This document shows, piece by piece, positions 1 to 64,000 of a stretch of 64,000 nt of DNA. The position numbers and the translations under genes were made by a program. The stretch is from Bacillota bacterium. Its GTDB lineage: Bacteria > Bacillota > Limnochordia > DTU087. Every line of letters begins with the position of its first letter. Position 1 is the first letter of the stretch. The stretch is from contig JAAYQZ010000032.1 in NCBI GenBank assembly GCA_012519025.1, forward strand, positions 7 to 64,006. Direction: 5' to 3'. The notes under the pieces were generated by a model. That model ran no database searches. It was not told the DNA's origin and worked only from the letters and a program-made list of their open reading frames with translations.

Positions 1-316
1 AAGACGCTGTGATTGTACGTAGACCTACAGGGATGTCGTACAAAGTGAAGTCACCATATTTGTCAGTAGTAGCAGCTTTACGGGTGTTATCTGCAGTTAC
101 ACTAGCGCCTTTTAACGGAATATAGTCGTGGTCTTGTGTGTCAGGTGGTCCAATTATCAGCTTGCTATTTTTTATATCTCCCTTTGGTGCAACGACCTTT
201 CCCCTAACCCCTCCCGTCGGTACAGACCCACCTCCCCCAAAACAACCTCCCAGCGCCGTCATCATCCCCAAAATGACAATAAACAGGCTCCACTTACCCC
301 ACTGACTGTTCTTCAT
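1..316 (-). CDS. putative lipoprotein, partial (C-terminus outside window)
   Basis: Absent from the ORF track because it runs off the window edge. A reverse-strand ATG at 316, preceded by a GGGGGG RBS-like run, opens MKNSQWGKWSLFIVILGMMTALGGCFGGGGSVPTGG... This is a signal peptide with a lipobox-like LGGC. A beta-rich segment follows (KYGDFTLYDIPVGLRTI). Confidence 0.55.
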   Translation of the reverse strand, partial: MKNSQWGKWSLFIVILGMMTALGGCFGGGGSVPTGGVRGKVVAPKGDIKNSKLIIGPPDTQDHDYIPLKGASVTADNTRKAATTDKYGDFTLYDIPVGLRTITAS

Positions 317-548
317 TTCCCGCCCCCCTAGTTTTCGTCTTGCCAACATGTCCATATGGGATTTTTATGTGATGATTCCTAATTCTATGCAGGGAGGTAA
401 TCACCTTGCATGTTTTAGTCGATGGTGGAGCTGATCGTTGATGGTGCAAAGAGCCCGATGATATCCGTTGGGATGGTATACAGTGAGTAAGTGCAGACAT
501 AGGATAAATTTAGCACGTAGAGAATGTATGTTTTAAGAGGTGGGGGAA

Positions 549-1892
549 ATGTCGAGAACTGTGCGGTTTTTGCATACTGCGGATATACATTTGGGAATCC
601 CGGTGCAGGGGTTTTCCGGTGCGGCAAAGCATGTTGAGGACATGCTGCGGGAAGCCAGTTTCCTTGCATGGGAGCGAATCTGTGATGCTGCCATAACTTG
701 TGATGTGGATTTTGTGCTAGTTGCCGGGGACTTGTACCATGAAGAAGCCCGTACAGTGAGAGCAGTGCGATTTTTTAAAGAGCAAGTAGAGCGTTTAGCT
801 GAGGTCGGTATTAATGTATATGCGGTATATGGTAACCACGATCCCGTCGGCAAAGAGCAAAGTATATTGGATATGCCGGAAAACTTCTATGCATTCCCCG
901 CTTCCCATGGGGAGTGCATAGAAGTTCATGATAGCAGCGGTACAGCGCTTGCCAGAGTACTAGGTGTGTCTTATCAAAGGCGTTGGGACTCCCGACGATT
1001 ACACAGCATGTTGCGACCGGAAGATGGTGCTTTGCCTAATATTGCTCTACTGCACACAGCCCTAGAGCCAGGCAATTCCAGATATGCCCCCTGTAGTGTT
1101 GAGGATCTGACTGATCAGGAATATGTGCATTACTGGGCTTTGGGCCATGTGCATGAACCCCGTGTTGTTAGGGATAAAATGCCGGTTATTGCCTACCCCG
1201 GTACACCCCAGGGGCGCCATATTCGTGAAGGCGGTGTTGGCGGCTGCTTTTTGGTGGAACTGGGACTCAATAAGACTCCAAATATGCGATTTATTCCGAT
1301 TGGGCCTTTAGTATGGCAAGAAATTGAACTATCCACAGCGGAAGGTGATGCTCACACCCTTATTTACAATATAAGTGATGTAGAAAGGCTGCTGGAAGGC
1401 AAGGCGGAAGCATTTTTAGAAAACCCTATGATAAACACACCGGTGCCTTTAGCCGATTATGATTGGAATCCGGATGGGTATTTGATCCGTTGGGTGTTGA
1501 CGGGAAGAAGTCCGGTACATGAGCATTTGATCGGAAACAGTGATGATCTTGACCTAGCAAGGTGTTTGGATGAGTTTCAGTATAGAGAACCGTTTTTGTG
1601 GACAGAATCCATTCGCATTGAAACCGGAAGAATTCTGCCGGGGTGGGAGAAAATGCTGGAAACTTGGCCTTTAGCCCAAAAACTTGAATCGATTGCCGAT
1701 GCCCTTTTAAATGATGACAGTCTCAGGGACAAGCTTCAGGAGAGTCTTGGTGAGATTTGGGATCTTAATTACGATCCGGAACATCCCAAAGATACTGTAC
1801 TGCCCGGCAATAGGGAGGCAGTTGAGACCATTATAAAGCAGGCCAAGTATTTGGTCTATGAGAAGCTGCTGGAGGGGGGAGGCGGCCCGTGA
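549..1892 (+). CDS. Mre11/SbcD-family metallophosphoesterase (DNA repair exonuclease, YhaO-like)
   Basis: N-terminal calcineurin-like phosphoesterase motifs FLHTADIHLG, VAGDLYH, GNHD and GHVH. The ORF track starts at GTG 540, but ATG 549 sits 6 nt after GAGGTG. The stop overlaps the next gene (GTGA at 1889). Confidence 0.85.
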   Translation: MSRTVRFLHTADIHLGIPVQGFSGAAKHVEDMLREASFLAWERICDAAITCDVDFVLVAGDLYHEEARTVRAVRFFKEQVERLAEVGINVYAVYGNHDPVGKEQSILDMPENFYAFPASHGECIEVHDSSGTALARVLGVSYQRRWDSRRLHSMLRPEDGALPNIALLHTALEPGNSRYAPCSVEDLTDQEYVHYWALGHVHEPRVVRDKMPVIAYPGTPQGRHIREGGVGGCFLVELGLNKTPNMRFIPIGPLVWQEIELSTAEGDAHTLIYNISDVERLLEGKAEAFLENPMINTPVPLADYDWNPDGYLIRWVLTGRSPVHEHLIGNSDDLDLARCLDEFQYREPFLWTESIRIETGRILPGWEKMLETWPLAQKLESIADALLNDDSLRDKLQESLGEIWDLNYDPEHPKDTVLPGNREAVETIIKQAKYLVYEKLLEGGGGP

Positions 1893-4762
1893 AGATCCTC
1901 AGACTTCATATAGGCGATTTCGGCATTATCAGGAACCAGACCCTGGCTCCCCTAGGTGAGGGCCTTGTGGTGATCGGGGGGGCCAATCGCGCGGGAAAAA
2001 CTACTTTCATGCAAGTTTTGCGCTATTTGGGTTATGGATTGCCCAAAAGAGATGATCTGCCGCCACCGACACATGAATACAACGTAGAGGCATCCATTGG
2101 ATTGGGACAAGATATTTGGGAGCTGCGCCTACAGGGGCATGCGGATCCTAAGGCAGCAGGCCCCGAAGGTCAGGTAGTTGACGGTTCGGTCCTTTTTGGC
2201 GATCTTGACATGTTTTCCTATCATCAGCTGTTTACCATCAGCCTTGATGAATTGAGACTTTTGCCTGTAGGTGTTAAACCCAGCGAAAGCAGCAGACTGC
2301 AGTCGATACTTTTAGGGGCCGGTCTCAGCGACATTGCCCGCGTTCCAGAGATTATCAAGGGGCTGGATGGAAAAGCCCGTGCCATCGGTGCAGGATATGG
2401 AAGGCCCAATGTGGCCCAATTTAAACCCTACTATAATACTATTGCGGAATGTGTAAGCCAAAAGGAGCAGGCCCTAGCCAAACAGGGAGAGTATAGAAGC
2501 TTACAAGAAGAGTTTGCCCATACGAAAACAGTGTTGGCGAAAGCGCGCCGCAAACTTGCCTTGGCTGAACGTGATAAAATTCTTAAAGAGATCCTTTTGC
2601 ACAATTATAATGATTACACCAGTTGGATGGACCTGGATGTCAGACTGTCCGATAATTATGTCTCGAACATCTTAGCATACTGGCCTGAAGGGCTTTTAAA
2701 TAAAGCAAAACTGTTGGAAGATGCGTATTTGGCGGCACTTGATGGGTACAACGAAGAGTTTGCCTTTTTGGAGCAAGCTACCGTTCATTTGAACTTAAGG
2801 CAGCAATCCGTAAAGCAGTGGCAAACAGCAATTTTACATAAAGCCCAAGATGTGGAATATGCTTTTAGGCGGCTTTCGGGCGTGGAGACCTCTATTGGCA
2901 TAATTGAACGCGCTAATTTGGAGATTGATGCTGAAAAGCGCCGATTAGAAGTTGATATAGATGACATAAATGTGGACTGGCAGGGGGATTTTGATTGTGT
3001 TAGTGAAGCAATCAAGCAAGTTGATCAAGAAAACTTGATAAAGCTAATAAAAGACAGCCGGGTGATTACAGAAGCACGCAATATTTGTCAGGAGCTGACC
3101 CACATGGCAAGCCGCCAAGGTCCTGCGGGGTTGCGGTTTTATTGGGTTATGGCCTTTTTGACTGCAATATCCGGATTAATAATCGGTTATTTCCAACCTC
3201 TGTTGGGAACAGGGGTAATGGTGATCGGGGCGGTGGGGCTGGGGGTTTATGCTGTCTACACGAAAGCCGCCTTTTCGGGCAACAGCACGGCACAGCAGGG
3301 GCTGTACCGCCGCTTGGTGGAGTGCAACAGCGAACTGGGTTTAAGCTTGGGTGATTTGGACGCGGCCCGCAGCTTGGCCGTGATTGCAGAAAAAGAACAG
3401 GAAGTTAAAACACAGTTGGACACATACCGGATGTTTTTGGGTTTGGGGGAGGCGGCAGAGTTAGATACATATACAGCCAGGTACGAAGGTATCAAAAGGC
3501 TGTATGAACGCATACGAGCTTTATCCCGGCAACAGGAGAAGCTGGACTCGGATCTTGCTGCACTTCAGCCGATATTGACGGATATGCACGGCTTGGTTTT
3601 TGATCTTGGATGGAGGCTGCCCTCACCGCAGGCTGCTTTAAATTATTTCCACCAATTGGCTGCCCTAATTGAGCAGGCCCACAGTAATTTGAAAAGGGCA
3701 CAGGCTATAGATCAAGCTGAGCATAAAATAGGAGACATCGAAGCAGAGATAACCGCTTTAGTCGCAAAATGTGAAAACCTTTGCAGCGCCTTGCCCGGGT
3801 TTAAGGAATCCAATTTGGCTCTGTGGTTGGAAAAGGCCATTGAGACTGGGAAACAACATCAGCAATATGTGGAACTTGCAAAACAAAAAGAGGCACTTGA
3901 AAAACGCATACTGCATTCACTGGGAGAAAGAGGTCTTGATGCCCTAGAGTCGTATGCCAAAGGCGGAGCTGCAGAGATTCAACCGGATCACGTGATTGAC
4001 AGGCTGGAACTGCTGAGAGGGCTTTATGGCACCTATTTATCTAGAGATGACTTAGAAGAAGCCAGGATGAAAACTCAACAAGAAATAGATGCATTGGTGG
4101 GGGAAATCGAGCAATTGACGACAAGGCGTGATCATTTAGCCCGCACTTTAAAAACGCTTGATACCGATGAAAGCCTTGAAAGGGCGCAGTATCGAATTGA
4201 TGATGCACGGCGGTCTCTTGAAACACTGGCATTCGAATACAGTATCAACCGCACAGCTATACTCATGCTCGAAATGCTTCGGACTGAATTCATTCGGGAA
4301 GTGCAGGACGATCTTTTAGCAAAATCCAGTGAAATATTCCGGGAAATGACCGGTGGCGATTATAAGGTAATCTCTCCTCCCGGTGAAATTACTGAAGCAG
4401 GTTTTCAGGTGGCGGCAGCAGGGGAGTGCGGAGTTTTACCGAAAATGCTGAGTCGGGCAACTGCCGAACAGCTGTTTCTATCGGTTCGTTTGGGTCGAAT
4501 TCAAGAAATAGAGCCCCCTTTGCCGATCATTTTAGATGATTGTTTGGTAAATTTTGATCCCCGTCATGCTTATCAGGCTGTGCATACGTTGACAGAACTT
4601 GCCCGGCGTCATCAGGTATTTGTTTTGACATGTCACCCTGAGTTGGTGGCTATGGTTTGTGAAACCGGGGGAGAAGATGCAGACTATTGGCAGCTGGAAG
4701 AAGGTGTGTTTTCCAGAAGCGATGGGCAAAAACTGGTGGATTATCTAAGCAGAAGATCATGA
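1889..4762 (+). CDS. SbcC/YhaN-like AAA ATPase with long coiled coil and central membrane hairpin
   Basis: Walker A GGANRAGKTT near the N-terminus and Walker B-like PIILDDCLVNFD near the C-terminus. The middle is long and heptad-rich. Two hydrophobic helices (FYWVMAFLTAISGLIIGYF / GVMVIGAVGLGVYAVY) lie at about nt 3130-3262. Translationally coupled to the nuclease gene. Confidence 0.8.
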   Translation: MKILRLHIGDFGIIRNQTLAPLGEGLVVIGGANRAGKTTFMQVLRYLGYGLPKRDDLPPPTHEYNVEASIGLGQDIWELRLQGHADPKAAGPEGQVVDGSVLFGDLDMFSYHQLFTISLDELRLLPVGVKPSESSRLQSILLGAGLSDIARVPEIIKGLDGKARAIGAGYGRPNVAQFKPYYNTIAECVSQKEQALAKQGEYRSLQEEFAHTKTVLAKARRKLALAERDKILKEILLHNYNDYTSWMDLDVRLSDNYVSNILAYWPEGLLNKAKLLEDAYLAALDGYNEEFAFLEQATVHLNLRQQSVKQWQTAILHKAQDVEYAFRRLSGVETSIGIIERANLEIDAEKRRLEVDIDDINVDWQGDFDCVSEAIKQVDQENLIKLIKDSRVITEARNICQELTHMASRQGPAGLRFYWVMAFLTAISGLIIGYFQPLLGTGVMVIGAVGLGVYAVYTKAAFSGNSTAQQGLYRRLVECNSELGLSLGDLDAARSLAVIAEKEQEVKTQLDTYRMFLGLGEAAELDTYTARYEGIKRLYERIRALSRQQEKLDSDLAALQPILTDMHGLVFDLGWRLPSPQAALNYFHQLAALIEQAHSNLKRAQAIDQAEHKIGDIEAEITALVAKCENLCSALPGFKESNLALWLEKAIETGKQHQQYVELAKQKEALEKRILHSLGERGLDALESYAKGGAAEIQPDHVIDRLELLRGLYGTYLSRDDLEEARMKTQQEIDALVGEIEQLTTRRDHLARTLKTLDTDESLERAQYRIDDARRSLETLAFEYSINRTAILMLEMLRTEFIREVQDDLLAKSSEIFREMTGGDYKVISPPGEITEAGFQVAAAGECGVLPKMLSRATAEQLFLSVRLGRIQEIEPPLPIILDDCLVNFDPRHAYQAVHTLTELARRHQVFVLTCHPELVAMVCETGGEDADYWQLEEGVFSRSDGQKLVDYLSRRS

Positions 4763-4793
4763 AATCGAAAAGTTTGTTAGGGGGTTTTCTTTG

Positions 4794-5921
4794 ATGGGCA
4801 AACAGATTAAGCCTTGCAGACCTAAGTGGGCGGGGATGATGACTGATCGCGAGCGGTTTAACAATCAGATGTTTTACAAACCAGTAGACAGATCATTTAA
4901 TATGGAGTTTGGTTATTGGGATGAAAACTTCCAGCTTTGGGATATATTTGTGGAAAACGGCATCACCACTAACGAAGAAGCCGACATTTTCTTCAACTTT
5001 GATCAGTTCAAAGTACTCAGTGGGAATGTGTGGATGAGCCCGCCTTTTTCAGAAACTGTTGTCCAAGAAACAGCAAACACAAAGATTTTGATCAACGAAG
5101 ATGGGCTGCTGGCAGAGGTTCCAAAGGATGCCCATGACACTATTCCCCGCTATATAGAATCTTCCATTGTTACACCGGCAGATTGGCGGGAGGTCAAAGC
5201 CCGGCGTTTTCAGCGAGATGACCCGGCTCGCATAGTCGATTTTGACTCCCTAAAGGCAGCACATGGGCCTGGGCGAAATTATCCACTTGGGGTTGATTGC
5301 GGGTCTATGATCGGCCGCATCCGCAATATGCTTACATTTGAAGGGTTGGCTTATGCCATGTACGATTACCCTGATATGGTTGAAGACATGGTGGAAACCT
5401 GCTGTGTATTGGTGGAAGATTGGTTGGATCAGATACTGCCCCATATAGAATTTGATTTTGCCACCGGTTGGGAGGATATTTGTTTTAAAGGCGGGCCCAT
5501 TGTGTCGGTGGATTTTTTCAAAAACGTTGTAACTCCTCGTTATAAGCGCATCAATGAGAAACTCAAATCCCATGGAATAGAGCTTTGGTATACAGATTGT
5601 GATGGCGATGTAAGGCCGCTTTTGCCGCATTTTCTTGAAGGTGGGATCAACTGTCTTTTTCCCTATGAGGTAAACAGCTGTTCCCATCCGGCTGAACTGT
5701 TGGCGGAATATGGCAATGAGCTTAGGATCATGGGCGGAGTAGACAAGTTAGAACTGGGTAAAGGGCCTGACGCAATTCGCGCATACCTTGAGACACTGGT
5801 TCCTTTGGTGGAGCGAGGGGGTTATATTCCTTTTTGCGATCATCGCTGTCCACCCAATGTGACCCCGACAGATTATTTGTTTTATCTTGATCTAAAAGAA
5901 AAGATGTTTGGGTTGTCATGA
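4794..5921 (+). CDS. uroporphyrinogen decarboxylase (URO-D)-like family protein
   Basis: About 375 aa. Overall resemblance to the URO-D/MtaA-like TIM-barrel family often annotated in clostridial sugar loci (C-terminal ...GGYIPFCDHRCPPNV). No corrinoid protein is nearby. The family call is tentative. Confidence 0.55.
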   Translation: MGKQIKPCRPKWAGMMTDRERFNNQMFYKPVDRSFNMEFGYWDENFQLWDIFVENGITTNEEADIFFNFDQFKVLSGNVWMSPPFSETVVQETANTKILINEDGLLAEVPKDAHDTIPRYIESSIVTPADWREVKARRFQRDDPARIVDFDSLKAAHGPGRNYPLGVDCGSMIGRIRNMLTFEGLAYAMYDYPDMVEDMVETCCVLVEDWLDQILPHIEFDFATGWEDICFKGGPIVSVDFFKNVVTPRYKRINEKLKSHGIELWYTDCDGDVRPLLPHFLEGGINCLFPYEVNSCSHPAELLAEYGNELRIMGGVDKLELGKGPDAIRAYLETLVPLVERGGYIPFCDHRCPPNVTPTDYLFYLDLKEKMFGLS

Positions 5922-6298
5922 AAGGCGCGTCTAAACAGCTTGTTGGGCTTGTCATCTACAGTGTAGTAATATTCATTTTGGCTGTTATACCACCAGTGGG
6001 TGTAAGTGTTCAGCGGGGAAATATGGTCTTTAAACTGCATCATATTGCAGCTTTTATGTTCCATGTGATCTTTGTCTGGATGCATTTGAACGATAGTTTT
6101 CCCACACATCGTTATTTAGCTTTTGGTATTTCATTTGTTTTTGGAGTGCTGATTGAGTTTGTGCAGGTTTTCTTGCCCTATCGAACCGGAAGTATACAGG
6201 ATTTAGTGCAAAACGCACTTGGTATAGTTATTGGGTTGGGAGTGGTTTATTTAGGCCAAAAAGCCGGTGTGTTTTATCGGGCAAGGCGGGACTTTTGA
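5918..6298 (+). CDS. VanZ-like membrane protein
   Basis: 126 aa with four hydrophobic segments and a VanZ-like motif (FLPYRTGSIQDLVQNALGIVIG). ATGA overlap with the upstream gene. Confidence 0.65.
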   Translation: MKGASKQLVGLVIYSVVIFILAVIPPVGVSVQRGNMVFKLHHIAAFMFHVIFVWMHLNDSFPTHRYLAFGISFVFGVLIEFVQVFLPYRTGSIQDLVQNALGIVIGLGVVYLGQKAGVFYRARRDF

Positions 6299-6347
6299 CG
6301 CGGATTGGGTTACCTATTAGCAATTAGAACTGCAAAGGAGATGACTG

Positions 6348-7097
6348 ATGAAACTTGTTGCCTTAGATCTAGATGGGACCTTACTTGATTTTGGCGGCGG
6401 TATCGCCAATCGGACGCTTCAGGAGATGCGGCGCTTATATGGAAACGGGGTATGTATGGCCATTGCTACAGGCAGGCCATATAGAACCACATTAGAGATA
6501 CTCGGTGAAAATGGTCTAGAGCTAAGTGATGGATTTCCGCAGATGCTTATATGTGATGAGCGGGAAGCATATTTTCTTGAAGACGGCCGCTACAGGTCAT
6601 GGACTCCTTGGAATAATGATGCTTACCGGTTTGAATTGGCTTTGCTTCCCATAAGTCAGAAAATAGTTGATGAAATGGCACAGGAGCACAGCAGCGAATT
6701 TCTGGTAAATAATATCTTTGCACAGCAAACACGGGGTTTTATAGAGGTTTTCTACGGTTCCAAAGCAGAAGCAGAATCCGCATTTCCCTTTTTCGTTGAA
6801 AAGCTTCAAAACACGCCCATTAAACCTGTACGCAACAATCGGTTAATCGCTTTTCGTTGGCGGGAGGTGGGTAAGGAACTGATTTTGTCCAAAGTTGCAG
6901 ACAGATTTGGGATTCCGTCCCACAGAATTTTAGCGGTGGGGGATTCCTACAACGATATAGGTATGCTGACTCGGTTTAATGCTGCCACCACTGAAAATGC
7001 CGATGAGGAAGTCAAAGCTGTCGTTAGAAAAAAGGGCGGGTTTGTAGCGTCTAGTTCATACAGCCTGGGAGTAGCTGAATTGCTGGCCGATATATAG
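6348..7097 (+). CDS. Cof-type HAD-IIB family hydrolase (sugar phosphatase-like)
   Basis: HAD motif I (LDLDGTLL) and motif IV (GDSYNDIGML). AAGGAG RBS upstream of the ATG. Confidence 0.85.
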   Translation: MKLVALDLDGTLLDFGGGIANRTLQEMRRLYGNGVCMAIATGRPYRTTLEILGENGLELSDGFPQMLICDEREAYFLEDGRYRSWTPWNNDAYRFELALLPISQKIVDEMAQEHSSEFLVNNIFAQQTRGFIEVFYGSKAEAESAFPFFVEKLQNTPIKPVRNNRLIAFRWREVGKELILSKVADRFGIPSHRILAVGDSYNDIGMLTRFNAATTENADEEVKAVVRKKGGFVASSSYSLGVAELLADI

Positions 7098-7150
7098 GCT
7101 TTTAGGCCTGAGATTGGGTTCAGACGGGTTATTTAGCCTATTGGTACCTT

Positions 7151-7179
7151 TTGCCATTTGGCCCGATTAATGGTAATAT
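7151..7179 (+). promoter_or_regulatory. putative sigma-A promoter for the EIIC-EAL gene
   Basis: TTGCCA (7151-7156), a 17-nt spacer ending in TGg (extended -10), then TAATAT (7174-7179). It lies about 65 nt upstream of the GTG at 7246. Confidence 0.4.
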
Positions 7180-7245
7180 AAGAGCGTCTGCAGAATTTGT
7201 AAGTAGGAGAGTATGCCAATACAATACAGCAGGTAGAGAATATTC

Positions 7246-9426
7246 GTGCAAACAAAAGACAATAAATTCATGACATGGCTTTATCAAAAGCTAAATACAC
7301 TTAACAGGCAGCGACATCTCTACTCTATTCGCACCGCCTTTATAGCCACCATGCCCATCATGATCGTTGGGGCTTACGCCGTTGTGTTCAACCAGCTTCC
7401 TATAGCGGCTTACCAAGAGTTTATGGTCGGTGTGTTTGGTGAGCGCTGGCACATCTTTGGTGAACTGGCCTTCAATGCCACCACCCAAATTGCAACACTG
7501 ATGGTGGCTTTTTTGTTACCCTGCAATTTAGCGCGGTGGTATAACTCCAATAGAGCTGTACAAGCTCATGAAGGTATATGCGGCACAGTGGCTTTGGCTT
7601 CTTATATGGCTGTTTCTTTGCCAGTGGAGGGAGCAAATGCCCTGTGCTTCGGCATTGTGGGTGTTAACGGACTGTTTGTGGCCATTGTAGTTTCCCTTAT
7701 TGCGGGCGAAGCCATGATCCGCCTTGCCTGCTCTCGGAGGAACACAGAGCTGCTTTCCGATGATCCGAATATGGCAGTTCCACAATCGTTTGCTTCGATC
7801 TTGCCGGCTGTTCTTGTGATTGGCAGCTTTGTACTTTTGCGAACTGTTGTTGTAAAGTTGGGGATTCCCGATGGATTCACCGACATTTTAAACAATTTTT
7901 GGCGGCTGCCATATCGTGGGGATTCGGCGGGGACCGCGATTTTATATAATGTTTCCACCCATTTTATGTGGTTGTTCGGGATTCACGGCAACAATGTATT
8001 AGATGAAGTTGCACAAACCGTTTTTGTGCCGGCGATGGAGGCCAATGTTGCAGCCGCGGCAGCCGGTATGCCGGCCCCCAATCTTGTCACAAAAACTCTT
8101 TTTGACACTTTCGTGTATATGGGTGGCAGCGGTACGACGCTCGCGCTTTTAGTTGCCCTTTTGTTGTTTGGACGAGGCCGCAACCAGCGCACCATGATGA
8201 AGTACGCTTTGCCCAACTCCATGCTAAATATTAATGAGCCGGTTATTTTTGGGATACCGATCGCCCTCAATCCCTTTTATGCCATTCCTTTTGTGCTTAC
8301 TCCGGTTGTTATGTTTTTTACTACAACTGCCGCCATGAAACTTGGTTTTGTTCCCTATACAATTGCAGATGTGCCTTGGTCAACACCGATTTTTATCAGT
8401 GGTTATACAGCCACCGGTTCAATTGCCGGTATCGTGATGCAGTTTATTAACCTAATCATTGCAGTGATGATCTATACCCCCTTTGTACGGCTATCGGAGA
8501 AAATGGCGCAGATGACTTTTTCCCAAGCATTCCAAGAATTGACCCAGTTGGTCACAGGCAGATACGATACTCCGGCCCTGCAGCTGACTACCAGGGTCGA
8601 TGGAATTGGTGCAGTTGCTCGCAACCTGGCGAATCAGTTGGATACTGCTATGGCAAAAGGGGACATATTCTTAAACTACCAGCCTATCGTTGATGTCCAA
8701 AACCGTAAGATAAACAGTGTGGAGGCTTTGCTTCGCTGGCGGCATCCTGAATTTGGAGCGGTCAACCCCATGGTCGCAGTTACACTAGCTGAAGAAACAG
8801 AACTTATCTCCACTTTGGGTATGTATATTTTCGAGCAAGCGATCAGCCAGCGAGCTGAATGGACGAAACAGGGGCTGGGGGATTTTCATGTATCTGTGAA
8901 TATTTCCACAAGACAGCTCAACGATCCCCAATTTTATCAGAAGGTGCTCGATATCCTTGCGCGGTTTGATGTTCCCGCCCATCAGCTGCAGGTGGAGATC
9001 ACCGAAGCTGCTGCTTTAGTGGAGAATGTTACAACCAACAATAATTTACAACAGCTCCATGACGCCGGTGCCACTATTGCCATGGACGACTTCGGAGTAG
9101 GGCATTCATCGCTGTTGTATTTGCGCACCCAGCCTATTACAACTCTAAAGATAGATGGTTCTTTAAGTCGCGATGTCGTAGAGAATCCGGCTAATCTAGA
9201 TATAATAGCCACTATTTATGATTTGAGTCGGTTGTTAAAGCTGGAAACTGTAGTGGAGTTTGTGGAAACAGAGGCACAGCTTGATAAGTTGATGACAGTC
9301 GGTTCTTTTTTGGTTCAAGGATATTTTTACTCACCTCCCTTGGCCGGCGACAAAATACCGGAGTTTTTCAGTGACTTTGATAAAAAGCTGATGAGCGAAG
9401 GGAAGTGTCCTGCATCAACGGAGTAA
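7246..9426 (+). CDS. PTS EIIC (lactose/cellobiose-type permease) domain fused to a C-terminal EAL c-di-GMP phosphodiesterase domain
   Basis: The N-terminal ~430 aa is polytopic and celB-like (IRTAFIATMPIMIVGAYAVVFNQLP, NINEPVIFGIPIALNP). The C-terminal ~260 aa has the full EAL catalytic set: EALLRW, VNIS, EITE, DDFGVGHSSL, LKIDGS, VVEFVETEAQ and QGYFYSPP. Confidence 0.85.
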   Translation: MQTKDNKFMTWLYQKLNTLNRQRHLYSIRTAFIATMPIMIVGAYAVVFNQLPIAAYQEFMVGVFGERWHIFGELAFNATTQIATLMVAFLLPCNLARWYNSNRAVQAHEGICGTVALASYMAVSLPVEGANALCFGIVGVNGLFVAIVVSLIAGEAMIRLACSRRNTELLSDDPNMAVPQSFASILPAVLVIGSFVLLRTVVVKLGIPDGFTDILNNFWRLPYRGDSAGTAILYNVSTHFMWLFGIHGNNVLDEVAQTVFVPAMEANVAAAAAGMPAPNLVTKTLFDTFVYMGGSGTTLALLVALLLFGRGRNQRTMMKYALPNSMLNINEPVIFGIPIALNPFYAIPFVLTPVVMFFTTTAAMKLGFVPYTIADVPWSTPIFISGYTATGSIAGIVMQFINLIIAVMIYTPFVRLSEKMAQMTFSQAFQELTQLVTGRYDTPALQLTTRVDGIGAVARNLANQLDTAMAKGDIFLNYQPIVDVQNRKINSVEALLRWRHPEFGAVNPMVAVTLAEETELISTLGMYIFEQAISQRAEWTKQGLGDFHVSVNISTRQLNDPQFYQKVLDILARFDVPAHQLQVEITEAAALVENVTTNNNLQQLHDAGATIAMDDFGVGHSSLLYLRTQPITTLKIDGSLSRDVVENPANLDIIATIYDLSRLLKLETVVEFVETEAQLDKLMTVGSFLVQGYFYSPPLAGDKIPEFFSDFDKKLMSEGKCPASTE

Positions 9427-9439
9427 TCGCCCGGGTGGT

Positions 9440-10111
9440 TGAGCCTAATACCAAAAGCCGCAATACAAAAAAAGATTCAGCAACACCGAACTGCGGGAAT
9501 TGATCGTGCCCTTTTTGTAGAACAGCTTCTGGTTATGCTGGTGGGTATTGTGGACACTGCACTTACCTTTTCACAGCCCTTGCTTCCGGGGTAGCCCAAA
9601 GTTTTTGATCTTTAGCAGCCCTTGTCGGTGTATCCATGGGGCCTGCCTTTATTACTGTAATAGGTCGGTGTATAGGGGCGGGGATGTAGAAGCAGCCGAT
9701 TATTTTATGAGAAAACTGCTGCAGATTACTTTCACAGCGTCCATTATCTGGAACTTGCTCATCTTTATCGCTTTGTTTCCCATCTTGCGCCTCTACGCAC
9801 TTTCTCGGGAAACCGTCCGGCTTGTGATCAAATTGGTGATCATCCACAACATCTTTAATGCTGTACTCTTTCCTTTGGCAGGGCCGTTTCCCAATGATTT
9901 GCGGGTCGCGGGGGATGTCAAGTTTCCTATGTATGCGTCACTATTTGCTACAGTGATCTGCCGTGTCGGTTTATCTATTTTGTTTGCTATTAAGATGAAT
10001 ATGGGTGTCATTGGTATCGCTTGGGCTATGTGTGCCGATTGGGGTATTAAAGCAAGTATTTTGCTGGTGCGCTTTTACCGGGGCCGATGGAAGGGTTTTC
10101 AAGTGATTTAA
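9440..10111 (+). pseudogene. decayed MATE-family efflux transporter (frameshifted N-terminus, large internal deletion)
   Basis: Three reading frames between 9490 and 9700 carry pieces of a MATE protein: LRELIVPFL* then (F)VEQLLVMLVGIVDT, then ALVGVSMGPAFITVIGRCIGAGDVEAADYF. These join the 187-aa ORF 9548-10111, which ends like a MATE C-terminus (GIAWAMCADWGIKASILLVRFYRGRWKG). About 270 aa of a normal ~450-aa MATE protein are missing. Confidence 0.65.
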
Positions 10112-10317
10112 AAACCAGGTCATTGCCGAAAAACACAGTTAACCTTAAAACTTTTGTGTTTTGCAGGAAGGAAATCATACACAGGCGACGAAGCTTAATG
10201 ACAAATATAAATTACCTTAATTAATTTACCTGCCATGGGAGGTGACATTCTAAGGGAGATTAAAAGATCCTAAAAATATTTTATTTGCGCTGATCTGGCA
10301 TTACTGGGGGCGAATCT

Positions 10318-11349
10318 ATGGCACTGAAGATTGGTGTGATCGGCACCGGCAGGCGGGGGACCTATCATTTAAACCGATTGACGCAAGTCGAAAAGGTTGA
10401 AGTTGCTGCTGTTTGCGATATTCTACCTGATGCAGCTTATAAAGCGGGACAAATCGCCAATACCAAAGTTTATTTGGACTACAAAGAAATGCTGTCTAAA
10501 GAGAAGCTGGATGGTGTTTTGGTTGCGACGCCCGCGTCAGTGCATGTTGAGCCGACCGTTTTGGCCCTTCAGGCCGGAATCGCTGTTATGTGTGAGAAGC
10601 CCCTGGCCTGGACTCTAAATGATGCTTTGCGTATAGTGGCTGCCGCCGAGCAGACAGATACAATCTGTGAGACGGGATATCAGTGGAGGCACAACCCACT
10701 GCTGGCGGCTGTTAAAGAAAGGCTCGGCGGATCCGGTATAGCCTTAGTGCGGGGTTTGTGGTATCACACCGTGCCTTTGGTTGATTCCATTCGAGATGTT
10801 AAGACCGGAGGCGGGCAGATCTTCGATCAATCAACACACATCGTGGATTTAGCCAGGTTGTTTGCCGGCGATGTCGAGACTTTGTTTGCGGCCTATACTC
10901 TCAACGCCTGTACTAAGGCGGATTTTGACAACCATGATAACTGGGATGGTTATGCCCTTACTTTGCATTATTCCTCCGGTGCTGTTGGCAGTTTCGCCGG
11001 TACATATGCACTGTTTTTAGGGCATGGTGAGCCCATTGTTTTAGATATTATCGGGCGGGAGATCCTGGTTAAGTTTTTCGGCAGTCAAGTTGTCATCGTT
11101 ACTCCTCACGGCAAAGATGAGCTGGGTCAGGCAATGGAAGGTTTTACAGCACAAACGGATATTATAGGTAATTTTCTAAAGGCGATAGAAACAGGAGATC
11201 GAAGTTATATAAAATCGCCGCCGGCTGACTCAATTAAGACATTGGCCGCCACAATCGGGGCAAATATCTCTGCCCAATCTGGCCGGCTTATCCGACCGGC
11301 GGATTTGATCGCCCGGGCGCAAGCTGGTGAGGTAATCGCGGCAGTGTGA
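10318..11349 (+). CDS. Gfo/Idh/MocA family NAD(P)-dependent oxidoreductase
   Basis: N-terminal Rossmann motif KIGVIGTGRRG, the family EKP motif (VMCEKPLA), and an alpha/beta C-terminal domain. Confidence 0.85.
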   Translation: MALKIGVIGTGRRGTYHLNRLTQVEKVEVAAVCDILPDAAYKAGQIANTKVYLDYKEMLSKEKLDGVLVATPASVHVEPTVLALQAGIAVMCEKPLAWTLNDALRIVAAAEQTDTICETGYQWRHNPLLAAVKERLGGSGIALVRGLWYHTVPLVDSIRDVKTGGGQIFDQSTHIVDLARLFAGDVETLFAAYTLNACTKADFDNHDNWDGYALTLHYSSGAVGSFAGTYALFLGHGEPIVLDIIGREILVKFFGSQVVIVTPHGKDELGQAMEGFTAQTDIIGNFLKAIETGDRSYIKSPPADSIKTLAATIGANISAQSGRLIRPADLIARAQAGEVIAAV

Positions 11350-11392
11350 GTTGGCCCAATCACAACTACGGATAAATGAGGGGCGTTTTACT

Positions 11393-12679
11393 ATGTACCG
11401 CGGCCACAGCGGAAGTACCGTTAGATCTCACAACCGCTCTTTATTATTAAGGCTCCTGCTTCGCCATGAACCAATTTCCCGGGTTGAGCTGGCATCTATT
11501 ACAGGCTTGACCATGCCTACAGTACATGGTTTGACAAAAGAACTGATGGCAGAAGGTATTGTAGAGGAATTGGGAACTACTGATCCACAGGGTGGTGGTG
11601 CCGGCAGGCGTGCTGCTTTGCTTGGCCTGATTCCTGGGTCATGGGTTAGTATTGGTGTGGACTTAGGTGTGCAGGTTATCAAAATTGGTGTTTTAGACAT
11701 TAAGGGAGAAGTGCTGGCTAAGGCGGAATTAGTGCAAAACAGCCGTGAAAAGCCAGATGATGTGCTTAACAACGTGTTTGAAGTGCTCAAGGACACGGTA
11801 AACAGCATTGACATCGATCCTGGCAAGATCGTGGGTCTTGGTATAGGTGTTCCCGGATTAGTAGATGTTTCTACGGGGGATGTGAGGCGCACACCCAATC
11901 TAGGGTGGGAGGACATTCCTGTGGGAGCATGGTTCCAAGAACGACTGGCCCTGCCTGTGATCCTGGATAACAACATTCGGGCTATGACAGTCGGGGAGCG
12001 CATGTTTGGCAAAGGGCGAGAACAGCCAAATCTGATCTCCTTTTATGTGGGCCCCGGCATTGGAGCCGGGATCATGATTAACGATGAAATCTTTAGGGGT
12101 GTCAACGACGGCGCCGGTGAGGTAGGCCATACACTGATTGATCCCTCAGGGCCGGTATGCAGATGCGGTCGCCGGGGGTGTCTTGAGGCTGTTACCTCCG
12201 ATACAGCCATCATCCGCAAAGTTCAAGAAGCAGCGAAAGCAGGAAGGGATAAGGAACTGCGGAACTTGGTTTTCCGGGCACTGCAGCAAGGTGGGCGGAA
12301 CGTGACTATAGCTGATATCGTTAACTGGGCAGAAGAAGGCAGTCTGTTTTGTCAAACGATTTTGGAGGATGCCGGACGCTTGCTCGGGGAAGGCGTGGCT
12401 AATTTAATCAACTTGTTCAACCCCGGGTTGATTATTGTAGGTGGCGATCTATTTACCCACAGTGATTTTGTGTTTGAAGAGCTGGCTGCTGTGGCGAAAG
12501 CGAAGGCGTTCTCTGTTCCCAGTAAAAATGTAGCTGTAGTTAAGACTGGCTTCGGCAAGGAGCAGGGGCTGGTGGGAGCTGCTGCTTTGGCTTTATGGGA
12601 GTTTTTCTACTCATCTGCGACTTCCCAAACGCCGATTGATTACCACAAAATAGAAAAAAGAGGTTGGGCACTTCACTAG
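11393..12679 (+). CDS. ROK family transcriptional regulator (N-terminal wHTH)
   Basis: The N-terminal segment ISRVELASITGLTMPTVHGLTKEL is HTH-like. ROK signatures are present: GIGVPGLVD, GPGIGAGIMIN and the zinc motif CRCGRRGCLE. ATG 11393 has a GAGGGG RBS 9 nt upstream, whereas the ORF track begins at TTG 11351. Confidence 0.85.
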   Translation: MYRGHSGSTVRSHNRSLLLRLLLRHEPISRVELASITGLTMPTVHGLTKELMAEGIVEELGTTDPQGGGAGRRAALLGLIPGSWVSIGVDLGVQVIKIGVLDIKGEVLAKAELVQNSREKPDDVLNNVFEVLKDTVNSIDIDPGKIVGLGIGVPGLVDVSTGDVRRTPNLGWEDIPVGAWFQERLALPVILDNNIRAMTVGERMFGKGREQPNLISFYVGPGIGAGIMINDEIFRGVNDGAGEVGHTLIDPSGPVCRCGRRGCLEAVTSDTAIIRKVQEAAKAGRDKELRNLVFRALQQGGRNVTIADIVNWAEEGSLFCQTILEDAGRLLGEGVANLINLFNPGLIIVGGDLFTHSDFVFEELAAVAKAKAFSVPSKNVAVVKTGFGKEQGLVGAAALALWEFFYSSATSQTPIDYHKIEKRGWALH

Positions 12680-12692
12680 GCAAAGCGGGGTG

Positions 12693-13538
12693 ATGGGATT
12701 GAAATTGGGGCTTTTGACAAACAGTCTAATACATGTGGGTTGGGATCTTGGACAAATTGCGAAATGGGCCAATGCCAACGGTATCAAGTATCTTGAAGTT
12801 GGGCCGACAGCACCTTTAGAACTTGGGCTTTTCGAAAATGTTCAAAGCCAGTATGATGTTGAAATCAAGGCACTGATTTACTGTCGAAATTTCCTGGCAG
12901 AGAATGAAGAGGAAGCAAAAATGCACCAAGATGCGCTGAAGGCGAGAATTAAAACTGCAGGACAGCTGGATAATGACGTGCTTGTAGTAGCATCTACCGG
13001 CAGGCCCAAAGGTGCAGACACAAAGCTGACAAAAGGCTTAAAGGCAGTTGTTCGGTTTTTAGAAGAAATGCTGGAATTAGCGGAACTGCACAATGTCAAA
13101 TTGGCAGTAGAAAACTGCCCCATGATGGGAAATATCGCTGTGTCACCCTATATGTACGAGCTGCTGTTTTCCGAAATTCAAAACCCACTTTTAGGCTGGG
13201 CCTATGATCCCTCCCATTTGGTTTTTCAGTTTTGTGACATTTATAATCCCATTATTGATTACAAAGAGCGCATTTATCATGTACATGCTAAAGACACCTT
13301 AATTGATTACTCAGCGTTGGCTAAAATGGGTACCCTTGCCGGGCAGGATTGGTGGCGTTACTGCCTACCCGGGAAAGGTGCAGTTGACTGGCGGAAGATC
13401 ATGGCCAATCTCAAACAGTCCGACTACAGGGGAATCGTAAGTATTGAGCATGAGGACCGCTGTTGGTCAAATACCCCCGAACAGATCACCCAGGGTATCC
13501 TTTTAGCAAAAGAGCATTTGGAACACAGCCTAAAATAA
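12693..13538 (+). CDS. sugar phosphate isomerase/epimerase (xylose isomerase-like TIM barrel)
   Basis: Family-typical metal-ligand context: AVENCPM, YHVHAKD and SIEHED. About 280 aa. Confidence 0.75.
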   Translation: MGLKLGLLTNSLIHVGWDLGQIAKWANANGIKYLEVGPTAPLELGLFENVQSQYDVEIKALIYCRNFLAENEEEAKMHQDALKARIKTAGQLDNDVLVVASTGRPKGADTKLTKGLKAVVRFLEEMLELAELHNVKLAVENCPMMGNIAVSPYMYELLFSEIQNPLLGWAYDPSHLVFQFCDIYNPIIDYKERIYHVHAKDTLIDYSALAKMGTLAGQDWWRYCLPGKGAVDWRKIMANLKQSDYRGIVSIEHEDRCWSNTPEQITQGILLAKEHLEHSLK

Positions 13539-13602
13539 GTCTGTGCCCAGGCACAGGTATGGAAGGAACTCATACACGGAAAACTTTTGATGAGGTGATA
13601 TA

Positions 13603-15075
13603 ATGAAAAGACCAAACATTGTGTTCATTATGGCCGATGACCATGCGGCTCACGCCATGAGCTGCTATGGAAGTGTCATCAACGAAACCCCCAACATTGA
13701 TCGCATTGCCAATGAAGGGATGCTTTTGGAAAACTGCTTTTGTGTCAATTCCATTTGCTCACCCAGCAGAGCTGCGATTCTAACAGGCAAACACGGGCAT
13801 CTAAACGGTGTCAAAACGTTGGATGTTCCATTTGACGGCAGACAGCAGACCTTCCCCAAAATGCTTCAAAGTGCCGGATACCAAACAGCTATCGTCGGTA
13901 AATGGCATCTAGGTGAAGGTGGCAACAGTTCTCCCACAGGCTTTGATTATTGGAATGTCTTGCCCGGCCAAGGTGCATACAATGATCCTAAGATGTACAA
14001 AAATGGCGAAGAAGTGCGTTACGAAGGGTATACTACCGAAATTATTACTGACTTATGTCTTGATTGGCTCAATGATCGGGATCCCGAAAAGCCCTTTATG
14101 CTGCTTTGCCACCACAAGGCTCCCCACCGGCCTTGGATTCCGTCAGAGAAACACAAGTCCTTGTATGAAGACATAGATATTCCGCTGCCCCAGACCTTCA
14201 ATGACGATTATTCCAACAGGTCAAGGGCTGCTGAGGAAGCCCGCATGCGGATCGAACGCGACTTCTCCTATGGTGATCTCAAATGTGAACCACCGGCGGG
14301 AGAACGGCGCTGGGCCCGGGTAGTTCCACCCACAGACCTAACAGAATTCTCTTTAAAGCCCATTGAAAGTGATGAACCGGTAACTTTCACATCCCACCAA
14401 GAAGTCAAGGAATGGATGTATCAGCGCTATATCAAAGACTATTTGCGCTGCGTTGCTTCCATAGATGACAGTGTGGGAGAGATTCTGGACTTTTTGGATA
14501 CCGAAGGACTGGCCGAAGACACCATCATCATCTACACTTCTGATCAAGGATTTTTCTTAGGTGATCACGGCTGGTATGACAAGAGATTCATGTATGAAGA
14601 GTCGCTGCGCATGCCCTTTGTGGTGCGGTATCCCCGGGAGATTAAAGCCGGCACCCGCCATGAGGCTATGGCGGTGAACTTAGATTTTGCGGAAACCTTC
14701 TTGGACTATGCCGGTCTAGACATACCCGAGGATATGCAGGGCGCTTCCTTAAGGCCGGTATTCCGGGGAGAGACTCCTGCGGATTGGAGAACATCCATGT
14801 ACTACAGGTACTGGATGCATTTAGGTGATCACTATGTATCCGCTCACTACGGTATGCGTACTGACCGCTATAAGCTGATCCACTATTATGGGGAGCCTTT
14901 GGGCACTCCAGGGGCACTGGATGAGTCGAAGGAACCGGAATGGGAGTTGTTTGATCTTGAAAAAGATCCGGCCGAGATGAACAATGTCTATCATGACCCG
15001 GAATATGCAGACCTGGTCAAAGAGCTGACAGATGAGCTTTACCGTCTCAAAGAGGAAGCACTGGATTTTGATTAA
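13603..15075 (+). CDS. Cys-type sulfatase (formylglycine-dependent), no signal peptide
   Basis: The N-terminus is PNIVFIMADDH. Sulfatase signature CSPSRAAILTG (C-x-P-x-R) and GKWHLG are present. The ATG follows a GAGGTGA RBS, and no hydrophobic leader is visible. Confidence 0.9.
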   Translation: MKRPNIVFIMADDHAAHAMSCYGSVINETPNIDRIANEGMLLENCFCVNSICSPSRAAILTGKHGHLNGVKTLDVPFDGRQQTFPKMLQSAGYQTAIVGKWHLGEGGNSSPTGFDYWNVLPGQGAYNDPKMYKNGEEVRYEGYTTEIITDLCLDWLNDRDPEKPFMLLCHHKAPHRPWIPSEKHKSLYEDIDIPLPQTFNDDYSNRSRAAEEARMRIERDFSYGDLKCEPPAGERRWARVVPPTDLTEFSLKPIESDEPVTFTSHQEVKEWMYQRYIKDYLRCVASIDDSVGEILDFLDTEGLAEDTIIIYTSDQGFFLGDHGWYDKRFMYEESLRMPFVVRYPREIKAGTRHEAMAVNLDFAETFLDYAGLDIPEDMQGASLRPVFRGETPADWRTSMYYRYWMHLGDHYVSAHYGMRTDRYKLIHYYGEPLGTPGALDESKEPEWELFDLEKDPAEMNNVYHDPEYADLVKELTDELYRLKEEALDFD

Positions 15076-15110
15076 AGCCTAGGGCAGATGTATGTGCTGG
15101 GCCACACACA

Positions 15111-15134
15111 CCCCCGCCTTTTGGGCGGGGGTTT
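15111..15134 (+). terminator. rho-independent terminator after the sulfatase gene
   Basis: CCCCCGCC / GGCGGGGG 8-bp GC stem with a 5-nt loop, followed by TTT. Confidence 0.7.
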
Positions 15135-15218
15135 AATCATGTAGTCCGCATGGGTAATTAACAGTCACATATAATAGTTATAGTCATCAAACACGGCAGC
15201 TTTATTGGAGGTCGGGCA

Positions 15219-16124
15219 GTGGAAATTAAACGGTATCAAATGGCTAAAAGAGTTTCATGGATCACTATGCTGGGCAATGTTTTACTGACAGCGGTGAAAG
15301 CCGGAGTGGGAGTCATATCCCAAAGTTCGGCACTTTTGGCCGATGCCATTCATTCGGCTTCTGACATTGCCACAACCGTAGTAGTGCTGTACAGCATGCG
15401 CATTTCTAAGCTGCCGCCTGACCCTGAACATCCATACGGCCACGGTCGAGCCGAGAGCATAGGCGCAAAAGTGCTGTCGATTATATTAGTGATGGCCGGA
15501 CTTAGTATGGGGTATTCGGCGCTGAAACGTCTTGCTGTGGGGGAATATGGGATCCCTGGCAGCATTGCCCTTGGCGCTATTTTGCTTTCCATTGTTGTTA
15601 AAGAGGCGATGTACCAATATACGGCTCGAGTGGGCAAGAAAATCAGCAGCCCTGCTTTAATGGCTGATGCTTTACATCACCGTTCTGATGCTTTCTCGTC
15701 TGTTGCCGCGTTTTTCGGAGTCATGGGTGCAAGGCTGGGTTTTCCCATTTTAGATCCTTTAGCAGCTGCTGTTGTCGCTGTATTTATCATCAAAATGGGA
15801 GTTGACGTTTTTCGCACATCTTTGGATGAGTTGATGGACGCCCAGGTTAACAGCACCCTTCAGGGTGAAGTACATCAATGTGCTGCAGGTATTATCGGTG
15901 TCGAACATGTGGATGATGTCAGAGTGCGCCAATATGGGCCCCATCATGTCGTAGATATCAAAATTAGTGTTGATAAACAGCTGACTGTGGAGGCAGGACA
16001 CCAAATAGCGGCAGAAGTGAAAAGTACACTTAGAGGGGAACTCCCATCCATTGGCGATGTATTGGTTCATGTGAACCCATACCCCGATCGACATGATCTT
16101 GAGCACCGCCAACAAAATGAGTAA
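15219..16124 (+). CDS. cation diffusion facilitator (CDF) family metal efflux transporter
   Basis: CDF motifs LLADAIHSASD (TM2) and ADALHHRSDAFSS (TM5), plus a C-terminal cytoplasmic domain. GGAGGT RBS 6 nt before the GTG. Confidence 0.9.
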   Translation: MEIKRYQMAKRVSWITMLGNVLLTAVKAGVGVISQSSALLADAIHSASDIATTVVVLYSMRISKLPPDPEHPYGHGRAESIGAKVLSIILVMAGLSMGYSALKRLAVGEYGIPGSIALGAILLSIVVKEAMYQYTARVGKKISSPALMADALHHRSDAFSSVAAFFGVMGARLGFPILDPLAAAVVAVFIIKMGVDVFRTSLDELMDAQVNSTLQGEVHQCAAGIIGVEHVDDVRVRQYGPHHVVDIKISVDKQLTVEAGHQIAAEVKSTLRGELPSIGDVLVHVNPYPDRHDLEHRQQNE

Positions 16125-16143
16125 ATGCAGTTATTTAAAATCA

Positions 16144-16175
16144 GGCGGCAGGCCTTTTTACATGGGTCTGCCGCC
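16144..16175. terminator. hairpin between convergent genes (possible bidirectional terminator)
   Basis: GGCGGCAGGCC ... GGGTCTGCCGCC forms an ~11-bp stem. On the minus strand it is followed by a T-rich run (TGATTTTAAAT). It lies between the CDF stop (16124) and the DUF1667 stop (16191). Confidence 0.5.
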
Positions 16176-16190
16176 TATCAATGCTTCAGA

Positions 16191-16586
16191 TTACTTATGA
16201 TCCATATCTCTACTTGCCACAAGATCAATCCCTGTCCCCAGCAGGTTTTCGACAACTACAGCCCCGGTTTTGATCGGGGCCTTGAGCTCGATATCGGCCA
16301 AGGCGGTCATAGCTTCATAGAGCAGTTCTTTGGGAATAGCCTCAGTTGTCCGCACTGGCAGCAGTGGCAAAGTGCCTTCAGCGATTTTGACAGTAGTTGT
16401 CAAAACCCGCACAGGATTAAGGACTTCATTTCTTCCGTACTCCTCACCTCTGCGGCAGTCGGCTCCTGTAACTTCAATTAAATCGCCGACAATCTTAACT
16501 TCCAGTTGGCAGCCGGTGGGGCATACAATACAAGTCATGTTTCGAATTTCTTCTTTGACCGCGGTGGTAGCTTTTGTGTCTTTCAT
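16191..16586 (-). CDS. DUF1667 domain protein (accessory subunit of GlpA-like flavoenzyme cluster)
   Basis: CIVCPTGCQLEV motif and a size of ~130 aa. Overlaps the stop of the upstream oxidoreductase gene by 4 nt. Confidence 0.75.
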   Translation of the reverse strand: MKDTKATTAVKEEIRNMTCIVCPTGCQLEVKIVGDLIEVTGADCRRGEEYGRNEVLNPVRVLTTTVKIAEGTLPLLPVRTTEAIPKELLYEAMTALADIELKAPIKTGAVVVENLLGTGIDLVASRDMDHK

Positions 16587-17893
16587 TGCCGCACCCCTTC
16601 CCTTTGTGCTCTTGGAGATGGCACGGGCTGTGCCTTTGCATCTAACACAAGCTCAAGTGAAGTTTCACCATTTTCCTGTTTGAGTTTTTCCCAGTGATCT
16701 TTTCTCAGTCTGATCTTCAACATCTCACTTGGTCTTACAAGCCGCCTTACGGCAAGCCGCACACCCCCGAGCTCTATGGTGATGCGATCGATTGGTTTGG
16801 TTACTCTTAGATAGAATTCAGTTTCTGCATCGGGGTCCAGACGCTGTGGCAGTACGTAGCTTACGTTCTCACCGGGTATAACCGTGATTTTTTCCTGTCT
16901 TGTGTCACCGTCTCTTAGTGCATACTCTGCCGCGGCTCGCCCGGCAATTTCTGCCTCCTCACTGACATAATCAACGAGATCGTGAACATGCAGTACATTG
17001 CCGGCAGCAAAAATGCCGGGGATGAGAGTTTGCCTGTTTTGATCGACGACTGCACCTTGTGTGCGGCTGTCCAGCGGCACATCAGCCATTTGTGTAAGTT
17101 CATTTTCAGGCAGCAACCCCACTGAGAGAAGTAAAGTGTCGCAAGGTATATGCATTTCTGTGCCGGGCAGCGGCTGCCAAGCATCATCGACTTGACTTAC
17201 CGTAACCCCTTCCACTCGATCTTTGCCGTGAACTTTTGTAACCGTGGAACGCAGATAAAGGGGAATATCGAAGTCTTCCAGACACTGTGCAATATTTCTA
17301 GTCAATCCTGCAGGATAAGGCATCACTTCCACGACCGCTTTTACTTCGGCTCCCTCCAAGGTAAAGCGCCGGGCCATAATCAGCCCAATATCACCGGAAC
17401 CAAGAATGACAACTTTTTTTCCGGGCATAAAACCGTCCATATTCACAAATCGCTGGGCGGCTCCGGCTGTGTAAACGCCGGCAGGTCGTGTGCCGGGAAT
17501 ATTTAAAGCCCCTCGAGTCCTTTCACGACAGCCCATAGCCAATACAGTCGCTTTTGGTCTTAGAGTTATAAGACCGTGGGATGGATGCACGGCAGTAATG
17601 CTTTGGTCTTTGGCCAAGTCCAATACCATCGTGTTTAAATAAACATCTATCTTGGGATCATCCCAAACTTCGGGAATAAACCGATAGGCATACTCAGGAC
17701 CAGTTAGTTCTTCGCGGAAGCGGTGCAGCCCAAATCCATTGTGGATGCACTGTTGGAGTATTCCGCCCAGTTCATGATGGCGTTCTATGATCACAACATT
17801 TTCAGCACCGGCTTTACGAGCAGATACGGCTGCGGCTAATCCCGCCGGTCCGCCGCCAATGATGGCAACATCAGTTTCGATTACTTTAGTCAC
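16583..17893 (-). CDS. NAD(P)/FAD-dependent pyridine nucleotide-disulfide oxidoreductase
   Basis: Two dinucleotide-binding motifs: DVAIIGGGPAGLAAA and KVVILGSGDIGLIMA. GNVLHVHD lies near the FAD site. Confidence 0.85.
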   Translation of the reverse strand: MTKVIETDVAIIGGGPAGLAAAVSARKAGAENVVIIERHHELGGILQQCIHNGFGLHRFREELTGPEYAYRFIPEVWDDPKIDVYLNTMVLDLAKDQSITAVHPSHGLITLRPKATVLAMGCRERTRGALNIPGTRPAGVYTAGAAQRFVNMDGFMPGKKVVILGSGDIGLIMARRFTLEGAEVKAVVEVMPYPAGLTRNIAQCLEDFDIPLYLRSTVTKVHGKDRVEGVTVSQVDDAWQPLPGTEMHIPCDTLLLSVGLLPENELTQMADVPLDSRTQGAVVDQNRQTLIPGIFAAGNVLHVHDLVDYVSEEAEIAGRAAAEYALRDGDTRQEKITVIPGENVSYVLPQRLDPDAETEFYLRVTKPIDRITIELGGVRLAVRRLVRPSEMLKIRLRKDHWEKLKQENGETSLELVLDAKAQPVPSPRAQREGVRQ

Positions 17894-19355
17894 AGAGTGT
17901 TCCCCCTTTCAAGAGAGCTTTAGCCTCTGCGGCTAAAAGATAGCTGTCTCCACCTCGTTTGGTTATTTCCAAGGGACTTACCCCAAGTTCCCGGGCTAGT
18001 ATATCGACTACATAAGGAGTACAAAAGCCCCCTTGGCAGCGACCCATTCCGGCTCTTGTGCGGAATTTGACCCCATCTATAGTTTTGGCCCCACGGCGAA
18101 TAGCGTCGACAATCTCACCTTCAGTAACAGTCTCACAACGGCAAATTACGTGGGCATAGAGGGGGTTTTTTTGGATGACTTCTGCTTTTTCTTCATCAGA
18201 TAATTCGTTAAACCGCACAACTCGTGGTCGTCGTGGGTTGAAATCCTTTTTGGCCGGTTTCTCTAACCCCGCATCTTTCAATAAAGTCAGCACATGTTCG
18301 GCGATGGCCGGAGCTGCTGTCAAACCGGGCGACTCAATGCCCCTCAAATGCACGCCTTTACCATCATGGGATAGCTGGAAAATAAAGTCGCCTGTCGGAG
18401 AGCCGGCTCTGACGCCGGCAAAGGAAGTGATAATATCTCGCCGGTTTAGACCCGGAACAAGCTCTTGGGTTGAACTAAAGATCTCTTCAAAGCCTTGGGG
18501 AGTTGTTGTTACATCGTCTTTATAAGGCAGTTCTAAAGCTGTGGGGCCAATCATTATATTGCCTTCCGCAGTTGGAATAACTAAGATTCCTTTGGAGGTT
18601 GGAGTGGGAACGGGGAAGATGGTGTGGCTGACTATATCGCCGACTTTAAGGTCAAAAAGATACTCTTCACCTTTGCGGGGGATGATGGGCTCGATATCAA
18701 GGTTACACATTTTCGCCAACTCATCGGCATAAAGGCCTGCTGAGTTGATGAGATACTCTGACGTAAAAGACATGCCCTGCTTTGTGTGAATGATAAACAC
18801 ACTGCCGTTATAGTCAATATCAGTGACTTCCATGTCTGTATAAACGTGGGCACCGTTGGCAGCCGCATTTTCTGCCTGGGCACTGGCCAATTCAAAGGGC
18901 AGTACAATACCGCCGGATGGCGCTCTAAGTGCCATGCTTATTTGCGGGGATAAGTTAGGTTCCAACTGATGAAGGGCCTTCTGATCTAGTATCTCCATAC
19001 CTTCCACACCATTTATAAGGCCCTGGTTATAATAATGTTTGATGATTTCTTCTTCTTCTGGGGTTGCGGCTACAAGCATCATACCGTTGCGCTTGAAAGG
19101 CACATCGAGATCCTCGCACAGCTGATCAAACATTTGGTTCCCCAAAACGCTCAGCTTAGTTTTCCAGGTCCCCGGTTCTGAATGGAAACCTGAGTGGACT
19201 ATACCGCTGTTGGCTTTAGTTACGCCCCAGCCCACTTCTGTTTCTTTTTCCAGTAAGGCTGCTGACAGCTCTAATTTGGCAAGGGTCCGCAAAACAGCTG
19301 TTCCTACGACACCTCCGCCGATGACAATTGCATCATAGTGGCTTCGTTTTCCCAA
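17886..19355 (-). CDS. FAD-dependent oxidoreductase, glycerol-3-phosphate dehydrogenase/oxidase-like, with BFD-like [2Fe-2S] domain
   Basis: YDAIVIGGGVVGTA FAD motif. C-terminal CRCETVTEGEI ... GRCQGGFC is a BFD-like cluster motif. The ORF track extends to 19448, but TTG 19355 lies 6 nt after GAAGAGGTG and directly precedes the FAD motif. Confidence 0.8.
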   Translation of the reverse strand: MGKRSHYDAIVIGGGVVGTAVLRTLAKLELSAALLEKETEVGWGVTKANSGIVHSGFHSEPGTWKTKLSVLGNQMFDQLCEDLDVPFKRNGMMLVAATPEEEEIIKHYYNQGLINGVEGMEILDQKALHQLEPNLSPQISMALRAPSGGIVLPFELASAQAENAAANGAHVYTDMEVTDIDYNGSVFIIHTKQGMSFTSEYLINSAGLYADELAKMCNLDIEPIIPRKGEEYLFDLKVGDIVSHTIFPVPTPTSKGILVIPTAEGNIMIGPTALELPYKDDVTTTPQGFEEIFSSTQELVPGLNRRDIITSFAGVRAGSPTGDFIFQLSHDGKGVHLRGIESPGLTAAPAIAEHVLTLLKDAGLEKPAKKDFNPRRPRVVRFNELSDEEKAEVIQKNPLYAHVICRCETVTEGEIVDAIRRGAKTIDGVKFRTRAGMGRCQGGFCTPYVVDILARELGVSPLEITKRGGDSYLLAAEAKALLKGGTLCD

Positions 19356-19619
19356 CCACTTCACCTCTTCATTTGGTATGTGAGAATGCAAAAAGCTCCC
19401 AAGATCCAGGGTACACAAATACCCCCGGCATCTCAGGAACTTCTCCATGTCTCCTGTCCTGATGTTCCAGGTATCGTTGAATTGTTGCTTGATTCAATTC
19501 TACAACTAAAATCAAAGATTGGCAAGGTTAATCTGCCATTTGACCCATCTCCACGCGGTTAAACCCTGTTTTTGGTATCCTTGCGGAGTCTAATGCATAA
19601 TCTCCTATAAAAGCAAAAA

Positions 19620-20318
19620 ATGGGGTCGATGGCTTTGGTTGTCTTAGTAATCCAACGCAGATCGATAGTTACCATTTGCCTGCTTTTGATTTGGCTGGCT
19701 GTTTTTGGTGTTGTTTGGGCTCAACTTTTGCCAACCCGCAAGTTGGTGGTGATCGACCCGGGACATGGCGGTATAGATGGAGGCACAAGCGGTGGCGGTC
19801 TTGTGGAAAAAGATATCAATTTACGCATGGGGCATATTCTAAGGGGTGTGCTTGAAAATAACAATTACAAAGTAGTTATGACCAGAACAGATGACAGTGA
19901 TGTAACTCATTTCGTACCTAAAGTAGGCAGCCGCTATCAAAGGGATCTTAAGGGCAGGGTGAAGTTGACAGAAAAAGCACAGCCTTGTGGTTTGATCAGC
20001 CTGCATGTCAACTGGCACAAAGAAGCCTGGCGTCGGGGTGCCATTGTTTACTACCAAGCAGGTGAAAAGTCGGGACTAATGCTGGCAGAATTAATCCAAA
20101 AAGAGCTGAATACCATTCAAGAAACACAGCGTCAAGCCCGTGCCGCCGATTTTTATGTGCTCCGCAACACTGATGTACCCGGGGTGTTGGTGGAGATTGG
20201 CTTTATTTCAAATCCCGATGACCGCAGGGCTATGCAGGATCACAATTGGTTGGCAAGGCAAGCAGAGGCTATTATGAACGGGTTGGAGATCTTCTTGCAG
20301 CAAAGGACCCCTATGTGA
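19620..20318 (+). CDS. cwlD: N-acetylmuramoyl-L-alanine amidase, CwlD-type (spore cortex)
   Basis: N-terminal membrane anchor followed by VVIDPGHGGIDGG, ISLHVN and VLVEIGFISNPDD (Amidase_3). The size and architecture fit CwlD. Confidence 0.75.
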   Translation: MGSMALVVLVIQRRSIVTICLLLIWLAVFGVVWAQLLPTRKLVVIDPGHGGIDGGTSGGGLVEKDINLRMGHILRGVLENNNYKVVMTRTDDSDVTHFVPKVGSRYQRDLKGRVKLTEKAQPCGLISLHVNWHKEAWRRGAIVYYQAGEKSGLMLAELIQKELNTIQETQRQARAADFYVLRNTDVPGVLVEIGFISNPDDRRAMQDHNWLARQAEAIMNGLEIFLQQRTPM

Positions 20319-20477
20319 GATTACCTTCTTGGCAGTGCCTTTAGGTACTTAGGCTGCTGTGTTCTCGCGAGAGGACTTTTGCTGTCTTTCGGGTAATATC
20401 TCGAGTAGCATAAGAATTGTCTTCGATACCGACCTGTATGGTTATTGATTGGCATCTAGGGGGAAAGGGGTTGTGGC

Positions 20478-21452
20478 TTGAGTGTGATTAATATTCACCG
20501 GCTGGACGAGCTGGAGATAAAAATGCTGACCCATCTGCAGCGAGATGGGCGCAGCTCTTACACATCGTTAGCTGAAAGGTGTGATGTGGCGGAGGGCACC
20601 ATTCGCAAGCGCTTGCGCAGGCTCCAAAACCGGGGTGTTTTGCGCATAAAAGGGGTTGCCGATCCTGCCCGCACCGGTATGGATACCGCGGCTGTTGTGT
20701 GGCTCCGTGTGGAGCGGGGTAAGCTAATGGATGTGGCCGCGCAGATTACGGCCCTGCATCATGCCCATTACGTTGCATATACCACCGGTGCTTCGGATAT
20801 TTTAGCTATTGTTACATTATCGTCCCAGGACGAATTGATGCGGTTTTTGACTTATGATCTTGGCTCAATCAAAAATCTAACGGAAGTTGAGACCTCAATG
20901 GTCCTAAAGACCTACAAACAGCCCTACCGTTGGGCGCCCTGGTCAAGCGGGGCACCGGAAACTTCTGCCGGTGCCGGTGACACTTTTGAGCCGGATGAAA
21001 TTGATTTAAAGATCATCGACTATTTAGAACAAGACGGCCGCATGACCTTTGTCACCATTGCTGAAGCGCTTGGGATTACAGAAAGTACGGTGCGGCGCCG
21101 AGTTACCGCTATTTTAGAAAGCAAAATCATGGAGATAGCATCGATCATCAATCCTGCCCGTGTGGGATACACAACCGCGGCCATGATTGGAATCAAGGTC
21201 GAAAGAGCCAGGTTGCAGACTGTCGTACAAGAACTGACCGGGCTTCCCGAAGTCCGGTATCTCGCTCTTTCCACAGGGAAGTATGATCTAATCATTGAGG
21301 TAGTGCAGGAATCTAATGAAAACCTTTTAGATTTTCTCGTAGGACGTTTGGAGGAACTGCCGGGAATAATTCGCACGGACACGCATTTATTGTTGAAGCT
21401 CTCCAAAGAAACTTATAACTGGGGTGTGGCCCACAAACACCAAGCCACTTGA
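20478..21452 (+). CDS. fused tandem Lrp/AsnC-family regulator (two HTH + two RAM-like modules)
   Basis: Two repeats of the Lrp/AsnC pattern: LDELEIKMLTHLQRDGRSSYTSLAERCDVAEGTIRKRLRRLQNRGVL and PDEIDLKIIDYLEQDGRMTFVTIAEALGITESTVRRRVTAILESKIM. Each repeat is followed by a ~70-aa effector-like domain. Confidence 0.75.
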   Translation: MSVINIHRLDELEIKMLTHLQRDGRSSYTSLAERCDVAEGTIRKRLRRLQNRGVLRIKGVADPARTGMDTAAVVWLRVERGKLMDVAAQITALHHAHYVAYTTGASDILAIVTLSSQDELMRFLTYDLGSIKNLTEVETSMVLKTYKQPYRWAPWSSGAPETSAGAGDTFEPDEIDLKIIDYLEQDGRMTFVTIAEALGITESTVRRRVTAILESKIMEIASIINPARVGYTTAAMIGIKVERARLQTVVQELTGLPEVRYLALSTGKYDLIIEVVQESNENLLDFLVGRLEELPGIIRTDTHLLLKLSKETYNWGVAHKHQAT

Positions 21453-21515
21453 TCATATATATGATAATATGCAGTAAAATAAATATTGAACTGTTCGGGA
21501 TTGGGAGGGCTAAGG

Positions 21516-22430
21516 TTGCAGAAGAACAAATGGGCAAATATCATTAGGCAGGCGATGCCGGATTTAGCTGTGCTGCTGGATGAACCAATGTCGGCCCATA
21601 CATCCTTTGAGGTTGGTGGACCGGTGGATATTATGGTGATGCCGACGTCTGTTGAGGGCATTTGCCAAGTGCTCAAACTTGCCGGTGAACACGATATTCC
21701 CAGGTATGTGATGGGCAATGGTTCGAACTTGCTGGTCCGCGATGGTGGTATTAGAGGACTTGTCGTAAAATTGGGCGATAATTTCAGCAGTGTTTCAGTA
21801 GAAGACAATATAATTAAGGCCCAAAGCGGGATTCCGTTAACTAAGCTTGCACACACTGCTTGGCAGGCGAGTCTGACAGGTCTTGAATTTGCCTCCGGCA
21901 TTCCCGGCACACTGGGTGGTGCTGTTGCCATGAATGCCGGTGCTTACGGCGGCGAGATGGCTGATGTGATTCTTAATGTCGTTTTGTGTGATCTTGATGG
22001 CACTTCATTTACCTGGGAATTGGCGGAGCTGGATTTGGGGTATCGTCAAAGCCGGGTCAGACGGGAAAAACTGGTAGCACTGGAAGCCGTTTTACAGCTG
22101 GAATTTGGTGATGATCATGCCATCAGAGTCCTTATGGATGATTTGAATCGGCGCAGGCGGGAAAAGCAGCCCCTTAGTCTTGCCAGTGCCGGAAGCACCT
22201 TTAAGCGCCCTCCCAACGGATATGCCGCTAAAATGATAGATGAGGCCGGCCTTAGAGGTGTGTGCGTCGGTAATGCCCAGGTGTCGGAGCTTCACTGCGG
22301 TTTTGTGGTAAACCGCGGCAAAGCCACAGCAAAAGAGCTATTGGAATTAATTGAGGTAGTGCGGAAGCAGGTTTACGAAAGATTCCACGTTGAGTTGGAA
22401 CTCGAAGTACAGGTTATAGGAGAAGATTGA
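21516..22430 (+). CDS. murB: UDP-N-acetylenolpyruvoylglucosamine reductase
   Basis: TSFEVGGPVD, GNGSNLLV, AGSTFKRP and HCGFVVN motifs. TTG 21516 follows GGGAGGG by 6 nt, whereas the ORF track begins at 21486. Confidence 0.9.
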   Translation: MQKNKWANIIRQAMPDLAVLLDEPMSAHTSFEVGGPVDIMVMPTSVEGICQVLKLAGEHDIPRYVMGNGSNLLVRDGGIRGLVVKLGDNFSSVSVEDNIIKAQSGIPLTKLAHTAWQASLTGLEFASGIPGTLGGAVAMNAGAYGGEMADVILNVVLCDLDGTSFTWELAELDLGYRQSRVRREKLVALEAVLQLEFGDDHAIRVLMDDLNRRRREKQPLSLASAGSTFKRPPNGYAAKMIDEAGLRGVCVGNAQVSELHCGFVVNRGKATAKELLELIEVVRKQVYERFHVELELEVQVIGED

Positions 22431-22491
22431 TTTAAGGAACCGGTCAGCCCAAAATTGGCCAAAGTCCAATATATGCTAAATTTGCAGTTTG

Positions 22492-22516
22492 AAGCCTGCC
22501 CAAAGCAGGCTTTTTG
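22492..22516 (+). terminator. rho-independent terminator after murB
   Basis: AAGCCTGC-ccaaa-GCAGGCTT stem-loop followed by a TTTT run. It separates murB from the BMC operon. Confidence 0.75.
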
Positions 22517-22658
22517 CATAACAACAGTGCAAAATGTGCTTATTTTCCCAGTGGGCAGGAATGTCTGTCAATCTGGGCGAAAATAAATAGAGAAATAGAT
22601 AGTTTAGTAAATAAAAGCATTTTGATACTAAAGCCGGCTGATAAGGAGGCTTTTTAGA

Positions 22659-23432
22659 TTGATGTCGGAATTTCAACTTAAAAGAGATATTATCGAAGTG
22701 GGTCGGCGTATATACAACAGCGGATTTGTTGCCGCAAATGATGGCAACATCAGTGTGCGCCTCAGCGACAAGCTCATATTAACGACACCTACCGGTGTAA
22801 GCAAAGGTTTCATGACACCGGATATGATTGTCACCTGTGATATGGATGGCAATGTAGTCAGCGGCAGTTGGCGACCTTCCTCAGAGTTAAAGATGCATTT
22901 GGCTGTCTACAAGGCCAGAGAGGATGTAAAATCAGTTGTTCACGCCCATCCTCCTTATGGAACGGCTTTTGCGGTGGCCGGTTTCGCGCTGGAAAAACCA
23001 ATCATGCCGGAGGTTGTGATTAATTTAGGTTGGGTGCCTTTAACTCAATATGGGACACCATCTACTGAGGAGATCCCCGATGCTGTCCTGCCGTATCTCC
23101 CCCGCCATGACGCTTTTTTACTGCAGAACCATGGGGCTCTCACCGTAGGTTCTGATCCGTACAATGCGCTTTTTAAGATGGAGACCTTGGAGATGGGTGC
23201 CAAGATCAGCTTGCTCGCGAGGTTATTGGGAGGCGAAAAAGAGATCAGTCCTCCGGATGTGGACAGGCTGATTGATCTAAGACAAAGCATGAACATGCCG
23301 GGGATGCACCCGGGACTGGAAAGCACCGCTCAAAACCAGGCCCCGGTTGAAAACAGTGTGACAGGGCTTGATGAGAAGCGTTTGCGGGAGATTGTCACTA
23401 ATGTAGTAAAAGAGGTAATAAAAAATAGTTAA
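22659..23432 (+). CDS. class II (FucA/RhaD-type, zinc) aldolase with C-terminal encapsulation-peptide-like tail
   Basis: Class II aldolase motifs [23 protein letters not shown] and QNHGALTVG. The ~210-aa core is followed by a Pro/Gly/Gln linker and the amphipathic tail [21 protein letters not shown]. Confidence 0.85.
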
Positions 23433-23452
23433 TTGAGAGGGGAGTCTTACTA

Positions 23453-23731
23453 GTGGGTGAAGCCTTAGGTCTTAATGAAACAAAAGGATTGATCGGTGCA
23501 ATTGAAGCTGCAGATGCCATGGTAAAGGCAGCCAATGTGGAACTGGTCGGACATGAAAGAATTGGCTCTGGTTATATTTGTGTTATGGCGCGGGGCGATG
23601 TTGGAGCCATTCGAGCGGCAGTTGAAGCCGGCAGTGCGGCGGCCGCTAAAGTCTCCGAAGTTGTAGCGGCTCATATCATTCCCCGGCCCCATGCCGATGT
23701 TGAGCAGGTAATGTTATCCCGTGCCAAATAG
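23453..23731 (+). CDS. BMC-H shell protein (PduA/EutM-type hexamer)
   Basis: Canonical single BMC domain: [30 protein letters not shown]...[13 protein letters not shown]...HIIPRPH. Confidence 0.9.
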
Positions 23732-23816
23732 CATTCTCAAGTGACCTTGGCAGAAGGGAGGGAAGCCGCACCCTGCTGCTTACATTTGTCAGTAATCGGG
23801 GTGTCGTGCTTATACT

Positions 23817-25214
23817 GTGCCACTTAACGAAGAACGAATCAGTGCCATTGTAAAGGAAGTTGTAAAACAGCTCACCGCATCCAGGCATATTCCGGATATT
23901 GTTGCAGGCGATAACGGAATTTTTGATGATGTGGATAGTGCAGTCAAGGCCGCGGCAGCGGCTCAAAAAGAGCTTGCGGCAATGTCTATCGCCCAGCGGG
24001 AGACGATTGTTGGGGCCATCCGCGGGGCAGGAGAAAGTAATGCCCAATATTTTGCCAGACGTTCAGTTGATGAAACCGCGTTGGGCAAATATGAACACAA
24101 AGTACAAAAAAACATCAACGCGTCCAGGCTATCTCCCGGTACGGAAGAGCTCGTTCAAACCGTGCAAAATGGTGATCACGGTATAACTATTACCCGCAGA
24201 GCGCCTTACGGCGTGATCGTATCCATTACACCAACAACACACCCGACTCCCATGATTATCAACCATGCCATAATTATGTTGGCCGGGGGCAATACTGTGT
24301 TTTTCTGTCCTCACCCAAGGGCTCAGATGATTTCAAGGGAAGCCATTCAAATATTAAATCAAGCGATTATTGCTGCCGGCGGGCCTGCAAACTGTTTGGT
24401 GGCAGTGAAAGAGGCGACTCTGGATGCAGTCAATGCTGCCTCAAGTCACCCTTTAGTCGACATGGTGACAGCAGCCGGTGGGCCGGGGGTTGTGAAAGCA
24501 GCACTCAGCTCAGGTAAAAAGGCAATAGCAGCCGGTGCAGCCAACCCTCCTGTAGTTGTAGACGAAACCGCAGATATTGCCAAAGCCGCGCGGGATATAG
24601 TGGAAAGTGCGTGGTTTGATAACAACATCTTATGTATCGGGGAAAAGACTGTTTTTGCTGTGGACACTATAGCGGAGACACTGCTTCAGCATATGCAAAA
24701 GCATGGAGCTCATCTGTTGACAGACGATGAAGCCAGGCGGGTCACCGAACTTATCGTTAGGGACGATCATATTGTTGGTGAATGGGTTGGCAAAGATGCG
24801 TCACTTATCCTGCAGGAGGTGGGTATCACACCCGGGGAAGGTATGGTAGGTGCGGTGATGGTTGTCCCGTACGAACACCCGCTGGTCAAGATTGAACAAA
24901 TGCTGCCCATCTTGCCTTTGGTGAAAACAACCGATTTTGCCCAAGGGCTGCAGCTGGCATATGGGACAGAGCAGGGGTTTCGCCATACTGCTGTAATCCA
25001 TTCTCAAAATGTGGAGCGGATTTCACTGTTTGCAAAAACTATGCAGACCACTATTGTCGTTGTCAATGGGCCTGCTTTTGCGTCGCTGGGTATTGATGGG
25101 GATGCTAAATTCGGTCATACGATTGCAAGCCCCACAGGAGAAGGTATCTGCACCACAGCAACTTTCACAAGGCAGCAAAACGTGACAATGGCCGGAGGCC
25201 TCACATTCGCCTGA
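23817..25214 (+). CDS. CoA-acylating aldehyde dehydrogenase (PduP/EutE family) with N-terminal encapsulation-peptide-like helix
   Basis: GAANPPVVVDETAD and the catalytic-Cys context FDNNILCIGEK. The N-terminus MPLNEERISAIVKEVVKQL is amphipathic. Confidence 0.9.
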   Translation: MPLNEERISAIVKEVVKQLTASRHIPDIVAGDNGIFDDVDSAVKAAAAAQKELAAMSIAQRETIVGAIRGAGESNAQYFARRSVDETALGKYEHKVQKNINASRLSPGTEELVQTVQNGDHGITITRRAPYGVIVSITPTTHPTPMIINHAIIMLAGGNTVFFCPHPRAQMISREAIQILNQAIIAAGGPANCLVAVKEATLDAVNAASSHPLVDMVTAAGGPGVVKAALSSGKKAIAAGAANPPVVVDETADIAKAARDIVESAWFDNNILCIGEKTVFAVDTIAETLLQHMQKHGAHLLTDDEARRVTELIVRDDHIVGEWVGKDASLILQEVGITPGEGMVGAVMVVPYEHPLVKIEQMLPILPLVKTTDFAQGLQLAYGTEQGFRHTAVIHSQNVERISLFAKTMQTTIVVVNGPAFASLGIDGDAKFGHTIASPTGEGICTTATFTRQQNVTMAGGLTFA

Positions 25215-25277
25215 CAGCGGTGCTTGATTTTGATCCAATAATACTAAGCAGGCAGCCGGATATTTGAGGTGAATTGG

Positions 25278-26636
25278 TTGGGGCAGTTAATGGAAAGAAA
25301 CACCATTATCCAAAGGGTCAAATCAGCAGGAGTAGTTGGTGCCGGTGGTGCCGGTTTTCCCACCCATGTGAAACTGGCCGGTTGGGCAGATACTGTAATC
25401 GCCAATGGGGCGGAGTGTGAGCCTTTGCTTGCAGTTGACAAAGCTCTTTTGGCCGAGCATCCCGAAGAGGTGCTTGCTGGTCTTCAAGCTGCTAAAACGG
25501 CCGTTGGTGCAAGCAAAGTCATAGTTGCGCTCAAAGCCAAACATAAAAGGCTCACAGCTGCATGGGAACGCAAAGCGGCAATATATGCTTGGCTGCAGAT
25601 TATAGGATTGCCGGATGTTTATCCCATAGGAGATGAACATGTGCTTGTTCACGAGCTGTTGGCGCGGACTATACCGCCGGGGGGCATCCCTCCAGATGTA
25701 GGGGCTGTTGTACTGAATATCGAAACACTATACAACATCGGCAGGGCAATGGACGGGATACCGGTAACACACAGCTTTGTAACTGTGACAGGTGCGGTTG
25801 CTTCCGCTAAAACCATGGCTGTCCCTGTGGGAACTGCAGTATGTGATGTTCTAAAGTTGGTGCAGCCGCTGCATGGACCGGGTGATTTTGCCGTAGTTGA
25901 AGGCGGCCCCATGATGGGGCGCTTGCTTCTTGATCTTAAAGAGCCGATTACCAAGACTACAAAGGGTCTGATTGTGCTGCCCAAAACCCACCAGGTGATC
26001 AGTAATTTTCACTCCAAATCCGAAGCCTTTAAACACCAATTCAGCGTCTGCAGCCAATGCACCATGTGTACCGACTTGTGTCCTCGCCATCAGCTCAACC
26101 ACCCGATTGCGCCCCACAGGATAATGCGGGCCCTTATAGGTGGGGAAGAGGTTGTAAACGCATTCAAGTCCAGCGAAGTCCTGCAGGGTGCATTGTTTTG
26201 CAGCGAATGTGGAATTTGTGATATGTTTGCTTGTTTTATGGGTTTATCGCCTCGCACTGTCAACCAGTTTTTAAAGGCAAAATGGACAGGTTTGCGGCCT
26301 GAATCTAAGCCTGATTGCCGACGGCCTGTTTTTGGAGGCAATTTGATTCCCACAGCTCGGCTGCTGCATCGTTTGGGTTTATCAAATTGGGAAAGTCCCA
26401 CAGCGCTGATGCCGTACACGGCAGCGCCTTCTAGTGTAAGGATCAAGTTAAAGCAACAGATTGGTTTACCAGCTCATCCCGTGGTTGCAGAGGGAGATCA
26501 AGTAAGTTTCGGTGAAATAATTGGGAAGGTGTCTGCGGAGGGTCTGGGAGCCTGTGTACATGCCAGTATCGGTGGAGTTGCTGTATCTGTCCAAAACGAT
26601 GAAATTCTAATCAGGCGGTGGGACCATGACACATAA
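25278..26636 (+). CDS. PduS/RnfC-like Fe-S flavoprotein (NuoF-like nucleotide/FMN motif, 2x[4Fe-4S], C-terminal barrel-sandwich domain), copy 1
   Basis: GVVGAGGAGFPTHVKL (NuoF/RnfC-type motif) and NGAECEPLL. Cys clusters CSQCTMCTDLCP and CSECGICDMFAC. The C-terminal GDQVSFGEIIGKVSAEGLGACVHASIGG resembles the RnfC N-terminal hybrid barrel. The likely start is TTG 25278, 6 nt after GAGGTG. Confidence 0.8.
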   Translation: MGQLMERNTIIQRVKSAGVVGAGGAGFPTHVKLAGWADTVIANGAECEPLLAVDKALLAEHPEEVLAGLQAAKTAVGASKVIVALKAKHKRLTAAWERKAAIYAWLQIIGLPDVYPIGDEHVLVHELLARTIPPGGIPPDVGAVVLNIETLYNIGRAMDGIPVTHSFVTVTGAVASAKTMAVPVGTAVCDVLKLVQPLHGPGDFAVVEGGPMMGRLLLDLKEPITKTTKGLIVLPKTHQVISNFHSKSEAFKHQFSVCSQCTMCTDLCPRHQLNHPIAPHRIMRALIGGEEVVNAFKSSEVLQGALFCSECGICDMFACFMGLSPRTVNQFLKAKWTGLRPESKPDCRRPVFGGNLIPTARLLHRLGLSNWESPTALMPYTAAPSSVRIKLKQQIGLPAHPVVAEGDQVSFGEIIGKVSAEGLGACVHASIGGVAVSVQNDEILIRRWDHDT

Positions 26637-27195
26637 TGCCCTTTGTTCCAACTTTGTTGATGCACTGGCTGTAGTGGAGTTTAGAAGCATTGCGCGGGGT
26701 TTGGAATGCGTAAACAGCTTGTTGAAAAACTTTCCGGTTGAATTGGTTATCTTGAAAACACTTTGCCCGGGTAAAATTTTGGCGTCTTTCACCGGAGAAA
26801 TTGCTGCTGTGCAAAATGCACTTGAGACAGCCAAAAATGGTGATTTAACTTATATTGATGATTTTATGCTGGGCAACCCGGTGCCCCAGTTGATAGCGGC
26901 TGTGCGGGGCGTTACCCCCGCCGCTGACCATGGAGCCTTAGGAGTGATGGAAACTTTCACAGCCAGTCAAGGTTTTGTGGCTGCAGATACAGCTGTTAAG
27001 GCTTCGGGAGTCAGCTTAGTCAAGATACATATCGCCAGGGGATTGGCCGGCAAAGCGCACATATATCTTACCGGCAGTCTGGGACAAGTAGAAGCTGCCA
27101 TTGCTGCCGTAGAAGAAAGGTTTCACCCTCAGGTGCTGGGAGAGCAGACTATCGTTGCTTCACCGGATCCGAGAACCTGGGAGGCAGTATGGTAA
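26626..27195 (+). CDS. BMC-T shell protein, PduT-like (tandem BMC domains, conserved pore Cys), paralog 1
   Basis: Two BMC repeats. KTLCPGKILASFTGEI aligns with the Salmonella PduT KTICPGKFLLMLGGDI segment, which carries the [4Fe-4S]-ligating Cys. Overlaps the upstream stop by 11 nt. Confidence 0.85.
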   Translation: MTHNALCSNFVDALAVVEFRSIARGLECVNSLLKNFPVELVILKTLCPGKILASFTGEIAAVQNALETAKNGDLTYIDDFMLGNPVPQLIAAVRGVTPAADHGALGVMETFTASQGFVAADTAVKASGVSLVKIHIARGLAGKAHIYLTGSLGQVEAAIAAVEERFHPQVLGEQTIVASPDPRTWEAVW

Positions 27196-27230
27196 TCAGT
27201 TCGCGACATAGAGTGCGTGGGGAGGAAGAT

Positions 27231-28439
27231 ATGCTCACCTTAGTACTTAATTGCGGCGGTTCGTCGGTCAAATATCAATTAGTGGAAATGCCTGCTGAGA
27301 AAGTGATTGCCCGGGGTGATGTCCAGCGCATCGGCAGTCATAACGCAGATTTCCGGCAGGAAGTTCGGGGTAAAACTATCTTGCAACGCACTTTACCGGT
27401 AGCAGACCACAGTGCTGCCATCGGACTGGCATTGGAAACATTAGCCCATCCAGAGCACAGAGTGATCGAGGATTTTCGGCAGATCGATGCCGTGGGTCAC
27501 AGAGTAGTCCACGGCGGTGAAAAATGTACGGGCTCACTTTTAGTCACCAAACAGGTTATCGATGTTTTAAAAGAGTTTTACGATCTTGCACCTTTACACA
27601 ATCCACCTAATGTGGAAGGTATTGAGGCATGCAGCAAACTGATGCCCAAAACCCCCCAAGTGGCTGTTTTTGACTCAAGTCTGCATCAGACTGTTCCCGC
27701 CCGCGCACACATTTATGCCATTCCTTACGAGTATTATGAAAAACACAGAGTGCGGCGTTACGGGTTTCACGGAATTACTTTCCGTTATATGACCAACCGG
27801 GCCGCGGAGCTTTTAAACAGACCCTTGGAAGACTTGAAAATTGTTAATCTGATGCTTGGCAGCGGCACTACGGCTTGTGCTTTTAAAAACGGTAAATCCG
27901 TGGATGTAAGTACAGGGCTCACACCTACGGAGGGGCTTATCCAATCGACCCGCTCAGGTGATCTCGATCCCCTGGTTGTGACTTATTTGATGAGACAGGA
28001 ATCTCTAGATGCTGATGCCGTCGATTTGATCTTGAACCGGGAAAGCGGCTGGTTCGGCATTTCAGGTGTCAGCAGTGACTTAAGAGATGTTTTGGAGGCT
28101 AGTGAAAGCGGCCATGCCAGAGCGAAATTAGCTGTAGATGCTTTTGCGTATCGGACTAAAAAGTACATCGGGGCCTATGCTGCGGCCATGGGGGGCATCG
28201 ATGTTTTGATCTTTTCCGGAGGGGTGGGAGAAAGATCCCCCGAGATTAGAGAGGCGGTTTGTCAAGACTTGGAGTTTTTAGGAATACAGCTGGATGCCGT
28301 GGCCAATTACTCCGAGGAAGTTGAGAAAAATATTGCACAGTCGGGCTCTTCAGTTGATGTTTTAGTGATTCCCACAGATGAAGAAATCGTCATTGCCAGA
28401 GATACTTTTGCTATTGTAAGGCGGGAAGGCTATGACTGA
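27231..28439 (+). CDS. ackA: acetate (acyl-phosphate) kinase
   Basis: LVLNCGGSSVKYQL, GHRVVHGG, HNPPN, FHGITF and SGGVGE motifs. ATG 27231 lies 5 nt after GGAGG. No encapsulation-like extension is visible. Confidence 0.9.
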   Translation: MLTLVLNCGGSSVKYQLVEMPAEKVIARGDVQRIGSHNADFRQEVRGKTILQRTLPVADHSAAIGLALETLAHPEHRVIEDFRQIDAVGHRVVHGGEKCTGSLLVTKQVIDVLKEFYDLAPLHNPPNVEGIEACSKLMPKTPQVAVFDSSLHQTVPARAHIYAIPYEYYEKHRVRRYGFHGITFRYMTNRAAELLNRPLEDLKIVNLMLGSGTTACAFKNGKSVDVSTGLTPTEGLIQSTRSGDLDPLVVTYLMRQESLDADAVDLILNRESGWFGISGVSSDLRDVLEASESGHARAKLAVDAFAYRTKKYIGAYAAAMGGIDVLIFSGGVGERSPEIREAVCQDLEFLGIQLDAVANYSEEVEKNIAQSGSSVDVLVIPTDEEIVIARDTFAIVRREGYD

Positions 28440-28977
28440 GGCAGTGGGGATTCTGGAGTTGCAAGGAATTGGCCCCGGTTATTTGGCAGCACATTGGATT
28501 GACAAACACACAGCTATTGCCATGATATTTACAGGAACTATCTGCCCCGGTCACTTTTTAATTATGTTTGCCGGTACAGTGGCTGATGTTGCCTGGGCGC
28601 AAGAACAGGCTGCCGGTTTGACGGAATCTGCCGTTATTTCCCAAGGGTTGCTGACCAACATCCACCCTGAAGTACTGCCGGCAGTACAAAATCTGCAAAA
28701 GAAGCAGCCGCAAGGTGCATTAGGGGTGTTTGAGGTTTTAGGGGCGGCATCGGCAGTGGTTGCAGCGGACAGCATGGTTAAAGGTGCCGCGGTGGAACTA
28801 TTCGACATACGCTTTGCCGGTGGTATGGGAGGAAAGGCTGTAATACTTTGCCAGGGGAAAGTTGAAGCAGTGGAGGCTGCTTTAGAGCAAGCCGCCCGGG
28901 TTGTGGATGTCAAAAGTTTAGTTGGTACCGCTGTGCTCGCTTCGCCCCATCCCGAACTTTTATCCCACTGGCAGTAG
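28432..28977 (+). CDS. BMC-T shell protein, PduT-like, paralog 2
   Basis: AVGILELQGIG...GTICPGHFLIMFAGTVADV...NIHPEVLPAV, then a second BMC repeat ALGVFEVLGAASAVVAADSMVKG. Overlaps the ackA stop by 8 nt. Confidence 0.85.
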   Translation: MTEAVGILELQGIGPGYLAAHWIDKHTAIAMIFTGTICPGHFLIMFAGTVADVAWAQEQAAGLTESAVISQGLLTNIHPEVLPAVQNLQKKQPQGALGVFEVLGAASAVVAADSMVKGAAVELFDIRFAGGMGGKAVILCQGKVEAVEAALEQAARVVDVKSLVGTAVLASPHPELLSHWQ

Positions 28978-28995
28978 ATAAAGGAGGCGATACTC

Positions 28996-29289
28996 TTGCA
29001 GGTGGCAAGGGTCGTGGGAAATGTTGTGGCTACCCAAAAAGATCCCAAATTGGTCGGATTTACGCTCCAGCTTGTACAGCCCATTGATATAACTACAGAA
29101 ATGCCTACAGGCAGCCCGCTTGTGGCAGCAGATACGGTGGGGGCCGGTGTTCAAGACATAGTTATGATCGTAGGGGGCAGTTCTGCTCGGTTGACTATAA
29201 AAACAGCCGATTCCCCTGTGGATGCTGCTATAGTCGGTATTATCGATACGGTGAATATTTTAGGGGAGACAATGTACAGCCGCAGCTGA
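28996..29289 (+). CDS. BMC-P vertex protein (EutN/CcmL family), copy 1
   Basis: MQVARVVGNVVATQKD...VAADTVGAGVQDIVMIVGGSSAR...VDAAIVGIID. AAGGAGG RBS 8 nt before the TTG. Confidence 0.9.
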   Translation: MQVARVVGNVVATQKDPKLVGFTLQLVQPIDITTEMPTGSPLVAADTVGAGVQDIVMIVGGSSARLTIKTADSPVDAAIVGIIDTVNILGETMYSRS

Positions 29290-29351
29290 GTACCGTCGGT
29301 TTGAAAGGAGAAATGGAGGCTCGGTATTGAGGACAGTCTCCGCGAGAAACT

Positions 29352-29615
29352 ATGAAATTCGGTAAAGTCATCGGCAGTGTCACTGCCACAATCAAAGATC
29401 CGGGTCTGCAAGCACTCAAGTTCCACGTTGTTCAGGCCTTGGATGAAAAGTTGAGGCCCTTACCATCCACTTATATTGCTGCAGATGCTGTGGGGCAGGT
29501 CGGACTTGATGATATTGTGACAGTGGTGTTTAGCCGCGATGCGGCAGAGGCCTTTTTGACAATCACACCTCCTGTGGATGCCAGTATTGTCGGGATAGTG
29601 GCTCAAACGGTTTAG
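29352..29615 (+). CDS. BMC-P vertex protein (EutN/CcmL family), copy 2
   Basis: MKFGKVIGSVTATIKD...IAADAVGQVGLDDIV...VDASIVGIV. Confidence 0.9.
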   Translation: MKFGKVIGSVTATIKDPGLQALKFHVVQALDEKLRPLPSTYIAADAVGQVGLDDIVTVVFSRDAAEAFLTITPPVDASIVGIVAQTV

Positions 29616-29666
29616 TTTGAATGTGCAGTGCCAATAGAGAGGTTAGGGCATAAGGAGTGCAAAACT

Positions 29667-29915
29667 GTGTATCTTGCCGAGGTCATAGGGCCGGTTGTTT
29701 GTACAGTAAAACACCAGGCTTACAATGGGAAAACCATGCTTTTGATCGTCCCTCTTGAAGGAGAAGCCGCTGGTTATGAGATTGCAGTTGATTATGTTGG
29801 GGCTGGTGTAGGTGATATCGTGCTTGCCGGGGGAGCCCCGGGAGCAGCTCAGGACATATTTGGACTAGAACAAGCACCAATCAGAACATTGATTATGGGA
29901 ATTATTGATCCTTGA
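29667..29915 (+). CDS. BMC-P vertex protein (EutN/CcmL family), copy 3
   Basis: (V)YLAEVIGPVVCTVKH...VDYVGAGVGDIVLAGG...TLIMGIID. GTG 29667 lies 7 nt after AAGGAGTG, whereas the ORF track begins at 29628. Confidence 0.85.
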   Translation: MYLAEVIGPVVCTVKHQAYNGKTMLLIVPLEGEAAGYEIAVDYVGAGVGDIVLAGGAPGAAQDIFGLEQAPIRTLIMGIIDP

Positions 29916-29965
29916 GTCTTAAGCCCACAACAAGCCGGCCAACGAAACTAAAGGAGGCGGCACAC

Positions 29966-30631
29966 TTGAATGAAGCGGATTTACGCATTCTTGTAGATGA
30001 AATCACCCAACAGATTTTAGCAGCAAATCAAAGGGAAAGCCTTTTAAAGCAAGAGGAAGATTGGCTGCCGGTCGGTGTTTCAGTGCGCCATGTACACATT
30101 TCATCCCATGATCTTGAAGTATTGTATGGTCCCGGCTGCACACTGACACCGCTGCGGGAGCTTTACCAGGTGGGTGAGTATGCGTGTAAGGAAGTTGTCG
30201 CCTTGGTGGGCCCAAGAATGCGGGCATTGGAAAGTGTACGGATTCTCGGGCCTGTGCGGGAAAAAACTCAAGTGGAAGTATCTAGAACAGACGCTGTTTA
30301 CCTCGGTATTGATCCGCCGGTGCGGGCATCGGGAGACCTTACCGGCTCCAGCCCCATTACATTGGTGGGGCCCAAGGGTACGCTGGTCCTGCAAGAAGGT
30401 GCCATTGTCGCCAACCGCCATATTCATATGAACAGCACTGACGCGAACCGATATGGTGTTGTTGATAACGACATTGTCAAGGTAGAAGTGCTCGGTGATA
30501 AAGGACTGGTTTTCAACAACGTTCAAATCCGTGTTCAAGACTCCTTCCGTTTGCAGATGCATGTCGATACCGATGATGCCAATGCTTCTGGAATCACAAA
30601 CGGGGCCAAAGCTCGGATCCTGCCAAAATAA
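29966..30631 (+). CDS. pduL: phosphate acyltransferase PduL with N-terminal encapsulation-peptide-like helix
   Basis: Two PduL repeats with metal-binding His motifs: VGVSVRHVHIS and ANRHIHMNS. TTG 29966 lies 8 nt after AAGGAGG and gives the N-terminus MNEADLRILVDEITQQILAAN. Confidence 0.9.
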   Translation: MNEADLRILVDEITQQILAANQRESLLKQEEDWLPVGVSVRHVHISSHDLEVLYGPGCTLTPLRELYQVGEYACKEVVALVGPRMRALESVRILGPVREKTQVEVSRTDAVYLGIDPPVRASGDLTGSSPITLVGPKGTLVLQEGAIVANRHIHMNSTDANRYGVVDNDIVKVEVLGDKGLVFNNVQIRVQDSFRLQMHVDTDDANASGITNGAKARILPK

Positions 30632-30675
30632 AGAACCTGCATCTTTCACAGTATGATTTGCAAGGAGGCCCGCCG

Positions 30676-32064
30676 GTGGAAGTGAGCATAAATACACTGC
30701 TTAGCAAAGTCAAAGATGCCGGAGTAGTTGGCGCCGGCGGCGCAGGATTTCCCACCCATGTGAAGCTCGCCGGTGAAGTAGATACCATTGTGATCAATGG
30801 GGCAGAATGTGAGCCTTTGCTGGATGTGGATATACAGCTTTTGGAAAATGAGGCAGAATCGCTGCTTACCGGACTTGAGCTTTTAGTTCGCATACTGGGG
30901 GCCAAAGAGGGCATTGTTGCTTTAAAGGCCAAACATGAAAAAGCAAAAGAGCGCCTTAGGGAAGTGTTGGCCGGAAAGGATAAGGCAAGCAAGCTCAGAT
31001 TGCATTTGCTGGATGACTTTTATCCTGTCGGTGATGAGCCCATTTTGCTTTATGAGGTGGTGGGGAAGGTAGTGCCTGAGGGCAATATTCCCCTTGTTTT
31101 AAAATGCCTTGTAATCAATGTGGAGACATTGAAAAATATTATAAGGGCAATAGATGGCAAACCAGTTATTACAACTTGTGTGACAGTAGCAGGAAGAGTA
31201 AAAGAGCCCGGCACTTTTGAAATACCGGTGGGAGCCTCTATCAAATGGCTTTTAGAGGCTGTCGGCGGAGCTGATTTAGACGATTATGGGGTAATGGTCG
31301 GTGGTCCCATGACCGGCACTGTTTTAAGCAAAGCAGAAGTAGAACAAAACACATCAAAGCCGGGCCACATGCCGGTTATCACAAAAACCACAAAAGCTGT
31401 TTTGGTGCTGCCGGCAGACCACAGTATCTTTCGCCATCACGCTCTAAATATAGGTGTTGTTTTACAAAGGGCCCAATCGGCATGCTGCCAATGCAGGCTT
31501 TGCACAGATCTATGTCCCCGCTACTTGTTGGGTTATGAAATTGAGCCCCACCTTGCTTTAAATAGGATCAACCACGGACAGACCCAGGATCCGGCAGCGA
31601 TTACCCATGCGTTTTTGTGTTCAGACTGTGGTGTATGTGAGCTTTATGCTTGTCCTGTCGGTCTCTCGCCGAGGCGAATCTACCAGGCTTTCAAAGAAGA
31701 GCTGCTCAAACAAGGTGTAGCAAATCCCCATATAAAAGCAAAACCACCCAAGGGGCCAAGGGAGGCCTGGGCCGGTCGCCACATCCCCACCAACCAACTG
31801 TTGTTGAGATTGGGACTTGGGGGATATGAGCAGAAAGCCCCCTGGAGACAGTTAAAAGTCCTGCCTTCCCGAGTAACCATTCCCTTAAAACAGCATGTGG
31901 GAGTACCGGCGGAGCCTTTGGTTCAGAAAGGTGAAATAGTCGAGGCCGGTCAATTAATAGGGGAACCACCGGTTTCTGCACTGGGTGCATCAATACACTC
32001 AAGCATCAATGGTCGAATTTCAGAAGTCACTGAAAAAGCCGTGGTGATTCAAATTGATGGTTAG
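30676..32064 (+). CDS. PduS/RnfC-like Fe-S flavoprotein, copy 2
   Basis: GVVGAGGAGFPTHVKL and NGAECEPLL. Cys clusters CCQCRLCTDLCP and CSDCGVCELYACP. C-terminal barrel-like KGEIVEAGQLIGEPPVSALGASIHSSINGRI. GTG 30676 lies 7 nt after AAGGAGG. Confidence 0.8.
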   Translation: MEVSINTLLSKVKDAGVVGAGGAGFPTHVKLAGEVDTIVINGAECEPLLDVDIQLLENEAESLLTGLELLVRILGAKEGIVALKAKHEKAKERLREVLAGKDKASKLRLHLLDDFYPVGDEPILLYEVVGKVVPEGNIPLVLKCLVINVETLKNIIRAIDGKPVITTCVTVAGRVKEPGTFEIPVGASIKWLLEAVGGADLDDYGVMVGGPMTGTVLSKAEVEQNTSKPGHMPVITKTTKAVLVLPADHSIFRHHALNIGVVLQRAQSACCQCRLCTDLCPRYLLGYEIEPHLALNRINHGQTQDPAAITHAFLCSDCGVCELYACPVGLSPRRIYQAFKEELLKQGVANPHIKAKPPKGPREAWAGRHIPTNQLLLRLGLGGYEQKAPWRQLKVLPSRVTIPLKQHVGVPAEPLVQKGEIVEAGQLIGEPPVSALGASIHSSINGRISEVTEKAVVIQIDG

Positions 32065-32692
32065 TGCCTCAAAACAGCACAAAAAGGGTCGTCAGCCATT
32101 TGATGCTCTAGGATTCCTGGAGATTCAGGGGGCAGCCCGGGGAATACAGGCTTTGGATGCGGGATGTAAAACAGCTTCAATTAATGTGCTAAAAGCTAAT
32201 GTTGCCTGCCCTGATAAATACACCATACTTTTCACTGGGTCTGCAGAAGATGTCGCGGCTGCATATAGCGCGGCTGCAGCCGCGATCGGGGCAGGCTATT
32301 ATGACGGCTGTCAGATCGGGCGAGTGCATCCAGATTTAGCCCATGGTCTAATGGGTATTTTTGGTCATACCGGTTGTGAGCGAAATGCGGGTTGGGAATC
32401 TGCACCCAAAGGTGAGAGCGATACCCCAAAAGGCAGCGATGCTGTAGGCGTGCTTGAGACTTTGTCAATTGCCTCGGGGATCAAAACAGCCGATTGTGCC
32501 CTTAAAGCAGGGTATGTAGTACTTAAAGAACTGCATTTAGGTTATGCACTCGGCGGCCGCAGTTATTGGCTGATAACCGGCGACACAGCTGCAGTACAGG
32601 CTGCGATGGAAGCTGCTGCAGACTGCGGTAAGGAACTTGGAAGGCTTGGGAGTTATTCCTTAATTTTGCAGCCGGGAACGCAAGTGTCTTAA
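32054..32692 (+). CDS. BMC-T shell protein, PduT-like with enlarged inter-domain linker, paralog 3
   Basis: Repeat 1 is ALGFLEIQGAARG...KANVACPDKYTILFTGSAEDV, with the Cys at the PduT position. A ~35-aa linker follows (GHTGCERNAGWESAPKGESDTPKGS). Repeat 2 is AVGVLETLSIASGIKTADCALKAG. Overlaps the upstream stop. Confidence 0.75.
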   Translation: MMVSASKQHKKGRQPFDALGFLEIQGAARGIQALDAGCKTASINVLKANVACPDKYTILFTGSAEDVAAAYSAAAAAIGAGYYDGCQIGRVHPDLAHGLMGIFGHTGCERNAGWESAPKGESDTPKGSDAVGVLETLSIASGIKTADCALKAGYVVLKELHLGYALGGRSYWLITGDTAAVQAAMEAAADCGKELGRLGSYSLILQPGTQVS

Positions 32693-32806
32693 AGCCAGCA
32701 CGCCAGGTCGGCAGTTGCGTCTTGGTGCCAGAATTGAGCGAAAGTTGATTAAAAGAAGGAGCGCAAAACTCCAGGGAAGAATTATATATTGAGGAGGGTT
32801 AGTGTG

Positions 32807-34039
32807 ATGGTACCGAAGCCCGAACCTAGAATCAAGCGGTTTGAAGAATTGGCATATGGGATGTTTATTCATTGGGGCCTTTACTCTTTGTTGGGTAAGG
32901 GAGAATGGATCATGCACCAGGCGAATATTCCCAAAGAGGAATATGCAAGATTAAAACATGAGTTTCGAGCCGACGAATTCCATGCACGGGCTGTAGCAAA
33001 GCTTGCGCGGACGGCGGGTATGCGCTACATCACAATTACGTCAAGACATCATGATGGTTTCTCTTTATACGATACACGGGGTCTAAGTGATTATGATGCC
33101 CCCAACAGTGCCGCGGGGCGGGATCTGATTGCCGAATTTGTGGAAGGCTGTAATGCAGAAGGGATTTTGCCGTTTTTTTATCATACCACACTGGATTGGT
33201 ATCAGGAAAGTTTTCAGGAGGATTTTACCGGTTATCTGGAGTACTTGAGGAGTTCAGTCAAGCTTTTGTGCACAAACTACGGTAAAATCGGGGGTTTGTG
33301 GTTTGACGGCAATTGGAGCAGGCCTGACGCAGATTGGGAACTTGACGCATTATATGGGCTGATTCGCAAATACCAACCGGAAGCCATGATCATCAACAAC
33401 ACCGGTCTTGAGGCCAGAGGCCGGATAATTCACCATGAGATTGACAGTGTTACCTTTGAGCAGGGACGCCCTTTGCCTTTGGAAAGGGAGGGTATGGAGA
33501 AATATGTTTCCGGCGAAATGTGTCAGACTATGAACCAACACTGGGGGTTAGGAGAGCGAGATTTTGCTTATATGTCGCCCAGGGAGCTGATTGAAAACTT
33601 CGCGGCTTGTCGCAAAGTTGGGGCTAACTATCTGCTGAATGTCGGACCCACCGCTTCCGGCCGTATCCCCGATTATGAAGCTGCCGCACTTTTGCGGGTG
33701 GGACAGTGGATTGAGCTTTATGGCGATTTGATGTATAAAGGCAGACCTACTACAATAAAGGGCTCCGGAGATGACTTTGCCTTAGAATATGACGGCAAAA
33801 TTTATCTGTTTGTGTATAATTTGTCGGTGCGAGGCGACAAAAATGTAGTTCGTATGACTTCGGGCGCTGGTCCACGGCTGTTTACAGATTGGGAGCAGCC
33901 AGTGAGGTGTGTACGCTGGTTGGATAATGATGAGGAACTTGCATTCACCCATGATGCAGACCGAGCATGGTTGGTTGTAGATGCTGCCGGATATCCATAT
34001 GGGACCAATTTGGTTGTGCGAGTGGCAGAGGTGACATAG
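32807..34039 (+). CDS. GH29 alpha-L-fucosidase, no signal peptide
   Basis: YGMFIHWGLYS, ITITSRHHDGFSLYD, GGLWFDGNW and ANYLLNVGP are typical GH29 blocks. The start lies behind a GAGGAGGG RBS. Confidence 0.85.
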   Translation: MVPKPEPRIKRFEELAYGMFIHWGLYSLLGKGEWIMHQANIPKEEYARLKHEFRADEFHARAVAKLARTAGMRYITITSRHHDGFSLYDTRGLSDYDAPNSAAGRDLIAEFVEGCNAEGILPFFYHTTLDWYQESFQEDFTGYLEYLRSSVKLLCTNYGKIGGLWFDGNWSRPDADWELDALYGLIRKYQPEAMIINNTGLEARGRIIHHEIDSVTFEQGRPLPLEREGMEKYVSGEMCQTMNQHWGLGERDFAYMSPRELIENFAACRKVGANYLLNVGPTASGRIPDYEAAALLRVGQWIELYGDLMYKGRPTTIKGSGDDFALEYDGKIYLFVYNLSVRGDKNVVRMTSGAGPRLFTDWEQPVRCVRWLDNDEELAFTHDADRAWLVVDAAGYPYGTNLVVRVAEVT

Positions 34040-34080
34040 GTGTGAGAAGGCCGGCGGGTGTCAACTGGAATCACACGGAT

Positions 34081-34107
34081 GCTGACCTTGTGGTCAGCCT
34101 TTTCTTT
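34081..34107 (+). terminator. rho-independent terminator closing the BMC/fucosidase operon
   Basis: GCTGACC-ttgt-GGTCAGC stem-loop followed by CTTTTCTTT. Confidence 0.75.
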
Positions 34108-34203
34108 GGGGGTAGGAGCATACACCTTTGTTAGAAAGTGCATAGATGCCTTAGCGGTTGCCGATAGTATAAGACACGAAGTCTCATTAAAGGAGGCAGG
34201 AAT

Positions 34204-35958
34204 ATGCAAGATTTGATTCGACTTTTACGCTATGCCCGATCCCAGTGGTGGAGGCTTTTGGTCGGGTTTGGCGGTTCCATTGTGGAAATGATTTTAGCAC
34301 TCTTAGTGCCGCTTTATACAAAACAAGTAATTGATCGCATCGGCAGTGGAGAATTGACCTCAAATGCGGCGTATGCATTTTTGAATTTGGTAGCATTTGC
34401 CCTGCTGATTACCGGTGTAATCCGTTCCATTTCTATTTTTATGCAGATCTATGTCACAGACAAAGCCTCACTGCAGGTGGCCCGTTCTTTAAGAAACGAT
34501 CTTTATGAAAAGCTGCAGCGGCAGTCCTTTGCCTTTTATGCAAAATCCGCTACAGGGGAATTGATGTCCCGCCTGACAAGTGATGTTGAAATGTGCCGTG
34601 AGGCGACAGGATTTGGGTTCAGTTCACTGCTCGGCAACTTAGTTTGGCTAACCGGTGTTACAGGGTATTTGCTTTATCTCGACTGGCAATACACTTTAAT
34701 CTCTTTGTCTATGCTGCCTTTCTTGTTTTTGGTGGCAGTGCGTTATTCTCAAAAAGTACATCCTTTGTATACCGATGTCCAAGAACAAAGGGCAAGTATG
34801 ACTGCCCAGGCCCAAGAGAACTTTTCTGGGGTTAGAGTTGTGCGGGCTTTCAGCCAGGAAGAACGGGAAGTTGAACAATTTCATGAAGAAAATATTGCAC
34901 TTTGTGACAAAACACTAGTAAGCGCTAAAACCAGTGCTTTTTATCATCCTGCCATGGATTTTTTCGCCAATTTGGGTACAGTATTTGTGCTTTGGTACGG
35001 AGGCAGGGAAGTTGTCTTAGGCAGAATGACTTTAGGTTCGATGATTGCCTTCCACGGTGCACTGTGGATGCTGATTTGGCCGGTGCGCATGATGGGGTAT
35101 ATCCTTGGTGTAATGCAAAGATCATCAGCATCTTCCCGGCGTGTTTTTGAGCTTTTGGATTGGCCCCAAGCCATTCAAGATGAACAAGATGCCGCTGAAC
35201 TGCCCTCCATAGAAGGCAAAGTTGCCTTTAAAAATGTGAGTTTCAGCTATGAGGACAACCAGCGTGTACTGCATAAAATTAATTTCGAGGCAGAACCCGG
35301 TGAGGTAATCGCAGTCGTTGGTTCCACTGGATCGGGCAAAAGTACTTTGGTGCATCTCATACCGCGGTTTTATGACGCAAATGAAGGCCAAGTGCTCATC
35401 GATGGCCGCAATGTGCGAGATATTACACTGAAATCTTTAAGAAGCCAAATCGGCATGGTGCTTCAGGAAAACTTCCTGTTTTCCACTACGATTCGGGAAA
35501 ATATTGCCTATGGGCGCCCAACGGCATCCCAGGCTGACGTTGAAGAAGCAGCTAGGGCCGCCGCGGCCCATGAGTTTATCATGGAACTGCCCAATGGCTA
35601 TGACACCATCGTGGGAGAGCGGGGTGTCGGCCTTTCCGGGGGGCAAAGGCAGCGGGTGGCCATCGCTAGAGCCCTTTTGGCAGATCCCAAGATATTGATT
35701 CTGGATGACTCTACTTCCAGCGTGGATTTGGAGACGGAGAGGAAAATCCAGGAAGCCCTTGAGCGTTTGATGGAGGGAAGAACTACATTTATTATCGCCC
35801 AGCGGTTGTCTACTGTACAGCTGGCAGATCAAATATTAGTTGTTCACGATGGTGTGATCGCACAGCAGGGTACCCATGAAGAGCTGGTCAAAGAAGGAGG
35901 AGTTTATCGTCAAATCCTCCAGTCGCAAATTTTGCCCGCGAACCATTTGGCAAGTTGA
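34204..35958 (+). CDS. ABC exporter, fused permease/ATPase (heterodimer partner 1)
   Basis: Six-TM N-terminal domain. Walker A GSTGSGKST, signature LSGGQRQR and Walker B ILILDD. AAGGAGG RBS. Confidence 0.9.
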   Translation: MQDLIRLLRYARSQWWRLLVGFGGSIVEMILALLVPLYTKQVIDRIGSGELTSNAAYAFLNLVAFALLITGVIRSISIFMQIYVTDKASLQVARSLRNDLYEKLQRQSFAFYAKSATGELMSRLTSDVEMCREATGFGFSSLLGNLVWLTGVTGYLLYLDWQYTLISLSMLPFLFLVAVRYSQKVHPLYTDVQEQRASMTAQAQENFSGVRVVRAFSQEEREVEQFHEENIALCDKTLVSAKTSAFYHPAMDFFANLGTVFVLWYGGREVVLGRMTLGSMIAFHGALWMLIWPVRMMGYILGVMQRSSASSRRVFELLDWPQAIQDEQDAAELPSIEGKVAFKNVSFSYEDNQRVLHKINFEAEPGEVIAVVGSTGSGKSTLVHLIPRFYDANEGQVLIDGRNVRDITLKSLRSQIGMVLQENFLFSTTIRENIAYGRPTASQADVEEAARAAAAHEFIMELPNGYDTIVGERGVGLSGGQRQRVAIARALLADPKILILDDSTSSVDLETERKIQEALERLMEGRTTFIIAQRLSTVQLADQILVVHDGVIAQQGTHEELVKEGGVYRQILQSQILPANHLAS

Positions 35959-36025
35959 AGGTCTAATGAACACCAAAGTTGAGTGTGAGAGTTTACAGAG
36001 ATAGTAAGAAGAAGGGGAGAAATAC

Positions 36026-37840
36026 ATGGCCTATCAAATGGAGCATGAGCAGCATACAGCACCTGTTGACCGCGGTATGCTATTGCGGTTGGTTAGATAT
36101 CTGGGGCCGCATAAAAAGCAGCTGGCTGCAGCTGTTGCTTTAATGCTCGGTGTCTCAGCAACTACTTTGGCTATTCCTTATTTGAGTAAAATAGCAATTG
36201 ATAACTATATTAGTTCCGGCGATCTACGCGGTGTAGACAAGATTGCCCTTTCCATGGGCGCGCTCTTTGTTATCAGCTGGATTTTATCGTACAGAAGAAG
36301 TTTTGTGATGGCATCAATGGGACAAAGAATTATTTATACTATGCGCCAGGGTCTATATGAGCATCTGCAGCGTTTATCCTTGCGCTATTACGATAATATG
36401 CAGGTAGGTAGGCTGATTACTCGGCTCACCAGCGATATCGATGCATTGAATGAACTTCTAAGTGGGGGTGTCATCAACTTTATCAGCGATACAGTGACTC
36501 TGGTCGGCATTTTGGCAATCATGTTTACCATGAATGTCCGCCTGACTGCTTTGACTTTGGTTACTGTGCCATTCCTGCTTTATATGGTGACCGGTTTTCG
36601 GATGCGCATTTTTCTGGCGCAAAGACGGGTGCGTGAAAAAGTAGCCGTTGTCAACACCAGTCTGCAGGAGAACATTTCGGGGGTGCGGGTTACCCAGGCG
36701 TTTTCCCGAGAGGAAGAAAACTTGAAGCGCTTTGGAGTGCTCAACGAAGACAGTTACGATGCCGCCGTGAAGGCAGTTGGCATTTTCGCTTTCTTTTGGC
36801 CCATTATCGATTTGATTTCGGTCGCGGGCACAGTGATTGTGCTTTGGTTCGGCGGGCGTTGGCTTGTGCAGGGCGATCTCACTGTGGGAGAAATGGTGGC
36901 CTTTATCAGCTATACAGGACAATTCTTCGGGCCCCTTAGAAACCTGGGACAGCTGTTTCGGGTGATTCAAACCGCCATGGCCGGTGCAGAGCGGGTGTTT
37001 GGCATATTGGATACAGAGCCTGAGATTCAGGATAAGCCCGGGGCCGTGGAGCTGCCGACGATTCATGGACATGTGGAATTTGCAGGGGTTCATTTTGCCT
37101 ATGAAGGCGAAGATTATGTTCTGGAAGATATTGACCTTGATGTACAGCCCGGTGAAACAATTGCTTTTGTGGGACATACTGGAGCCGGCAAAACTTCAAT
37201 GATTAACATACTTTGCCGATTTTATGACATTCAAAAAGGCAGTATCAAGATAGATGGCCTCGATATTCGCGATGTTACTCAAAAATCCCTGCGTTCTCAA
37301 ATTGGGTTAGTTTTGCAGGAACCGTTTTTGTTTTCAGGCACTGTGCGGGAAAATTTGTTGTACGGTAATCCTTACGCCGGTGAAGAAGATATGTTGGAAG
37401 TTACAAAAGCCTTGGGAATCCATGACTTCATAGAGCGCCTCAGCGATGGATACGATACTGACGTACAGGAGCGGGGCAGCAAATTGTCCTTAGGCCAAAG
37501 GCAGTTGGTATCATTTGCAAGGGCTATTATCAATGATCCAAGGATTTTGGTATTGGATGAGGCCACTGCTAATATCGATACCCAAACAGAGCAAATTATC
37601 CAAACTGCACTTGAGCATATGCTAGCCGGCCGTACTTCGTTTGTCATTGCCCACAGGCTGACTACTATTCAAAAGGCCGATAAGATCGTTGTCATTGATC
37701 ACGGGCGCATCGTCGAAATGGGCACCCACGAGGAACTGTTGGAGCAAGATGGAGTTTACCACAGGCTGTATATGGTACAGTTTGCCCATGCTGTGGAATC
37801 CGAGAAAGCCCTAAGTTACGAGGCTGATAGCAAATCCTGA
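36026..37840 (+). CDS. ABC exporter, fused permease/ATPase (heterodimer partner 2)
   Basis: Walker A GHTGAGKTS, signature LSLGQRQL and Walker B ILVLDEAT. GGGGAG RBS. Confidence 0.9.
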   Translation: MAYQMEHEQHTAPVDRGMLLRLVRYLGPHKKQLAAAVALMLGVSATTLAIPYLSKIAIDNYISSGDLRGVDKIALSMGALFVISWILSYRRSFVMASMGQRIIYTMRQGLYEHLQRLSLRYYDNMQVGRLITRLTSDIDALNELLSGGVINFISDTVTLVGILAIMFTMNVRLTALTLVTVPFLLYMVTGFRMRIFLAQRRVREKVAVVNTSLQENISGVRVTQAFSREEENLKRFGVLNEDSYDAAVKAVGIFAFFWPIIDLISVAGTVIVLWFGGRWLVQGDLTVGEMVAFISYTGQFFGPLRNLGQLFRVIQTAMAGAERVFGILDTEPEIQDKPGAVELPTIHGHVEFAGVHFAYEGEDYVLEDIDLDVQPGETIAFVGHTGAGKTSMINILCRFYDIQKGSIKIDGLDIRDVTQKSLRSQIGLVLQEPFLFSGTVRENLLYGNPYAGEEDMLEVTKALGIHDFIERLSDGYDTDVQERGSKLSLGQRQLVSFARAIINDPRILVLDEATANIDTQTEQIIQTALEHMLAGRTSFVIAHRLTTIQKADKIVVIDHGRIVEMGTHEELLEQDGVYHRLYMVQFAHAVESEKALSYEADSKS

Positions 37841-39258
37841 ATCTGATTGCATCTTGCAAAAAACTCCACACCGTGTTTAAAAGCAGTAAGGCCGTAAAGC
37901 ATGGAGCTCCAATCTATTACCGAGGTGTGTTGGGGATACCAGGGTCTAGAATCCCGGGCATTGATTTGTAAACGGGTTAGACCATATCTGTAAGCACTTT
38001 GAAAACGGATGGAATCTACCGGATCCCGGGGTGCCCGGTGGGGTTTGTCATAGGGGATCAAAGTGTGGTAGATATCGTAAAGATCATACATCCCCTGGGG
38101 ATACACCGGCAGAAAGCCGGCTATAATGTATGGCGATGCTACAGACAAAGGATTGTTGCCAATCGCGTCGGGGTGGTAGTGCCCGGCCGGCGTTACGCCG
38201 GCTCCGTGGCCCCACACGAATGTAGGGGCATTGTGGCATTGGAGCCAATCCATTCGATCGGCATATGCGACATTGGCATATAGGTCTTGGTAAATGGGGC
38301 TTAAGGTGTACTCATGTACAAGGTAAAAGGGGAATTGATACACAAAAGATGAAGGAATGTTATCAGTTTCACAAATAATACGTCGTCCGGCTCCCACACA
38401 CTGCATCGGCAGTAGGTGGAGCTGGTCGGGGGCATAAATGTTTTCCCACAACTGTTGACCTGTTTGTGAACCTCGGGCCATATTGGCTAAAATTGAATAC
38501 TCATTATAAGGGGCGAGGGGGTTAAAACCTCGGCCTTTTCTTATTTCCAAGTATATATCGCCTGTAGTAGGGTTGGAGACTGCGGCTCCCCAGTCAACGG
38601 AATTGTATAACTGCATCGCCAGGCGGGCAATTTCGTCGTTTTTTTGGAAATAGCGCATTGCAAAAAGAGCTCCACTGACCAACAAAGCTGTATCTATAGT
38701 GGAGATCTCTGAGTCCCATCGGTGGGCGCCGTTCTCGGCATCGATGAAATGGGCGAAAAAACCGGTTCCCGGATCTTTGTGAGGCTTAATACCCGGTATA
38801 TCCCCCACCATAGCCTGCAAACTGTGAATAACTTGTGCTTCCGCATTTTGTTCCCAACCGTTGTAATCACCTATACATAAAGCGATCAATCCGACACCGG
38901 TTGCCGCAATGGAACTGGGCAAAGAACTCTGGCCGATGGCAACATAAGCATCATAATAAAGTCCGGATTCTGGGTGACGCATGTCTTTAACTAACTGGTA
39001 GGCACGTTGATACTGGCCGTCGAAAAAATCCTGCAAAGCCGCAGGCAGTGCTTCATAACGAGACATTACCTCAAAGGAGGATTTGCGGCGAGTTTGGCAC
39101 ACATAGGCTGCTCCTTTACTAGATGAAATAAAGCTACCTGCTCCTAAATTATTTATTGGCGCACAGTGTGGAAAATCCTTTAGAAGCAGCCCTAGTAACT
39201 CTTGGTCACAAACCCACTTTTGCCAGTGCAGTGGGAATTTGTTGTTTTTGGTTTGCAA
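37816..39258 (-). CDS. cytoplasmic protein of uncertain function, possibly (alpha/alpha)6-barrel glucoamylase/beta-1,2-glucanase-like
   Basis: 480-aa ORF. TTG 39258 lies 6 nt after GGAGG. SEISTIDTALLVSGALFAMRYF and SVDWGAA resemble blocks I associate with the putative-glucoamylase/DUF3131 fold. The product assignment is from memory only. Its 3' end overlaps the convergent ABC gene by 25 nt. Confidence 0.45.
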   Translation of the reverse strand: MQTKNNKFPLHWQKWVCDQELLGLLLKDFPHCAPINNLGAGSFISSSKGAAYVCQTRRKSSFEVMSRYEALPAALQDFFDGQYQRAYQLVKDMRHPESGLYYDAYVAIGQSSLPSSIAATGVGLIALCIGDYNGWEQNAEAQVIHSLQAMVGDIPGIKPHKDPGTGFFAHFIDAENGAHRWDSEISTIDTALLVSGALFAMRYFQKNDEIARLAMQLYNSVDWGAAVSNPTTGDIYLEIRKGRGFNPLAPYNEYSILANMARGSQTGQQLWENIYAPDQLHLLPMQCVGAGRRIICETDNIPSSFVYQFPFYLVHEYTLSPIYQDLYANVAYADRMDWLQCHNAPTFVWGHGAGVTPAGHYHPDAIGNNPLSVASPYIIAGFLPVYPQGMYDLYDIYHTLIPYDKPHRAPRDPVDSIRFQSAYRYGLTRLQINARDSRPWYPQHTSVIDWSSMLYGLTAFKHGVEFFARCNQIQDLLSAS

Positions 39259-40171
39259 GCTCTTCCTCCAGCAAGGGTCCCGGTTCAGGAAAACTCTGAG
39301 GTACTACAAGGTAGAGGGATTTAGGCCTAACATTGACCTCAATCGGTGTCATGCCTATGATTTCGCCATCAAACATTTTAGGAACGGGTTTTACCGTTTC
39401 AATGTGCACCTTCTTCGCGCGGTGGAGAGAAATGGCAGGGTGGCCAATATGTCGGCCTTTGTAAGCTTTAGGCAAAGTCGTCAAAAGATCCCAGCTGCTG
39501 ACCGGTCCGACCACCATGACATCCAGCAGCCCATCGGTAACATTTGCATGGGGTGCAAATCGAAAGCCACCTCCAACAGAGGGGGTGTTTAGGACGAAAA
39601 TACCACAGGTTTTGACAAACATGCTTTCACCATCAAGTTGAATTAAAGCGTCATATGCACGCAGGTTTTTCAAGGTTTGCCATACAGAACTCAAAATGGC
39701 AAATGAACCACCTAAAATGCGCCCTTTCCTATTCGTGTGGTCAATAACATCAACTGGAAAGCCGATTGCTGTTAGACATCCAAAAAGCCGTTCACGCTCT
39801 TGACCGATGTCCATGGCAATTACCTTACCTTGGGCGATGACAGCCGCCGCTTTTTCTGGTTGGAGAGGGATGGTAAGTGAACGGGCATGATCGTTGCCGG
39901 TGCCGCCGGGAATAATAGCCAAGCGGGTTTGGGTGTCGGCAATACCTTGAATTACTTCATTAACAGTGCCATCGCCACCTATGACCGTAATAAGCGGCAC
40001 TTGTTTTAGGACCGCTTGGTTTGCCATTTCTACGGCATGGCCCGGGCCTTCCGTAATACTAATATCCAAAGCCCAACCTGTGTTAGTAAGCACCTGTTTG
40101 GCCCGTCTAAGTACTTTCAGCGCTCTACCGCCCCCGGCTTTGGGGTTGACGATGACTTTCATAGCAAACAC
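39206..40171 (-). CDS. diacylglycerol/lipid kinase family protein (YegS/DagK-like)
   Basis: MKVIVNPKAGGGRA and GGDGTVNEV (DAGK catalytic-domain motif). The start is ambiguous between GTG 40171 and ATG 40162, and the ORF track extends to 40204. Confidence 0.8.
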   Translation of the reverse strand: MFAMKVIVNPKAGGGRALKVLRRAKQVLTNTGWALDISITEGPGHAVEMANQAVLKQVPLITVIGGDGTVNEVIQGIADTQTRLAIIPGGTGNDHARSLTIPLQPEKAAAVIAQGKVIAMDIGQERERLFGCLTAIGFPVDVIDHTNRKGRILGGSFAILSSVWQTLKNLRAYDALIQLDGESMFVKTCGIFVLNTPSVGGGFRFAPHANVTDGLLDVMVVGPVSSWDLLTTLPKAYKGRHIGHPAISLHRAKKVHIETVKPVPKMFDGEIIGMTPIEVNVRPKSLYLVVPQSFPEPGPLLEEELANQKQQIPTALAKVGL

Positions 40172-40361
40172 TGGTCCCACCTGCCTAAAGCATGAATGTG
40201 TCAAAACCGGTCAGTTTTCGTAATTGATATTTCCACGAAAAAGTATACATACCTCTTTCCGAATGTACAGGAGTTTCTTTAGTGGGCAGCGAATAGAAAA
40301 CCAGCTTGCAATAAGTAGCATACCGGACATATTATTACATTTTCGGAAAGGAGTGAAGTTG

Positions 40362-40814
40362 GTGCGTAAAGCGGTTTGGATTGTCATGGTTGTTTTGCTT
40401 GTCGTGGCGGTGGCCGGTACGGTTTTGGCTCAAGAAACAGATGACTACAAATTGAATGTCCAATTGGATCTTGAAAAAGTAGACAAGCCGGTCACGTTGT
40501 TTGGCGATATAGCGGCATCGACGAAAGGTTTCAAGCTGGGACTGCGCTACAAAGTTGTCCCTGATGTCTTTGTTGCTATGCATATGGGGCTTAAAGAGGA
40601 TCGGCCTCTTGATTTGGAAGTAGTATACCGGGCCCATACGGGTATGGACTTCATAAGAGTATATGGAGGCATTGGCGTTAATTTAAACAATGCTCTATTT
40701 GGTGGGTACTTAATCGGCGGAGTTGAAGCAGCTGTGTTGTTTTTAGAACTCTCGTATTTAACCGGTGAGAGCAGTCTTCAAGGTTGGGGTGGGCTGAGGC
40801 TGCCTATTTTTTAG
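40362..40814 (+). CDS. small secreted protein of unknown function with beta-strand periodicity and C-terminal Phe
   Basis: GTG 40362 lies 8 nt after AAAGGAG. Signal peptide VRKAVWIVMVVLLVVAVAGTVLA/QE. The mature ~125 aa shows alternating hydrophobic patterns (FKLGLRYKV, VFVAMHMGL, LEVVYRA, IRVYGGIGVNL) and ends ...GWGGLRLPIF. Confidence 0.5.
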   Translation: MRKAVWIVMVVLLVVAVAGTVLAQETDDYKLNVQLDLEKVDKPVTLFGDIAASTKGFKLGLRYKVVPDVFVAMHMGLKEDRPLDLEVVYRAHTGMDFIRVYGGIGVNLNNALFGGYLIGGVEAAVLFLELSYLTGESSLQGWGGLRLPIF

Positions 40815-40839
40815 CAAATTTAAGTTGACAGTGTCTAAG

Positions 40840-40861
40840 GGCCTCCATATGAGGCCTTTTT
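40840..40861 (+). terminator. rho-independent terminator
   Basis: GGCCTC-catat-GAGGCC stem-loop followed by TTTTT. Confidence 0.8.
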
Positions 40862-40992
40862 GATATTTTGTTATAAAAGTTTATGGCTGTACGGCCTCTA
40901 TACAGCGGAACGGATTAACCCGAAATGCGGCAGGATGGTAGAGGGTGTTTGGCGAACTAGCAAATAATGGTATATAGTTTATACAGTATAGT

Positions 40993-41021
40993 TAAAGAAC
41001 CCAAGTTTATCTGCCGAATAT
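40993..41021 (+). promoter_or_regulatory. sigma-D (sigma-28)-type promoter upstream of the che/fli operon
   Basis: TAAA (40993-40996), a 16-nt spacer, then GCCGAATAT (41013-41021). The Bacillus SigD consensus is TAAA-N15-GCCGATAT. Confidence 0.45.
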
Positions 41022-41078
41022 AACATTGAGGTCGCAACATAAAAGCATGTGTTACTTAAACAGGAGGTGTACTGTAAA

Positions 41079-41588
41079 TTGGAGGAAACAGCCAGAAAGG
41101 TAGACGAAGAAAGGCAGTTAGTTGTCTTTAGTCTTTATGGTGAAGAATTCGGTTTGGAAATTACCAAAGTAAGAGAGATTGTCAAACCGCGGGAGATTAC
41201 CAAACTGCCCAATGTGGTGGATTTCGTCGAGGGAGTTACTAACTTGCGTGGTGAGGTTATACCGATAATTGATCTTAAGAAACGATTCGGTGTTCAGGCA
41301 ACGGAAATGACCGATGATTCCCGCATCATTAATGTTGATATAAGCAACAATCAAGTTGGTCTAGTTGTTGATGATGTGACTGAGGTTTTGCGGATCGCTC
41401 AAGGTGATATTGATCCACCACCCCGTACAATAGCAGGTTTGAAAGCCGAGTATATTCAGGGCATAGGCAAGATCGAAGAAAGGCTTTTGATCTTGTTGGA
41501 TGTGGACAAGATTCTAAGTTCTGAAGAGCAAATTGAACTGCAGGCAGAAGTATTGTCCGAGGAATTGGCCGGCACAGCCAACGCATAA
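41079..41588 (+). CDS. cheW: chemotaxis coupling protein CheW
   Basis: CheW-like domain: LVVFSLYGEEFGLEITKVREI, VTNLRGEVIPIIDL and GLVVDDVTEV. TTG 41079 lies 9 nt after GGAGGTG. Confidence 0.85.
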   Translation: MEETARKVDEERQLVVFSLYGEEFGLEITKVREIVKPREITKLPNVVDFVEGVTNLRGEVIPIIDLKKRFGVQATEMTDDSRIINVDISNNQVGLVVDDVTEVLRIAQGDIDPPPRTIAGLKAEYIQGIGKIEERLLILLDVDKILSSEEQIELQAEVLSEELAGTANA

Positions 41589-41644
41589 TGTAGTGCACCA
41601 ACCTTCGGCAGTTTGGCTTCCCAGACCCGGGGGTACATAAGGGG

Positions 41645-42637
41645 GTGGGGCAACTGGATGATATCCTCAGTCAGCAAGAAATCGATGAATTAATCAACCA
41701 GGTAGCAGGTCAAGTCCAGGAAGATGAAGTTTCGGATGAAGTGGCTGTTTACGATTTTAAACGGCCCCATAGATTTTCGAAGGAACGGGTGCGGGCTTTA
41801 CACAGAATCCATGAGCAGTTTGCCAGAGAGTTTTCCGGTATGATCTCAGCAAAGCTGCGTTCAAGGGTAGAGCTTACTGTACAATCCATAGAACAGCTCA
41901 CCTTTGGAGAATTTATCCGCTCAGTCCCCAACCCATCGGTAATTATTTTATCTGATATGCAGCCGTTGGAAGGCAGCCTGATCATGCAGCTCAGTCCGGA
42001 TATATCCTTTCTTTTGTATGATCGACTGTGCGGCGGACCGGGAATGGCCTTAGAACGGCCGCGGGAACTTACTGACATAGAGTTAGCCGTGTTGACCAAC
42101 CAATTATTTGAACCCATGGTTGACAATTTTGCAAACGCATGGTCGGACTTTATGGAGCTGACTGTTACTTTGCAGTCTATTGAAAGCAATCCCCAGTTTC
42201 TCCAGGTGATGCAGGAGCGGGAAACCGTCATATTGATTTCTTTGGCTTTGGGTGTTGGCAAGGCCCAGGATTTTGTCAATATTTGCATCAGTTATTCAGC
42301 TTTGGAGCCGGTGCTTAAAAAACTTACGTCCCTGAGCCTATTTGGGTCTTTGCGGCGGCGGCCCGGAACTGCAGACAGTCGCAACCTACAGGCCAAAGTC
42401 AAAGAGACTCCGATTACCGTCAACGTAGAACTGGGAACAACTGTTGTAACAGTGGCGGACCTGCTCAATCTGCAGGTAGGTGACGTAATCAGTCTTGATC
42501 GCAAACAGCACGAAAATTTGGAGGTGCATGTAGGGGATCTTGGGAAATTTTTGGCATCCCCGGGCAAACTCGGAGATAAATTAGGGATCGTGATCACGGC
42601 TGTGCGCTCCCAGGAAAGGAGCGAATTTGATGGATGA
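41645..42637 (+). CDS. fliM: flagellar motor switch protein FliM
   Basis: N-terminal LSQQEIDELI (CheY-P binding-type peptide), a middle CheC-like fold, and a C-terminal SpoA/FliN-like segment LNLQVGDVISLD. Confidence 0.9.
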   Translation: MGQLDDILSQQEIDELINQVAGQVQEDEVSDEVAVYDFKRPHRFSKERVRALHRIHEQFAREFSGMISAKLRSRVELTVQSIEQLTFGEFIRSVPNPSVIILSDMQPLEGSLIMQLSPDISFLLYDRLCGGPGMALERPRELTDIELAVLTNQLFEPMVDNFANAWSDFMELTVTLQSIESNPQFLQVMQERETVILISLALGVGKAQDFVNICISYSALEPVLKKLTSLSLFGSLRRRPGTADSRNLQAKVKETPITVNVELGTTVVTVADLLNLQVGDVISLDRKQHENLEVHVGDLGKFLASPGKLGDKLGIVITAVRSQERSEFDG

Positions 42638-43805
42638 GTTTCTAAGTCAAGAAGAAATTGATGCACTGCTTGGGGGCAATGATGACACTGCAGCCGATGA
42701 GGATGCGGGTCAAGATGAGCCTGATGGTGAGTTAGGAGAAGCAGAAGAACCCCACTTAACAGAGATGGAACAGGATGCATTGGCCGAAGCCGGCAATGTC
42801 TCCATGGGTGCGGCGGCAACGGCTCTTTCTACTTTGCTGAACCACAAGGTGTCAATTACTGTTCCCGAAGTGGTTATGACCAGCCGAAAAAGTGTACGGG
42901 AGCGTTATCCTATTCCGTGTGTAGTTATAAATGTTGAATATACTGAAGGGCTTGCCGGCAACAACCTGCTTGTTATGAAGGAATCAGACGCCGGAGTGAT
43001 TGCCAGTCTTATGCTAGGTGAAGATGGATCCAGCCCGCCGGAGTCCTTGACAGAGCTGCATGTCAGCGCGGTGAGCGAGGCCATGAATATGATGATGGGT
43101 TCTTCGGCAACTGCCATGAGCGATATGTTTGGCAGCCGTATAGATATATCTCCCCCTCGAGTGGAGCAGTTGGATTTGACAGAAGGCAGTGAACAGCTGC
43201 CTATTGCAGAACCCGTAGTGCAGGTGGCTTTTCGCATTCAAGTGGAGGACCTTTTGGATAGCGAAATGCTGCAGCTCATTGAACTGGATTTTGCTAAAGA
43301 CATGGTGCGCAGACTTATGGAAGCCATTGGATACAGTGATAGCGAGGATGCGGCACCGCCTGTGGAAGATGAGTTGGCCGAAGCCCCGGTTGAAACTTTT
43401 TCAGAAGATTTGGTAATGGGGCAAGAAGCAGCGGCAGTTTGGGAAGAGCCCCAGCCCGCGTCAGAATCCCCGGCACCAGAGCCTTTCTCGTGGAGAGACA
43501 TGGCACCTGAACCCGAAATAGGGGTAAGCCTGGGTGAGCTCGGCAATCTCAACATTGCCTTGATTCAAAACATCCCGGTTAGAGTTCGGGCTATTTTGGG
43601 GCGCAGCCGCCTGCCTATCGAGACAATATTGCGTTTGGGTCCCGGCTCCATCGTGGAGCTGGATACGTTAGACGGGGAGCCCATAGAAATATTAGCCAAT
43701 GACACTCTCATCGCAAAAGGTGAAGTTGTGGTGGTAGGGGAGCAGTTTGGTGTGCGCATTACAGAAATTGCGACACCCCAAGAACGCATTTCCTCTGTTC
43801 GGTAA
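42627..43805 (+). CDS. fliY: flagellar motor switch phosphatase FliY (CheC-like + FliN domains)
   Basis: LSQEEIDALLGG at the N-terminus. CheC-like EAGNVSMGAAATALS and SEAMNMMMGSSATAMS. C-terminal FliN segment IPVRVRAILGRSRLPIETILRLGPGSIVELD. Confidence 0.85.
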   Translation: MMDEFLSQEEIDALLGGNDDTAADEDAGQDEPDGELGEAEEPHLTEMEQDALAEAGNVSMGAAATALSTLLNHKVSITVPEVVMTSRKSVRERYPIPCVVINVEYTEGLAGNNLLVMKESDAGVIASLMLGEDGSSPPESLTELHVSAVSEAMNMMMGSSATAMSDMFGSRIDISPPRVEQLDLTEGSEQLPIAEPVVQVAFRIQVEDLLDSEMLQLIELDFAKDMVRRLMEAIGYSDSEDAAPPVEDELAEAPVETFSEDLVMGQEAAAVWEEPQPASESPAPEPFSWRDMAPEPEIGVSLGELGNLNIALIQNIPVRVRAILGRSRLPIETILRLGPGSIVELDTLDGEPIEILANDTLIAKGEVVVVGEQFGVRITEIATPQERISSVR

Positions 43806-43836
43806 TTTCATGGGGCCCCGAGGAGGCATCTGATTT

Positions 43837-45879
43837 ATGGATTTTTCGGAATACAAGGATGTTTTTGCTGCCGAAGCAAGGGAATATATACAATCTTTGA
43901 ATGAAAACTTGTTGGAGTTTGAACAAAACCCCCAGGACGCCCAGCTCATTGCAGAAATGTTTAGAGCAGCTCATTCTTTAAAGGGCATGGCCGGTACCAT
44001 GGGGTACAACAAACTGGCGGATTTAACGCATTACATGGAGAATTTACTCGATGCCCTCCGGGATGGCTTGCTTGGGGTCACTGAGGAACTAATTAATACG
44101 TTGTTTGCTTCAGTGGATATACTGGAGGTCATGCTCGATGAAGTGATTGCAACAGATGGGATTGTGACAGATACAACTCTCATTAAGGAGCAGCTGATCA
44201 GGATCCTTGATGAAGATGCTTCCAGCGAAACCCCTAAGTTGTCTCGGCCGATGGACCTACAGCAAGGTGCAGTGGAACTGCCTTTAAATGAATATGATCG
44301 AGAATTGATCAAAGAAGCTGTTGCTAAAGACTTTCGGCCATTTGCAGTGACCATCGTGCTCAGGGACGATGTTCTAATGAAATCAGTGCGGGCTTATACC
44401 GTGTTTCAAGCATTGGAACGATTGGGTACGATCGCAAAATCCGTCCCATCGGCGGAAGATCTCGATGAAGAGAGATTTGACGATAGATTCACGGTTTTGT
44501 TTTTCACTCATTATTCCCCTGAGGAAATTCGGGACGTTGCTTTGGGGGTCCCTGAAGTCATTGAAGCCGATGTTAATGACGTATCCTTAGAAAGAACAGG
44601 CCCTCTGCCTATTGGCGAACATACGGAGGGCGAAGAGGACAAGACCGCGAGAGTGGACGTGTCAAGTTTGGTTGCGGCCGCGGCCGGAAAGAGTGCGACT
44701 ACGGAACGAGCTGCAGAGCGGTTTGTACGGGTAGAAACCGAAAGACTTGATGAGCTCAACAACCTGGTAGGTGAATTAGTGATCAGCCGGACTCAAGTTG
44801 CCGAGGTGGCCAGACATTTAGATGGAACCCATGCTCGGGCAGCTGTAGCGCAATTGGATCGAGTCACGACAGAGCTTCAATACGCTGCAATGAAACTGAG
44901 GATGGTGCCAGTCAAACAGGTGTTTGATCGATTCCCCCGTATGGTGCGGGATTTGGCCAAAAATGCGGCTAAGACTATCAACCTGCAGGTGGTTGGAGAA
45001 GAAACCGAATTGGACCGCTCTTTGATGAACCAAATCGGCGATCCTTTAGTGCATTTAATCCGCAACTCTGTTGATCACGGTTTGGAGACAGCTGAAGTCC
45101 GGCGTGAACAGGGTAAAGCCCCCGCAGGCAACATTAGGTTGGAGGCAAGACATGAAGGCAGTCACGTTGTGATTGAAATCGCCGATGATGGGCGGGGTAT
45201 CGATCCGGACAAGATCAAACAAAAAGCCGTGGAAAACGGCATGATCACTGAAGAAGAAGCAGCCAAACTATCGGATTCAGAAGCTCAAGCCCTCATTTTC
45301 CAGGCGGGATTCAGTACCACCGAGGAGATTACTGATGTATCGGGTCGCGGAGTTGGTATGGACGCTGTGCGCGCGGCATTAGACAGCATGAACGGGTCTG
45401 TGGAGATTGAAAGTGAAGTTGGCAAAGGCACAACTGTTGCACTAAGACTTCCTTTGACTCTTGCCATCATTAGAGCGCTGCTGGTGCAGGCAGGTCGGGA
45501 AACGTGTGCTATCCCTATCCAGTCTGTGCGAGAAAATTTGAGAGTTGAACCTAAAGCTATAAAGACTATCCACGGGGAACGGGTTATCACCTTGCGCAAT
45601 GAGGTGCTGCCTATTCTCGATTTACCTCAACTACTGGGCTTTGAGGCTTCAAAACACCAAGGCGATTTGCCGATCATAGTGGTGGAGGGTGGCTCAGCTA
45701 AGGCCGGGCTGATTATCGATGAATTATTGGGTCAGCAAGAAGTTGTTATCAAATCTTTGAGCTCAATGTTAGGTGATATTCAAGGCGTGGCCGGGGCTAC
45801 CGTGTTGGGTGATGGAACAGTAGCTCTGATTCTTGACATTTCCGCGGTTTTACACGAACTATCCGCTGATCATAGATAA
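43837..45879 (+). CDS. cheA: chemotaxis histidine kinase CheA
   Basis: Hpt motif HSLKGMAGTMG, a dimerisation segment, HATPase motifs (HLIRNSVDHG, DDGRGID, GRGVGMD) and a C-terminal CheW-like domain. Confidence 0.95.
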   Translation: MDFSEYKDVFAAEAREYIQSLNENLLEFEQNPQDAQLIAEMFRAAHSLKGMAGTMGYNKLADLTHYMENLLDALRDGLLGVTEELINTLFASVDILEVMLDEVIATDGIVTDTTLIKEQLIRILDEDASSETPKLSRPMDLQQGAVELPLNEYDRELIKEAVAKDFRPFAVTIVLRDDVLMKSVRAYTVFQALERLGTIAKSVPSAEDLDEERFDDRFTVLFFTHYSPEEIRDVALGVPEVIEADVNDVSLERTGPLPIGEHTEGEEDKTARVDVSSLVAAAAGKSATTERAAERFVRVETERLDELNNLVGELVISRTQVAEVARHLDGTHARAAVAQLDRVTTELQYAAMKLRMVPVKQVFDRFPRMVRDLAKNAAKTINLQVVGEETELDRSLMNQIGDPLVHLIRNSVDHGLETAEVRREQGKAPAGNIRLEARHEGSHVVIEIADDGRGIDPDKIKQKAVENGMITEEEAAKLSDSEAQALIFQAGFSTTEEITDVSGRGVGMDAVRAALDSMNGSVEIESEVGKGTTVALRLPLTLAIIRALLVQAGRETCAIPIQSVRENLRVEPKAIKTIHGERVITLRNEVLPILDLPQLLGFEASKHQGDLPIIVVEGGSAKAGLIIDELLGQQEVVIKSLSSMLGDIQGVAGATVLGDGTVALILDISAVLHELSADHR

Positions 45880-45912
45880 TTCATGGTATAGTGACATAAC
45901 GGAGGGAAAGTA

Positions 45913-46275
45913 ATGGCAAAAAGAGTCTTGGTGACTGACGATACTGCGTTTATGCGCATGAGCTTAAAAAATGTATTGGAGAAAAATGGGTATGAGGTAG
46001 TGGGAGAAGCCGCTGATGGTGAGGAGTCTGTCGAGCTTTTCAAGGAGCTTAAACCCGATGTGGTGACCATGGATATTACCATGCCGAAAATGGATGGGAT
46101 TACCGCTATCAAAAAGATATTGGAAGTTGATCCCGATGCTAAGGTAATTGTCTGCAGTGCCATGGGACAAAAACCTATGGTTCTTGAAGCCCTCAATGCC
46201 GGTGCCAAAGATTTTTTGGTCAAGCCATTTCAACCGGAGCGAATTATTGAGGCTTTGCGCAAGATCGCAGGTTAG
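45913..46275 (+). CDS. cheY: chemotaxis response regulator CheY
   Basis: 120-aa receiver domain: VLVTDDTAFMR, DVVTMDITMPKMDG and KDFLVKPF. Confidence 0.9.
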   Translation: MAKRVLVTDDTAFMRMSLKNVLEKNGYEVVGEAADGEESVELFKELKPDVVTMDITMPKMDGITAIKKILEVDPDAKVIVCSAMGQKPMVLEALNAGAKDFLVKPFQPERIIEALRKIAG

Positions 46276-46292
46276 AAAACGGAGGCGAGCAT

Positions 46293-46910
46293 ATGGGTGA
46301 AGAAGTCAAGCCGACTCCCATGGAGATGGATCTGCTCAAGGAGTTGGGCAACATTGGTGCAGGTAATGCCACGGCAGCACTTTCCAGTATGCTCTACGAT
46401 CGCAAGCTGGATATGGTAGTTCCGGAAGTTGCTTTTATGAGCCTGCCGGAAAGTATTGATCTAATCGGAGGTCCCGAGGCTCCGGTGGCCGGAATTTATA
46501 TTGAGGTTTCCGGAGATGTTCGCGGCCATATGGCGTTTTTACTGCCAATTGACTGTGCACAAGGATTGGTGGAGCAGCTTTTGGGCCATGAATTTGTGGA
46601 GTTTGATGAAATGAGCTGTTCTGTTTTAGAAGAAGTAGGGAATGTGGTAATTACCTCTTACCTGAACGCTCTTTCCAGTATGACTGATCTTATGATCAAA
46701 CCTTCTGTGCCCGGTTTGGCAATAGACATGGCCGGTGCCATTTGGGCCTCTATTTTAGTCGGCGCCGAGCTTACAGATGATTATATTACAGTTATTAAGT
46801 CTGCATTTTCTTCGGAAGGAAGACAAATTGCCGGTCACATTATGCTGGTTCCCGGTGAAGGTGGCTTCCATAAGTTTTTTAATATATTGCTGGGGACGGG
46901 TAGTAGGTGA
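46293..46910 (+). CDS. cheC: CheY-P phosphatase CheC
   Basis: Two CheC motifs: ELGNIGAGNATAALS and EEVGNVVITSYLNALS. About 205 aa. The stop overlaps cheD. Confidence 0.8.
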   Translation: MGEEVKPTPMEMDLLKELGNIGAGNATAALSSMLYDRKLDMVVPEVAFMSLPESIDLIGGPEAPVAGIYIEVSGDVRGHMAFLLPIDCAQGLVEQLLGHEFVEFDEMSCSVLEEVGNVVITSYLNALSSMTDLMIKPSVPGLAIDMAGAIWASILVGAELTDDYITVIKSAFSSEGRQIAGHIMLVPGEGGFHKFFNILLGTGSR

Positions 46911-47389
46911 TGGCAGAAAAGTTTGTCAATATGAGTGAGTTGAAAGTTGCAAAAGGTGAAGAAGTTTTAGTAACAGTGGGTTTGGGTTCCTGTGTAGGAG
47001 TGGCCATTTACGACAAGGGGCGCGGCGTAGGGGGCCTGGCCCACGTGTTTTTGTCAGAAAGCAAAAATGAAACAGATGTAAAACAGCCGGGCAAGTTTGC
47101 CGATACCGCCATACCTGCCCTGATCAGCGCGGTCACAGCTTTAGGAGGACGCCGCAGCGTTTTGGAGGCCAAAATTGCCGGTGGAGCCAACTTGTTTCCA
47201 AAATTAGCCAACTCCACCCTCAACGTTGGCAAACAAAACGTTGCGGCAGTTAAAAAGCACCTGGCCAAACACGGCATTGTCCTTAAAGGAATGGCCGTGG
47301 AGGGCAACAAAGGGCGCAAGATGACCTTTTATCCAAAAAACGGTATGGTATTGGTCCAAAGTATTGGTGAAAAGCCGGAGGAGATCTAA
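46907..47389 (+). CDS. cheD: chemoreceptor glutamine deamidase CheD
   Basis: GLGSCVGVAIYD (catalytic Cys context), LAHVFL and AKIAGGANLF. Confidence 0.85.
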   Translation: MMAEKFVNMSELKVAKGEEVLVTVGLGSCVGVAIYDKGRGVGGLAHVFLSESKNETDVKQPGKFADTAIPALISAVTALGGRRSVLEAKIAGGANLFPKLANSTLNVGKQNVAAVKKHLAKHGIVLKGMAVEGNKGRKMTFYPKNGMVLVQSIGEKPEEI

Positions 47390-47424
47390 AAATGTCGGCT
47401 TAAAGTTCTTTGAGAGGTGAAAAT

Positions 47425-48552
47425 ATGGCCAAAGCCAGGGTATTGGTAGTAGATGACTCAGCTTTTATGCGCAAAGTCATATCAGATATGATCGCCACAG
47501 AAGATACTTTTGCAGTCATAGGCACTGCCCGGGACGGCCTCGATGCTTTAAATAAGATTGAAAAATTGCAGCCGGATATCATTACACTTGATGTTGAGAT
47601 GCCCCGCAAAGATGGTTTATCCACTTTACGGGAAATAATGGCTAAAAGACCGGTGCCGGTAATCATGTTAAGCAGTTTGACCCAAACCGGTGCTAAGGCC
47701 ACCATGGAGGCTTTGGCGTTGGGGGCGGTAGATTTTGTCGCCAAACCATCCGGTTCTATATCCTTGGACATTGCGGATATTCAAGATGAACTGATCCAAA
47801 AATTAAAAGCAGCGGTGGGAGCCAAGGTGCAAACCGCTCGAACTGCCCGACCCACTGCATTATCTCGGTGGCCGGCATCGAGTTCCACAACCCCAACAAA
47901 AACCCCCACCCCCATGTCTGTTCGGGCCGCAGCAGAGGTAAGTATACCCCCAAGGTTCCCTTTAGGGAAAAAATCTGCTTTGGCAAACACAGTGATTGTG
48001 ATTGGTTCTTCCACCGGTGGACCGCGGGCATTAGAAGAGGTACTGCGCCAATTTCCTAAGGATTTATCCGCCGGAGTACTGATCGTTCAGCACATGCCGG
48101 CCGGATTTACTAAATCTATGGCAGAGCGACTTGATCAAGTCGCGGCCCTAGAGGTAAGAGAAGCAGAGGATGGCGATGAAGTGAAGGCCGGGGCTGTGTA
48201 TATAGCGCCGGGCGGCTACCATATGACTGTGTCTAAAGAGCGCATAATCAAATTAGACAAAGGTCCGCAAGTCAATTATGTGCGGCCATCTATTGATGTA
48301 ACCATGTTGAAATTACCTGAGGTATATGGAAACAGGCTTGTAGGTGTGATTTTAACGGGTATGGGGAAAGACGGTGCGGAGGGCATGGCAAAGATCAAAC
48401 AAGCAGGCGGTGTTACAATAGTACAAGACGAATACACGTCAACCATATACAGTATGCCAAGAGCGGTTGTGGAAACCGGTAATGCCGATTTTATCCTGCC
48501 CATCGGCCGTGTGGGTGATGCAGCTGTGCGGGCAGCAAGAAAACTAGAGTAA
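47425..48552 (+). CDS. cheB: protein-glutamate methylesterase/deamidase CheB
   Basis: Receiver domain (VLVVDDSAFMR, DIITLDVEMPRKDG), a Pro/Thr-rich linker, then the esterase domain (IGSSTGGPRAL, VQHMPAGFT, LTGMGKDGAEG). Confidence 0.9.
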   Translation: MAKARVLVVDDSAFMRKVISDMIATEDTFAVIGTARDGLDALNKIEKLQPDIITLDVEMPRKDGLSTLREIMAKRPVPVIMLSSLTQTGAKATMEALALGAVDFVAKPSGSISLDIADIQDELIQKLKAAVGAKVQTARTARPTALSRWPASSSTTPTKTPTPMSVRAAAEVSIPPRFPLGKKSALANTVIVIGSSTGGPRALEEVLRQFPKDLSAGVLIVQHMPAGFTKSMAERLDQVAALEVREAEDGDEVKAGAVYIAPGGYHMTVSKERIIKLDKGPQVNYVRPSIDVTMLKLPEVYGNRLVGVILTGMGKDGAEGMAKIKQAGGVTIVQDEYTSTIYSMPRAVVETGNADFILPIGRVGDAAVRAARKLE

Positions 48553-48565
48553 AGGTAGGTAGCCA

Positions 48566-49354
48566 ATGAGTGTTATTTTGACTGATGGGGATTACAAAAT
48601 TTTGAAGCAAAGCCTAAAAACTACCATTGGCTTGGATCTAAGCCAGTATAAACAACAGCAAATGCAGCGGCGAATCAGGCAGTGGTTGGATCGCACCGGA
48701 GTTAAGACATATAAAGAATATCTTAAAATACTGGAATCCAGTGAAGAGGAACGGCTGAAATTTACCGAATACCTGACGATCAATACATCCCAGTTTTATC
48801 GGGATGTTTCAGTGTTTAAGGAAATCGAGGAAAAAGTGCTGCCGGATCTGCTTCAGCGTTTCCGCAGGTTGAAAATTTGGAGTGCGGGAGCGTCCATAGG
48901 TGCCGAAATATATACTGTGGCCATGATCCTGCAAGAACTCAGCCCCAACACCGCCCATACGCTTTTAGGCACAGATTTTGATCAAAGTGCTTTGGTGAAA
49001 GCTGGAGCGGGGGTATATGGGGAGAACCTTTTGAACAGCCTGCCCAGTTTATATAAGAATAAATACTTTACCCAAGAAAACGGGTCTTTTAAAATCGATG
49101 CCGGCATCAAAGGCAAAGTTAGACTTAAAAGACACAACCTTTTGGAAGATTCCTATGAAAAAGGTTTTCATATGATTTTGTGCCGCAATGTTTTTATCTA
49201 TTTCACACCAGAGACCCAGGCCCGTTTGACCAAACAGTTTAGTGAATCCCTGGTACCCGGCGGCATTTTTGTTGTCGGCAGTGCCGAAAATCTGATGGCC
49301 CCGGAAACAGCGGATCTGAAGCGGGTTTCGTACTGCATTTATCAAAAGGATTGA
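48566..49354 (+). CDS. cheR: chemotaxis protein methyltransferase CheR
   Basis: TINTSQFYRD, SAM-binding KIWSAGASIGAEIYTVAMIL and ILCRNVFIYF. Confidence 0.9.
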   Translation: MSVILTDGDYKILKQSLKTTIGLDLSQYKQQQMQRRIRQWLDRTGVKTYKEYLKILESSEEERLKFTEYLTINTSQFYRDVSVFKEIEEKVLPDLLQRFRRLKIWSAGASIGAEIYTVAMILQELSPNTAHTLLGTDFDQSALVKAGAGVYGENLLNSLPSLYKNKYFTQENGSFKIDAGIKGKVRLKRHNLLEDSYEKGFHMILCRNVFIYFTPETQARLTKQFSESLVPGGIFVVGSAENLMAPETADLKRVSYCIYQKD

Positions 49355-50339
49355 GCTGTAGTTTGCTGAGGACATTACCTAATGTATCAACTGCCAAAGA
49401 GTGGGGGAGCAAATCAAGTTCCCGGCGGGCTTTTTGGCAGTATTTGTTAAACACGATCTGTGATTTTTCAATTCCATTACTGGTTTTGACCAACTCATAG
49501 GCAGCATCCCAATCCTCGGGCGATATGTAAGGTTTCTTCAAAATAGAACGCAGTCCAGTGTGTGCAGCAGATTGCAAAGCATAAATTACCGGTAAGGTGA
49601 AATTGCCCTTCCGCATATCGCTGGAGGTGGGTTTTCCCAATTCAGACTCCTGACCAGTAAAATCTAAAATGTCATCTCGAATTTGAAAAGCCATACCCAA
49701 ATAGGATCCAAAACGTCTGAGTCTTGCGACCACACTCTGTCCGGCCCCCGATTCCACTGCACCCAATGATGCACTAATGGCAAACAGTGCGGCTGTTTTG
49801 CCTTTAATTTTCCGCAGGTACTGCCGTATAGAAAGATCGACATTGTAGCGTTCAGAGTGCTGACATACTTCCGACTCACAGACAATTTTAAGGGCTCTTG
49901 CCAATTTTGCCAGGTGATCAACGCTTTTGCAGTCAGCTAACAAAAGTATACTGCGGGTAAACAAATAGTCCCCAGTATAAACGGCAACATCTTTACCAAA
50001 GCGTTCGTGGACAGCCGGCTGCCCTCTCCGATAGCGGGATTCGTCAATAATATCATCATGAATCAGTGTAGCCATATGCAGGATCTCCACGGCAGCTGCA
50101 ATATTCCGGATATTTCCAGAGGACTTAGGACCAAATGTAGAGGCAAGCAAGACTAACGCCGGTCTCAGCCTTTTTCCGCCTGCCGAGGCCAACTGGATGC
50201 CGGCTTGGGTCAGCGTATTCTCCCGGGATTTGACATGGTCAAAAATTATCTCTTCCACTTTTTCCAATTGGACCTGGAGTTCAAGGTTATCTTGCCAAAA
50301 ATCCAGTGTCATGATATTTGCTAGCCTCAACTTTCCCAA
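49239..50339 (-). CDS. polyprenyl diphosphate synthase (HepT/DmkB-like, long-chain trans-IPPS)
   Basis: First DDxxD in LIHDDIIDES and second in FQIRDDILDF, plus KRLRPAL. The last ~38 codons overlap the cheR 3' end and do not look family-like. Confidence 0.85.
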   Translation of the reverse strand: MGKLRLANIMTLDFWQDNLELQVQLEKVEEIIFDHVKSRENTLTQAGIQLASAGGKRLRPALVLLASTFGPKSSGNIRNIAAAVEILHMATLIHDDIIDESRYRRGQPAVHERFGKDVAVYTGDYLFTRSILLLADCKSVDHLAKLARALKIVCESEVCQHSERYNVDLSIRQYLRKIKGKTAALFAISASLGAVESGAGQSVVARLRRFGSYLGMAFQIRDDILDFTGQESELGKPTSSDMRKGNFTLPVIYALQSAAHTGLRSILKKPYISPEDWDAAYELVKTSNGIEKSQIVFNKYCQKARRELDLLPHSLAVDTLGNVLSKLQLNPFDKCSTKPASDPLFPGPSDFRHCRQQKCRRVPGIH

Positions 50340-50351
50340 GGTTGTACCAAC

Positions 50352-50906
50352 TCAGTGATGATCATCGGCCACCGGGGTCAGACGGGATCTTTTCAGTGCA
50401 TTGACAGTTAGATCGCTGATCACACCGATGAAAAACCCGGTGACCAGTGCAGAAACAACCAAAATAGGAAAATAAACAAATATATTAAAAGTCTCAACTA
50501 CCAGCCCTGCCATGAGAATCTGACCCAGGTTGTGGCAAAACGCCCCGGCCACACTGATGGCAGGTGTACTGAATATGTGCCTGTACTTCAAGAGAGCGGA
50601 CATAATTAGGAAACTTAAAATACCGCCCGCGAGACTAAAAAGTACGCTGCTTGCGCCGCCACCCAGCAAAGCACCTAAAAAGCTCCGCAAAAGCAGGATC
50701 AGCCAGGCATCACCCCAAGGCAAAATACTAAGAGCAACCAATGTGATGATGTTGGCAAGGCCCAGTTTGACACCGGGTGCCAATTGCGGCACAGGCAGCA
50801 GCCGCTCTATGCCGTGCAGCATCAAAGCTTGGGAAACGAAGACACCAATCCAAGTAATGCGGCGTACAGATAATGGGGTCTTTTTTCTTCTAGAACGCAA
50901 TGCCAT
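50352..50906 (-). CDS. Gx transporter family membrane protein (heptaprenyl diphosphate synthase component I-like, PF07456-type)
   Basis: About 5 TM segments with the GVKLGLANIITLVAL motif typical of this family. Overlaps the upstream gene by 17 nt. Confidence 0.7.
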   Translation of the reverse strand: MALRSRRKKTPLSVRRITWIGVFVSQALMLHGIERLLPVPQLAPGVKLGLANIITLVALSILPWGDAWLILLLRSFLGALLGGGASSVLFSLAGGILSFLIMSALLKYRHIFSTPAISVAGAFCHNLGQILMAGLVVETFNIFVYFPILVVSALVTGFFIGVISDLTVNALKRSRLTPVADDHH

Positions 50907-51318
50907 CGATCTCCTCTACTTCATCTTGAGCAGGTAAAATATTGATTAAAAGGCGGTTCGGCAAACAAATGATTGATTGGTAAGGGAGCGAGATCCAGCC
51001 CTGCTTTACATCAATCTGATCAGGGCATGATGCCTCAATGACACGTATGCGTCCATTCTCCACTCTGATAGTGTTGTAGTGACCTCCACCCAATTCCACG
51101 GTGAATTCATATGGAGCTTTCACTTTTTTAAGATCAACTCTGTGCACTTCTTGACCATCTGATGTAACAACGGCCACGGAAGCAGCAGTTTTGTTGCCGC
51201 TGACTGTAATGGCGGTACCTAAGGCAAAAATTGCGATGAGAACGGTGTAGATGATCAGATCACCGGGTTTGAAGTAGCGATTTTGCCAATTTCTGTGGTA
51301 CTTATTCATAGAGTTCAA
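50890..51318 (-). CDS. NusG domain II-like (DUF1312) membrane-anchored protein
   Basis: N-terminal TM segment (LIIYTVLIAIFALGTAITV) followed by a ~100-aa beta domain with ENGRIRVIEASCPDQIDVKQGWI. The family is recalled from frequent pairing with ApbE and Gx genes. Confidence 0.6.
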   Translation of the reverse strand: MNSMNKYHRNWQNRYFKPGDLIIYTVLIAIFALGTAITVSGNKTAASVAVVTSDGQEVHRVDLKKVKAPYEFTVELGGGHYNTIRVENGRIRVIEASCPDQIDVKQGWISLPYQSIICLPNRLLINILPAQDEVEEIDGIAF

Positions 51319-52336
51319 ATCCTTCTGCTAAAGATAAGAGCCGACCTTTCAGACCACTTGTCACATAAACCAGTCTGTTGTCGCCAACCAAGATCCCCTC
51401 GACATTGTCCAGGTTTTCCAAAAGTTCAAGGCCCTTTTCCATACCTAATATAAATACCCCCGTTGCAAGAGCATCTGCAGCAGTGGAAGACGGAGACACA
51501 ATCGTCACGCTGGCTAAACCGCTTTCCGCAGGATAACCGCTTACGGGATCCAGGATATGATGGTATCGTATGCCGTCCTCAATAAAGTATCTCTCATAAG
51601 GGCCTGAGGTCACAATGGAGGTATCCTCAACCTCCAAAACCGCCATGTGGGTGCCTCTGGGGGCCTCGGGATTTTGAATACCGATGCGCCAAGGAGTTCC
51701 ATCGGGCTTTGCCCCCAGCACATACACATTGCCGCCTAGATTTAAAAAGGCGCTCTTTACTCCCTGATTCCTCAAAAACGCTGCTGCCGCATCTGCGCCA
51801 TAACCCTTGGCAATAGCCCCCAGATCAATTCCCATACCGGCGGCACCAAGCTTAACTTGTCTCTTTTCGACATCAAGCTGAATATCATGGTAGTTGATCA
51901 GCTGTTTTCTCTCTTCAACTGCTTCAGCGGAAGGTAGGCTTGCCCGAGGGGTGCCTATGGCCCACAGTTCCACTAAAGGCCCGATACTGGGTTCAAAAAG
52001 CCCCTGGGTAAGTGCTGCATATTCAATGCTTGCTTGAATGACGTGAAATGTGTCTTGATCAACTTTTACCCAGCTTTCCCCGGCACTTGCATTAATTGCA
52101 TAGATATAACTGTCGGGATGTGTGCGGCTCATGGCATGATCCACTTCCTCAATGCGTTTAAAAGCACCCCGCATTGCACTTTGGCTTCCGAAGACCCGCA
52201 TTTCAACCAATGTTCCCATCAGCCACTGGCTGTCGGAAACTGCAGTTGGTGTTCGGTCATTAGTCAAAAGGGCCCAAAGAACCGCGCTGAGCAATAATAT
52301 TATGATGCTTAACTTAAGAATCCGATCGAGTTTCAT
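51302..52336 (-). CDS. apbE: FAD:protein FMN transferase ApbE, membrane-anchored / extracytoplasmic
   Basis: ApbE blocks GIDLGAIAKGY, LNLGGNV, HHILDPVSGYP and ADALATG. The N-terminal hydrophobic anchor is KLSIIILLLSAVLWALL. ATG 52336 lies 8 nt after GAGG, whereas the ORF track begins at 52366. Confidence 0.85.
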   Translation of the reverse strand: MKLDRILKLSIIILLLSAVLWALLTNDRTPTAVSDSQWLMGTLVEMRVFGSQSAMRGAFKRIEEVDHAMSRTHPDSYIYAINASAGESWVKVDQDTFHVIQASIEYAALTQGLFEPSIGPLVELWAIGTPRASLPSAEAVEERKQLINYHDIQLDVEKRQVKLGAAGMGIDLGAIAKGYGADAAAAFLRNQGVKSAFLNLGGNVYVLGAKPDGTPWRIGIQNPEAPRGTHMAVLEVEDTSIVTSGPYERYFIEDGIRYHHILDPVSGYPAESGLASVTIVSPSSTAADALATGVFILGMEKGLELLENLDNVEGILVGDNRLVYVTSGLKGRLLSLAEGFELYE

Positions 52337-52435
52337 AGATCTCGCCTCTAGATAAAATAGATTCACTGCAAATACCCCAAAAGTATATCACACTTAGCAA
52401 ACTATTGGTGTCCGGCGGTAGTGAGGACTGCCGGG

Positions 52436-53314
52436 CTAGGTTAATAAGTCCAAAACAGTAAAAACCATGAGAATTGGACTGACGATCTCATTTACGTTGT
52501 AGGCTGCAATCTTTACCTGGCCTAAATTATCGGGTGTGACAATAACGTGCTCATACAGTAAAAGCCCAGCGACAATCAAAAGCCCGACAAGATAAACATT
52601 CCCAAGTGGTACAAACCAACGCAGCATGTAAAGCAGCACCACAGAGAAAATATGCATAGCGGAAGAAATTTTTAAAGCCTTGGGAATACCGAAGGCCGCC
52701 GGAATCGAAAAAAGTCCCGTCTTTCTGTCAAACTCCACATCTAAAGTGCCGTATATTACGTCAAAACCGGCGACCCAAAGTGCAACAGCTGCTCCCAAAA
52801 GGAGGGCCGCAATTCCAATGGTGTTGGTAATGGCGATCCAGGCACCGACAGGTGCGCCGGCCACAGCCGCACCTAAAACAAGGTGACAAAGCCAAGTAAA
52901 TCGCTTTGTGTAGGAATAGATGAAAAAAATCAACATCGGTATAGGCAACAGCACTACATAGATGGGGTCCAGCTTATATGCTGCCAAAACAAGCACAGCA
53001 AAACAAGCTAAAGTGAAAACGGCCGCTTCAAAATATTTTATCAGGCCTTGGGGCAGATGGCGATGGCAGGTGCGGGGGTTTAGGGCATCAATATCTCGAT
53101 CAATGATGCGGTTGAGGGCATTGGCACCGTTTCGAGCCCCTAATACAGCCGCACAGATCCAAAACAGGCGCCCAAGATCCGGCAGCCCTCCGGCAGCCAT
53201 AAACGCGCCTGTTACAGCAAATGGGAAAGCGAATAAAGTGTGCCTGAACATGACCATATCTCCAAGCTGTTGAACTTTAGTCCAAGCCGTAACTGGCCCA
53301 CTTTTGACTGACAA
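52436..53314 (-). CDS. UbiA-family aromatic prenyltransferase (MqnP/MenA/DmkA-like)
   Basis: NRIIDRDIDALNPRT (NxxxDxxxD) and a polytopic membrane profile. TTG 53314 lies 9 nt after GAGGAGG, inside the ubiD 3' end (38-nt overlap). That start gives a family-typical ~292-aa protein beginning ...KVQQLGDMVMFRHTLFAFPF. Confidence 0.85.
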   Translation of the reverse strand: MSVKSGPVTAWTKVQQLGDMVMFRHTLFAFPFAVTGAFMAAGGLPDLGRLFWICAAVLGARNGANALNRIIDRDIDALNPRTCHRHLPQGLIKYFEAAVFTLACFAVLVLAAYKLDPIYVVLLPIPMLIFFIYSYTKRFTWLCHLVLGAAVAGAPVGAWIAITNTIGIAALLLGAAVALWVAGFDVIYGTLDVEFDRKTGLFSIPAAFGIPKALKISSAMHIFSVVLLYMLRWFVPLGNVYLVGLLIVAGLLLYEHVIVTPDNLGQVKIAAYNVNEIVSPILMVFTVLDLLT

Positions 53315-54719
53315 GTTCCTTGACCTCCTCAGACATGATAATATCCTGGGGCCATATGCGGGGGTGTCCCTCTTCAGGCCACTTTTTAGTAGCATCTATA
53401 CCCAGTTTGTGACCGTAATGCCTGTGGGGCGAGGCGTGGTCTAAAGCATCCAAAGGGCCATCCACAATAGTCAAATCCCGGGCGGCATCAATATTATTAA
53501 ACACTTTCCACATGACGGTGGAAAGATCAGATGGGCTGATATCACCATCAACGACAATGATCATTTTAGTAAACATCATTTGCCCCATGCCCCAAACGGC
53601 GTGCATGACTTTTTTTGCATGGCCGGGGAAGCGTTTGTTGATGGAAATAATGGCACAATTGTGAAACACCCCTTCCAGGGGCAGGTTGATATCGACAATT
53701 TCAGGCATCTGCAGTTTCAAAATCGGCAAAAAGATTCGTTCTGTGGCTTTTGCCATATAGCAATCTTCCATGGGAGGTTTGCCTACTACAGTCGCCGGAT
53801 AAATAGGATCACGGCGCCGGGTAATGCAGGTCAGATGAAAAACAGGGTAATGGTCCTGGAGTGAATAGTAGCCGGTGTGATCTCCAAAAGGTCCCTCCAG
53901 GCGTTTTTCATCGAGATCGACGTAGCCTTCTAAAATGAATTCAGCCTGGGCCGGCACCTCCAGATCAGAAGTAATACATTGCACAGTTTCCACACCTTGT
54001 TTCCGCAAAAACCCCGCAAACAACAATTCATCAATTTCTTTAGGAAGTGGTGCTGTTGCCGCGTAAATGGTGGCAGGGTCAGCCCCCAAAGCGACAGCTA
54101 CAGGCATGGGTTTTTCCACTTCTTTGTATTTTAAATAATTCTCCCGACCGTCTTTGTGAATGTGCCAATGCATACCGGTGGTTTTGCTGTCATATACATG
54201 CATACGATACATGCCCATATTCTGTTGATTGGTGACAGGATCTTTTGTGATCACTATAGGAAGCGTGATAAAGCGTCCACCATCCTGCGGCCAGCATTTT
54301 AAGATGGGCAAAGTATCCAGGTTTGGCTCTGTTTCAACAATTTCCTGGCAGGGCGCATGTCTGACTCTCTTGGGAAAAACACCGGCCAGATCCAGCAAAC
54401 GGGGCACAGCCTTGATTTTATTTAACAAGCCTGCATATGACGATACATCCAAAAGTTCTTCAATCTCTTTGGCGATCTCGTCAAGGTCGTTTACTCCAAG
54501 GGCAGTGGCCATCCTTTGGTATGAGCCCATGGAATTGATTAAGACAGGATAATCGGATCCTTGCACATTTTCAAACAAAAGTGCCGGACCACCGGCTTTA
54601 CAAATGCGATCAGTGATCTCAGTTATTTCAAGTTCCGGGTTGACTGCTGTTTGAACACGCCTCAGCTCACCTTGACGCTCTAAAATCTCGATAAATTCAC
54701 GCAGATTCTTAAAGGTCAA
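53277..54719 (-). CDS. UbiD-family (prFMN-dependent) decarboxylase, menaquinone/ubiquinone-type
   Basis: The family-typical N-terminus (M)TFKNLREFIEILERQGEL follows TTG 54719, which lies 6 nt after GGGGAG. GGPALLFENV and EIDELLFAGFLR are also present. The ORF track extends to 54794. Confidence 0.85.
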   Translation of the reverse strand: MTFKNLREFIEILERQGELRRVQTAVNPELEITEITDRICKAGGPALLFENVQGSDYPVLINSMGSYQRMATALGVNDLDEIAKEIEELLDVSSYAGLLNKIKAVPRLLDLAGVFPKRVRHAPCQEIVETEPNLDTLPILKCWPQDGGRFITLPIVITKDPVTNQQNMGMYRMHVYDSKTTGMHWHIHKDGRENYLKYKEVEKPMPVAVALGADPATIYAATAPLPKEIDELLFAGFLRKQGVETVQCITSDLEVPAQAEFILEGYVDLDEKRLEGPFGDHTGYYSLQDHYPVFHLTCITRRRDPIYPATVVGKPPMEDCYMAKATERIFLPILKLQMPEIVDINLPLEGVFHNCAIISINKRFPGHAKKVMHAVWGMGQMMFTKMIIVVDGDISPSDLSTVMWKVFNNIDAARDLTIVDGPLDALDHASPHRHYGHKLGIDATKKWPEEGHPRIWPQDIIMSEEVKELVSQKWASYGLD

Positions 54720-54838
54720 CTCATGCTCCCCTTTCATACCCCGGCTGATGTGGGAAAACGGTACTGCTTCTTCGCACATTGTAGCACAGTTCACACAGTG
54801 TTACCATGGATTTAGCCAAGATAACACAATGTCCCGAC

Positions 54839-54867
54839 TTAACTAATACTTCCCACTATGGTATAAT
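54839..54867 (+). promoter_or_regulatory. sigma-A promoter (extended -10) for the NDH-2 fusion gene
   Basis: TTAACT (54839-54844), a 17-nt spacer ending TGg, then TATAAT (54862-54867). It lies about 130 nt upstream of ATG 54999. Confidence 0.55.
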
Positions 54868-54998
54868 TACCCTATATTCACACTAGGTGCAATCTTACTT
54901 ATGACCGTGAAAAGCCAAGAGCTGATGGGTGGTTTTGATCGCAGATCAGATGATTTACTTTGTGAGGCTGTTAGCAGGGAAAGGAGTGGTGAAGAACC

Positions 54999-56918
54999 AT
55001 GAAACGTATAGTCATTTTAGGAGCGGGATATGGGGGTGTGGCCGCGGCCTTGCGGCTGCAGAAGCGGCTGCGTCGGTCCAGGGATATAGATATCATGCTG
55101 ATTGACCGCAACCATTTTCACACTTTACTTACAGAAGTACATGAGGTGGCCGGAAACCGGGTTAAGGAAGATGCTGTTGTAGTGCCTTTAGAGCGGATTT
55201 TTCAGTATACGAAAGTTAAAGTGGTTGTCGATGAAGTGAAAACAGTAGATTTCGAAAGCCACACTGTACAGGCCGTCGGGGGCGACTACCCGTATGACTA
55301 TCTTATTGTCAGTATGGGGGGCAAACCCGCATTTTACGGTATTGATGGCATAGAGGAACATGCATTGACTTTATGGTCCTATGATGATGCCCTTAAAGTT
55401 AAGGGGCATATTCGTTCCATGTTCCGCAAAGCGGCCCGGGAGAAAAATCCAGGTCGCCGCAGAGAGTTGTTGACTTTTGTTGTCGGAGGCGGGGGATTTA
55501 CCGGTATTGAACTAGTCGGTGAACTGGCCCGTTGGCGCCAGGAACTTTGCCTGGAATTTGGTATAAATCGAACCGATGTACGGCTTATGGTTGTAGAGGC
55601 CGCCGACAAGTGTTTGACAGACTTAGACGATGATCTGGTGGCTAAGGCAACTGGACATTTGGACAGATTGGGGGTAGAGGTGTGGACCAACTCGCCGATT
55701 TCCAAGGTCACTCCCACCTCCATCGAGATCAACGGTGAGCAAATTATTGTTAGTCACACCCTGATTTGGACCGGAGGATACGAAGCCGCAGTTTGTCCGG
55801 CGGGGCTCAATCTACCTACCGCCGGGAGAAACCGGATTGTGGTGAACGAATATCTGCAAACACAGGTGCCCAACGTTTATGCCGTTGGTGACAACAGTCA
55901 CTTTGTGGGGGAAGACGGTCAACCGCTGCCTGCTTTAGTGGAACCGGCCTTACAGGGTGGCCAAGCTGCAGCTGATAATATCTTAGCCGAGCTGAGAGGC
56001 AAAGACAAAAAGCCTTATATTCCAAAACTGCATGGTGCTATGGTATCCGTGGGACGAGGTTATGGTGTGGCACATCTATTGGGCATAAGGCTCCATGGTG
56101 TGCTGGCTGTGTTTATGAAGCATCTGGTGAATTTGCACTACCTGTTCAACATCGGAGGATTTGAGCTTGCCTTCCGCTACCTTGCCCATGAATTTAAAGA
56201 TCAAAAGACCCGGGATTGGCATATTCTCAAACACCTTTGGGCAGAGTCACAGCTGTTTTGGTTGGTGCCACTGCGGCTGTATCTGGGATATATGTGGCTT
56301 AGATCCGGGATAGACAAGGTCAACTCAGGGTGGTTGAAAGAGATATTTATCAGTGGTGCAGCCAACGGAACCAGTGCTGCAACCGCGGGGGCTGCCAACG
56401 GTGCTTTAGATATATTGGAAACTGTAGGAACAACTGGGGCCTCTTTGGCAACTGCCGCAACAGAAACACTAAATTCAGCAGCAGCGTTGGTATCCGGTGC
56501 CGCGGAAATAGCGGCCACCACCGGAGCCACCCTTGGCGCTGATGGTACAAGTGGAGCAACAGTGATGCACCTTATAAGTGACCATACACCTAAGTGGTAC
56601 GCGTGGATTATAGAACATATAGTTGTGCCCAATGCCATGGTATTTCAGTATCTGGTTGTTTTTACTGAAATCCTTTTGGGGGCAGCCTTTATCTTAGGGT
56701 TGTTTACTTTCCTGGCCGCGGCAATATCAGTGGGGATGAATATTAATTTCCTTTTGTCTACTGGTCTACATGATTATTGGTTTTTGGCAGCATCAATCGC
56801 CATGATGGCAGGGGCTGGGCGTGCATTTGGATTGGACTACTATCTATATCCCTATCTGATGAGACAGTGGCGGTATATTGCACGCAATTGGCGTCCGAAG
56901 ATATTCCTTTTTAGGTAA
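54999..56918 (+). CDS. type II NADH dehydrogenase (NDH-2) fused to a C-terminal DoxX-like 4-TM domain with an Ala/Gly/Thr-rich inserted loop
   Basis: NDH-2 motifs IVILGAGYGGVAAA, VVGGGGFTGIELVGEL and VYAVGDN in aa 1-~400. A TM helix (FWLVPLRLYLGYMWL) follows, then a ~75-aa low-complexity loop, then three more TM helices and a basic C-terminus (RQWRYIARNWRPK). Confidence 0.85.
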   Translation: MKRIVILGAGYGGVAAALRLQKRLRRSRDIDIMLIDRNHFHTLLTEVHEVAGNRVKEDAVVVPLERIFQYTKVKVVVDEVKTVDFESHTVQAVGGDYPYDYLIVSMGGKPAFYGIDGIEEHALTLWSYDDALKVKGHIRSMFRKAAREKNPGRRRELLTFVVGGGGFTGIELVGELARWRQELCLEFGINRTDVRLMVVEAADKCLTDLDDDLVAKATGHLDRLGVEVWTNSPISKVTPTSIEINGEQIIVSHTLIWTGGYEAAVCPAGLNLPTAGRNRIVVNEYLQTQVPNVYAVGDNSHFVGEDGQPLPALVEPALQGGQAAADNILAELRGKDKKPYIPKLHGAMVSVGRGYGVAHLLGIRLHGVLAVFMKHLVNLHYLFNIGGFELAFRYLAHEFKDQKTRDWHILKHLWAESQLFWLVPLRLYLGYMWLRSGIDKVNSGWLKEIFISGAANGTSAATAGAANGALDILETVGTTGASLATAATETLNSAAALVSGAAEIAATTGATLGADGTSGATVMHLISDHTPKWYAWIIEHIVVPNAMVFQYLVVFTEILLGAAFILGLFTFLAAAISVGMNINFLLSTGLHDYWFLAASIAMMAGAGRAFGLDYYLYPYLMRQWRYIARNWRPKIFLFR

Positions 56919-56948
56919 GAATTACGACAAACACTGCTGAAAGTGGGG

Positions 56949-56975
56949 CCCGAGAGCTGTCTCTCGGGTCTTTTT
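56949..56975 (+). terminator. rho-independent terminator after the NDH-2 fusion gene
   Basis: CCCGAGAG-ctgt-CTCTCGGG perfect 8-bp stem followed by TCTTTTT. Confidence 0.85.
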
Positions 56976-57204
56976 ATGAACGATTTAAGTACACCGTCGA
57001 AGTGTATGCTAAAATATAAAAGAGGTTTCTTCATGCGGTCTAATCCGGTTTGTCCGCAAAGAGCCAGGCATTGGGGCCTCTGGGGTGGTATAGGGGGCAG
57101 GGATAGAGTGCAATTTGGCGAATAGGTTTTGAGAAGACGAGTTGGGGTATATAATTGATACATATTATGAAGCGCTTAGGTGCCTACTGGAAGAGGGGAA
57201 AAGC

Positions 57205-58254
57205 ATGGGACATACAATTGTGATACTTAAGGGTGATGAGACTGGTCAGGAGCTATTGGAAGAGGCCTTGCGTGTGTTGGCTGCCGATGTGCTCGGCCTT
57301 GATTTGAATTTCGAATATTTCGATCTCAGTTTGGCTAATCGACGGCAGACAAATAATAGAGTTGTACATGATGCTGCCAAAGCAATGGTAGATGCCGGTT
57401 ATGGGCTTAAAGCCGCCACCATTACCCCGGAAGGCCAAGGTGATGTGGGCAGCCCCAATGCTATCTTGCGCAGTGCCATTGATGGCCAGGTTATAGTCAG
57501 AACGGGTCGCAAACTGCCGGGAATAGCACCTTTAGGAAAGCTGGAGTCCCCGATCGCTGTAATCCGCATGGCCGTAGGTGATGCCTATGGCGCAAAAGAA
57601 TGGCGGGAGGGTGAAGGAGACTCGGAGCAGGCTTTTCGAACAGAGGCAATCTCACGCAAGGTTTGCCGATACGTGGCTGAATATGCATTTCGCCACGCCA
57701 AAGTCATGGGGGCGAAAGTTTTTGGTGGGCCCAAATATACCGTAAGCCCCGTGTATGAAGGGATGTTAAAAGAAGAAATGGATGCGGCTTCTAAGCGACA
57801 TCCTGAAGTTCCCTATGAGCCACAGCTGATTGATGCGACCTATGCTCTGCTTTGCAGAACCGATGGGGAGGGTCTGGTAATCCCGGCGCTTAATCGAGAT
57901 GGTGACTGTTTATCCGATTTAGTGCTGCAGATGTTTGGCTCTATCGCCGGAGCAGAGTCACTTTTGCTCAGTTTTAACAGCGACCTTTCTCCCCGGGTAG
58001 TCATGGCAGAGGCCCCCCACGGCACTGCCCCGGCATTGGAAGGCAAAAATATTGCCAATCCGTTGGCCATGATTCTAGCGGCAGCAGCGTTATTAAAGTC
58101 CTTTAGCGATGTCGAGGTGCAGTTAAAGGGCAAGGCTATAGAAGATGCGGCTGTAGATTGTCTGGAAGCCGGCGTACGAACAGCAGATCTAGGTGGAAAT
58201 GTCGGTACTGAAGAATTCACTTCCCAAGTAATTGCAAAGTTGGAAAGCAAATAA
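57205..58254 (+). CDS. isocitrate/isopropylmalate dehydrogenase family protein (short, divergent)
   Basis: IVILKGDETGQEL, KAATITPE and SPNAILRSAIDGQVIVR resemble the GDEMTR / KCATITP / SPNGTIRN blocks of NADP-IDH type enzymes. ATG 57205 lies 6 nt after GAGGGG. Confidence 0.65.
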   Translation: MGHTIVILKGDETGQELLEEALRVLAADVLGLDLNFEYFDLSLANRRQTNNRVVHDAAKAMVDAGYGLKAATITPEGQGDVGSPNAILRSAIDGQVIVRTGRKLPGIAPLGKLESPIAVIRMAVGDAYGAKEWREGEGDSEQAFRTEAISRKVCRYVAEYAFRHAKVMGAKVFGGPKYTVSPVYEGMLKEEMDAASKRHPEVPYEPQLIDATYALLCRTDGEGLVIPALNRDGDCLSDLVLQMFGSIAGAESLLLSFNSDLSPRVVMAEAPHGTAPALEGKNIANPLAMILAAAALLKSFSDVEVQLKGKAIEDAAVDCLEAGVRTADLGGNVGTEEFTSQVIAKLESK

Positions 58255-58276
58255 CAGCATGTGAGGAGGCAGACTG

Positions 58277-59797
58277 GTGGGATTGAGACTGACTCTTTTA
58301 GCACGGTTGGGGATTGTTTTACTTTGTATAGGGTTTCTAACAGCAAACAGCTCCTTTGTGTTCGCTTCGCCAAATTATGGTGGTCATTTGATTGTCGCGG
58401 TTCCCACGGATCCCGATACTTTTGATGCCCACAAGGCAGTGGCGGCGGCCACTAAAGAGATCGATTTTAACACTTACGAGGGTCTTGTCAGCTACAACAG
58501 TAAAGGCGAGATTATACCGGCATTGGCGGTGGACTGGGATATATCTGCAGATGGAACCGAATATATTTTCACTCTGCGGGAGGATGTATTCTTCCACAAC
58601 AACCGACTTATGACCGCTGAAGATGTTGTTTACAGCTTAAACCGCATTCGAGACGACTCGACGGGATATCCACTGACCTGGCATAAAAATATCGAACACT
58701 TGGAGATATTGGACACACAGCAGATCCGTTTGGTTTTGGCAGAACCCTATGCTCCTTTCCTAAGTGAGCTGGCAGATGCCGCGATCATACCAAGCGAGGC
58801 TGTAGAAACTTTAGGTGTAAAACCGATAGGCACAGGGCCGTTTAAATTTGTAGAATGGGCTATAGGGCAGCACATCAAATTGACGAAGTTTGAGAAGTAT
58901 TGGAAGGCGGAACTGCCTTATTTGGATGGTGTGACATTTAAGATTGTGCCCAATCCTGCAACAGCTATCTTAAATCTAAAAGCCGGGGCAGTACATGTGA
59001 TACCTAGGCTTTCTGCCGATGTTGCCTGGCAAGTTGAAGAGGATCCGGAATTTCGACTTTTGTCTGCGCCTATGAACACCCCACAGCTGATGGCCTACAA
59101 CCTGATGCGGGAGCCTTTCGATGATATTAGAGTGCGGCAGGCTATTAACTACGGCATTGATAAGGATTTGCTGATTGAAGGGGCAGCTTGGGGCTACGGC
59201 AGCAAGATTGGCAGCAACATGAGCCCTTCCATGGAAGCTTTTTACGTTGATTATGCCGATTATTACCCTTATGATCCTGATAAAGCAAGACAGCTGTTGA
59301 AAAACGCCGGTTACCCGCATGGATTTCAAAGCACTTTATCGCTGCCGGTGGATTATGATCTTCATGTAAAAGCCGGTGAGATGGCCGCAGCCATGTTGGC
59401 AGAGATCGGTATTGAATTAGAGTTAGAACTAGTTGAATGGGGCACTTGGCTTGAACGAATCTATACGAAGCGGGATTATGATCTTACCATAGTCGGCCTA
59501 GGCGGTAAACTGGATCCCCATACAATCTTAAACCGCTACACATCAGACTATTCCCGGAATTTCTTTAACTTTGCACATGAGGAGTATGATGCTTTAATAG
59601 AAGAGGGGTTCCTAGAGACAAATCCTTCTAAACGCGGTACAATTTACGCTCGCTGCCAAGAGATCTTGGCAGAGGAAGCGGCAGCTTTGTTCATTATGGA
59701 TCCAAATGATCTAGTCGCCATGGCTAAGGAGGTCAACGGCTGGCAGCACTATCCCAAGTATGTAGATGATTTGGCCCATGTTTATTTTGGGAAATAA
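58277..59797 (+). CDS. ABC transporter substrate-binding protein, family 5 (peptide/nickel/opine type)
   Basis: Signal peptide (LGIVLLCIGFLTANSSFVFA/SP), a size of ~500 aa, and typical SBP_bac_5 blocks (TGPFKFVEW, DLTIVG). Confidence 0.85.
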   Translation: MGLRLTLLARLGIVLLCIGFLTANSSFVFASPNYGGHLIVAVPTDPDTFDAHKAVAAATKEIDFNTYEGLVSYNSKGEIIPALAVDWDISADGTEYIFTLREDVFFHNNRLMTAEDVVYSLNRIRDDSTGYPLTWHKNIEHLEILDTQQIRLVLAEPYAPFLSELADAAIIPSEAVETLGVKPIGTGPFKFVEWAIGQHIKLTKFEKYWKAELPYLDGVTFKIVPNPATAILNLKAGAVHVIPRLSADVAWQVEEDPEFRLLSAPMNTPQLMAYNLMREPFDDIRVRQAINYGIDKDLLIEGAAWGYGSKIGSNMSPSMEAFYVDYADYYPYDPDKARQLLKNAGYPHGFQSTLSLPVDYDLHVKAGEMAAAMLAEIGIELELELVEWGTWLERIYTKRDYDLTIVGLGGKLDPHTILNRYTSDYSRNFFNFAHEEYDALIEEGFLETNPSKRGTIYARCQEILAEEAAALFIMDPNDLVAMAKEVNGWQHYPKYVDDLAHVYFGK

Positions 59798-59818
59798 ATC
59801 GGAATTTGGTGGTTCAAC

Positions 59819-60760
59819 TTGCAGTATCTCAGGCAGCGTGTTGCAGCGCTTTTATTCACACTATTTGTAGCTTGCGCCATAACCTTTGTCGTGTTTAATG
59901 TTATACCAGGTGATCCGGCTTTATTGATCATGGGCACGGAGGCAGATCCGGAGGTTTTAGATACCTTAAGGCAGACATTGGGCCTGGATCTGCCTTTGCA
60001 TCGTCAATTTTTCCGTTGGGTTAAAGCCGTAACCAAAGGTGATCTTGGGACATCTTTGCGTATGGGGCAACCGGTGGCAGCTTTAATTAAGGAGCGTTTA
60101 CCGGTTACTTTGAGCCTGGCAGCTTTGGCTATGGTTTTCACATTGGGGTTTTCCGTGATCGCGGGGGCTTATGCCGCGTCCCACCGCGGTCGGCCCATTG
60201 ATTTTTTGATCGTGATTATGTCTCAGATTGGTTTGGCAATACCTCATTTCTGGTTGGGAATTTTATTAATGCTTCTATTTTCACTGCGCTGGAAGCTGCT
60301 GCCGCCGGGCGGATTTGTACAGTGGCATACAGATCCCAGGCAGGCGTTTTTGTCCCTTTTACTGCCGGCTGTGGCTTTGGCTTCTCATCGTGTTGCCAGC
60401 CTTACTCGCATCACCAGAGCTGCAATGCTCGATATATTAAGCCAAGATTATATCAGGGCCAGCCGCAGCCGTGGAATATCCCATACAGTGGTAATTTACC
60501 AACATGCTTTGAAAAACAGCCTTGTGCCCATTATCACTGTGGCAGGCATGCAGTTTGCCGGTTTGCTGGCCGGCAGTGTCGTTGCAGAAGAGGTGTTTGC
60601 CTTGCCCGGTCTCGGCCGCTTGCTTTTGCAGGCGATTGGGTATCGTGATCTACCTTTGGTACAGGGGATTGCACTGTTTATGGCTGTCATGGTAGTGAGT
60701 GTGAATTTTATAACGGATATGCTGTACCTGCTGTTGGATCCCCGCATACGTTACGAATGA
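59819..60760 (+). CDS. ABC transporter permease (DppB/OppB-like)
   Basis: N-terminal LFTLFVACAITFVVFNVIPGDPA and an EAA-like loop (DYIRASRSRGIS). Six TM segments. Confidence 0.9.
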   Translation: MQYLRQRVAALLFTLFVACAITFVVFNVIPGDPALLIMGTEADPEVLDTLRQTLGLDLPLHRQFFRWVKAVTKGDLGTSLRMGQPVAALIKERLPVTLSLAALAMVFTLGFSVIAGAYAASHRGRPIDFLIVIMSQIGLAIPHFWLGILLMLLFSLRWKLLPPGGFVQWHTDPRQAFLSLLLPAVALASHRVASLTRITRAAMLDILSQDYIRASRSRGISHTVVIYQHALKNSLVPIITVAGMQFAGLLAGSVVAEEVFALPGLGRLLLQAIGYRDLPLVQGIALFMAVMVVSVNFITDMLYLLLDPRIRYE

Positions 60761-60786
60761 ACTAGGGATATGGGAAGAGGGGCATC

Positions 60787-61677
60787 ATGGCTGTAATCTG
60801 GCGGGAAAAGGAAATAGCTGCAAGGAGTCGAGCCAAGGAGCTGGCCGCACTGTTTAAGCCGCGCTGTCGAACCAGTATGACAGTTAGCGTCTGTTTGGGA
60901 ACATCGCTGCTTTTGATTGTATGTGCACTGGCCTTGATCAGTTATGTGAAGATCGGGCCTTCTCCAAATGTTATGGACGTGCGGGCACGGTTGATGGTAC
61001 CGAGCCGTGGGCACATTTTAGGCACAGATCACTTCGGCCGCGATCTGCTGGCAAGGACAGCCTATGGAGCCCGTATTGCCCTGCAGGTCGGGATTACCAG
61101 CACGCTTCTGGCGGCTTGTTTAGGTGTTGTTCTGGGCGGTTGGGCCGGCTACAAAGGCGGTCTGTGGGATGAGGGTATTATGCGGGCGGTTGATGGTTTG
61201 ATGGCTTTTCCGGGAATCCTGTTTGCCATCATGCTGGTGACAGTCTTGGGACCGGGGGTCTTCAATACTGCCCTGGCCATTGGGGCAGCCAACCTGCCGG
61301 TATTTGCCCGCATCACTAGAGGTGCGTTTTTAACAAACCGGACTGCTTTATATGTTGAGGCAGCCAGAGCCCTTGGCGCCAAACCCAGTCACATCGTTTG
61401 GCGCCACATCATGCCAAACAGCCTGGGACCTGTCATAGTGCAGGCCACCGTTACCTGCGCGACGGCAATTTTAACAGAGGCATCTTTGAGCTACTTGGGG
61501 TTGGGGATTCAGCCGCCCCACGCCAGCTGGGGCAGGATGCTTAAAGAAGCCCAACCCTTTATGGGTCGGGCGCCGTGGTTGGTTTTAGTTCCAGGACTTG
61601 CTGTGTTTATTACAGTCATTGGTCTCAATCTACTCGGTGATGGACTGCGTGATTGGCTTGATCCCAACAACAGTTAG
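60787..61677 (+). CDS. ABC transporter permease (DppC/OppC-like)
   Basis: GTDHFGRDLLAR motif, an EAA-like loop (YVEAARALGA) and a C-terminal LLGDGLRDWLDP. The true start may be an internal Met. Confidence 0.85.
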   Translation: MAVIWREKEIAARSRAKELAALFKPRCRTSMTVSVCLGTSLLLIVCALALISYVKIGPSPNVMDVRARLMVPSRGHILGTDHFGRDLLARTAYGARIALQVGITSTLLAACLGVVLGGWAGYKGGLWDEGIMRAVDGLMAFPGILFAIMLVTVLGPGVFNTALAIGAANLPVFARITRGAFLTNRTALYVEAARALGAKPSHIVWRHIMPNSLGPVIVQATVTCATAILTEASLSYLGLGIQPPHASWGRMLKEAQPFMGRAPWLVLVPGLAVFITVIGLNLLGDGLRDWLDPNNS

Positions 61678-61695
61678 ATAGTTTGGCTAAACCAT

Positions 61696-62718
61696 TTATT
61701 GGGTGGAAATGAGCAGCTTCACACACTTTCCCTTTGCTTGTTCAATCAATTGAAAGGCCTCACCGGCTCTGGCAAACTCCAAGCGATGGGTAATCAAAGG
61801 AGAACCATTGATCTGTCCTCCATGAAGCAGTTTTAAGGCCTCATGGTAATCATCTGTCGTGTACATCAGAGTGCCTAAAAGCCGAAGTTCCCTGTCTTGG
61901 ATAAGCCCCATGTCAACCATAATCGGCTGGCTGAATACACCGGCAATGACAATGGCTGTACCTTTGCGGTTTGACAAAATCGCCTCTTTAACAGTGGCCT
62001 CTATACCGACACATTCAAAGGATAAATCAATACCTTCTGAACCGAACTTTTCCTGCAGCCATCGGTTGGGAGCCGTTTTATTGGGGTCAATAGTATAATC
62101 GGCTCCAAGTTTTTCACCAAGTCTCCGCCGAAAAGCATCAGGTTCACTTAAGATAACTTCCTTGGCGCCGTATGCTTTTGCAACCATCATCACTAACAGG
62201 CCAATAGTTCCGCCTCCATACACCACTATTCGCTGATCCACAATGTCACCGGCTAGTTTTACGGCATGAACGGCAACAGCCAAAGGTTCAATTAAAGTGC
62301 CTGTTTCCCACGACATGTCATCAGGCAGGTGCAGAAGTTTATCTGCCGGCACTTTAACAAACTCAGCTAAAGCACCATCACTTTGACAGCCGATTACTTT
62401 GAGGTGCTCACAAATATTGAAGCGGCCTCGGCGACAGTTAGTACAGCGGCCGCAGACTAAAGACGGCAGGGCAGTAACCCTTTTTCCCAGCCAAGCTTCA
62501 TCGACACCCTCTCCAACCTCGGTCACGATACCGGCAAACTCATGACCCGGTACAATAGGACAGCTAATGTAGGGGTGTTCTCCATAGTAGGCGTGGATAT
62601 CTGAACCACAGATACCTACAGTTTTAACGGCAATCAGCACTTCCCCGGAACCCAAACGAGGTCGCGGTGCTTCTTCCTTGACGAGTTTTTGCGGCTCAAC
62701 CAAATTGTAGCGGAGCAT
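61696..62718 (-). CDS. zinc-dependent medium-chain alcohol/polyol dehydrogenase
   Basis: GICGSDIHAY, GHEFAGIV, a structural-zinc Cys cluster (CGRCTNCRRGRFNIC) and the Rossmann motif VYGGGTIGL. Confidence 0.85.
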   Translation of the reverse strand: MLRYNLVEPQKLVKEEAPRPRLGSGEVLIAVKTVGICGSDIHAYYGEHPYISCPIVPGHEFAGIVTEVGEGVDEAWLGKRVTALPSLVCGRCTNCRRGRFNICEHLKVIGCQSDGALAEFVKVPADKLLHLPDDMSWETGTLIEPLAVAVHAVKLAGDIVDQRIVVYGGGTIGLLVMMVAKAYGAKEVILSEPDAFRRRLGEKLGADYTIDPNKTAPNRWLQEKFGSEGIDLSFECVGIEATVKEAILSNRKGTAIVIAGVFSQPIMVDMGLIQDRELRLLGTLMYTTDDYHEALKLLHGGQINGSPLITHRLEFARAGEAFQLIEQAKGKCVKLLISTQ

Positions 62719-62729
62719 GTTAGACCCTC

Positions 62730-63419
62730 CTAGTATAGGCCGGCAGCTTGTCTTTGCTCGGCAATCCCCAACAGCTCTAAGTTATTAATCAAAAGCCGAA
62801 ATTCACAGCCTAAAAGCGCGGCAGCAGTCTTGCACATTTCCATCCGTTTTAGATAGATAGCGAAATAATCCATTATTTCACAGCTACTTTGATCAAAGTC
62901 GATCACCAAAGCAATGGAACAAGCCTCTTTGTTGATTTCCACTCGGGAGTCCAATATGGCAAGATTTACCCGGTCATGTATATCACTGGAGTTTTTTCGA
63001 TGTACCCTGGTTCTGTGAGCGTCGCTTTTATCGGCAATGATTAATGCTGCGGTGATGGGACTTACAGCATGTCCAATTTCCTCTTCATGGTTTGCAATGG
63101 CAATAGTGATATCACAGATTTCATCGAGCGGCATCCCCATTTGGCGCAATTCGGTGTATACGATGGAAGCACCGGTCACGCCGTGGTGTTTGCGGTTAAA
63201 CATGTTGCCGATGTCGTGGAGGTATCCGGCGATGGCACCCAACTCAACAGTTCGTTGGTCATAGCCCAATTCCCGTAAAATACGGGCTGTAGTCCTGGAA
63301 ACAAAGGTTACGTGCCGGAAGCCATGCTCCGTATAGCCGCGTTCTGTCAAATAGTCGTGGGCCCTTTTGATCATGAGCCGGAAGTTGGGATTATTGCGAA
63401 TATCTTCAAAGGTGATCAT
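62730..63419 (-). CDS. HD-domain phosphohydrolase
   Basis: The H...HD metal motif: HGFRHV ... GYLHDIGN ... IANHEEE. Confidence 0.7.
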   Translation of the reverse strand: MITFEDIRNNPNFRLMIKRAHDYLTERGYTEHGFRHVTFVSRTTARILRELGYDQRTVELGAIAGYLHDIGNMFNRKHHGVTGASIVYTELRQMGMPLDEICDITIAIANHEEEIGHAVSPITAALIIADKSDAHRTRVHRKNSSDIHDRVNLAILDSRVEINKEACSIALVIDFDQSSCEIMDYFAIYLKRMEMCKTAAALLGCEFRLLINNLELLGIAEQRQAAGLY

Positions 63420-63457
63420 GCGCTTGGCCTCCTTGAAATAAATCTAAAAACACAAAC

Positions 63458-63943
63458 CTAAGCTTGGCCGTGATTGCACTTGTATTTCCTCCAAGTATTC
63501 TCGTCCAATAAGATGAATCCTGCTTCCATAAGCAGGGCGGCTGTAACACCCGGGCCGTTTGTCAGCTTACCTTGGAAAGTCCCATCATAAATTTGAGCAA
63601 TCCCACAAGAAGGACTGCGGGCCTTTAATATCGCCCCAACCGTCTGCCATGCTTCAGCAAGTTTGAGAGTTTCCTCTGCTCCTTTAATGAAGTTTCCAGT
63701 CACATCCTGCCCGGCTTTATTGATCACCCTACAAACCCCCGCCAGCACCTCATGCCCGCTGCCGCCGACAATTTCAGAAGGTGCCCTTGGTGTTTCGAGC
63801 CCACCGAGTTGTTCGGGACAAACGGGGATTGCTATACCTGTTTGAACCAATTCTATGATATCGGGATCCAGGCTGTTTTCGCCATCATAGCGGGTGTTTG
63901 CCCCGACTAAACAAGCACTGACCAAAAATGTAGGTTTCACCAA
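63458..63943 (-). CDS. DUF523 (TudS-like Fe-S) family protein
   Basis: SACLVGANTRYDG and CPEQLGGLETPR Cys motifs typical of DUF523. About 160 aa. Confidence 0.7.
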   Translation of the reverse strand: MVKPTFLVSACLVGANTRYDGENSLDPDIIELVQTGIAIPVCPEQLGGLETPRAPSEIVGGSGHEVLAGVCRVINKAGQDVTGNFIKGAEETLKLAEAWQTVGAILKARSPSCGIAQIYDGTFQGKLTNGPGVTAALLMEAGFILLDENTWRKYKCNHGQA

Positions 63944-64000
63944 ATGTCACTTCCTTTCGGATTTCCGCAAGACAATTCTTTACTATCATTGTAGGACAAA

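Follow-up and report, generated by a model that had tools for sequence, protein, structure and literature searches.

How does an operon that encodes a bacterial microcompartment (BMC) with an aldolase as its signature enzyme and an alpha-L-fucosidase as its last gene relate to the catalogued organelles, and which substrate does it serve? The locus lies in a stretch of 64,000 nucleotides, hereafter the window, from an uncultured Bacillota lineage of anaerobic digesters, in agreement with the Gram-positive context proposed by the first-pass annotation. Pfam scans bear out the 14 co-directional genes and the domain content predicted there (window 22662-34039), with E-values of 1e-19 or better for all operon domain assignments (Table 1). 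Overlapping stops and starts, which had been claimed for several genes, lie at 26626/26636, 28432/28439, 29912/29915 and 32054/32064. The two hairpins said to bracket the operon are also present: the upstream one has -15.1 kcal/mol and z -3.3, and the downstream one, whose stem (34081-34098) is followed by UUUUCUUU, is a weak terminator (-14.2 kcal/mol, z only -1.55) that was also picked up by a separate terminator scan.

The gene order was found again in independent contigs, so the arrangement is not due to chance, and the order of 13 genes is kept down to 63% identity of the aldehyde dehydrogenase (AldDh). Conservation extends to the region ahead of the operon, where both blocks of a promoter-like element are kept at a spacing of 12-13 nt in the window and in four further loci (L010, L094, L014, L007), within intergenic DNA that is otherwise divergent. 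A promoter scan of the + strand gave no sigma-70-type match at this position; the element presumably resembles SigH-type promoters.

Table 1. Features of the microcompartment operon and its borders (window positions).
Feature	Position	Strand	Evidence or remark
Hairpin with U-run, 3' of murB, upstream operon boundary	22491..22518	+	9-bp stem 22491-22513
Promoter-like conserved element GCAGGAATGT-N13-CGAAAATA	22555..22585	+	~100 nt 5' of aldolase start
Class II aldolase (Aldolase_II), 256 aa, signature enzyme	22662..23432	+	PF00596, 5.4e-49
Single BMC-H hexamer protein, 92 aa, standard KAAN and PRPH motifs	23453..23731	+	PF00936, 2.7e-26
CoA-acylating aldehyde dehydrogenase (Aldedh), 465 aa	23817..25214	+	PF00171
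PduS/MNdh paralogue a	25269..26636	+	Complex1_51K, Fer4_17, C-terminal RnfC_N
PduT-type tandem BMC trimer a, pore cysteine KTLCPGK	26626..27195	+	Pfam tandem BMC
Acetate/propionate-family kinase, 402 aa	27231..28439	+	PF00871, 3.1e-131, profile positions 2-392
PduT-type tandem BMC trimer b, pore cysteine GTICPGH	28432..28977	+	Pfam tandem BMC
BMC-P pentamer a (EutN_CcmL), 97 aa	28996..29289	+	PF03319, 2.3e-29
BMC-P pentamer b (EutN_CcmL), 87 aa	29352..29615	+	PF03319, 1e-19
BMC-P pentamer c (EutN_CcmL), 95 aa	29628..29915	+	PF03319, 4.4e-19
PduL-type phosphotransacylase (PTAC)	29912..30631	+	PF06130, 3.9e-73, domain from residue 53
PduS/MNdh paralogue b, 468 aa	30658..32064	+	PduS-like by Pfam
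PduT-type tandem BMC trimer c, pore cysteine VACPDK	32054..32692	+	Pfam tandem BMC
GH29 alpha-L-fucosidase (Alpha_L_fucos), leaderless, no extension	32807..34039	+	PF01120, 2.7e-62
Terminator-like hairpin with U-run, downstream operon boundary	34081..34107	+	7-bp stem, 5 G-C pairs

The enzyme set supports the proposal of an aldolase-signature metabolosome. As had been stated, the operon is devoid of domains of PduCDE, EutBC, a glycyl-radical enzyme or RuBisCO. Pfam detected none either in the scanned ORFs of the window (90 aa or longer), five of which, all outside the operon, have no Pfam match; the aldolase is thus the only candidate aldehyde generator. It keeps the catalytic Glu and the metal-binding His triad in an alignment with PDB 6voq/6btd. 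Amphipathic tails resembling encapsulation peptides are confined to the aldolase (C-terminus), AldDh (N-terminus, MPLNEERISAIVKEVVKQL) and PduL (N-terminus, LNEADLRILVDEITQQIL), and are conserved in homologues, including the tail motif of the aldolase and the helix of AldDh. Neither the kinase nor the fucosidase has a terminal extension, and because of this the kinase is presumably cytosolic. AldDh scores 547 bits against NF011927 (cut-off 403), and the kinase reaches 440 bits with TIGR00016, its best score being that of a generic acetate/propionate kinase. On the shell side, all three trimers keep the cysteine that matches the CPGK motif of the PduT structures 3n79/3pac, to which trimer a aligns with this motif included, and trimer c has an insertion of roughly 25 aa separating its two domains.

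By its gene content the locus most likely belongs to MIC4, as this type is described by Sutter et al. (2021, Nat Commun 12:3809) in their Supplementary Data 2, and is not a new BMC class. MIC4 comprises 15 loci, some of them from Firmicutes; the name MIC denotes an 'incomplete core', the core in question being that of AlcDh and PTAC (Sutter 2021). Shared features are a pfam00171 AldDh with an N-terminal encapsulation peptide, the only such peptide that the catalogue names for MIC4 (Sutter 2021), PTAC (pfam06130), a pfam00596 aldolase and a pfam00871 acetate kinase in the main locus, the lack of an alcohol dehydrogenase (AlcDh), a single standard BMC-H as in some MIC4 members, a BMC-P triplet, here three adjacent divergent EutN genes (27-42% mutual identity; b and a 42%, c to a and b 27-37%), and PduS beside a Cys-pore PduT-type trimer. 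The AldDh of MIC4 is phylogenetically nearest to MUF2/MUF3, and in a rough neighbour-joining tree without bootstrap support or catalogue sequences the clade of the window is sister to MUF3-like loci of Clostridia. Where MIC4 has one PduS/PduT pair, the operon has two PduS genes with three trimers of the Cys-pore kind; a GH29 gene is appended, and the gene order departs from that of MIC4-like loci in other phyla (L090, L064, L081). That the operon might nevertheless be a genuinely new class outside the published catalogues is very improbable. Its exact architecture is seen in this clade only, among about 130 surveyed loci of annotatable length, and the accessible part of the catalogue text names neither two PduS genes nor a fucosidase; yet all components that define MIC4 are present, AldDh adjoins MUF3-like loci as the catalogue states for this type, and the differences are additions rather than replacements. 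Known microcompartment taxonomy is left unchanged.

The first-pass annotation had left a choice between PVM-like, SPU-like and a new variant; the first two do not apply. The PVM organelle of Planctomycetes and Verrucomicrobia (Erbilgin et al. 2014) has in common with the operon, in the accessible part of its description, the class II aldolase signature, acetate kinase, the link to fucose and the logic from lactaldehyde via lactyl-CoA and lactyl-phosphate to lactate. It differs in phyla and gene order, in a lactate/malate-dehydrogenase-like NAD+ recycler and a DeoR regulator, and in being described as aerobic; domains of the lactate/malate-dehydrogenase and DeoR types are absent from the operon, the relatives of which are Bacillota. 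PVM-like loci (Axen 2014) and GRM5 fucose/rhamnose loci share a homologous class II aldolase, Firmicutes hosts and a predicted deoxyhexose substrate. The PVM-like assignment was rejected on the ratio of 1 BMC-H to 3 BMC-P, the lack of DeoR and the two MNdh genes found here, and GRM5 differs by a glycyl-radical diol dehydratase and an alcohol dehydrogenase. For SPU (Sutter 2021), the DeoC-type pfam01791 aldolase and pfam02502 RpiB are absent from the operon and the scanned window ORFs.

The closest enzyme relatives are found in MUF3 loci of Clostridia (Moorella, Thermanaeromonas, Mahella, Peptococcaceae CEB3), with identities of 54-63% for the aldolase and 44-47% for AldDh. [quoted passage not shown] In contrast, they combine one BMC-P with three different BMC-H, the reverse of the three BMC-P and one BMC-H seen here, and the surveyed MUF3-like loci have DeoR, an FGGY kinase and RhaA, which are absent here. 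Of the traits once thought to set the operon apart, the lack of a sugar kinase, isomerase and regulator does not distinguish it, as the accessible catalogue text for MIC4 names none either. The shell inventory of 1 H : 3 T : 3 P does so only in its number of Cys-pore trimers, a single BMC-H (in some members) and a BMC-P triplet being known in MIC4. The features that still stand out are the duplication of the PduS/PduT module, a third Cys-pore trimer and the operonic GH29 gene, the last in only part of the clade.

The duplicated module bears on how NAD+ could be recycled. Two PduS paralogues together with three Cys-pore PduT-type trimers are conserved across five lineages, whereas about 130 other surveyed loci, those long enough for annotation, have no such set. 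The paralogues are old duplicates: they form separate clades, and both have the FMN/NADH motif GAGGAGFP and two Cys (4Fe-4S) clusters, kept in the five lineages except that paralogue a of L095 lacks the second Cys motif. A redox module instead of an alcohol dehydrogenase had been listed as a distinguishing trait, but it corresponds to an already published and partly tested scheme, in which 361 loci have PduS/T and no AlcDh and which has biochemical support from one GRM1 homologue only (PMC11626177). The operon agrees with this MNdh/BMC-T^SE conduit (Sutter et al. 2024, PNAS 121:e2414220121) in a PduS homologue with a permuted C-terminal pfam13375 domain (order Complex1_51K-(SLBB)-Fer4-RnfC_N), in the FMN/NADH motif and two 4Fe-4S sites, in a PduS gene directly 5' of a Cys-pore trimer gene, and in an AldDh without an AlcDh. 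It differs by having the module twice, plus an extra unpaired Cys-pore trimer; multiple copies are not discussed in that paper.

Could the modules instead have a different redox role, for instance in reducing cobalamin or in bringing electrons in for a reductive step in the lumen? The original characterisation of PduS described a corrin reductase, according to the accessible part of that work (PMC2982820), and the retention in five lineages of two paralogues that are only 40% identical suggests non-redundant roles. We nonetheless consider such a task improbable: the operon has no B12-dependent or radical enzyme, the absence of an alcohol dehydrogenase requires another NADH sink, and across BMC types MNdh occurs only with AldDh (PMC11626177). 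As a natural case in which an NAD+-recycling scheme free of alcohol dehydrogenase is reinforced by a duplicated electron conduit, the clade is reasonably well suited to testing whether iron-sulfur trimers embedded in the shell really bear the redox load of the organelle in strict anaerobes.

Taken with NAD+ recycling by these modules, the operon is best read as a catabolic BMC of the MIC4 family, sister to MUF3, in which aldolase, AldDh, PTAC, acetate kinase and PduS-PduT form a pathway from fucose or rhamnose via lactaldehyde to lactate and ATP. We hold this reading with moderate confidence, and it retains the originally proposed route through lactyl-CoA and lactyl-phosphate as the best supported. 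Gene content, order, conservation, encapsulation peptides, cofactor motifs and pore cysteines were observed directly; we infer what the organelle consumes, which way its electrons flow and what accepts them. In the present lineage, cytosolic GH29 may release L-fucose from imported oligosaccharides, and an isomerase and a kinase encoded elsewhere would provide L-fuculose-1-P or L-rhamnulose-1-P. Inside the shell, the peptide-tagged aldolase would split the sugar phosphate into DHAP and L-lactaldehyde, tagged AldDh would convert lactaldehyde to lactyl-CoA with formation of NADH, and tagged PduL would yield lactyl-phosphate and recycle CoA. The untagged kinase would then generate lactate and ATP outside the shell. 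With no alcohol dehydrogenase, the two PduS/MNdh flavo-iron-sulfur proteins would regenerate NAD+ inside the shell, passing electrons to 4Fe-4S clusters held by the PduT-type pore cysteines and on to cytosolic acceptors.

That the organelle probably consumes lactaldehyde released from fucose or rhamnose is suggested by the company of related genes. MUF3-like loci with 57-62% identical aldolases have the FGGY kinase and RhaA beside their BMC genes, L013 additionally with an Etf/FAD-oxidase set and LarA upstream, and PVM organelles with the same enzyme logic degrade fucose and rhamnose, as demonstrated experimentally according to the accessible part of Erbilgin 2014. The same organelle might, however, handle another substrate, its aldolase cleaving for example 5-deoxyribulose-1-P, 5-methylthioribulose-1-P or D-ribulose-1-P to acetaldehyde, glycolaldehyde or methylthioacetaldehyde, with an EutE-like AldDh, PduL and a true acetate kinase leading to acetate and ATP. 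The aldolase falls below every NCBIfam equivalog cut-off (73-113 bits against FucA models with cut-offs of 250-400; 50 bits against RhaD with a cut-off of 170) and stands roughly as far from FucA structures as from the 5-deoxyribulose-1-P aldolase DrdA (6btd), its second-best solved relative. Enzymes of the class II aldolase family are promiscuous, the best score of the kinase is that of a generic acetate/propionate kinase, no fucose/rhamnose isomerase, kinase, transporter or regulator was found among ORFs of at least 90 aa of the 64 kb window, and only part of the clade has GH29. Against these points, no DrdK/DrdI-type kinase or isomerase is encoded nearby, DrdA genes sit in three-gene salvage clusters and not in BMC loci, and both RhaA with the FGGY kinase in related BMC loci and the co-operonic GH29 of two lineages favour a deoxyhexose, so that we regard a different substrate as unlikely.

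The weight of the fucosidase as a substrate clue depends on whether it belongs to the operon. Its product matches PDB 8ozu over its full length (434 bits). GH29 also lies 3' of the last shell gene in L094, L096 and L097, whereas Rsm22 takes this place in L007 and PGM/PMM in L095; it is thus appended in two of the four lineages with a visible downstream gene and is a lineage-specific addition to the operon. It is possible, though we doubt it, that the fucosidase is a mere neighbour, acquired 3' of the BMC operon with two ABC exporter genes and uninformative on the substrate: L007 and L095 have other genes behind their final shell gene, the same ABC genes accompany GH29 in every case, and in the window it is set off from the last shell gene by some 110 nt and has its own ribosome-binding site. 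This gap (32693-32806), however, contains no terminator in a hairpin scan, and in L094, L096 and L097 GH29 overlaps the final shell gene, its start in L094 lying across the stop of that gene. Moreover, the GH29 proteins of the two lineages are 75% identical, which, next to 68-78% for the other enzymes, is as expected under co-inheritance, and fucose, the product of GH29, suits the aldolase family.

MIC4 and MUF3 organelles are catalogued and known from their genes, and to these the clade adds a substrate clue in its operonic cytosolic fucosidase and in RhaA with a kinase in sister loci, of relevance to the fermentation of deoxyhexoses from plant and algal glycans in anaerobic digesters. A bolder extension, to which we give little credence, would see a fully oxidative, electrically wired lactaldehyde burner, in which two non-redundant MNdh-trimer conduits and the third Cys-pore trimer deliver lumenal NADH electrons to different cytosolic acceptors according to digester conditions. 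Iron-sulfur trimers would then account for much of what the shell does, transcription would start from a conserved SigH-like promoter outside the sigma-70 type, and the link to GH29 would provide MIC4 with its first substrate assignment.

Some gene starts were revised. That of PduS/MNdh paralogue a is probably 25278, the start called in L001. The acetate kinase most likely begins at 27231, as in relatives, and hence does not overlap the preceding gene. The fucosidase start, placed at 32789 by the first-pass annotation, is corrected to 32804/32807, behind a GAGGAGG site.

The fourteen-gene operon described in the first-pass annotation is real and conserved. ORF listing and Pfam scans recovered all genes in one direction, in the order class II aldolase, one BMC-H, aldehyde dehydrogenase (Aldedh, here AldDH), PduS-like a, tandem-BMC trimer a, acetate kinase, trimer b, three EutN/CcmL proteins, PduL, PduS-like b, trimer c and GH29 alpha-L-fucosidase. 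Four overlaps of stop and start codons are genuine, and the reported shell inventory of one BMC-H, three tandem-BMC trimers and three EutN/CcmL proteins stands. By structure energies and z-scores both bracketing hairpins are retained, a strong one upstream and a weaker one downstream, and no terminator-like structure lies in the 114-nt gap 5' of the fucosidase, whose probable start follows a GAGGAGG site. The classical signature enzymes are indeed missing: neither the operon nor the scanned window ORFs (90 aa or longer) encode domains of a diol dehydratase, an ethanolamine lyase, a glycyl-radical enzyme or RuBisCO. An Rfam search of the whole window yielded no riboswitch or leader.

Coordinates of features in the window and in homologous loci on other contigs
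Feature	Sequence	Coordinates	Strand	Details
PTS-EAL fusion	window	7246-9426	+	726-aa ORF; PTS EIIC permease domain (30-353), C-terminal EAL c-di-GMP phosphodiesterase (463-698)
Sugar/sulfatase cluster	window	10318-15075	+	GFO/IDH/MocA oxidoreductase, ROK-family protein, xylose-isomerase-like TIM-barrel protein, SGSH-type sulfatase
Three-gene set	window	16191-19448	-	DAO + BFD-like 2Fe-2S protein, pyridine-nucleotide-disulfide oxidoreductase, DUF1667
Double AsnC/Lrp-type protein	window	20478-21452	+	fused; two HTH and two ligand-binding domains; weak NirDL-like matches
Upstream hairpin + U-run	window	22491-22513		-15.1 kcal/mol, z -3.3
Upstream blocks	window	22555-22585		GCAGGAATGT and CGAAA(A/G/C)TA(T/A), spacing 12-13 nt; ~75-105 nt 5' of aldolase start
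Operon	window	22662-34039		fourteen genes
PduS-like a	window	25269-26636
Acetate kinase, probable start	window	27231		402 aa, matching relatives
PduS-like b	window	30658-32064
Fucosidase, probable start	window	32804/32807
Downstream hairpin + UUUUCUUU	window	34081-34098		z -1.55
Locus without BMC cassette	L012	10001-12245
Its syntenic counterpart	L095	8282-20266
MUF3-like locus	L013	2839-20777		Firmicutes MAG GCA_009711595.1

An identical aldolase occurs on six contigs, all from anaerobic-digester metagenomes and several labelled biogas fermenter metagenome. Counted without GH29, the 13-gene order is repeated in four other lineages, represented by the loci L010 (AldDH 76% identical), L094/L096/L097 (68%), L007 (66%) and L095 (63%, with a second BMC-H); L014 (67%) shows the first part of this order and then reaches its contig end. 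A metagenome scan with the third trimer as query added only the known lineage L096/L097, the rest being unrelated PduS/T loci. The named relatives are Bacillota/Firmicutes MAGs, and the next clade outward is a Limnochordia MAG with the rearranged locus L015 (JBMNJG010000007; AldDH 56%). On one strand L015 holds a rearranged relative with one PduS, two trimers and an aldolase-like gene of weak similarity (29% identity), and on the opposite strand an aldolase-AldDH-kinase set closer to the window proteins (59%, 56% and 65%, respectively). Both flanks of L095 are syntenic with L012, in which about 9.9 kb from BMC-H to the last trimer are missing; its aldolase keeps an encapsulation-peptide-like tail and directly adjoins PGM/PMM. 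L012 has either lost the BMC cassette naturally or represents the state before its insertion.

Conservation extends upstream of the aldolase, where two sequence blocks are shared by five orthologous loci (window, L010, L094, L014 and L007) within otherwise divergent intergenic DNA; they are missing from L095, which has a different upstream context. No sigma-70-type site was found on their strand, and the pattern may resemble SigH-type promoters (AGGA...14 nt...GAAT). Just 5' of the operon, between an amidase gene and murB, the gene for a double AsnC/Lrp-type protein is kept in L007, L010, L014 and L094, and not in the different context of L095. This protein may be siroheme-decarboxylase-like and not a BMC regulator.

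The first-pass annotation had considered a new variant or a PVM-like or SPU-like placement. Compared by text description, the locus instead shows every feature given for MIC4, a catalogued type of 15 loci, Firmicutes included (Supplementary Data 2, Sutter et al. 2021). The enzymes of MIC4 are an AldDh bearing an encapsulation peptide at its N-terminus, PTAC, a pfam00596 aldolase and a pfam00871 acetate kinase; a BMC-P triplet is always present, a single standard BMC-H occurs in some members, a PduS homologue accompanies a Cys-pore PduT-type trimer, and the AldDh is nearest MUF2/MUF3 (Sutter et al. 2021). MUF3, from Clostridia, agrees in its enzymes and in where the encapsulation peptides are placed, but was rejected on its one BMC-P and three BMC-H; SPU, PVM, PVM-like and GRM5 each differ in at least one tested defining feature. 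The nearest named enzyme relatives are MUF3 members (Moorella, Peptococcaceae CEB3), and a rough AldDH tree places the window clade as sister to MUF3-like loci, apart from MIC4-like loci of other phyla. We found no literature on MIC4 beyond this catalogue and a gut survey. The operon is thus a further representative of a family that is known but uncharacterised, and carries a doubled electron-conduit module and a fucosidase particular to its lineage; it offers only a modest handle on MIC4 function and would not surprise a specialist.

The duplicated module sets the clade apart: each of its five lineages has two PduS and three Cys-pore trimers, a combination seen in none of about 130 other AldDH- or trimer-anchored loci long enough for annotation. 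Apparent doubles in two further loci (L019 and L111) seem to be split genes. The texts of the 2021 catalogue and of the MNdh paper mention neither multiple copies nor a fucosidase. As the comparison drew on the catalogue's text, its Firmicutes MIC4 members may already have this architecture. In both PduS-like proteins the domains run Complex1_51K-(SLBB)-Fer4-RnfC_N, and each has the GAGGAGFP motif and a pair of cysteine clusters. The two are just 40% identical and fall into separate clades of the PduS tree, a with Limnochordia and Neomoorella loci and b with MUF3-like loci, so the duplication is old. All three trimers are PduT-type, and every paralogue in all orthologous loci retains the cysteine that aligns with CPGK in the PduT structures 3n79/3pac. 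The sole BMC-H carries standard KAAN and PRPH motifs.

Amphipathic, encapsulation-peptide-like tails with linkers are found at the aldolase C-terminus and at the N-termini of AldDH (MPLNEERISAIVKEVVKQL) and PduL (LNEADLRILVDEITQQIL), those of aldolase and AldDH being conserved among homologues. The kinase and the fucosidase lack terminal extensions, and the fucosidase also a leader, so both should be cytosolic. By its match to NF011927 (547 bits), AldDH falls in the EutE/PduP-type subfamily. The lactaldehyde-to-lactate mechanism proposed earlier, with one refinement, is the best-supported reading. The tagged aldolase would release DHAP and an aldehyde into the lumen, the tagged AldDH would convert the aldehyde to acyl-CoA and NADH, and the tagged PduL would form the acyl-phosphate and recycle CoA, with ATP gained outside the shell by the untagged kinase. 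Since the operon has no alcohol dehydrogenase, as the annotation had stated, NAD+ regeneration would have to fall to the PduS proteins, passing electrons to 4Fe-4S clusters in the trimer pores. This replacement is not distinctive, as the step follows the published MNdh/BMC-T^SE scheme, which has biochemical support from a GRM1 homologue and for which 361 loci with AldDh and PduS/T and without AlcDh are described (Sutter et al. 2024).

For the substrate, we infer fuculose-1-P or rhamnulose-1-P. In MUF3-like loci with aldolases 57-62% identical, an FGGY kinase and RhaA adjoin the BMC genes, and in one such locus an Etf/FAD-oxidase set and LarA lie upstream as well, consistent with lactate being the product. 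This locus, L013, forms a compact rhamnose-to-lactate-to-pyruvate neighbourhood, with EtfB, EtfA, an FAD-linked oxidase and LarA on one flank and FGGY kinase and RhaA on the other. GH29 is co-operonic in the window and in L094/L096/L097, where it begins before the last shell gene ends and its product is 75% identical to the window copy; however, Rsm22 stands in its place in L007, and PGM/PMM in L095. The aldolase itself scores under all equivalog cut-offs, receiving no NCBIfam name at that level, and is as near DrdA (6btd, a 5-deoxyribulose-1-P aldolase) as it is to FucA structures. Solved structures give no separation of FucA-like and DrdA-like specificity. Also against a deoxyhexose, the absence of sugar kinase, isomerase and regulator noted for the operon extends across the 64 kb window, whose ORFs of at least 90 aa include no FucI, FucK, RhaA, RhaB, transporter or regulator.

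The sugar/sulfatase cluster of the window hints at sulfated-sugar use in the same organism as the fucosidase; neither L007 nor L010 has it 5' of the operon. The three-gene set, kept 5' of the operon in these two loci, resembles an anaerobic glycerol-3-phosphate dehydrogenase module, and a tie to aldolase-made DHAP is only a thought. Farther upstream, a PTS permease and an EAL domain form an unusual fusion.

Follow-up and report, generated by a model that had tools for sequence, protein, structure and literature searches.

Background

The closest described system is the MNdh/BMC-T^SE module of Sutter et al. (PNAS 2024, PMC11626177), characterized from a Clostridium botulinum GRM1 locus. In that work, PduS was renamed MNdh and PduT was renamed BMC-T^SE, and regeneration of NAD+ by electron export was proposed and tested, with activity assays, EPR, voltammetry and X-ray footprinting carried out on homologs. 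The same study described the permutation of the RnfC_N domain and catalogued 361 loci in which an alcohol dehydrogenase is lacking. Multiple PduS homologs within one BMC locus also have a precedent, as the PDU-like locus of Clostridium kluyveri contains four (Axen et al. 2014). Unlike the locus described here, it is a reduced PDU locus with neither an aldehyde nor an alcohol dehydrogenase, and it was not analyzed in terms of MNdh/BMC-T pairs.

Operon organization

Within the analyzed DNA of an uncultured Bacillota (64 kb in total, hereafter the window), ORF and domain analysis revealed a single tight metabolosome operon at 22659-32692 (+). The operon, which runs from the class II aldolase to BMC-T3, and its neighboring genes are arranged as follows:

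20478-21452 (+): tandem Lrp/AsnC-type regulator, upstream of the operon (Pfam)
21486-22430 (+): MurB-like gene, upstream of the operon (Pfam)
22659..23432 (+): class II aldolase, the signature enzyme (PF00596 over residues 10-184 of 257)
23453..23731 (+): BMC-H hexamer shell protein (PF00936, 91.8 bits)
23817..25214 (+): CoA-acylating aldehyde dehydrogenase of the EutE/PduP type (NF011927, 547 bits)
25269..26636 (+): MNdh1, PduS-like protein 1, predicted metabolosome NADH dehydrogenase (PF01512, PF13534 and C-terminal PF13375); the gene caller placed the start at 25278
26626..27195 (+): BMC-T1, canonical BMC-T^SE with CPGK (two PF00936 stretches; aligned to PduT 3pac)
27189..28439 (+): acetate/propionate-family kinase (PF00871, 438 bits; TIGR00016, 441 bits)
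28432..28977 (+): BMC-T2, orphan PduT-like BMC-T with CPGH (two PF00936 stretches; aligned to PduT 3pac/3n79)
28996-29289, 29352-29615, 29628-29915 (+): three BMC-P pentamer (EutN/CcmL) genes (PF03319 for the first)
29912..30631 (+): PduL-type phosphotransacylase (PF06130 over residues 53-228; NF011652, 255 bits)
30658..32064 (+): MNdh2, PduS-like protein 2 (PF01512, PF10531 (SLBB), PF13534 and C-terminal PF13375)
32054..32692 (+): BMC-T3, BMC-T^SE-like with CPDK (two PF00936 stretches; aligned to 3nwg/3pac)
32789..34039 (+): GH29 alpha-L-fucosidase, directly downstream of the operon (PF01120, 212 bits)

All genes named in a preliminary description of this DNA were found at their positions. 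The first 11 nt of BMC-T1 are also the last of MNdh1, and BMC-T3 likewise overlaps MNdh2 at its end. MNdh1 with T1 and MNdh2 with T3 form two diverged MNdh/BMC-T^SE pairs, and BMC-T2, which has a pore cysteine, is an orphan.

Comparison with described systems

The most probable reading, to which a probability of roughly 70 % is assigned, is that the operon encodes an aldolase-type metabolosome that functionally resembles the PVM microcompartment and regenerates NAD+ by MNdh/BMC-T^SE electron export through two diverged modules. With the module of Sutter et al. it shares a flavoprotein of four domains, which bears an FMN/NADH motif, two 4Fe-4S motifs and, at the C-terminus, the permuted RnfC_N domain. 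Also shared are a tandem-BMC gene with a pore cysteine directly after the flavoprotein gene, and the co-occurrence of an aldehyde dehydrogenase with the lack of an alcohol dehydrogenase, as in the catalogued loci without this enzyme (PMC11626177). The operon differs in having two pairs and a third BMC-T with a pore cysteine, in the motifs of BMC-T3 (CPDK) and BMC-T2 (CPGH) compared to CP(G/S)K, and in belonging to an aldolase-type locus of an uncultured Bacillota. The electron-export idea put forward in the preliminary description is a rediscovery rather than a new idea, since homologs were shown experimentally to do what it proposed (PMC11626177). As this mechanism was already published and tested in 2024, the doubling is the only unusual point, and the novelty is limited to the doubled electron-export module and one extra pore protein.

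The PduS and PduT proteins of the Salmonella/Citrobacter Pdu system are homologous to those found here, with the same PduS-type domain order and a conserved Cys38 position. Unlike Pdu, the operon lacks PduQ, a diol dehydratase and genes for B12 recycling, and it carries three PduT-like genes instead of one. The enzyme set, consisting of a C-terminally extended class II aldolase, an aldehyde dehydrogenase, PduL and an acetate kinase, matches that of PVM (Planctomycetes-Verrucomicrobia), the fucose/rhamnose microcompartment, and of PVM-like loci in Firmicutes. The BMC-P triplet is shared with PVM, and a fucosidase also adjoins the operon. In contrast to PVM, the locus belongs to another phylum, lacks the lactate/malate-dehydrogenase-type 'AlcDh' predicted there, and carries its doubled MNdh modules in the main locus, whereas PVM mostly has them in satellite loci. 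The same chemistry is encoded by a locus of Hydrogenispora ethanolica (L014) with an FGGY kinase, aldolase, AldDh, PTAC, MNdh, BMC-T, AckA and LarA and no alcohol dehydrogenase. Its AldDh and aldolase are 53 % and 56 % identical to those described here, and it has a single MNdh module compared to two here.

At least 13 related loci show the two-pair layout with an orphan BMC-T in synteny; their sources are without exception uncultured Bacillota, one of them labelled Limnochordia. These relatives, defined by whole-operon synteny, comprise 12 GTDB species genomes and one metagenome contig. None of the 79 other MNdh loci sampled shows this layout. The copy number, with three PduT-like and two PduS-like genes, is the less ordinary feature of the operon. 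The BMC-P triplet, whose paralogs share 27-42 % mutual identity, is kept in all complete related loci.

PduS-like flavoproteins

The FMN/nucleotide motif (GAGGAGFPTHVK) and the two Cys clusters of both PduS-like proteins (CSQCTMCTDLCP / CSECGICDMFAC and CCQCRLCTDLCP / CSDCGVCELYACP) were confirmed in the translations. None of the eight Fe-S cysteines is missing from either protein, and both retain the FMN/NADH motif and the C-terminal RnfC_N domain. In the ortholog alignment, the Fe-S and FMN motifs are all conserved in both MNdh families, and for MNdh1 all 8 Cys and the motifs GAGGAGFPT and NGAECEP are kept in 10 orthologs. RnfC of the Rnf complex, which has the same cofactor motifs, is the best structural match (TM ~0.62, rmsd 2.6-3.3 A); for the AF2 model of MNdh1 (pLDDT 89.9), the best PDB matches are RnfC with a TM of 0.62. 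Differences from RnfC are a circular permutation of the barrel-sandwich domain and a one-residue insertion in the second Cys motif. The permuted architecture suspected before is borne out by the alignment of MNdh2 to 7zc6/9eri, in which residues 404-458 align to RnfC 31-84 and residues 10-238 to RnfC 119-350. The partner here is a shell protein, and the other Rnf subunits are absent.

MNdh1 shares 41 % identity with MNdh2, and generic MNdh is 43-48 % identical to each of them. Judged by their sequences, the paralogs are old and deeply diverged. We infer that each pair is cognate-specific and that the two have been sub-functionalised, for instance with regard to potentials or acceptors, instead of being simple dosage copies. 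Their location in the same operon counts against condition-specific use.

Tandem-BMC shell proteins

Each of the three tandem-BMC proteins has a cysteine aligned with the PduT pore cysteine (KTLCPGKI, GTICPGHF and VACPDKY compared to KTICPGKF), as had been noted before. The proteins match PduT structures at E-values of 1e-18 to 1e-29. Alignment to characterized structures placed the cysteine at Cys38 of Citrobacter PduT 3pac, at the C38S position of Salmonella PduT 3n79, and at the corresponding position of 3nwg. The paralogs are 26-32 % identical to one another, and this cysteine is the sole invariant one in each family (6-9 orthologs per family, 35-57 % identity). In these alignments, its invariance while other cysteines vary exceeds what would be expected by chance.

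In BMC-T1, C47-P48-G49-K50 is invariant in nine sequences. In BMC-T2, C38-P39-G40 is invariant in seven sequences and position 41 varies, being H here and G, Y or R in orthologs. BMC-T3 has an invariant C52 and K55, with CPDK here and CPNK, CSGK or CPGK in orthologs. Export through the BMC-Ts, as originally envisaged, is less well supported in this detail: the pore cysteine is present in all three, but a neighboring flavoprotein gene and the motif lysine are found only for BMC-T1 and BMC-T3. No PduS-like gene adjoins BMC-T2, whose motif lacks the lysine of canonical CP(G/S)K. Since BMC-T3 has an Asp at the usual Gly/Ser position, the full motif among the paired proteins is found in BMC-T1 only. 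Cluster binding is less certain in BMC-T3 and BMC-T2 because of the Asp next to the cysteine and the missing lysine, respectively. The AF2 model of BMC-T3 (pLDDT 74.5) is matched by BMC-T^S structures at a TM of 0.7-0.8. BMC-T3 also has a disordered insertion of about 20 residues in the inter-domain linker, which lies on the concave face in the BMC-domain topology.

NAD+ regeneration

In the proposed mechanism, an encapsulated class II aldolase would cleave a deoxy-ketose 1-phosphate to DHAP and lactaldehyde. The aldehyde dehydrogenase would form acyl-CoA from the aldehyde, with lumenal NAD+ being reduced to NADH, PduL would yield the acyl-phosphate, and the acetate-family kinase would gain ATP from it by substrate-level phosphorylation. 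The MNdh flavoproteins, rather than an alcohol dehydrogenase, would regenerate NAD+. Docked on the lumenal face of the BMC-T^SE trimers, they would pass electrons from NADH via FMN and two [4Fe-4S] clusters to a [4Fe-4S] cluster ligated by three cysteines in the pore and on to a cytosolic acceptor. At the sequence level, this hypothesis is supported by the flavoprotein motifs, the RnfC-like fold, the threefold pore cysteine, the overlapping gene pairs and an AldDh without an ADH. Gene content, motifs, folds, pore-cysteine homology, conservation and rarity are observations on this locus and its relatives; the binding of Fe-S clusters, the oxidation of NADH and the direction in which electrons flow are assigned by analogy with published homologs.

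As stated in the preliminary description, the operon encodes an AldDh and no alcohol dehydrogenase. A search of six-frame ORFs with an HMM built from Pfam-verified Fe-ADHs found none in any frame of the window, nor did the 13 syntenic relatives, each covered to +/-10 kb, contain one. The only ADH-family ORF in the window, at 61696-62718 (-), encodes a Zn-type MDR enzyme. In GRM5 loci, the predicted alcohol dehydrogenases are Zn-ADHs. An alcohol dehydrogenase or lactaldehyde reductase encoded elsewhere could do most of the NAD+ recycling, with MNdh/BMC-T in an auxiliary role, as happens in Salmonella Pdu with its two coexisting systems. An AlcDh is also present in 1,725 of 2,172 MNdh loci (PMC11626177), and the view is limited to 64 kb of the genome. 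However, the Zn-ADH lies 29 kb away on the opposite strand without a terminal extension, Fe-ADHs are missing from the regions searched, and two conserved modules suggest a strong dependence on the export route, making this alternative rather unlikely. The expected link between multiple BMC-Ts and an absent alcohol dehydrogenase was not supported, as a Fe-ADH is present in 3 of 5 sampled two-BMC-T loci; 16 of 20 well-flanked loci lack one, but these are mostly single-module loci.

No gene for an electron acceptor (ferredoxin or flavodoxin) was found in the operon. Together with the conservation of two deeply diverged, co-transcribed pairs and the BMC-T3 linker insertion, this would also fit a trans-shell wire, with one MNdh in the lumen and the other on the cytosolic, concave BMC-T face, delivering electrons to cytosolic NAD+ without a separate acceptor. 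Half of the published AF2 docking solutions place MNdh on the concave face (PMC11626177). Such an arrangement is nevertheless conjectural and improbable, as MNdh co-purifies with intact BMCs and was modelled as lumenal (PMC11626177), and both paralogs are equally similar to ordinary MNdh. Inward flow, in which the Fe-S pores and flavoproteins bring reducing power into the lumen, is conceivable since RnfC/NuoF-type modules are reversible in principle. It is highly improbable, because the sole lumenal redox enzyme encoded is the NADH-producing AldDh, an NADH consumer is absent, and potentials measured in homologs favor export. A role as corrin reductases in B12 recycling, the historical assignment of PduS, can practically be dismissed given the lack of a B12-dependent enzyme, adenosyltransferase or cobalamin gene in the operon and of a cobalamin riboswitch or other Rfam family in the window, and its B12 role is now seen as indirect in the literature.

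Probable encapsulation of enzymes and likely substrate

Three enzymes extend beyond their Pfam domains in a manner consistent with encapsulation peptides. According to its translation, the aldolase has a C-terminal extension of about 70 residues ending in an encapsulation-peptide-like helix. Similar helices are found at the N-terminus of the aldehyde dehydrogenase, whose Aldedh domain starts at residue 37, and in the N-terminal extension of about 50 residues of PduL.

The aldolase substrate is most likely L-fuculose or L-rhamnulose 1-phosphate. It is only inferred, because no fucose/rhamnose isomerase or kinase was found in the 64-kb window and the score of the aldolase does not reach any NCBIfam equivalog cutoff. 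The GH29 fucosidase makes fucose the likely source sugar; it occupies the same position in a related locus (L018) with 75 % identity. Upstream, the regulator and MurB-like pair directly precedes the operon in most related loci reaching that far (L001-L004, L007-L008, L010-L012 and L018), and L009 has other genes at this position.

Composition and surroundings of the operon

The metabolosome operon at 22659-32692 on the forward strand is compact, with short or overlapping gene junctions. It is a member of the alcohol dehydrogenase-free metabolosome class that carries MNdh and BMC-T^SE, the names given to PduS and PduT by Sutter et al. (2024).

Genes of the metabolosome operon and its neighbours
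20478-22430, upstream: tandem (two-module) Lrp/AsnC regulator and MurB-like gene
Gene 1, +: class II aldolase (PF00596)
Gene 2, +: BMC-H, single copy
Gene 3, 23817-25214, +: CoA-acylating aldehyde dehydrogenase, AldDh (NF011927, 547 bits)
Gene 4, +: PduS-like protein 1 (MNdh1)
Gene 5, +: tandem-BMC protein T1
Gene 6, +: acetate/propionate-family kinase
Gene 7, +: tandem-BMC protein T2
Genes 8-10, +: three EutN/CcmL pentamer proteins
Gene 11, +: PduL phosphotransacylase
Gene 12, +: PduS-like protein 2 (MNdh2)
Gene 13, +: tandem-BMC protein T3
32789-34039, downstream: GH29 alpha-L-fucosidase

In the translations, the aldolase extends past its Pfam domain at the C-terminus, and AldDh and PduL do so at the N-terminus. 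Judged from sequence, the amphipathic helix-like segments in these extensions are presumably encapsulation peptides. A scan for promoters and terminators returned counts equal to the shuffled expectation, and the sole suggestive terminator lies 3' of the fucosidase gene at 34081-34098.

The Lrp/AsnC and MurB-like genes are kept in most related loci whose contigs extend that far. They adjoin the 5' side of the operon in L001-L004, L007-L008, L010-L012 and L018 of the compared loci, and other genes take their place in L009, a Limnochordia MAG. The regulator is a candidate gene for control of the operon. The retention of a cell-wall gene, the MurB-like one, beside a metabolosome operon is odd.

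The flavoproteins

A PF01512 domain, a 4Fe-4S dicluster and, at the C-terminus, RnfC_N are found in both PduS-like proteins, which corresponds to the order expected of MNdh (PF01512, SLBB, 4Fe-4S dicluster, C-terminal RnfC_N). The SLBB domain of MNdh1 has no significant Pfam match; the AF2 model of this protein (pLDDT 89.9, pTM 0.92) is unbroken through that region and matches RnfC. The closest PDB structures to the model are RnfC chains (TM ~0.62, rmsd 2.6-3.3 A). In alignments to solved Rnf structures, RnfC 31-84 is matched by the C-terminal segment of about 55 residues and RnfC 119-350 by the N-terminal body, so the circular permutation proposed in the preliminary description is real; the architecture had already been described by Sutter et al. 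(2024; PMC11626177).

The flavoprotein motifs quoted in that description were found verbatim in the translations. No variation was seen in GAGGAGFPT, NGAECEP or either Cys motif across 17 clade sequences (11 MNdh1 and six MNdh2, including those of the window) or across a 28-sequence alignment. Both flavoprotein families keep the full set of eight Cys together with the FMN/NADH motifs. The gene context is also that of MNdh, as the MNdh1/T1 and MNdh2/T3 reading frames overlap by 11 nt and an AldDh is encoded in the same locus.

The pore proteins

Two PF00936 stretches are present in each of T1, T2 and T3, in line with a single-layer tandem fold. Their closest solved relatives are PduT (3pac, 3n79) and 3nwg, with HO-5812 also among the best PDB matches. 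The segments KTLCPGKI of T1, GTICPGHF of T2 and ANVACPDKY of T3 align on KTICPGKF of PduT, which contains Cys38. The claim of a pore Cys in all three proteins thus holds in the alignment to PduT, and within each family this Cys is invariant across orthologs while all other Cys vary.

The three proteins differ in how closely they resemble BMC-T^SE. T1 has CPGK in every ortholog and adjoins MNdh1, so that it shows both the CP(G/S)K motif and the adjacency to MNdh. T3 adjoins MNdh2 and mostly follows the motif, with CPDK in the window and CPNK, CSGK or CPGK in orthologs, i.e. C[P/S][D/N/G]K. T2 shows neither feature, as its CPG continues with H, G, Y or R and it has no MNdh neighbour. The missing motif Lys of T2 and the Asp beside the Cys in T3 of the window weaken the case for a cluster in these two proteins.

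T3 is the most divergent of the three. Its AF2 model has a pLDDT of 74.5, matches BMC-T^S structures with TM 0.7-0.8 and places the pore Cys at the tip of the first beta-hairpin. The confidence of this model is limited by its input, an alignment of just the three paralogs encoded in the window, which was used because a word-indexed homolog search with T3 gave the query itself as the sole match. In T3, the inter-domain segment at residues ~102-129 (window 32357-32440) includes a disordered insertion of about 20 residues with pLDDT < 50. A longer inter-domain linker is found in all T3 orthologs and is not present in T1, T2 or PduT. The insertion could dock an electron acceptor if it is exposed to the cytosol.

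Proposed electron export and the absence of an alcohol dehydrogenase

The preliminary description proposed that NAD+ is regained by exporting electrons through Fe-S pores of the shell and not by an alcohol dehydrogenase. This idea is supported here, yet it is already published. In a survey of > 7,000 BMC loci, PduS homologs were found in 2,172 loci, among them many BMC types independent of B12, and a PduT-like CP(G/S)K gene adjoined the PduS homolog in 97% of the 2,172 (Sutter et al., PNAS 2024; PMC11626177). The pair occurred without an alcohol dehydrogenase in 361 loci. The proposal of NAD+ regeneration, with electrons leaving via the pore cluster, was backed by activity assays, EPR, voltammetry, modelling and X-ray footprinting in the same study, and similar speculation had appeared earlier (Axen 2014; Ferlez 2019; Zeng 2021). 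Both the export hypothesis and the remark on the permutation are therefore correct rediscoveries, and the locus brings no new principle, since the Fe-S-pore mechanism was established in 2024.

A profile built from Pfam-verified Fe-dependent alcohol dehydrogenases (Fe-ADHs) had no match in any frame of the 64-kb window, in agreement with the stated lack of such an enzyme in the operon. The sole ADH-family ORF of the window lies 29 kb from the operon on the opposite strand and encodes a Zn-type MDR enzyme. Two points count against the export reading: the operon holds no gene for an electron acceptor, and the search covers 64 kb of the genome. A role of the PduS-like proteins as cobalamin reductases was rejected, since no B12 enzyme is encoded in the operon and no Rfam family, riboswitches included, was matched in the window. 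The suggested association of additional BMC-T genes with the absence of an alcohol dehydrogenase found no support in the sampled loci: an Fe-ADH is present in three of five loci with two BMC-T genes, and none is found in 16 of the 20 loci that are well flanked and mostly single-module.

In the Limnochordia MAG locus L009, the product of a gene at 7006-7794 (262 aa), directly 5' of the BMC aldolase, carries a 2x[4Fe-4S] ferredoxin domain at its N-terminus; the window has no counterpart at that position. This protein is a possible electron acceptor.

Conservation and age of the doubled module

Scanning GTDB species genomes with AldDh as the query yielded 12 syntenic loci, all from uncultured Bacillota, with one labelled Limnochordia and one Clostridiales DTU087. 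Wherever contigs suffice, the full order aldolase-H-AldDh-MNdh1-T1-AckA-T2-P-P-P-PduL-MNdh2-T3 is kept at protein identities of only 35-60%. The metagenome contig L018 has the same gene order, including the fucosidase. Altogether, the two MNdh/BMC-T^SE pairs and the third Cys-pore trimer are retained together in at least 13 related loci.

Among 80 metagenome loci with an MNdh homolog at 38-59% identity, two MNdh genes were found in L018 alone, which belongs to the same clade as the window. In the well-flanked subset (n=20, >= 6 kb on each side), no locus had two MNdh genes, and PduT-like BMC-T genes numbered one in 16 loci, two in three and three in none; as the sample is skewed towards MNdh2 relatives, these counts are an indication and no census. 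A precedent for multiple copies is Clostridium kluyveri with four PduS homologs (Axen 2014). The distinguishing twist of this locus is the doubled module with its orphan Cys-pore trimer, which is conserved and apparently rare.

MNdh1 and MNdh2 are 41% identical to each other and 43-48% identical to the ordinary MNdh of many Firmicutes, and T1, T2 and T3 share 26-32% identity. The two flavoproteins do not group as sisters in a rough NJ tree. The MNdh and BMC-T paralogs are old. A recent tandem duplication of the module was rejected, as the paralogs are as distant from each other as from those of unrelated loci and the two flavoproteins are non-sisters.

Class assignment and probable substrate

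With its class II aldolase bearing a putative encapsulation extension, AldDh, phosphotransacylase (PTAC) and acetate kinase, the operon has the gene set of PVM and PVM-like aldolase compartments. PVM compartments proper have Planctomycetes or Verrucomicrobia hosts, whereas the relatives found here are Bacillota MAGs, one of them labelled Limnochordia, and the operon has no NAD+-recycling enzyme of the LDH/MDH family, which is a PVM feature. For these two reasons the compartment is regarded as a PVM-like functional analog and not as PVM proper. Aldolase-type compartments with this redox module are thereby extended to MAGs labelled Bacillota, Limnochordia or Clostridiales in GenBank, several of which, judging from isolate names, presumably come from anaerobic digesters.

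We infer L-fuculose or L-rhamnulose 1-phosphate as the probable substrate, although the aldolase scores below every NCBIfam equivalog cutoff, and the 64-kb window contains no FGGY kinase or isomerase. Lactaldehyde formation from these sugar phosphates is supported by the neighbouring fucosidase and by the likeness to the locus of Hydrogenispora ethanolica, whose aldolase and AldDh are 56% and 53% identical to those of the window and where genes for an FGGY sugar kinase and the lactate racemase LarA are present too. In this cultured relative, the locus (L014, 3147-14515) is a single-module version flanked by the FGGY kinase, an RpiR regulator and LarA. The organism would be tractable for studying the lactaldehyde-to-lactate pathway and MNdh function.

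A sulfatase (PF00884 and SGSH_C) is encoded at 13603-15075, in the same neighbourhood as the fucosidase, and the two suggest that sulfated fucans are used to supply the BMC substrate. A role of the compartments in turning over fucose-rich polysaccharides is possible in these organisms.

Proposed pathway and the role of the second pair

The aldolase would release DHAP and an aldehyde, probably lactaldehyde, which AldDh would convert to acyl-CoA and NADH, and PduL and the kinase would then yield ATP. By analogy with the characterised homologs, MNdh on the lumenal face of BMC-T^SE would reoxidise NADH and pass the electrons out. Without an alcohol dehydrogenase, the whole aldehyde supply can enter the ATP-yielding branch. 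Gene content, motifs, folds and conservation were determined in this analysis; cofactor binding, activity and flow direction follow the homolog literature, from which [4Fe-4S] binding by the BMC-T pores and NADH oxidation by MNdh are carried over as predicted properties.

Our best guess is that the doubling represents sub-functionalised cognate pairs. With low probability, the second MNdh instead faces the cytosol, forming a wire across the shell. It is likewise rather improbable that the diverged pairs are non-redundant in that the flavoproteins sit on opposite sides of the shell or serve separate acceptors via differently tuned pores (CPGK, CPDK and CPGH). If true, electrons would enter and leave the shell at defined points, making it a trans-shell NADH:NAD+ or NADH:acceptor wire, and for the first time a BMC operon would be seen to encode the cytosolic half that the MNdh pathway has so far lacked.

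The locus is valuable as a natural experiment, an alcohol dehydrogenase-free metabolosome with two ancient pairs and a third Cys-pore trimer. This layout makes it a good system for asking whether MNdh and BMC-T pairing is cognate-specific, whether motif variants tune the cluster potential and which cytosolic acceptor is used.

Other features of the window

A quinone/flavinylation cluster at 49239-56918 encodes a polyprenyl synthetase, a PF07456 membrane protein, a NusG_II protein, a membrane-anchored ApbE FMN transferase, UbiA, UbiD and an NDH-2 fused to a C-terminal DoxD-like membrane domain. We take it to partly resemble the Listeria locus for flavin-based extracellular electron transfer. 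In Listeria, this transfer has been linked to the redox balance of the eut BMC (PMC8547011). The cluster could be an ultimate electron sink; it has no synteny tie to the BMC operon.

On the reverse strand, 37816-39258 is a 480-aa ORF without a Pfam match at E <= 1e-4, and 16583-19448 holds a pair of FAD-dependent oxidoreductase genes (DAO with BFD-like [2Fe-2S], and Pyr_redox_2) that is kept in the related locus L007 at 1842-4605. The pair resembles glycerol-3-phosphate dehydrogenase-type clusters and could have to do with what becomes of the aldolase-derived DHAP. Finally, a 726-aa fusion of a PTS EIIC membrane domain and a C-terminal EAL domain (c-di-GMP phosphodiesterase) is encoded at 7246-9426.

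Follow-up and report, generated by a model that had tools for sequence, protein, structure and literature searches.

The locus analysed here lies in a 64-kb stretch of DNA (the window) and is supported by sequence comparison as a clostridial variant of the known Listeria FLEET cluster, which carries NADH electrons to the cell exterior (FLEET: flavin-based extracellular or extracytosolic electron transfer). The module appears to be rearranged and fitted to a futalosine-pathway organism, and its dehydrogenase would serve as its own flavinylated acceptor; we consider this combined reading probable. A conserved flavin-attachment motif is found on an outward-facing loop of the dehydrogenase, which may therefore be the missing outward link of the pathway. 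The locus itself is a variant form of a system already known. Flavinylation of the Ndh2 loop is put forward as a new proposal: no flavinylated Ndh2-type protein was found described in the literature covered.

Gene content and conservation of the locus

The minus-strand genes are closely packed in the order ubiD (MqnL)-ubiA (MqnP-like)-apbE-NusG_II-PF07456-polyprenyl synthase and diverge from the gene of an NDH-2::DoxX fusion. All seven genes of the preliminary description were recovered at their coordinates with strong Pfam or NCBIfam matches. The plus-strand gene (54999..56918) encodes an Ndh2-type NADH dehydrogenase of 639 amino acids, matching Pyr_redox_2 (120 bits) and DoxD (34 bits, cutoff 22.7). 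Residues 1-399 constitute the NDH-2 domain and residues ~400-639 a DoxX/DoxD-like membrane domain of four helices. Over 643 columns spanning both domains, the protein shares 38% identity with Listeria Ndh2 (BLASTP, E=3e-136), and the C-terminus of Listeria Ndh2 matches Pfam DoxX. In an AF2 model (pLDDT 82), superposition of the N-terminal domain on C. thermarum NDH-2 gives a TM-score of 0.95; no solved structure covering the DoxX-like C-terminal domain of the fusion was found. This domain resembles the DoxD/DoxX proteins of the thiosulfate:quinone oxidoreductase DoxDA in passing the Pfam DoxD model and in its four-helix topology. However, it is fused to NDH-2 and carries a flavinylation-type motif in its first outer loop.

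The ApbE/FmnB homologue, an FAD:protein FMN transferase (51302..52336, minus strand, ORF to 52366; PF02424, 311 bits), shares 36% identity with Listeria FmnB (E=5e-79). It has one N-terminal membrane helix, in line with its earlier description as membrane-anchored, and its likely start is ATG 52336. The adjoining EetA homologue (50890..51309, minus strand, ORF to 51318) consists of a membrane helix and a NusG_II/DUF1312 domain (PF07009, 113 bits, with 108 bits for Listeria EetA); identity with the Listeria protein is 36% (E=1e-15), and the likely start is ATG 51309. The EetB homologue (50352..50906, minus strand; PF07456, 145 bits) has 34% identity with its Listeria counterpart (E=9e-30) and, by analogy, would be an ECF-S-like FAD export subunit supplying ApbE. 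FAD export by EetB has been demonstrated in Listeria (PMC9973259). RefSeq annotation and the Pfam matches of the Listeria proteins also equate NusG_II with EetA and PF07456 with EetB. EetA and EetB had initially been taken as absent, with a genome search advised, but both are encoded in the operon itself.

In 42 Ndh2-type loci flanked by 5 kb or more on each side, the neighbours were polyprenyl synthase (34), ApbE (30), EetB (26), EetA (24) and FMN_bind/PplA (14), with MenA-type (5), FmnA (4), MqnP-type UbiA (3) and UbiD (2) genes as rarer partners. The same neighbourhood pattern was seen in Pfam-annotated contigs. ApbE, EetA/B and the synthase recur beside Ndh2-type genes in relatives. Direct homology bears out the initial idea of an EET-like module, and so does synteny, which is conserved with the FLEET loci of Listeria and Enterococcus and with dozens of metagenomic ones. 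In the Listeria and E. raffinosus loci, genes are labelled fmnA, FMN transferase, pplA, eetA and eetB, or else "NusG domain II" and "Gx transporter", and the Listeria FLEET proteins match the same Pfam families as the window proteins.

The Listeria monocytogenes FLEET locus of Light et al. 2018 is reportedly arranged as fmnA-dmkA-fmnB-pplA <> ndh2-eetA-eetB-dmkB. The window locus shares with the Listeria and Enterococcus clusters an Ndh2-type NDH-2 whose C-terminal membrane domain is DoxX-like, together with ApbE/FmnB, EetA, EetB and a DmkB-type synthase, these five proteins being 34-38% identical to their Listeria counterparts. It also shares the eetA-eetB-synthase order and the divergent layout around ndh2. 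Unlike those clusters, it has all accessory genes on one side and an MqnP-like prenyltransferase with an MqnL decarboxylase (futalosine) instead of a MenA-type DmkA, and neither PplA nor FmnA (ECF-T) was found within the 64-kb window. By a published operational definition (Meheust 2021, PMC8238504), an EET cluster is a flavinylation-associated cluster containing an NDH-2 that has a membrane helix, which is the arrangement found here.

Quinone genes and expression signals

The UbiD-family decarboxylase (53277..54737, minus strand, ORF to 54794) contains three UbiD Pfam domains and is a futalosine-type MqnL equivalog, scoring 661 bits against TIGR03701 ("mena_SCO4490", cutoff 496). The UbiA-family prenyltransferase (52436..53314, minus strand, ORF to 53395; PF01040, 170 bits) stands in place of DmkA. 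Its best NCBIfam matches are MqnP-type, below the three "exception" cutoffs (287/430 bits for MqnP_DT, 235/420 and 197/375); it scores 286 bits against TIGR01475 (cutoff 181), and BLASTP against the Listeria dmkA region found nothing at E<=1e-3. The long-chain polyprenyl diphosphate synthase (49239..50339, minus strand; PF00348, 236 bits) is a DmkB homologue, sharing 38% identity with the Listeria protein (E=7e-69). Comparison with 45 homologues revealed a C-terminal extension of ~30 residues overlapping the 3′ end of cheR.

Since ubiD is an MqnL equivalog and ubiA is MqnP-like, these two could well be the only late menaquinone genes that the organism has. They resemble the futalosine MqnP/MqnL genes (SCO4491/SCO4490 type) in the TIGR03701 match of ubiD and in a ubiD-ubiA overlap that forms a translationally coupled unit. 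They differ from them in the sub-cutoff scores of ubiA and in being embedded in a flavinylation/NDH-2 cluster, with no mqnA-D or UbiX-type partner within the window. Within the module, ubiA and ubiD are optional members, of futalosine type here where Listeria has the MenA-type DmkA.

The GAGGAGG ribosome-binding site noted for ubiA inside the 3′ end of ubiD is real (53330-53324) and lies 9 nt upstream of TTG 53314. This start is backed by homologue N-termini and gives an overlap of 38 nt with ubiD. A consensus scan also recovered the promoter previously assigned to the ndh2-type gene (TTAACT, 17 nt, TG-n-TATAAT; 54839..54867, plus strand), with 10/12 matches and a TG extension. Both hexamers are conserved in a related locus, L005, whose Ndh is 74% identical, while the flanks have diverged. 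For the minus-strand operon, TGGTAA (54806-54801) and TGcTACAAT (54786-54778), located by eye and separated by 17 nt, form a probable promoter (54778..54806, minus strand); it was missing from the scan list because its -35 box matches at only 3/6 positions. Again both boxes are conserved in L005 and the neighbouring bases have diverged. With TGcTACAAT at this position, GTG 54794 is probably not the ubiD start. The likely start is ATG 54737 or TTG 54719, both of which have better ribosome-binding sites.

The outer loop of the dehydrogenase

The NDH-2 domain must face the cytoplasm, and helix 422-442 comes next. From the AF2 model and the distribution of charge, residues 443-531 (56325..56591, plus strand), between membrane helices 1 and 2, are predicted to form an outward-facing loop. 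Residues 456-520 are modelled at low confidence (loop pLDDT <50, carrying no structural information). The loop contains 1 K+R against 7 D+E, and both flanking cytoplasmic segments are basic. It is expanded relative to the 28-40 residues typical of homologues, and rich in Ala, Gly and Thr.

Residues 515-521 (56541..56561, plus strand) read DGTSGAT, a canonical ApbE motif D-x-x-[S/T]-G-A-[S/T] (PMC12052999), of which Thr521 is the predicted FMN attachment site. Two partial motifs without the Asp, TGAS (residues 479-482) and TGAT (508-511), lie in the loop expansion (56433..56531, plus strand); this insertion is shared only with the two closest relatives, and the partial motifs may be extra flavinylation sites. 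The loop had been singled out as the only candidate ApbE substrate in the window, and it indeed contains the sole D..[ST][GS]A[ST] among six-frame ORFs of at least 60 residues over the 64 kb.

The module could be of FLEET type and its Ndh loop nevertheless remain unflavinylated, a possible but clearly less probable explanation. ApbE would then modify a PplA-like lipoprotein or flavinylated reductases of the fumarate/urocanate type encoded elsewhere, and the conserved stretch D-A-x-S-S-A-S would be a structural or quinone-site element. The demonstrated substrates of Listeria FmnB are indeed PplA and a fumarate reductase (PMC8238504, PMC9973259), and a separate FMN_bind/PplA gene is kept in 14/42 loci, where the loop motif may be redundant. 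The motif is degenerate in one subgroup (L028, L034, T. stercorarium), which has a small FMN_bind gene but lacks ApbE. Moreover, many loop variants depart from the tested [S/T]GA[S/T] core: in most of the family, Ser replaces the Gly or occupies the attachment site (DAGTSAS and similar). No documentation of ApbE activity on such Ser variants was found in the literature covered, and G-to-A and T-to-S substitutions reduce flavinylation efficiency (PMC12052999).

Against this explanation, the loop motif agrees at each position with the seven residues recognised by ApbE, and the window protein has the canonical form. D-x-x-[ST]-[GS]-A-[ST] occurs in 80/118 unique Ndh loops, far above the 0.5 +/- 0.7 expected from composition-preserving shuffles, and the aligned columns of 38 homologues retain D in 36, A in all 38 and the final S/T in 36. 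Tandem copies exist in several lineages, as in the five DxVASAS units of P0004, beside ApbE. The motif is present in 29/30 loci with a nearby ApbE versus 7/12 without (Fisher p=0.005, uncorrected for kinship), and is the sole candidate in 17/18 ApbE-positive, PplA-negative loci, which have no other D..[ST]GA[ST] ORF within 10 kb. It is lost in a Geosporobacter paralogue with no ApbE, EetA/B or synthase nearby.

Listeria and Enterococcus retain [ST]GAS in the same loop. Unlike the full D-x-x-S-G-A-T of the expanded window loop, the Listeria TSGAS lacks the Asp, as does the E. raffinosus motif; in both, [ST]GAS is displaced by a few residues from the clostridial column, the loop being difficult to align. 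In the Listeria-like subgroup, 6/6 members retain WLQ...[STA][GS]A[ST] and 2/6 have a canonical DTVSGAS.

The Nqr and Rnf membrane subunits NqrB and RnfD are flavinylated by ApbE (PMC12052999, PMC11334425). The window protein would resemble them as a membrane redox protein whose FMN, attached by ApbE to a Thr within S/T-G-A-S/T, moves electrons between membrane and extracytosolic cofactors. In contrast, its fold is unrelated (DoxX-like four-helix), and one polypeptide chain joins it to the domain that oxidises NADH.

Proposed electron path and its alternatives

In the self-flavinylated module that we favour, the divergent operon, judged by homology, supplies the membrane quinone, through the MqnL-type decarboxylase, the MqnP-like prenyltransferase and the DmkB-like polyprenyl diphosphate synthase. 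It also supplies an extracytosolic flavinylation kit of membrane-anchored ApbE/FmnB and EetB with EetA, the Listeria EetB being the exporter that provides ApbE with FAD. The ECF T and ATPase subunits needed by EetB would be encoded elsewhere, as the Listeria ATPases are. Electrons would pass from NADH through the NDH-2 FAD to menaquinone, and the quinol would be handled by the DoxX-like domain. They would then reach the FMN attached covalently by ApbE to Thr521, on the outward loop of the same polypeptide, and be passed on, beyond the membrane, to free flavins, metals or flavinylated reductases. The dehydrogenase would be its own flavinylated acceptor, making PplA unnecessary.

It is unlikely that the locus is instead a housekeeping respiratory cluster, in which late menaquinone genes (mqnL, mqnP, synthase) adjoin a general NDH-2, the main clients of ApbE, EetA and EetB are Rnf, Nqr or other flavoproteins encoded elsewhere, and no electrons are exported. 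The family assignments of ubiD and ubiA, already the core of this view in the preliminary description, do favour it. One mqnL/mqnP-type pair per genome is usual, and no second quinone gene set was found within the window. In addition, clostridial eetB most often adjoins Rnf genes (572 genomes; PMC9973259). However, the futalosine assignment does not conflict with EET, and the core is conserved without these two genes: the ApbE-EetA-EetB-synthase block accompanies Ndh2-type genes in most of the 42 loci, UbiA and UbiD only occasionally. The block is shared with Listeria, where an EET role has been demonstrated genetically, and the NDH-2 is of the Ndh2 type with an extra membrane domain, not the ~400-residue respiratory form. 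No Rnf/Nqr-like system with membrane subunits was found within the window; the two RnfC_N/Complex1_51K proteins there belong to a microcompartment locus.

Inward flow, from reduced extracellular flavins or cathodes to the quinone pool, is highly improbable: flavin and quinone potentials permit reversal and one study reportedly links FLEET genes to cathodic electron uptake by L. plantarum (PMC10701730), but NDH-2 enzymes are physiologically NADH oxidases and sequence says nothing on direction.

The outward, self-flavinylated scheme fits published genetics. Ferric reduction by E. faecalis needs Ndh3 and EetB but not PplA (PMC9864754), and flavin-dependent iron reduction by L. plantarum depends on Ndh2 and EetA/B, with PplA and DmkA/B dispensable (PMC9888254).

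Gene content and homology of the operon

Six minus-strand ORFs fill positions 49239 to 54794, and a 639-aa ORF is read divergently from the + strand (54999–56918). Pfam and NCBIfam searches bore out the operon gene content and the divergent NDH-2 fusion of the preliminary description, with small changes to gene starts. From its 5′ end the operon encodes a UbiD-family decarboxylase, a UbiA-family prenyltransferase, ApbE (51302–52336; PF02424, 311 bits) with an N-terminal membrane helix, a NusG_II/DUF1312 protein (PF07009, 113 bits), a PF07456 'Hpre_diP_synt_I' protein (145 bits) whose family is named 'Gx transporter' by NCBI, and a HepT-like polyprenyl diphosphate synthase. The + strand gene product, Ndh, is an NDH-2 whose C-terminus matches DoxX/DoxD; this enzyme with its four-helix C-terminal domain is encoded 2.6 kb from apbE. 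Neighbouring operon genes overlap or stand close together. Judged by ribosome-binding sites, the likelier starts are TTG 54719 or ATG 54737 for ubiD, ATG 52336 for apbE, ATG 51309 for the NusG_II gene (eetA) and ATG 50906 for the PF07456 gene (eetB), the last two genes overlapping by 17 nt. The ubiA start at TTG 53314, 9 nt after GAGGAGG, matches the N-termini of homologues and results in a 38-nt overlap with ubiD. The polyprenyl synthase ORF is about 30 codons longer than 45 homologues (positions 49239–49354) and overlaps the 3′ end of the convergent cheR gene by 116 nt; this over-length could reflect loss of the stop codon or an error in sequencing.

The flavin-based electron-export (FLEET) locus of Listeria had been put forward as an analogy. 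The likeness is one of real homology, since five window proteins are 34–38% identical to their Listeria counterparts. Ndh aligns with Listeria Ndh2 over both domains (window residues 2–623 with Listeria residues 4–612; 38% identity over 643 columns, E=3e-136), and BLASTP also matched ApbE with FmnB (36% identity, E=5e-79), the NusG_II protein with EetA (36%, E=1e-15), the PF07456 protein with EetB (34%, E=9e-30) and the polyprenyl synthase with DmkB (38%, E=7e-69). Pfam assigns Listeria EetA to PF07009, EetB to PF07456 and FmnA to CbiQ, and finds at the C-terminus of Listeria Ndh2 a DoxX match barely over threshold. EetA and EetB, previously counted among the missing parts, are thus both present in the operon. 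In Enterococcus raffinosus the two proteins are annotated as 'NusG domain II-containing protein' and 'Gx transporter family protein'. The Listeria and Enterococcus loci were found via tblastn of Ndh against PLSDB. Three PLSDB 'plasmid' records (NZ_LR134400.1, NZ_CP030101.1 and NZ_CP154629.1) are chromosome-sized or chromosomal pieces, a database artefact; two of them are from Listeria, one a 'plasmid 3' that bears genes for ribosomal proteins and the other 2.9 Mb long, and the third, of 2.6 Mb, is from Acetoanaerobium.

The window shares with the Listeria locus the extra C-terminal membrane domain of Ndh2, the adjacent EetA and EetB pair, an FmnB-type extracytosolic FMN transferase (ApbE) and a DmkB-type polyprenyl diphosphate synthase. 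The Listeria genes are arranged as fmnA-(dmkA)-FMN transferase-pplA on one side and FAD-dependent oxidoreductase-eetA-eetB-polyprenyl synthetase on the other. Listeria DmkA is a DHNA prenyltransferase of the MenA type. BLASTP at E≤1e-3 did not match the window UbiA to the Listeria dmkA region, and the protein appears to be an MqnP-like functional analogue for the futalosine route. As initially noted, the window contains no PplA-like FMN-binding lipoprotein: no window ORF matched the PplA or FMN_bind HMMs at E≤1e-3; a PplA gene may lie beyond the window. An FmnA/CbiQ-type ECF-T protein has no match within the window and is also missing at 38 of 42 related loci. Judged by its sequences, the operon is a FLEET-type module, of a known kind, in a variant that carries futalosine-type prenylation genes and lacks PplA and FmnA in the window.

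Extracellular electron transfer (EET) clusters have been defined as a K03885 type II NADH dehydrogenase with a transmembrane helix in an apbE-containing flavinylation-associated cluster (Meheust et al. 2021, PMC8238504), and the window locus falls under this operational definition. Homologues of the fusion, usually of about 590 aa, are common in Clostridia. A scan of genome contigs with Ndh as single query returned only two distant NDH-2s, and an exact-sequence look-up of the protein gave no record. Synteny was drawn from contigs encoding homologues, the PLSDB tblastn search and one metagenome scan with alignment, which gave 80 full-length loci annotated by HMMs built from window, Listeria and Enterococcus proteins. 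On the Pfam-annotated contigs, a relative with a 56% identical fusion carries ApbE-NusG_II-PF07456-polyprenyl synthase divergent from it, and Thermotalea metallivorans carries FMN_bind-ApbE-polyprenyl synthase in the same divergent position. Neighbours were counted at the 42 loci whose flanks extend 5 kb or more both ways. Polyprenyl synthase (34/42), ApbE (30/42), EetB (26/42) and EetA (24/42) were the most frequent, followed by FMN_bind/PplA (14/42), a MenA-type prenyltransferase (5/42), FmnA (4/42), an MqnP-type UbiA (3/42) and UbiD (2/42). Therefore the core of the module is the Ndh2-type enzyme with ApbE, EetA/B and the polyprenyl synthase, which a prenyltransferase, from one or the other menaquinone route, joins only optionally.

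The predicted outer loop of Ndh and its motif

The AlphaFold2 model of Ndh (pLDDT 82) is confident in the NDH-2 domain, which superimposes on NDH-2 from C. thermarum with a TM-score of 0.95 (Foldseek). The same search with the full model recovered only NDH-2 structures, and no solved structure covers the C-terminal domain. This domain is modelled as a helix (422–442), a loop (443–531, of which 456–520 is unmodelled) and three to four more helices. The loop contains one Lys or Arg against seven Asp or Glu, and the segments that precede helix 1 and follow the last helix are basic. Since the NADH-oxidising domain has to lie in the cytoplasm, the domain order, helix 422–442 and this charge pattern predict a loop facing outward, on the side of ApbE.

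ApbE recognizes a seven-residue sequence, D-x-x-[S/T]-G-A-[S/T] (PMC12052999). Residues 515–521 of the Ndh loop read DGTSGAT, a canonical version of this motif. The pattern D..[ST][GS]A[ST] occurs nowhere else in the window when all ORFs of at least 60 aa are searched in every frame, and the loop thus stands, as had been supposed, as the sole ApbE substrate candidate of the window. Among 38 aligned homologues of 48–77% identity, the motif columns hold D in 36, A/G in 33, S/T in 30, S/G in 29, A in all 38 and S/T in 36. The pattern is present in 80 of 118 unique loops, compared to 0.5 ± 0.7 expected after shuffling each loop. Moreover, an HMM alignment of 194 unique proteins placed the strict motif (103 proteins) and a relaxed form (152 proteins) at the same columns. 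The Listeria-like subgroup keeps WLQ...[STA][GS]A[ST] in 6/6 unique sequences, two of which have the canonical DTVSGAS; the loop version is TSGAS in Listeria and TTGAS in E. raffinosus. The family comparisons mark the motif as a trait shared by these proteins and no chance product of the Ala/Gly/Thr-rich expansion. Tandem Repeats Finder detected no DNA-level tandem repeat in the loop expansion of the window gene.

The motif tracks flavinylation genes across loci. It is found in 29/30 loci with ApbE nearby compared to 7/12 of those that lack it (Fisher p=0.005, with no phylogenetic correction). A Geosporobacter ferrireducens paralogue without the motif has none of the accessory genes nearby, and the motif is degenerate (DAEATAS) in a subgroup that lacks ApbE and has a small FMN_bind gene. 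Of the 18 loci that have ApbE and lack a PplA-like gene, 17 show no second ORF with the motif within 10 kb. With PplA absent and a canonical, conserved motif that tracks ApbE, the predicted outer loop of Ndh is therefore a candidate for the electron step from quinone to the outside. Motif units are repeated in tandem in several lineages, with five DxVASAS units in the homologue P0004 (locus L091, 1255–3300), where ApbE adjoins, three in locus L014 and two in Acetoanaerobium noterae; tandem motifs are recorded for P0004, L014, P0050 and L092. These repeats hint at Ndh2 loops that would be multi-flavinylated.

Menaquinone genes and the proposed electron path

The UbiD-family protein passed TIGR03701, a futalosine-pathway equivalog model, with 661 bits (cutoff 496). 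The best models for the UbiA-family protein were MqnP types, all under their cutoffs, and the generic TIGR01475 was passed. From these scores ubiD is classed as an MqnL equivalog and ubiA as MqnP-like, and the two may therefore be the sole late menaquinone genes of the organism. The early genes mqnA-D are not found within the 64-kb window, nor are other men or mqn genes elsewhere in it. Such a housekeeping role is compatible with the EET reading, as the quinone supply of the dehydrogenase would then be co-transcribed with its flavinylation kit. ApbE may also serve an Rnf complex encoded elsewhere in the genome, but no Rnf or Nqr membrane subunits are present in the window. Two RnfC_N/Complex1_51K proteins (25269–26636 and 30658–32064) were dismissed as parts of an Rnf complex because they are PduS-like and lie inside a microcompartment locus.

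Under the EET reading, homology assigns to the locus an NDH-2 that would reduce menaquinone, genes for that quinone, and an ApbE whose FAD would come through an EetB-type protein. In Listeria, EetB, an FAD-binding subunit of ECF-S-like type, is required for FAD export to FmnB/ApbE (Rivera-Lugo et al. 2023, PMC9973259). Among 4,214 genomes, homologues of EetB, defined as Pfam PF07456, colocalise with eetA in 3,328 and with apbE in 2,169 (PMC9973259). The ECF-T and ATPase partners of the window EetB are presumably shared housekeeping subunits, like the ATPases in Listeria. Since the reassignment of EetB to FAD export, no protein has been assigned to the transfer of electrons from reduced quinone onward to the outside (PMC9864754). 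Ferric reduction by E. faecalis requires Ndh3 and EetB and not PplA (PMC9864754), and flavin-dependent iron reduction by L. plantarum needs Ndh2 and EetA/B and not PplA, DmkA or DmkB (PMC9888254).

We tentatively propose, at somewhat short of an even chance, that EET-type Ndh2/Ndh3 enzymes of Clostridia, Listeria, Enterococcus and Lactiplantibacillus are themselves ApbE substrates and supply the link from the quinone pool to extracellular acceptors. The DoxX-like domain would bind quinol and pass electrons to FMN covalently held at Thr521 in the outer loop, with Ser482 and Thr511 as possible further FMN sites. From the loop FMN, electrons would move on to soluble flavins, metals or flavinylated reductases. 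If so, one polypeptide would form the full conduit from NADH to quinone to the outside, via covalent FMN on the first outer DoxX-like loop. The requirement patterns of E. faecalis and of L. plantarum would both be explained by a flavinylated Ndh2/3 loop, since in these Ndh2/3 and EetA/B are needed and PplA is dispensable. We found no mention of Ndh2 flavinylation in the literature searched, from which Light et al. 2018 (Nature) and 2019 (PNAS) were left out. As a candidate for the missing outward step, the flavinylation-type motif that the dehydrogenase family shares is apparently unreported. The predicted tryptic peptide around TSGAS in Listeria, hydrophobic and some 60 residues long, could be a reason for its having escaped notice. 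Flavin-based EET is widespread among Gram-positive gut, food and environmental bacteria, and its module has been joined with menaquinone prenylation genes of both the futalosine and the classical type, which is useful for EET prediction from genomes.

Intergenic control region and other loci

The + strand promoter described upstream of the Ndh gene was recovered by a promoter scan. A putative minus-strand promoter, TGGTAA-17-TGcTACAAT, lies about 30 bp from it. Both promoters are kept in L005, the relative with a 74% identical Ndh, while the bases around them diverge. Between them, at 54793–54832, is an imperfect 17-nt inverted repeat, ACACAGTGTTACCATGG / CCAAGATAACACAATGT, one arm of which is kept in L005; this repeat may serve a regulator as its operator. 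It was the sole candidate for a Rex-type operator and was rejected, its half-site spacing being wrong. Rfam and tRNA scans found no RNA element and no tRNA in the window, and in particular no riboswitch in the ndh leader of about 130 nt, which is poorly kept in L005. Terminator-like matches within the operon were ignored because their number (10) equals that expected from shuffles (9.4).

Elsewhere in the window, Pfam at E≤1e-5 gave no match for two long ORFs, at 37816–39258 (minus strand, 480 aa) and 4791–5921 (+ strand, 376 aa). A 726-aa protein (7246–9426) shows an unusual pairing of a PTS EIIC permease domain (30–353) with an EAL c-di-GMP phosphodiesterase domain (463–698). On the minus strand at 16583–19448, a DAO protein with a BFD-like [2Fe-2S] domain is encoded beside a Pyr_redox_2 protein; this FAD-dependent oxidoreductase pair resembles the anaerobic glycerol-3-phosphate dehydrogenase type and is possibly another quinone-linked dehydrogenase. 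Finally, the microcompartment locus (22659–32692) encodes a class II aldolase, an aldehyde dehydrogenase, an acetate kinase, a phosphate propanoyltransferase, the two PduS-like proteins (Complex1_51K, Fer4 and RnfC_N) and three BMC-domain shell proteins, and is followed by an alpha-L-fucosidase gene (32789–34039). This gene content together with the fucosidase suggests a fucose/rhamnose-type aldolase microcompartment.
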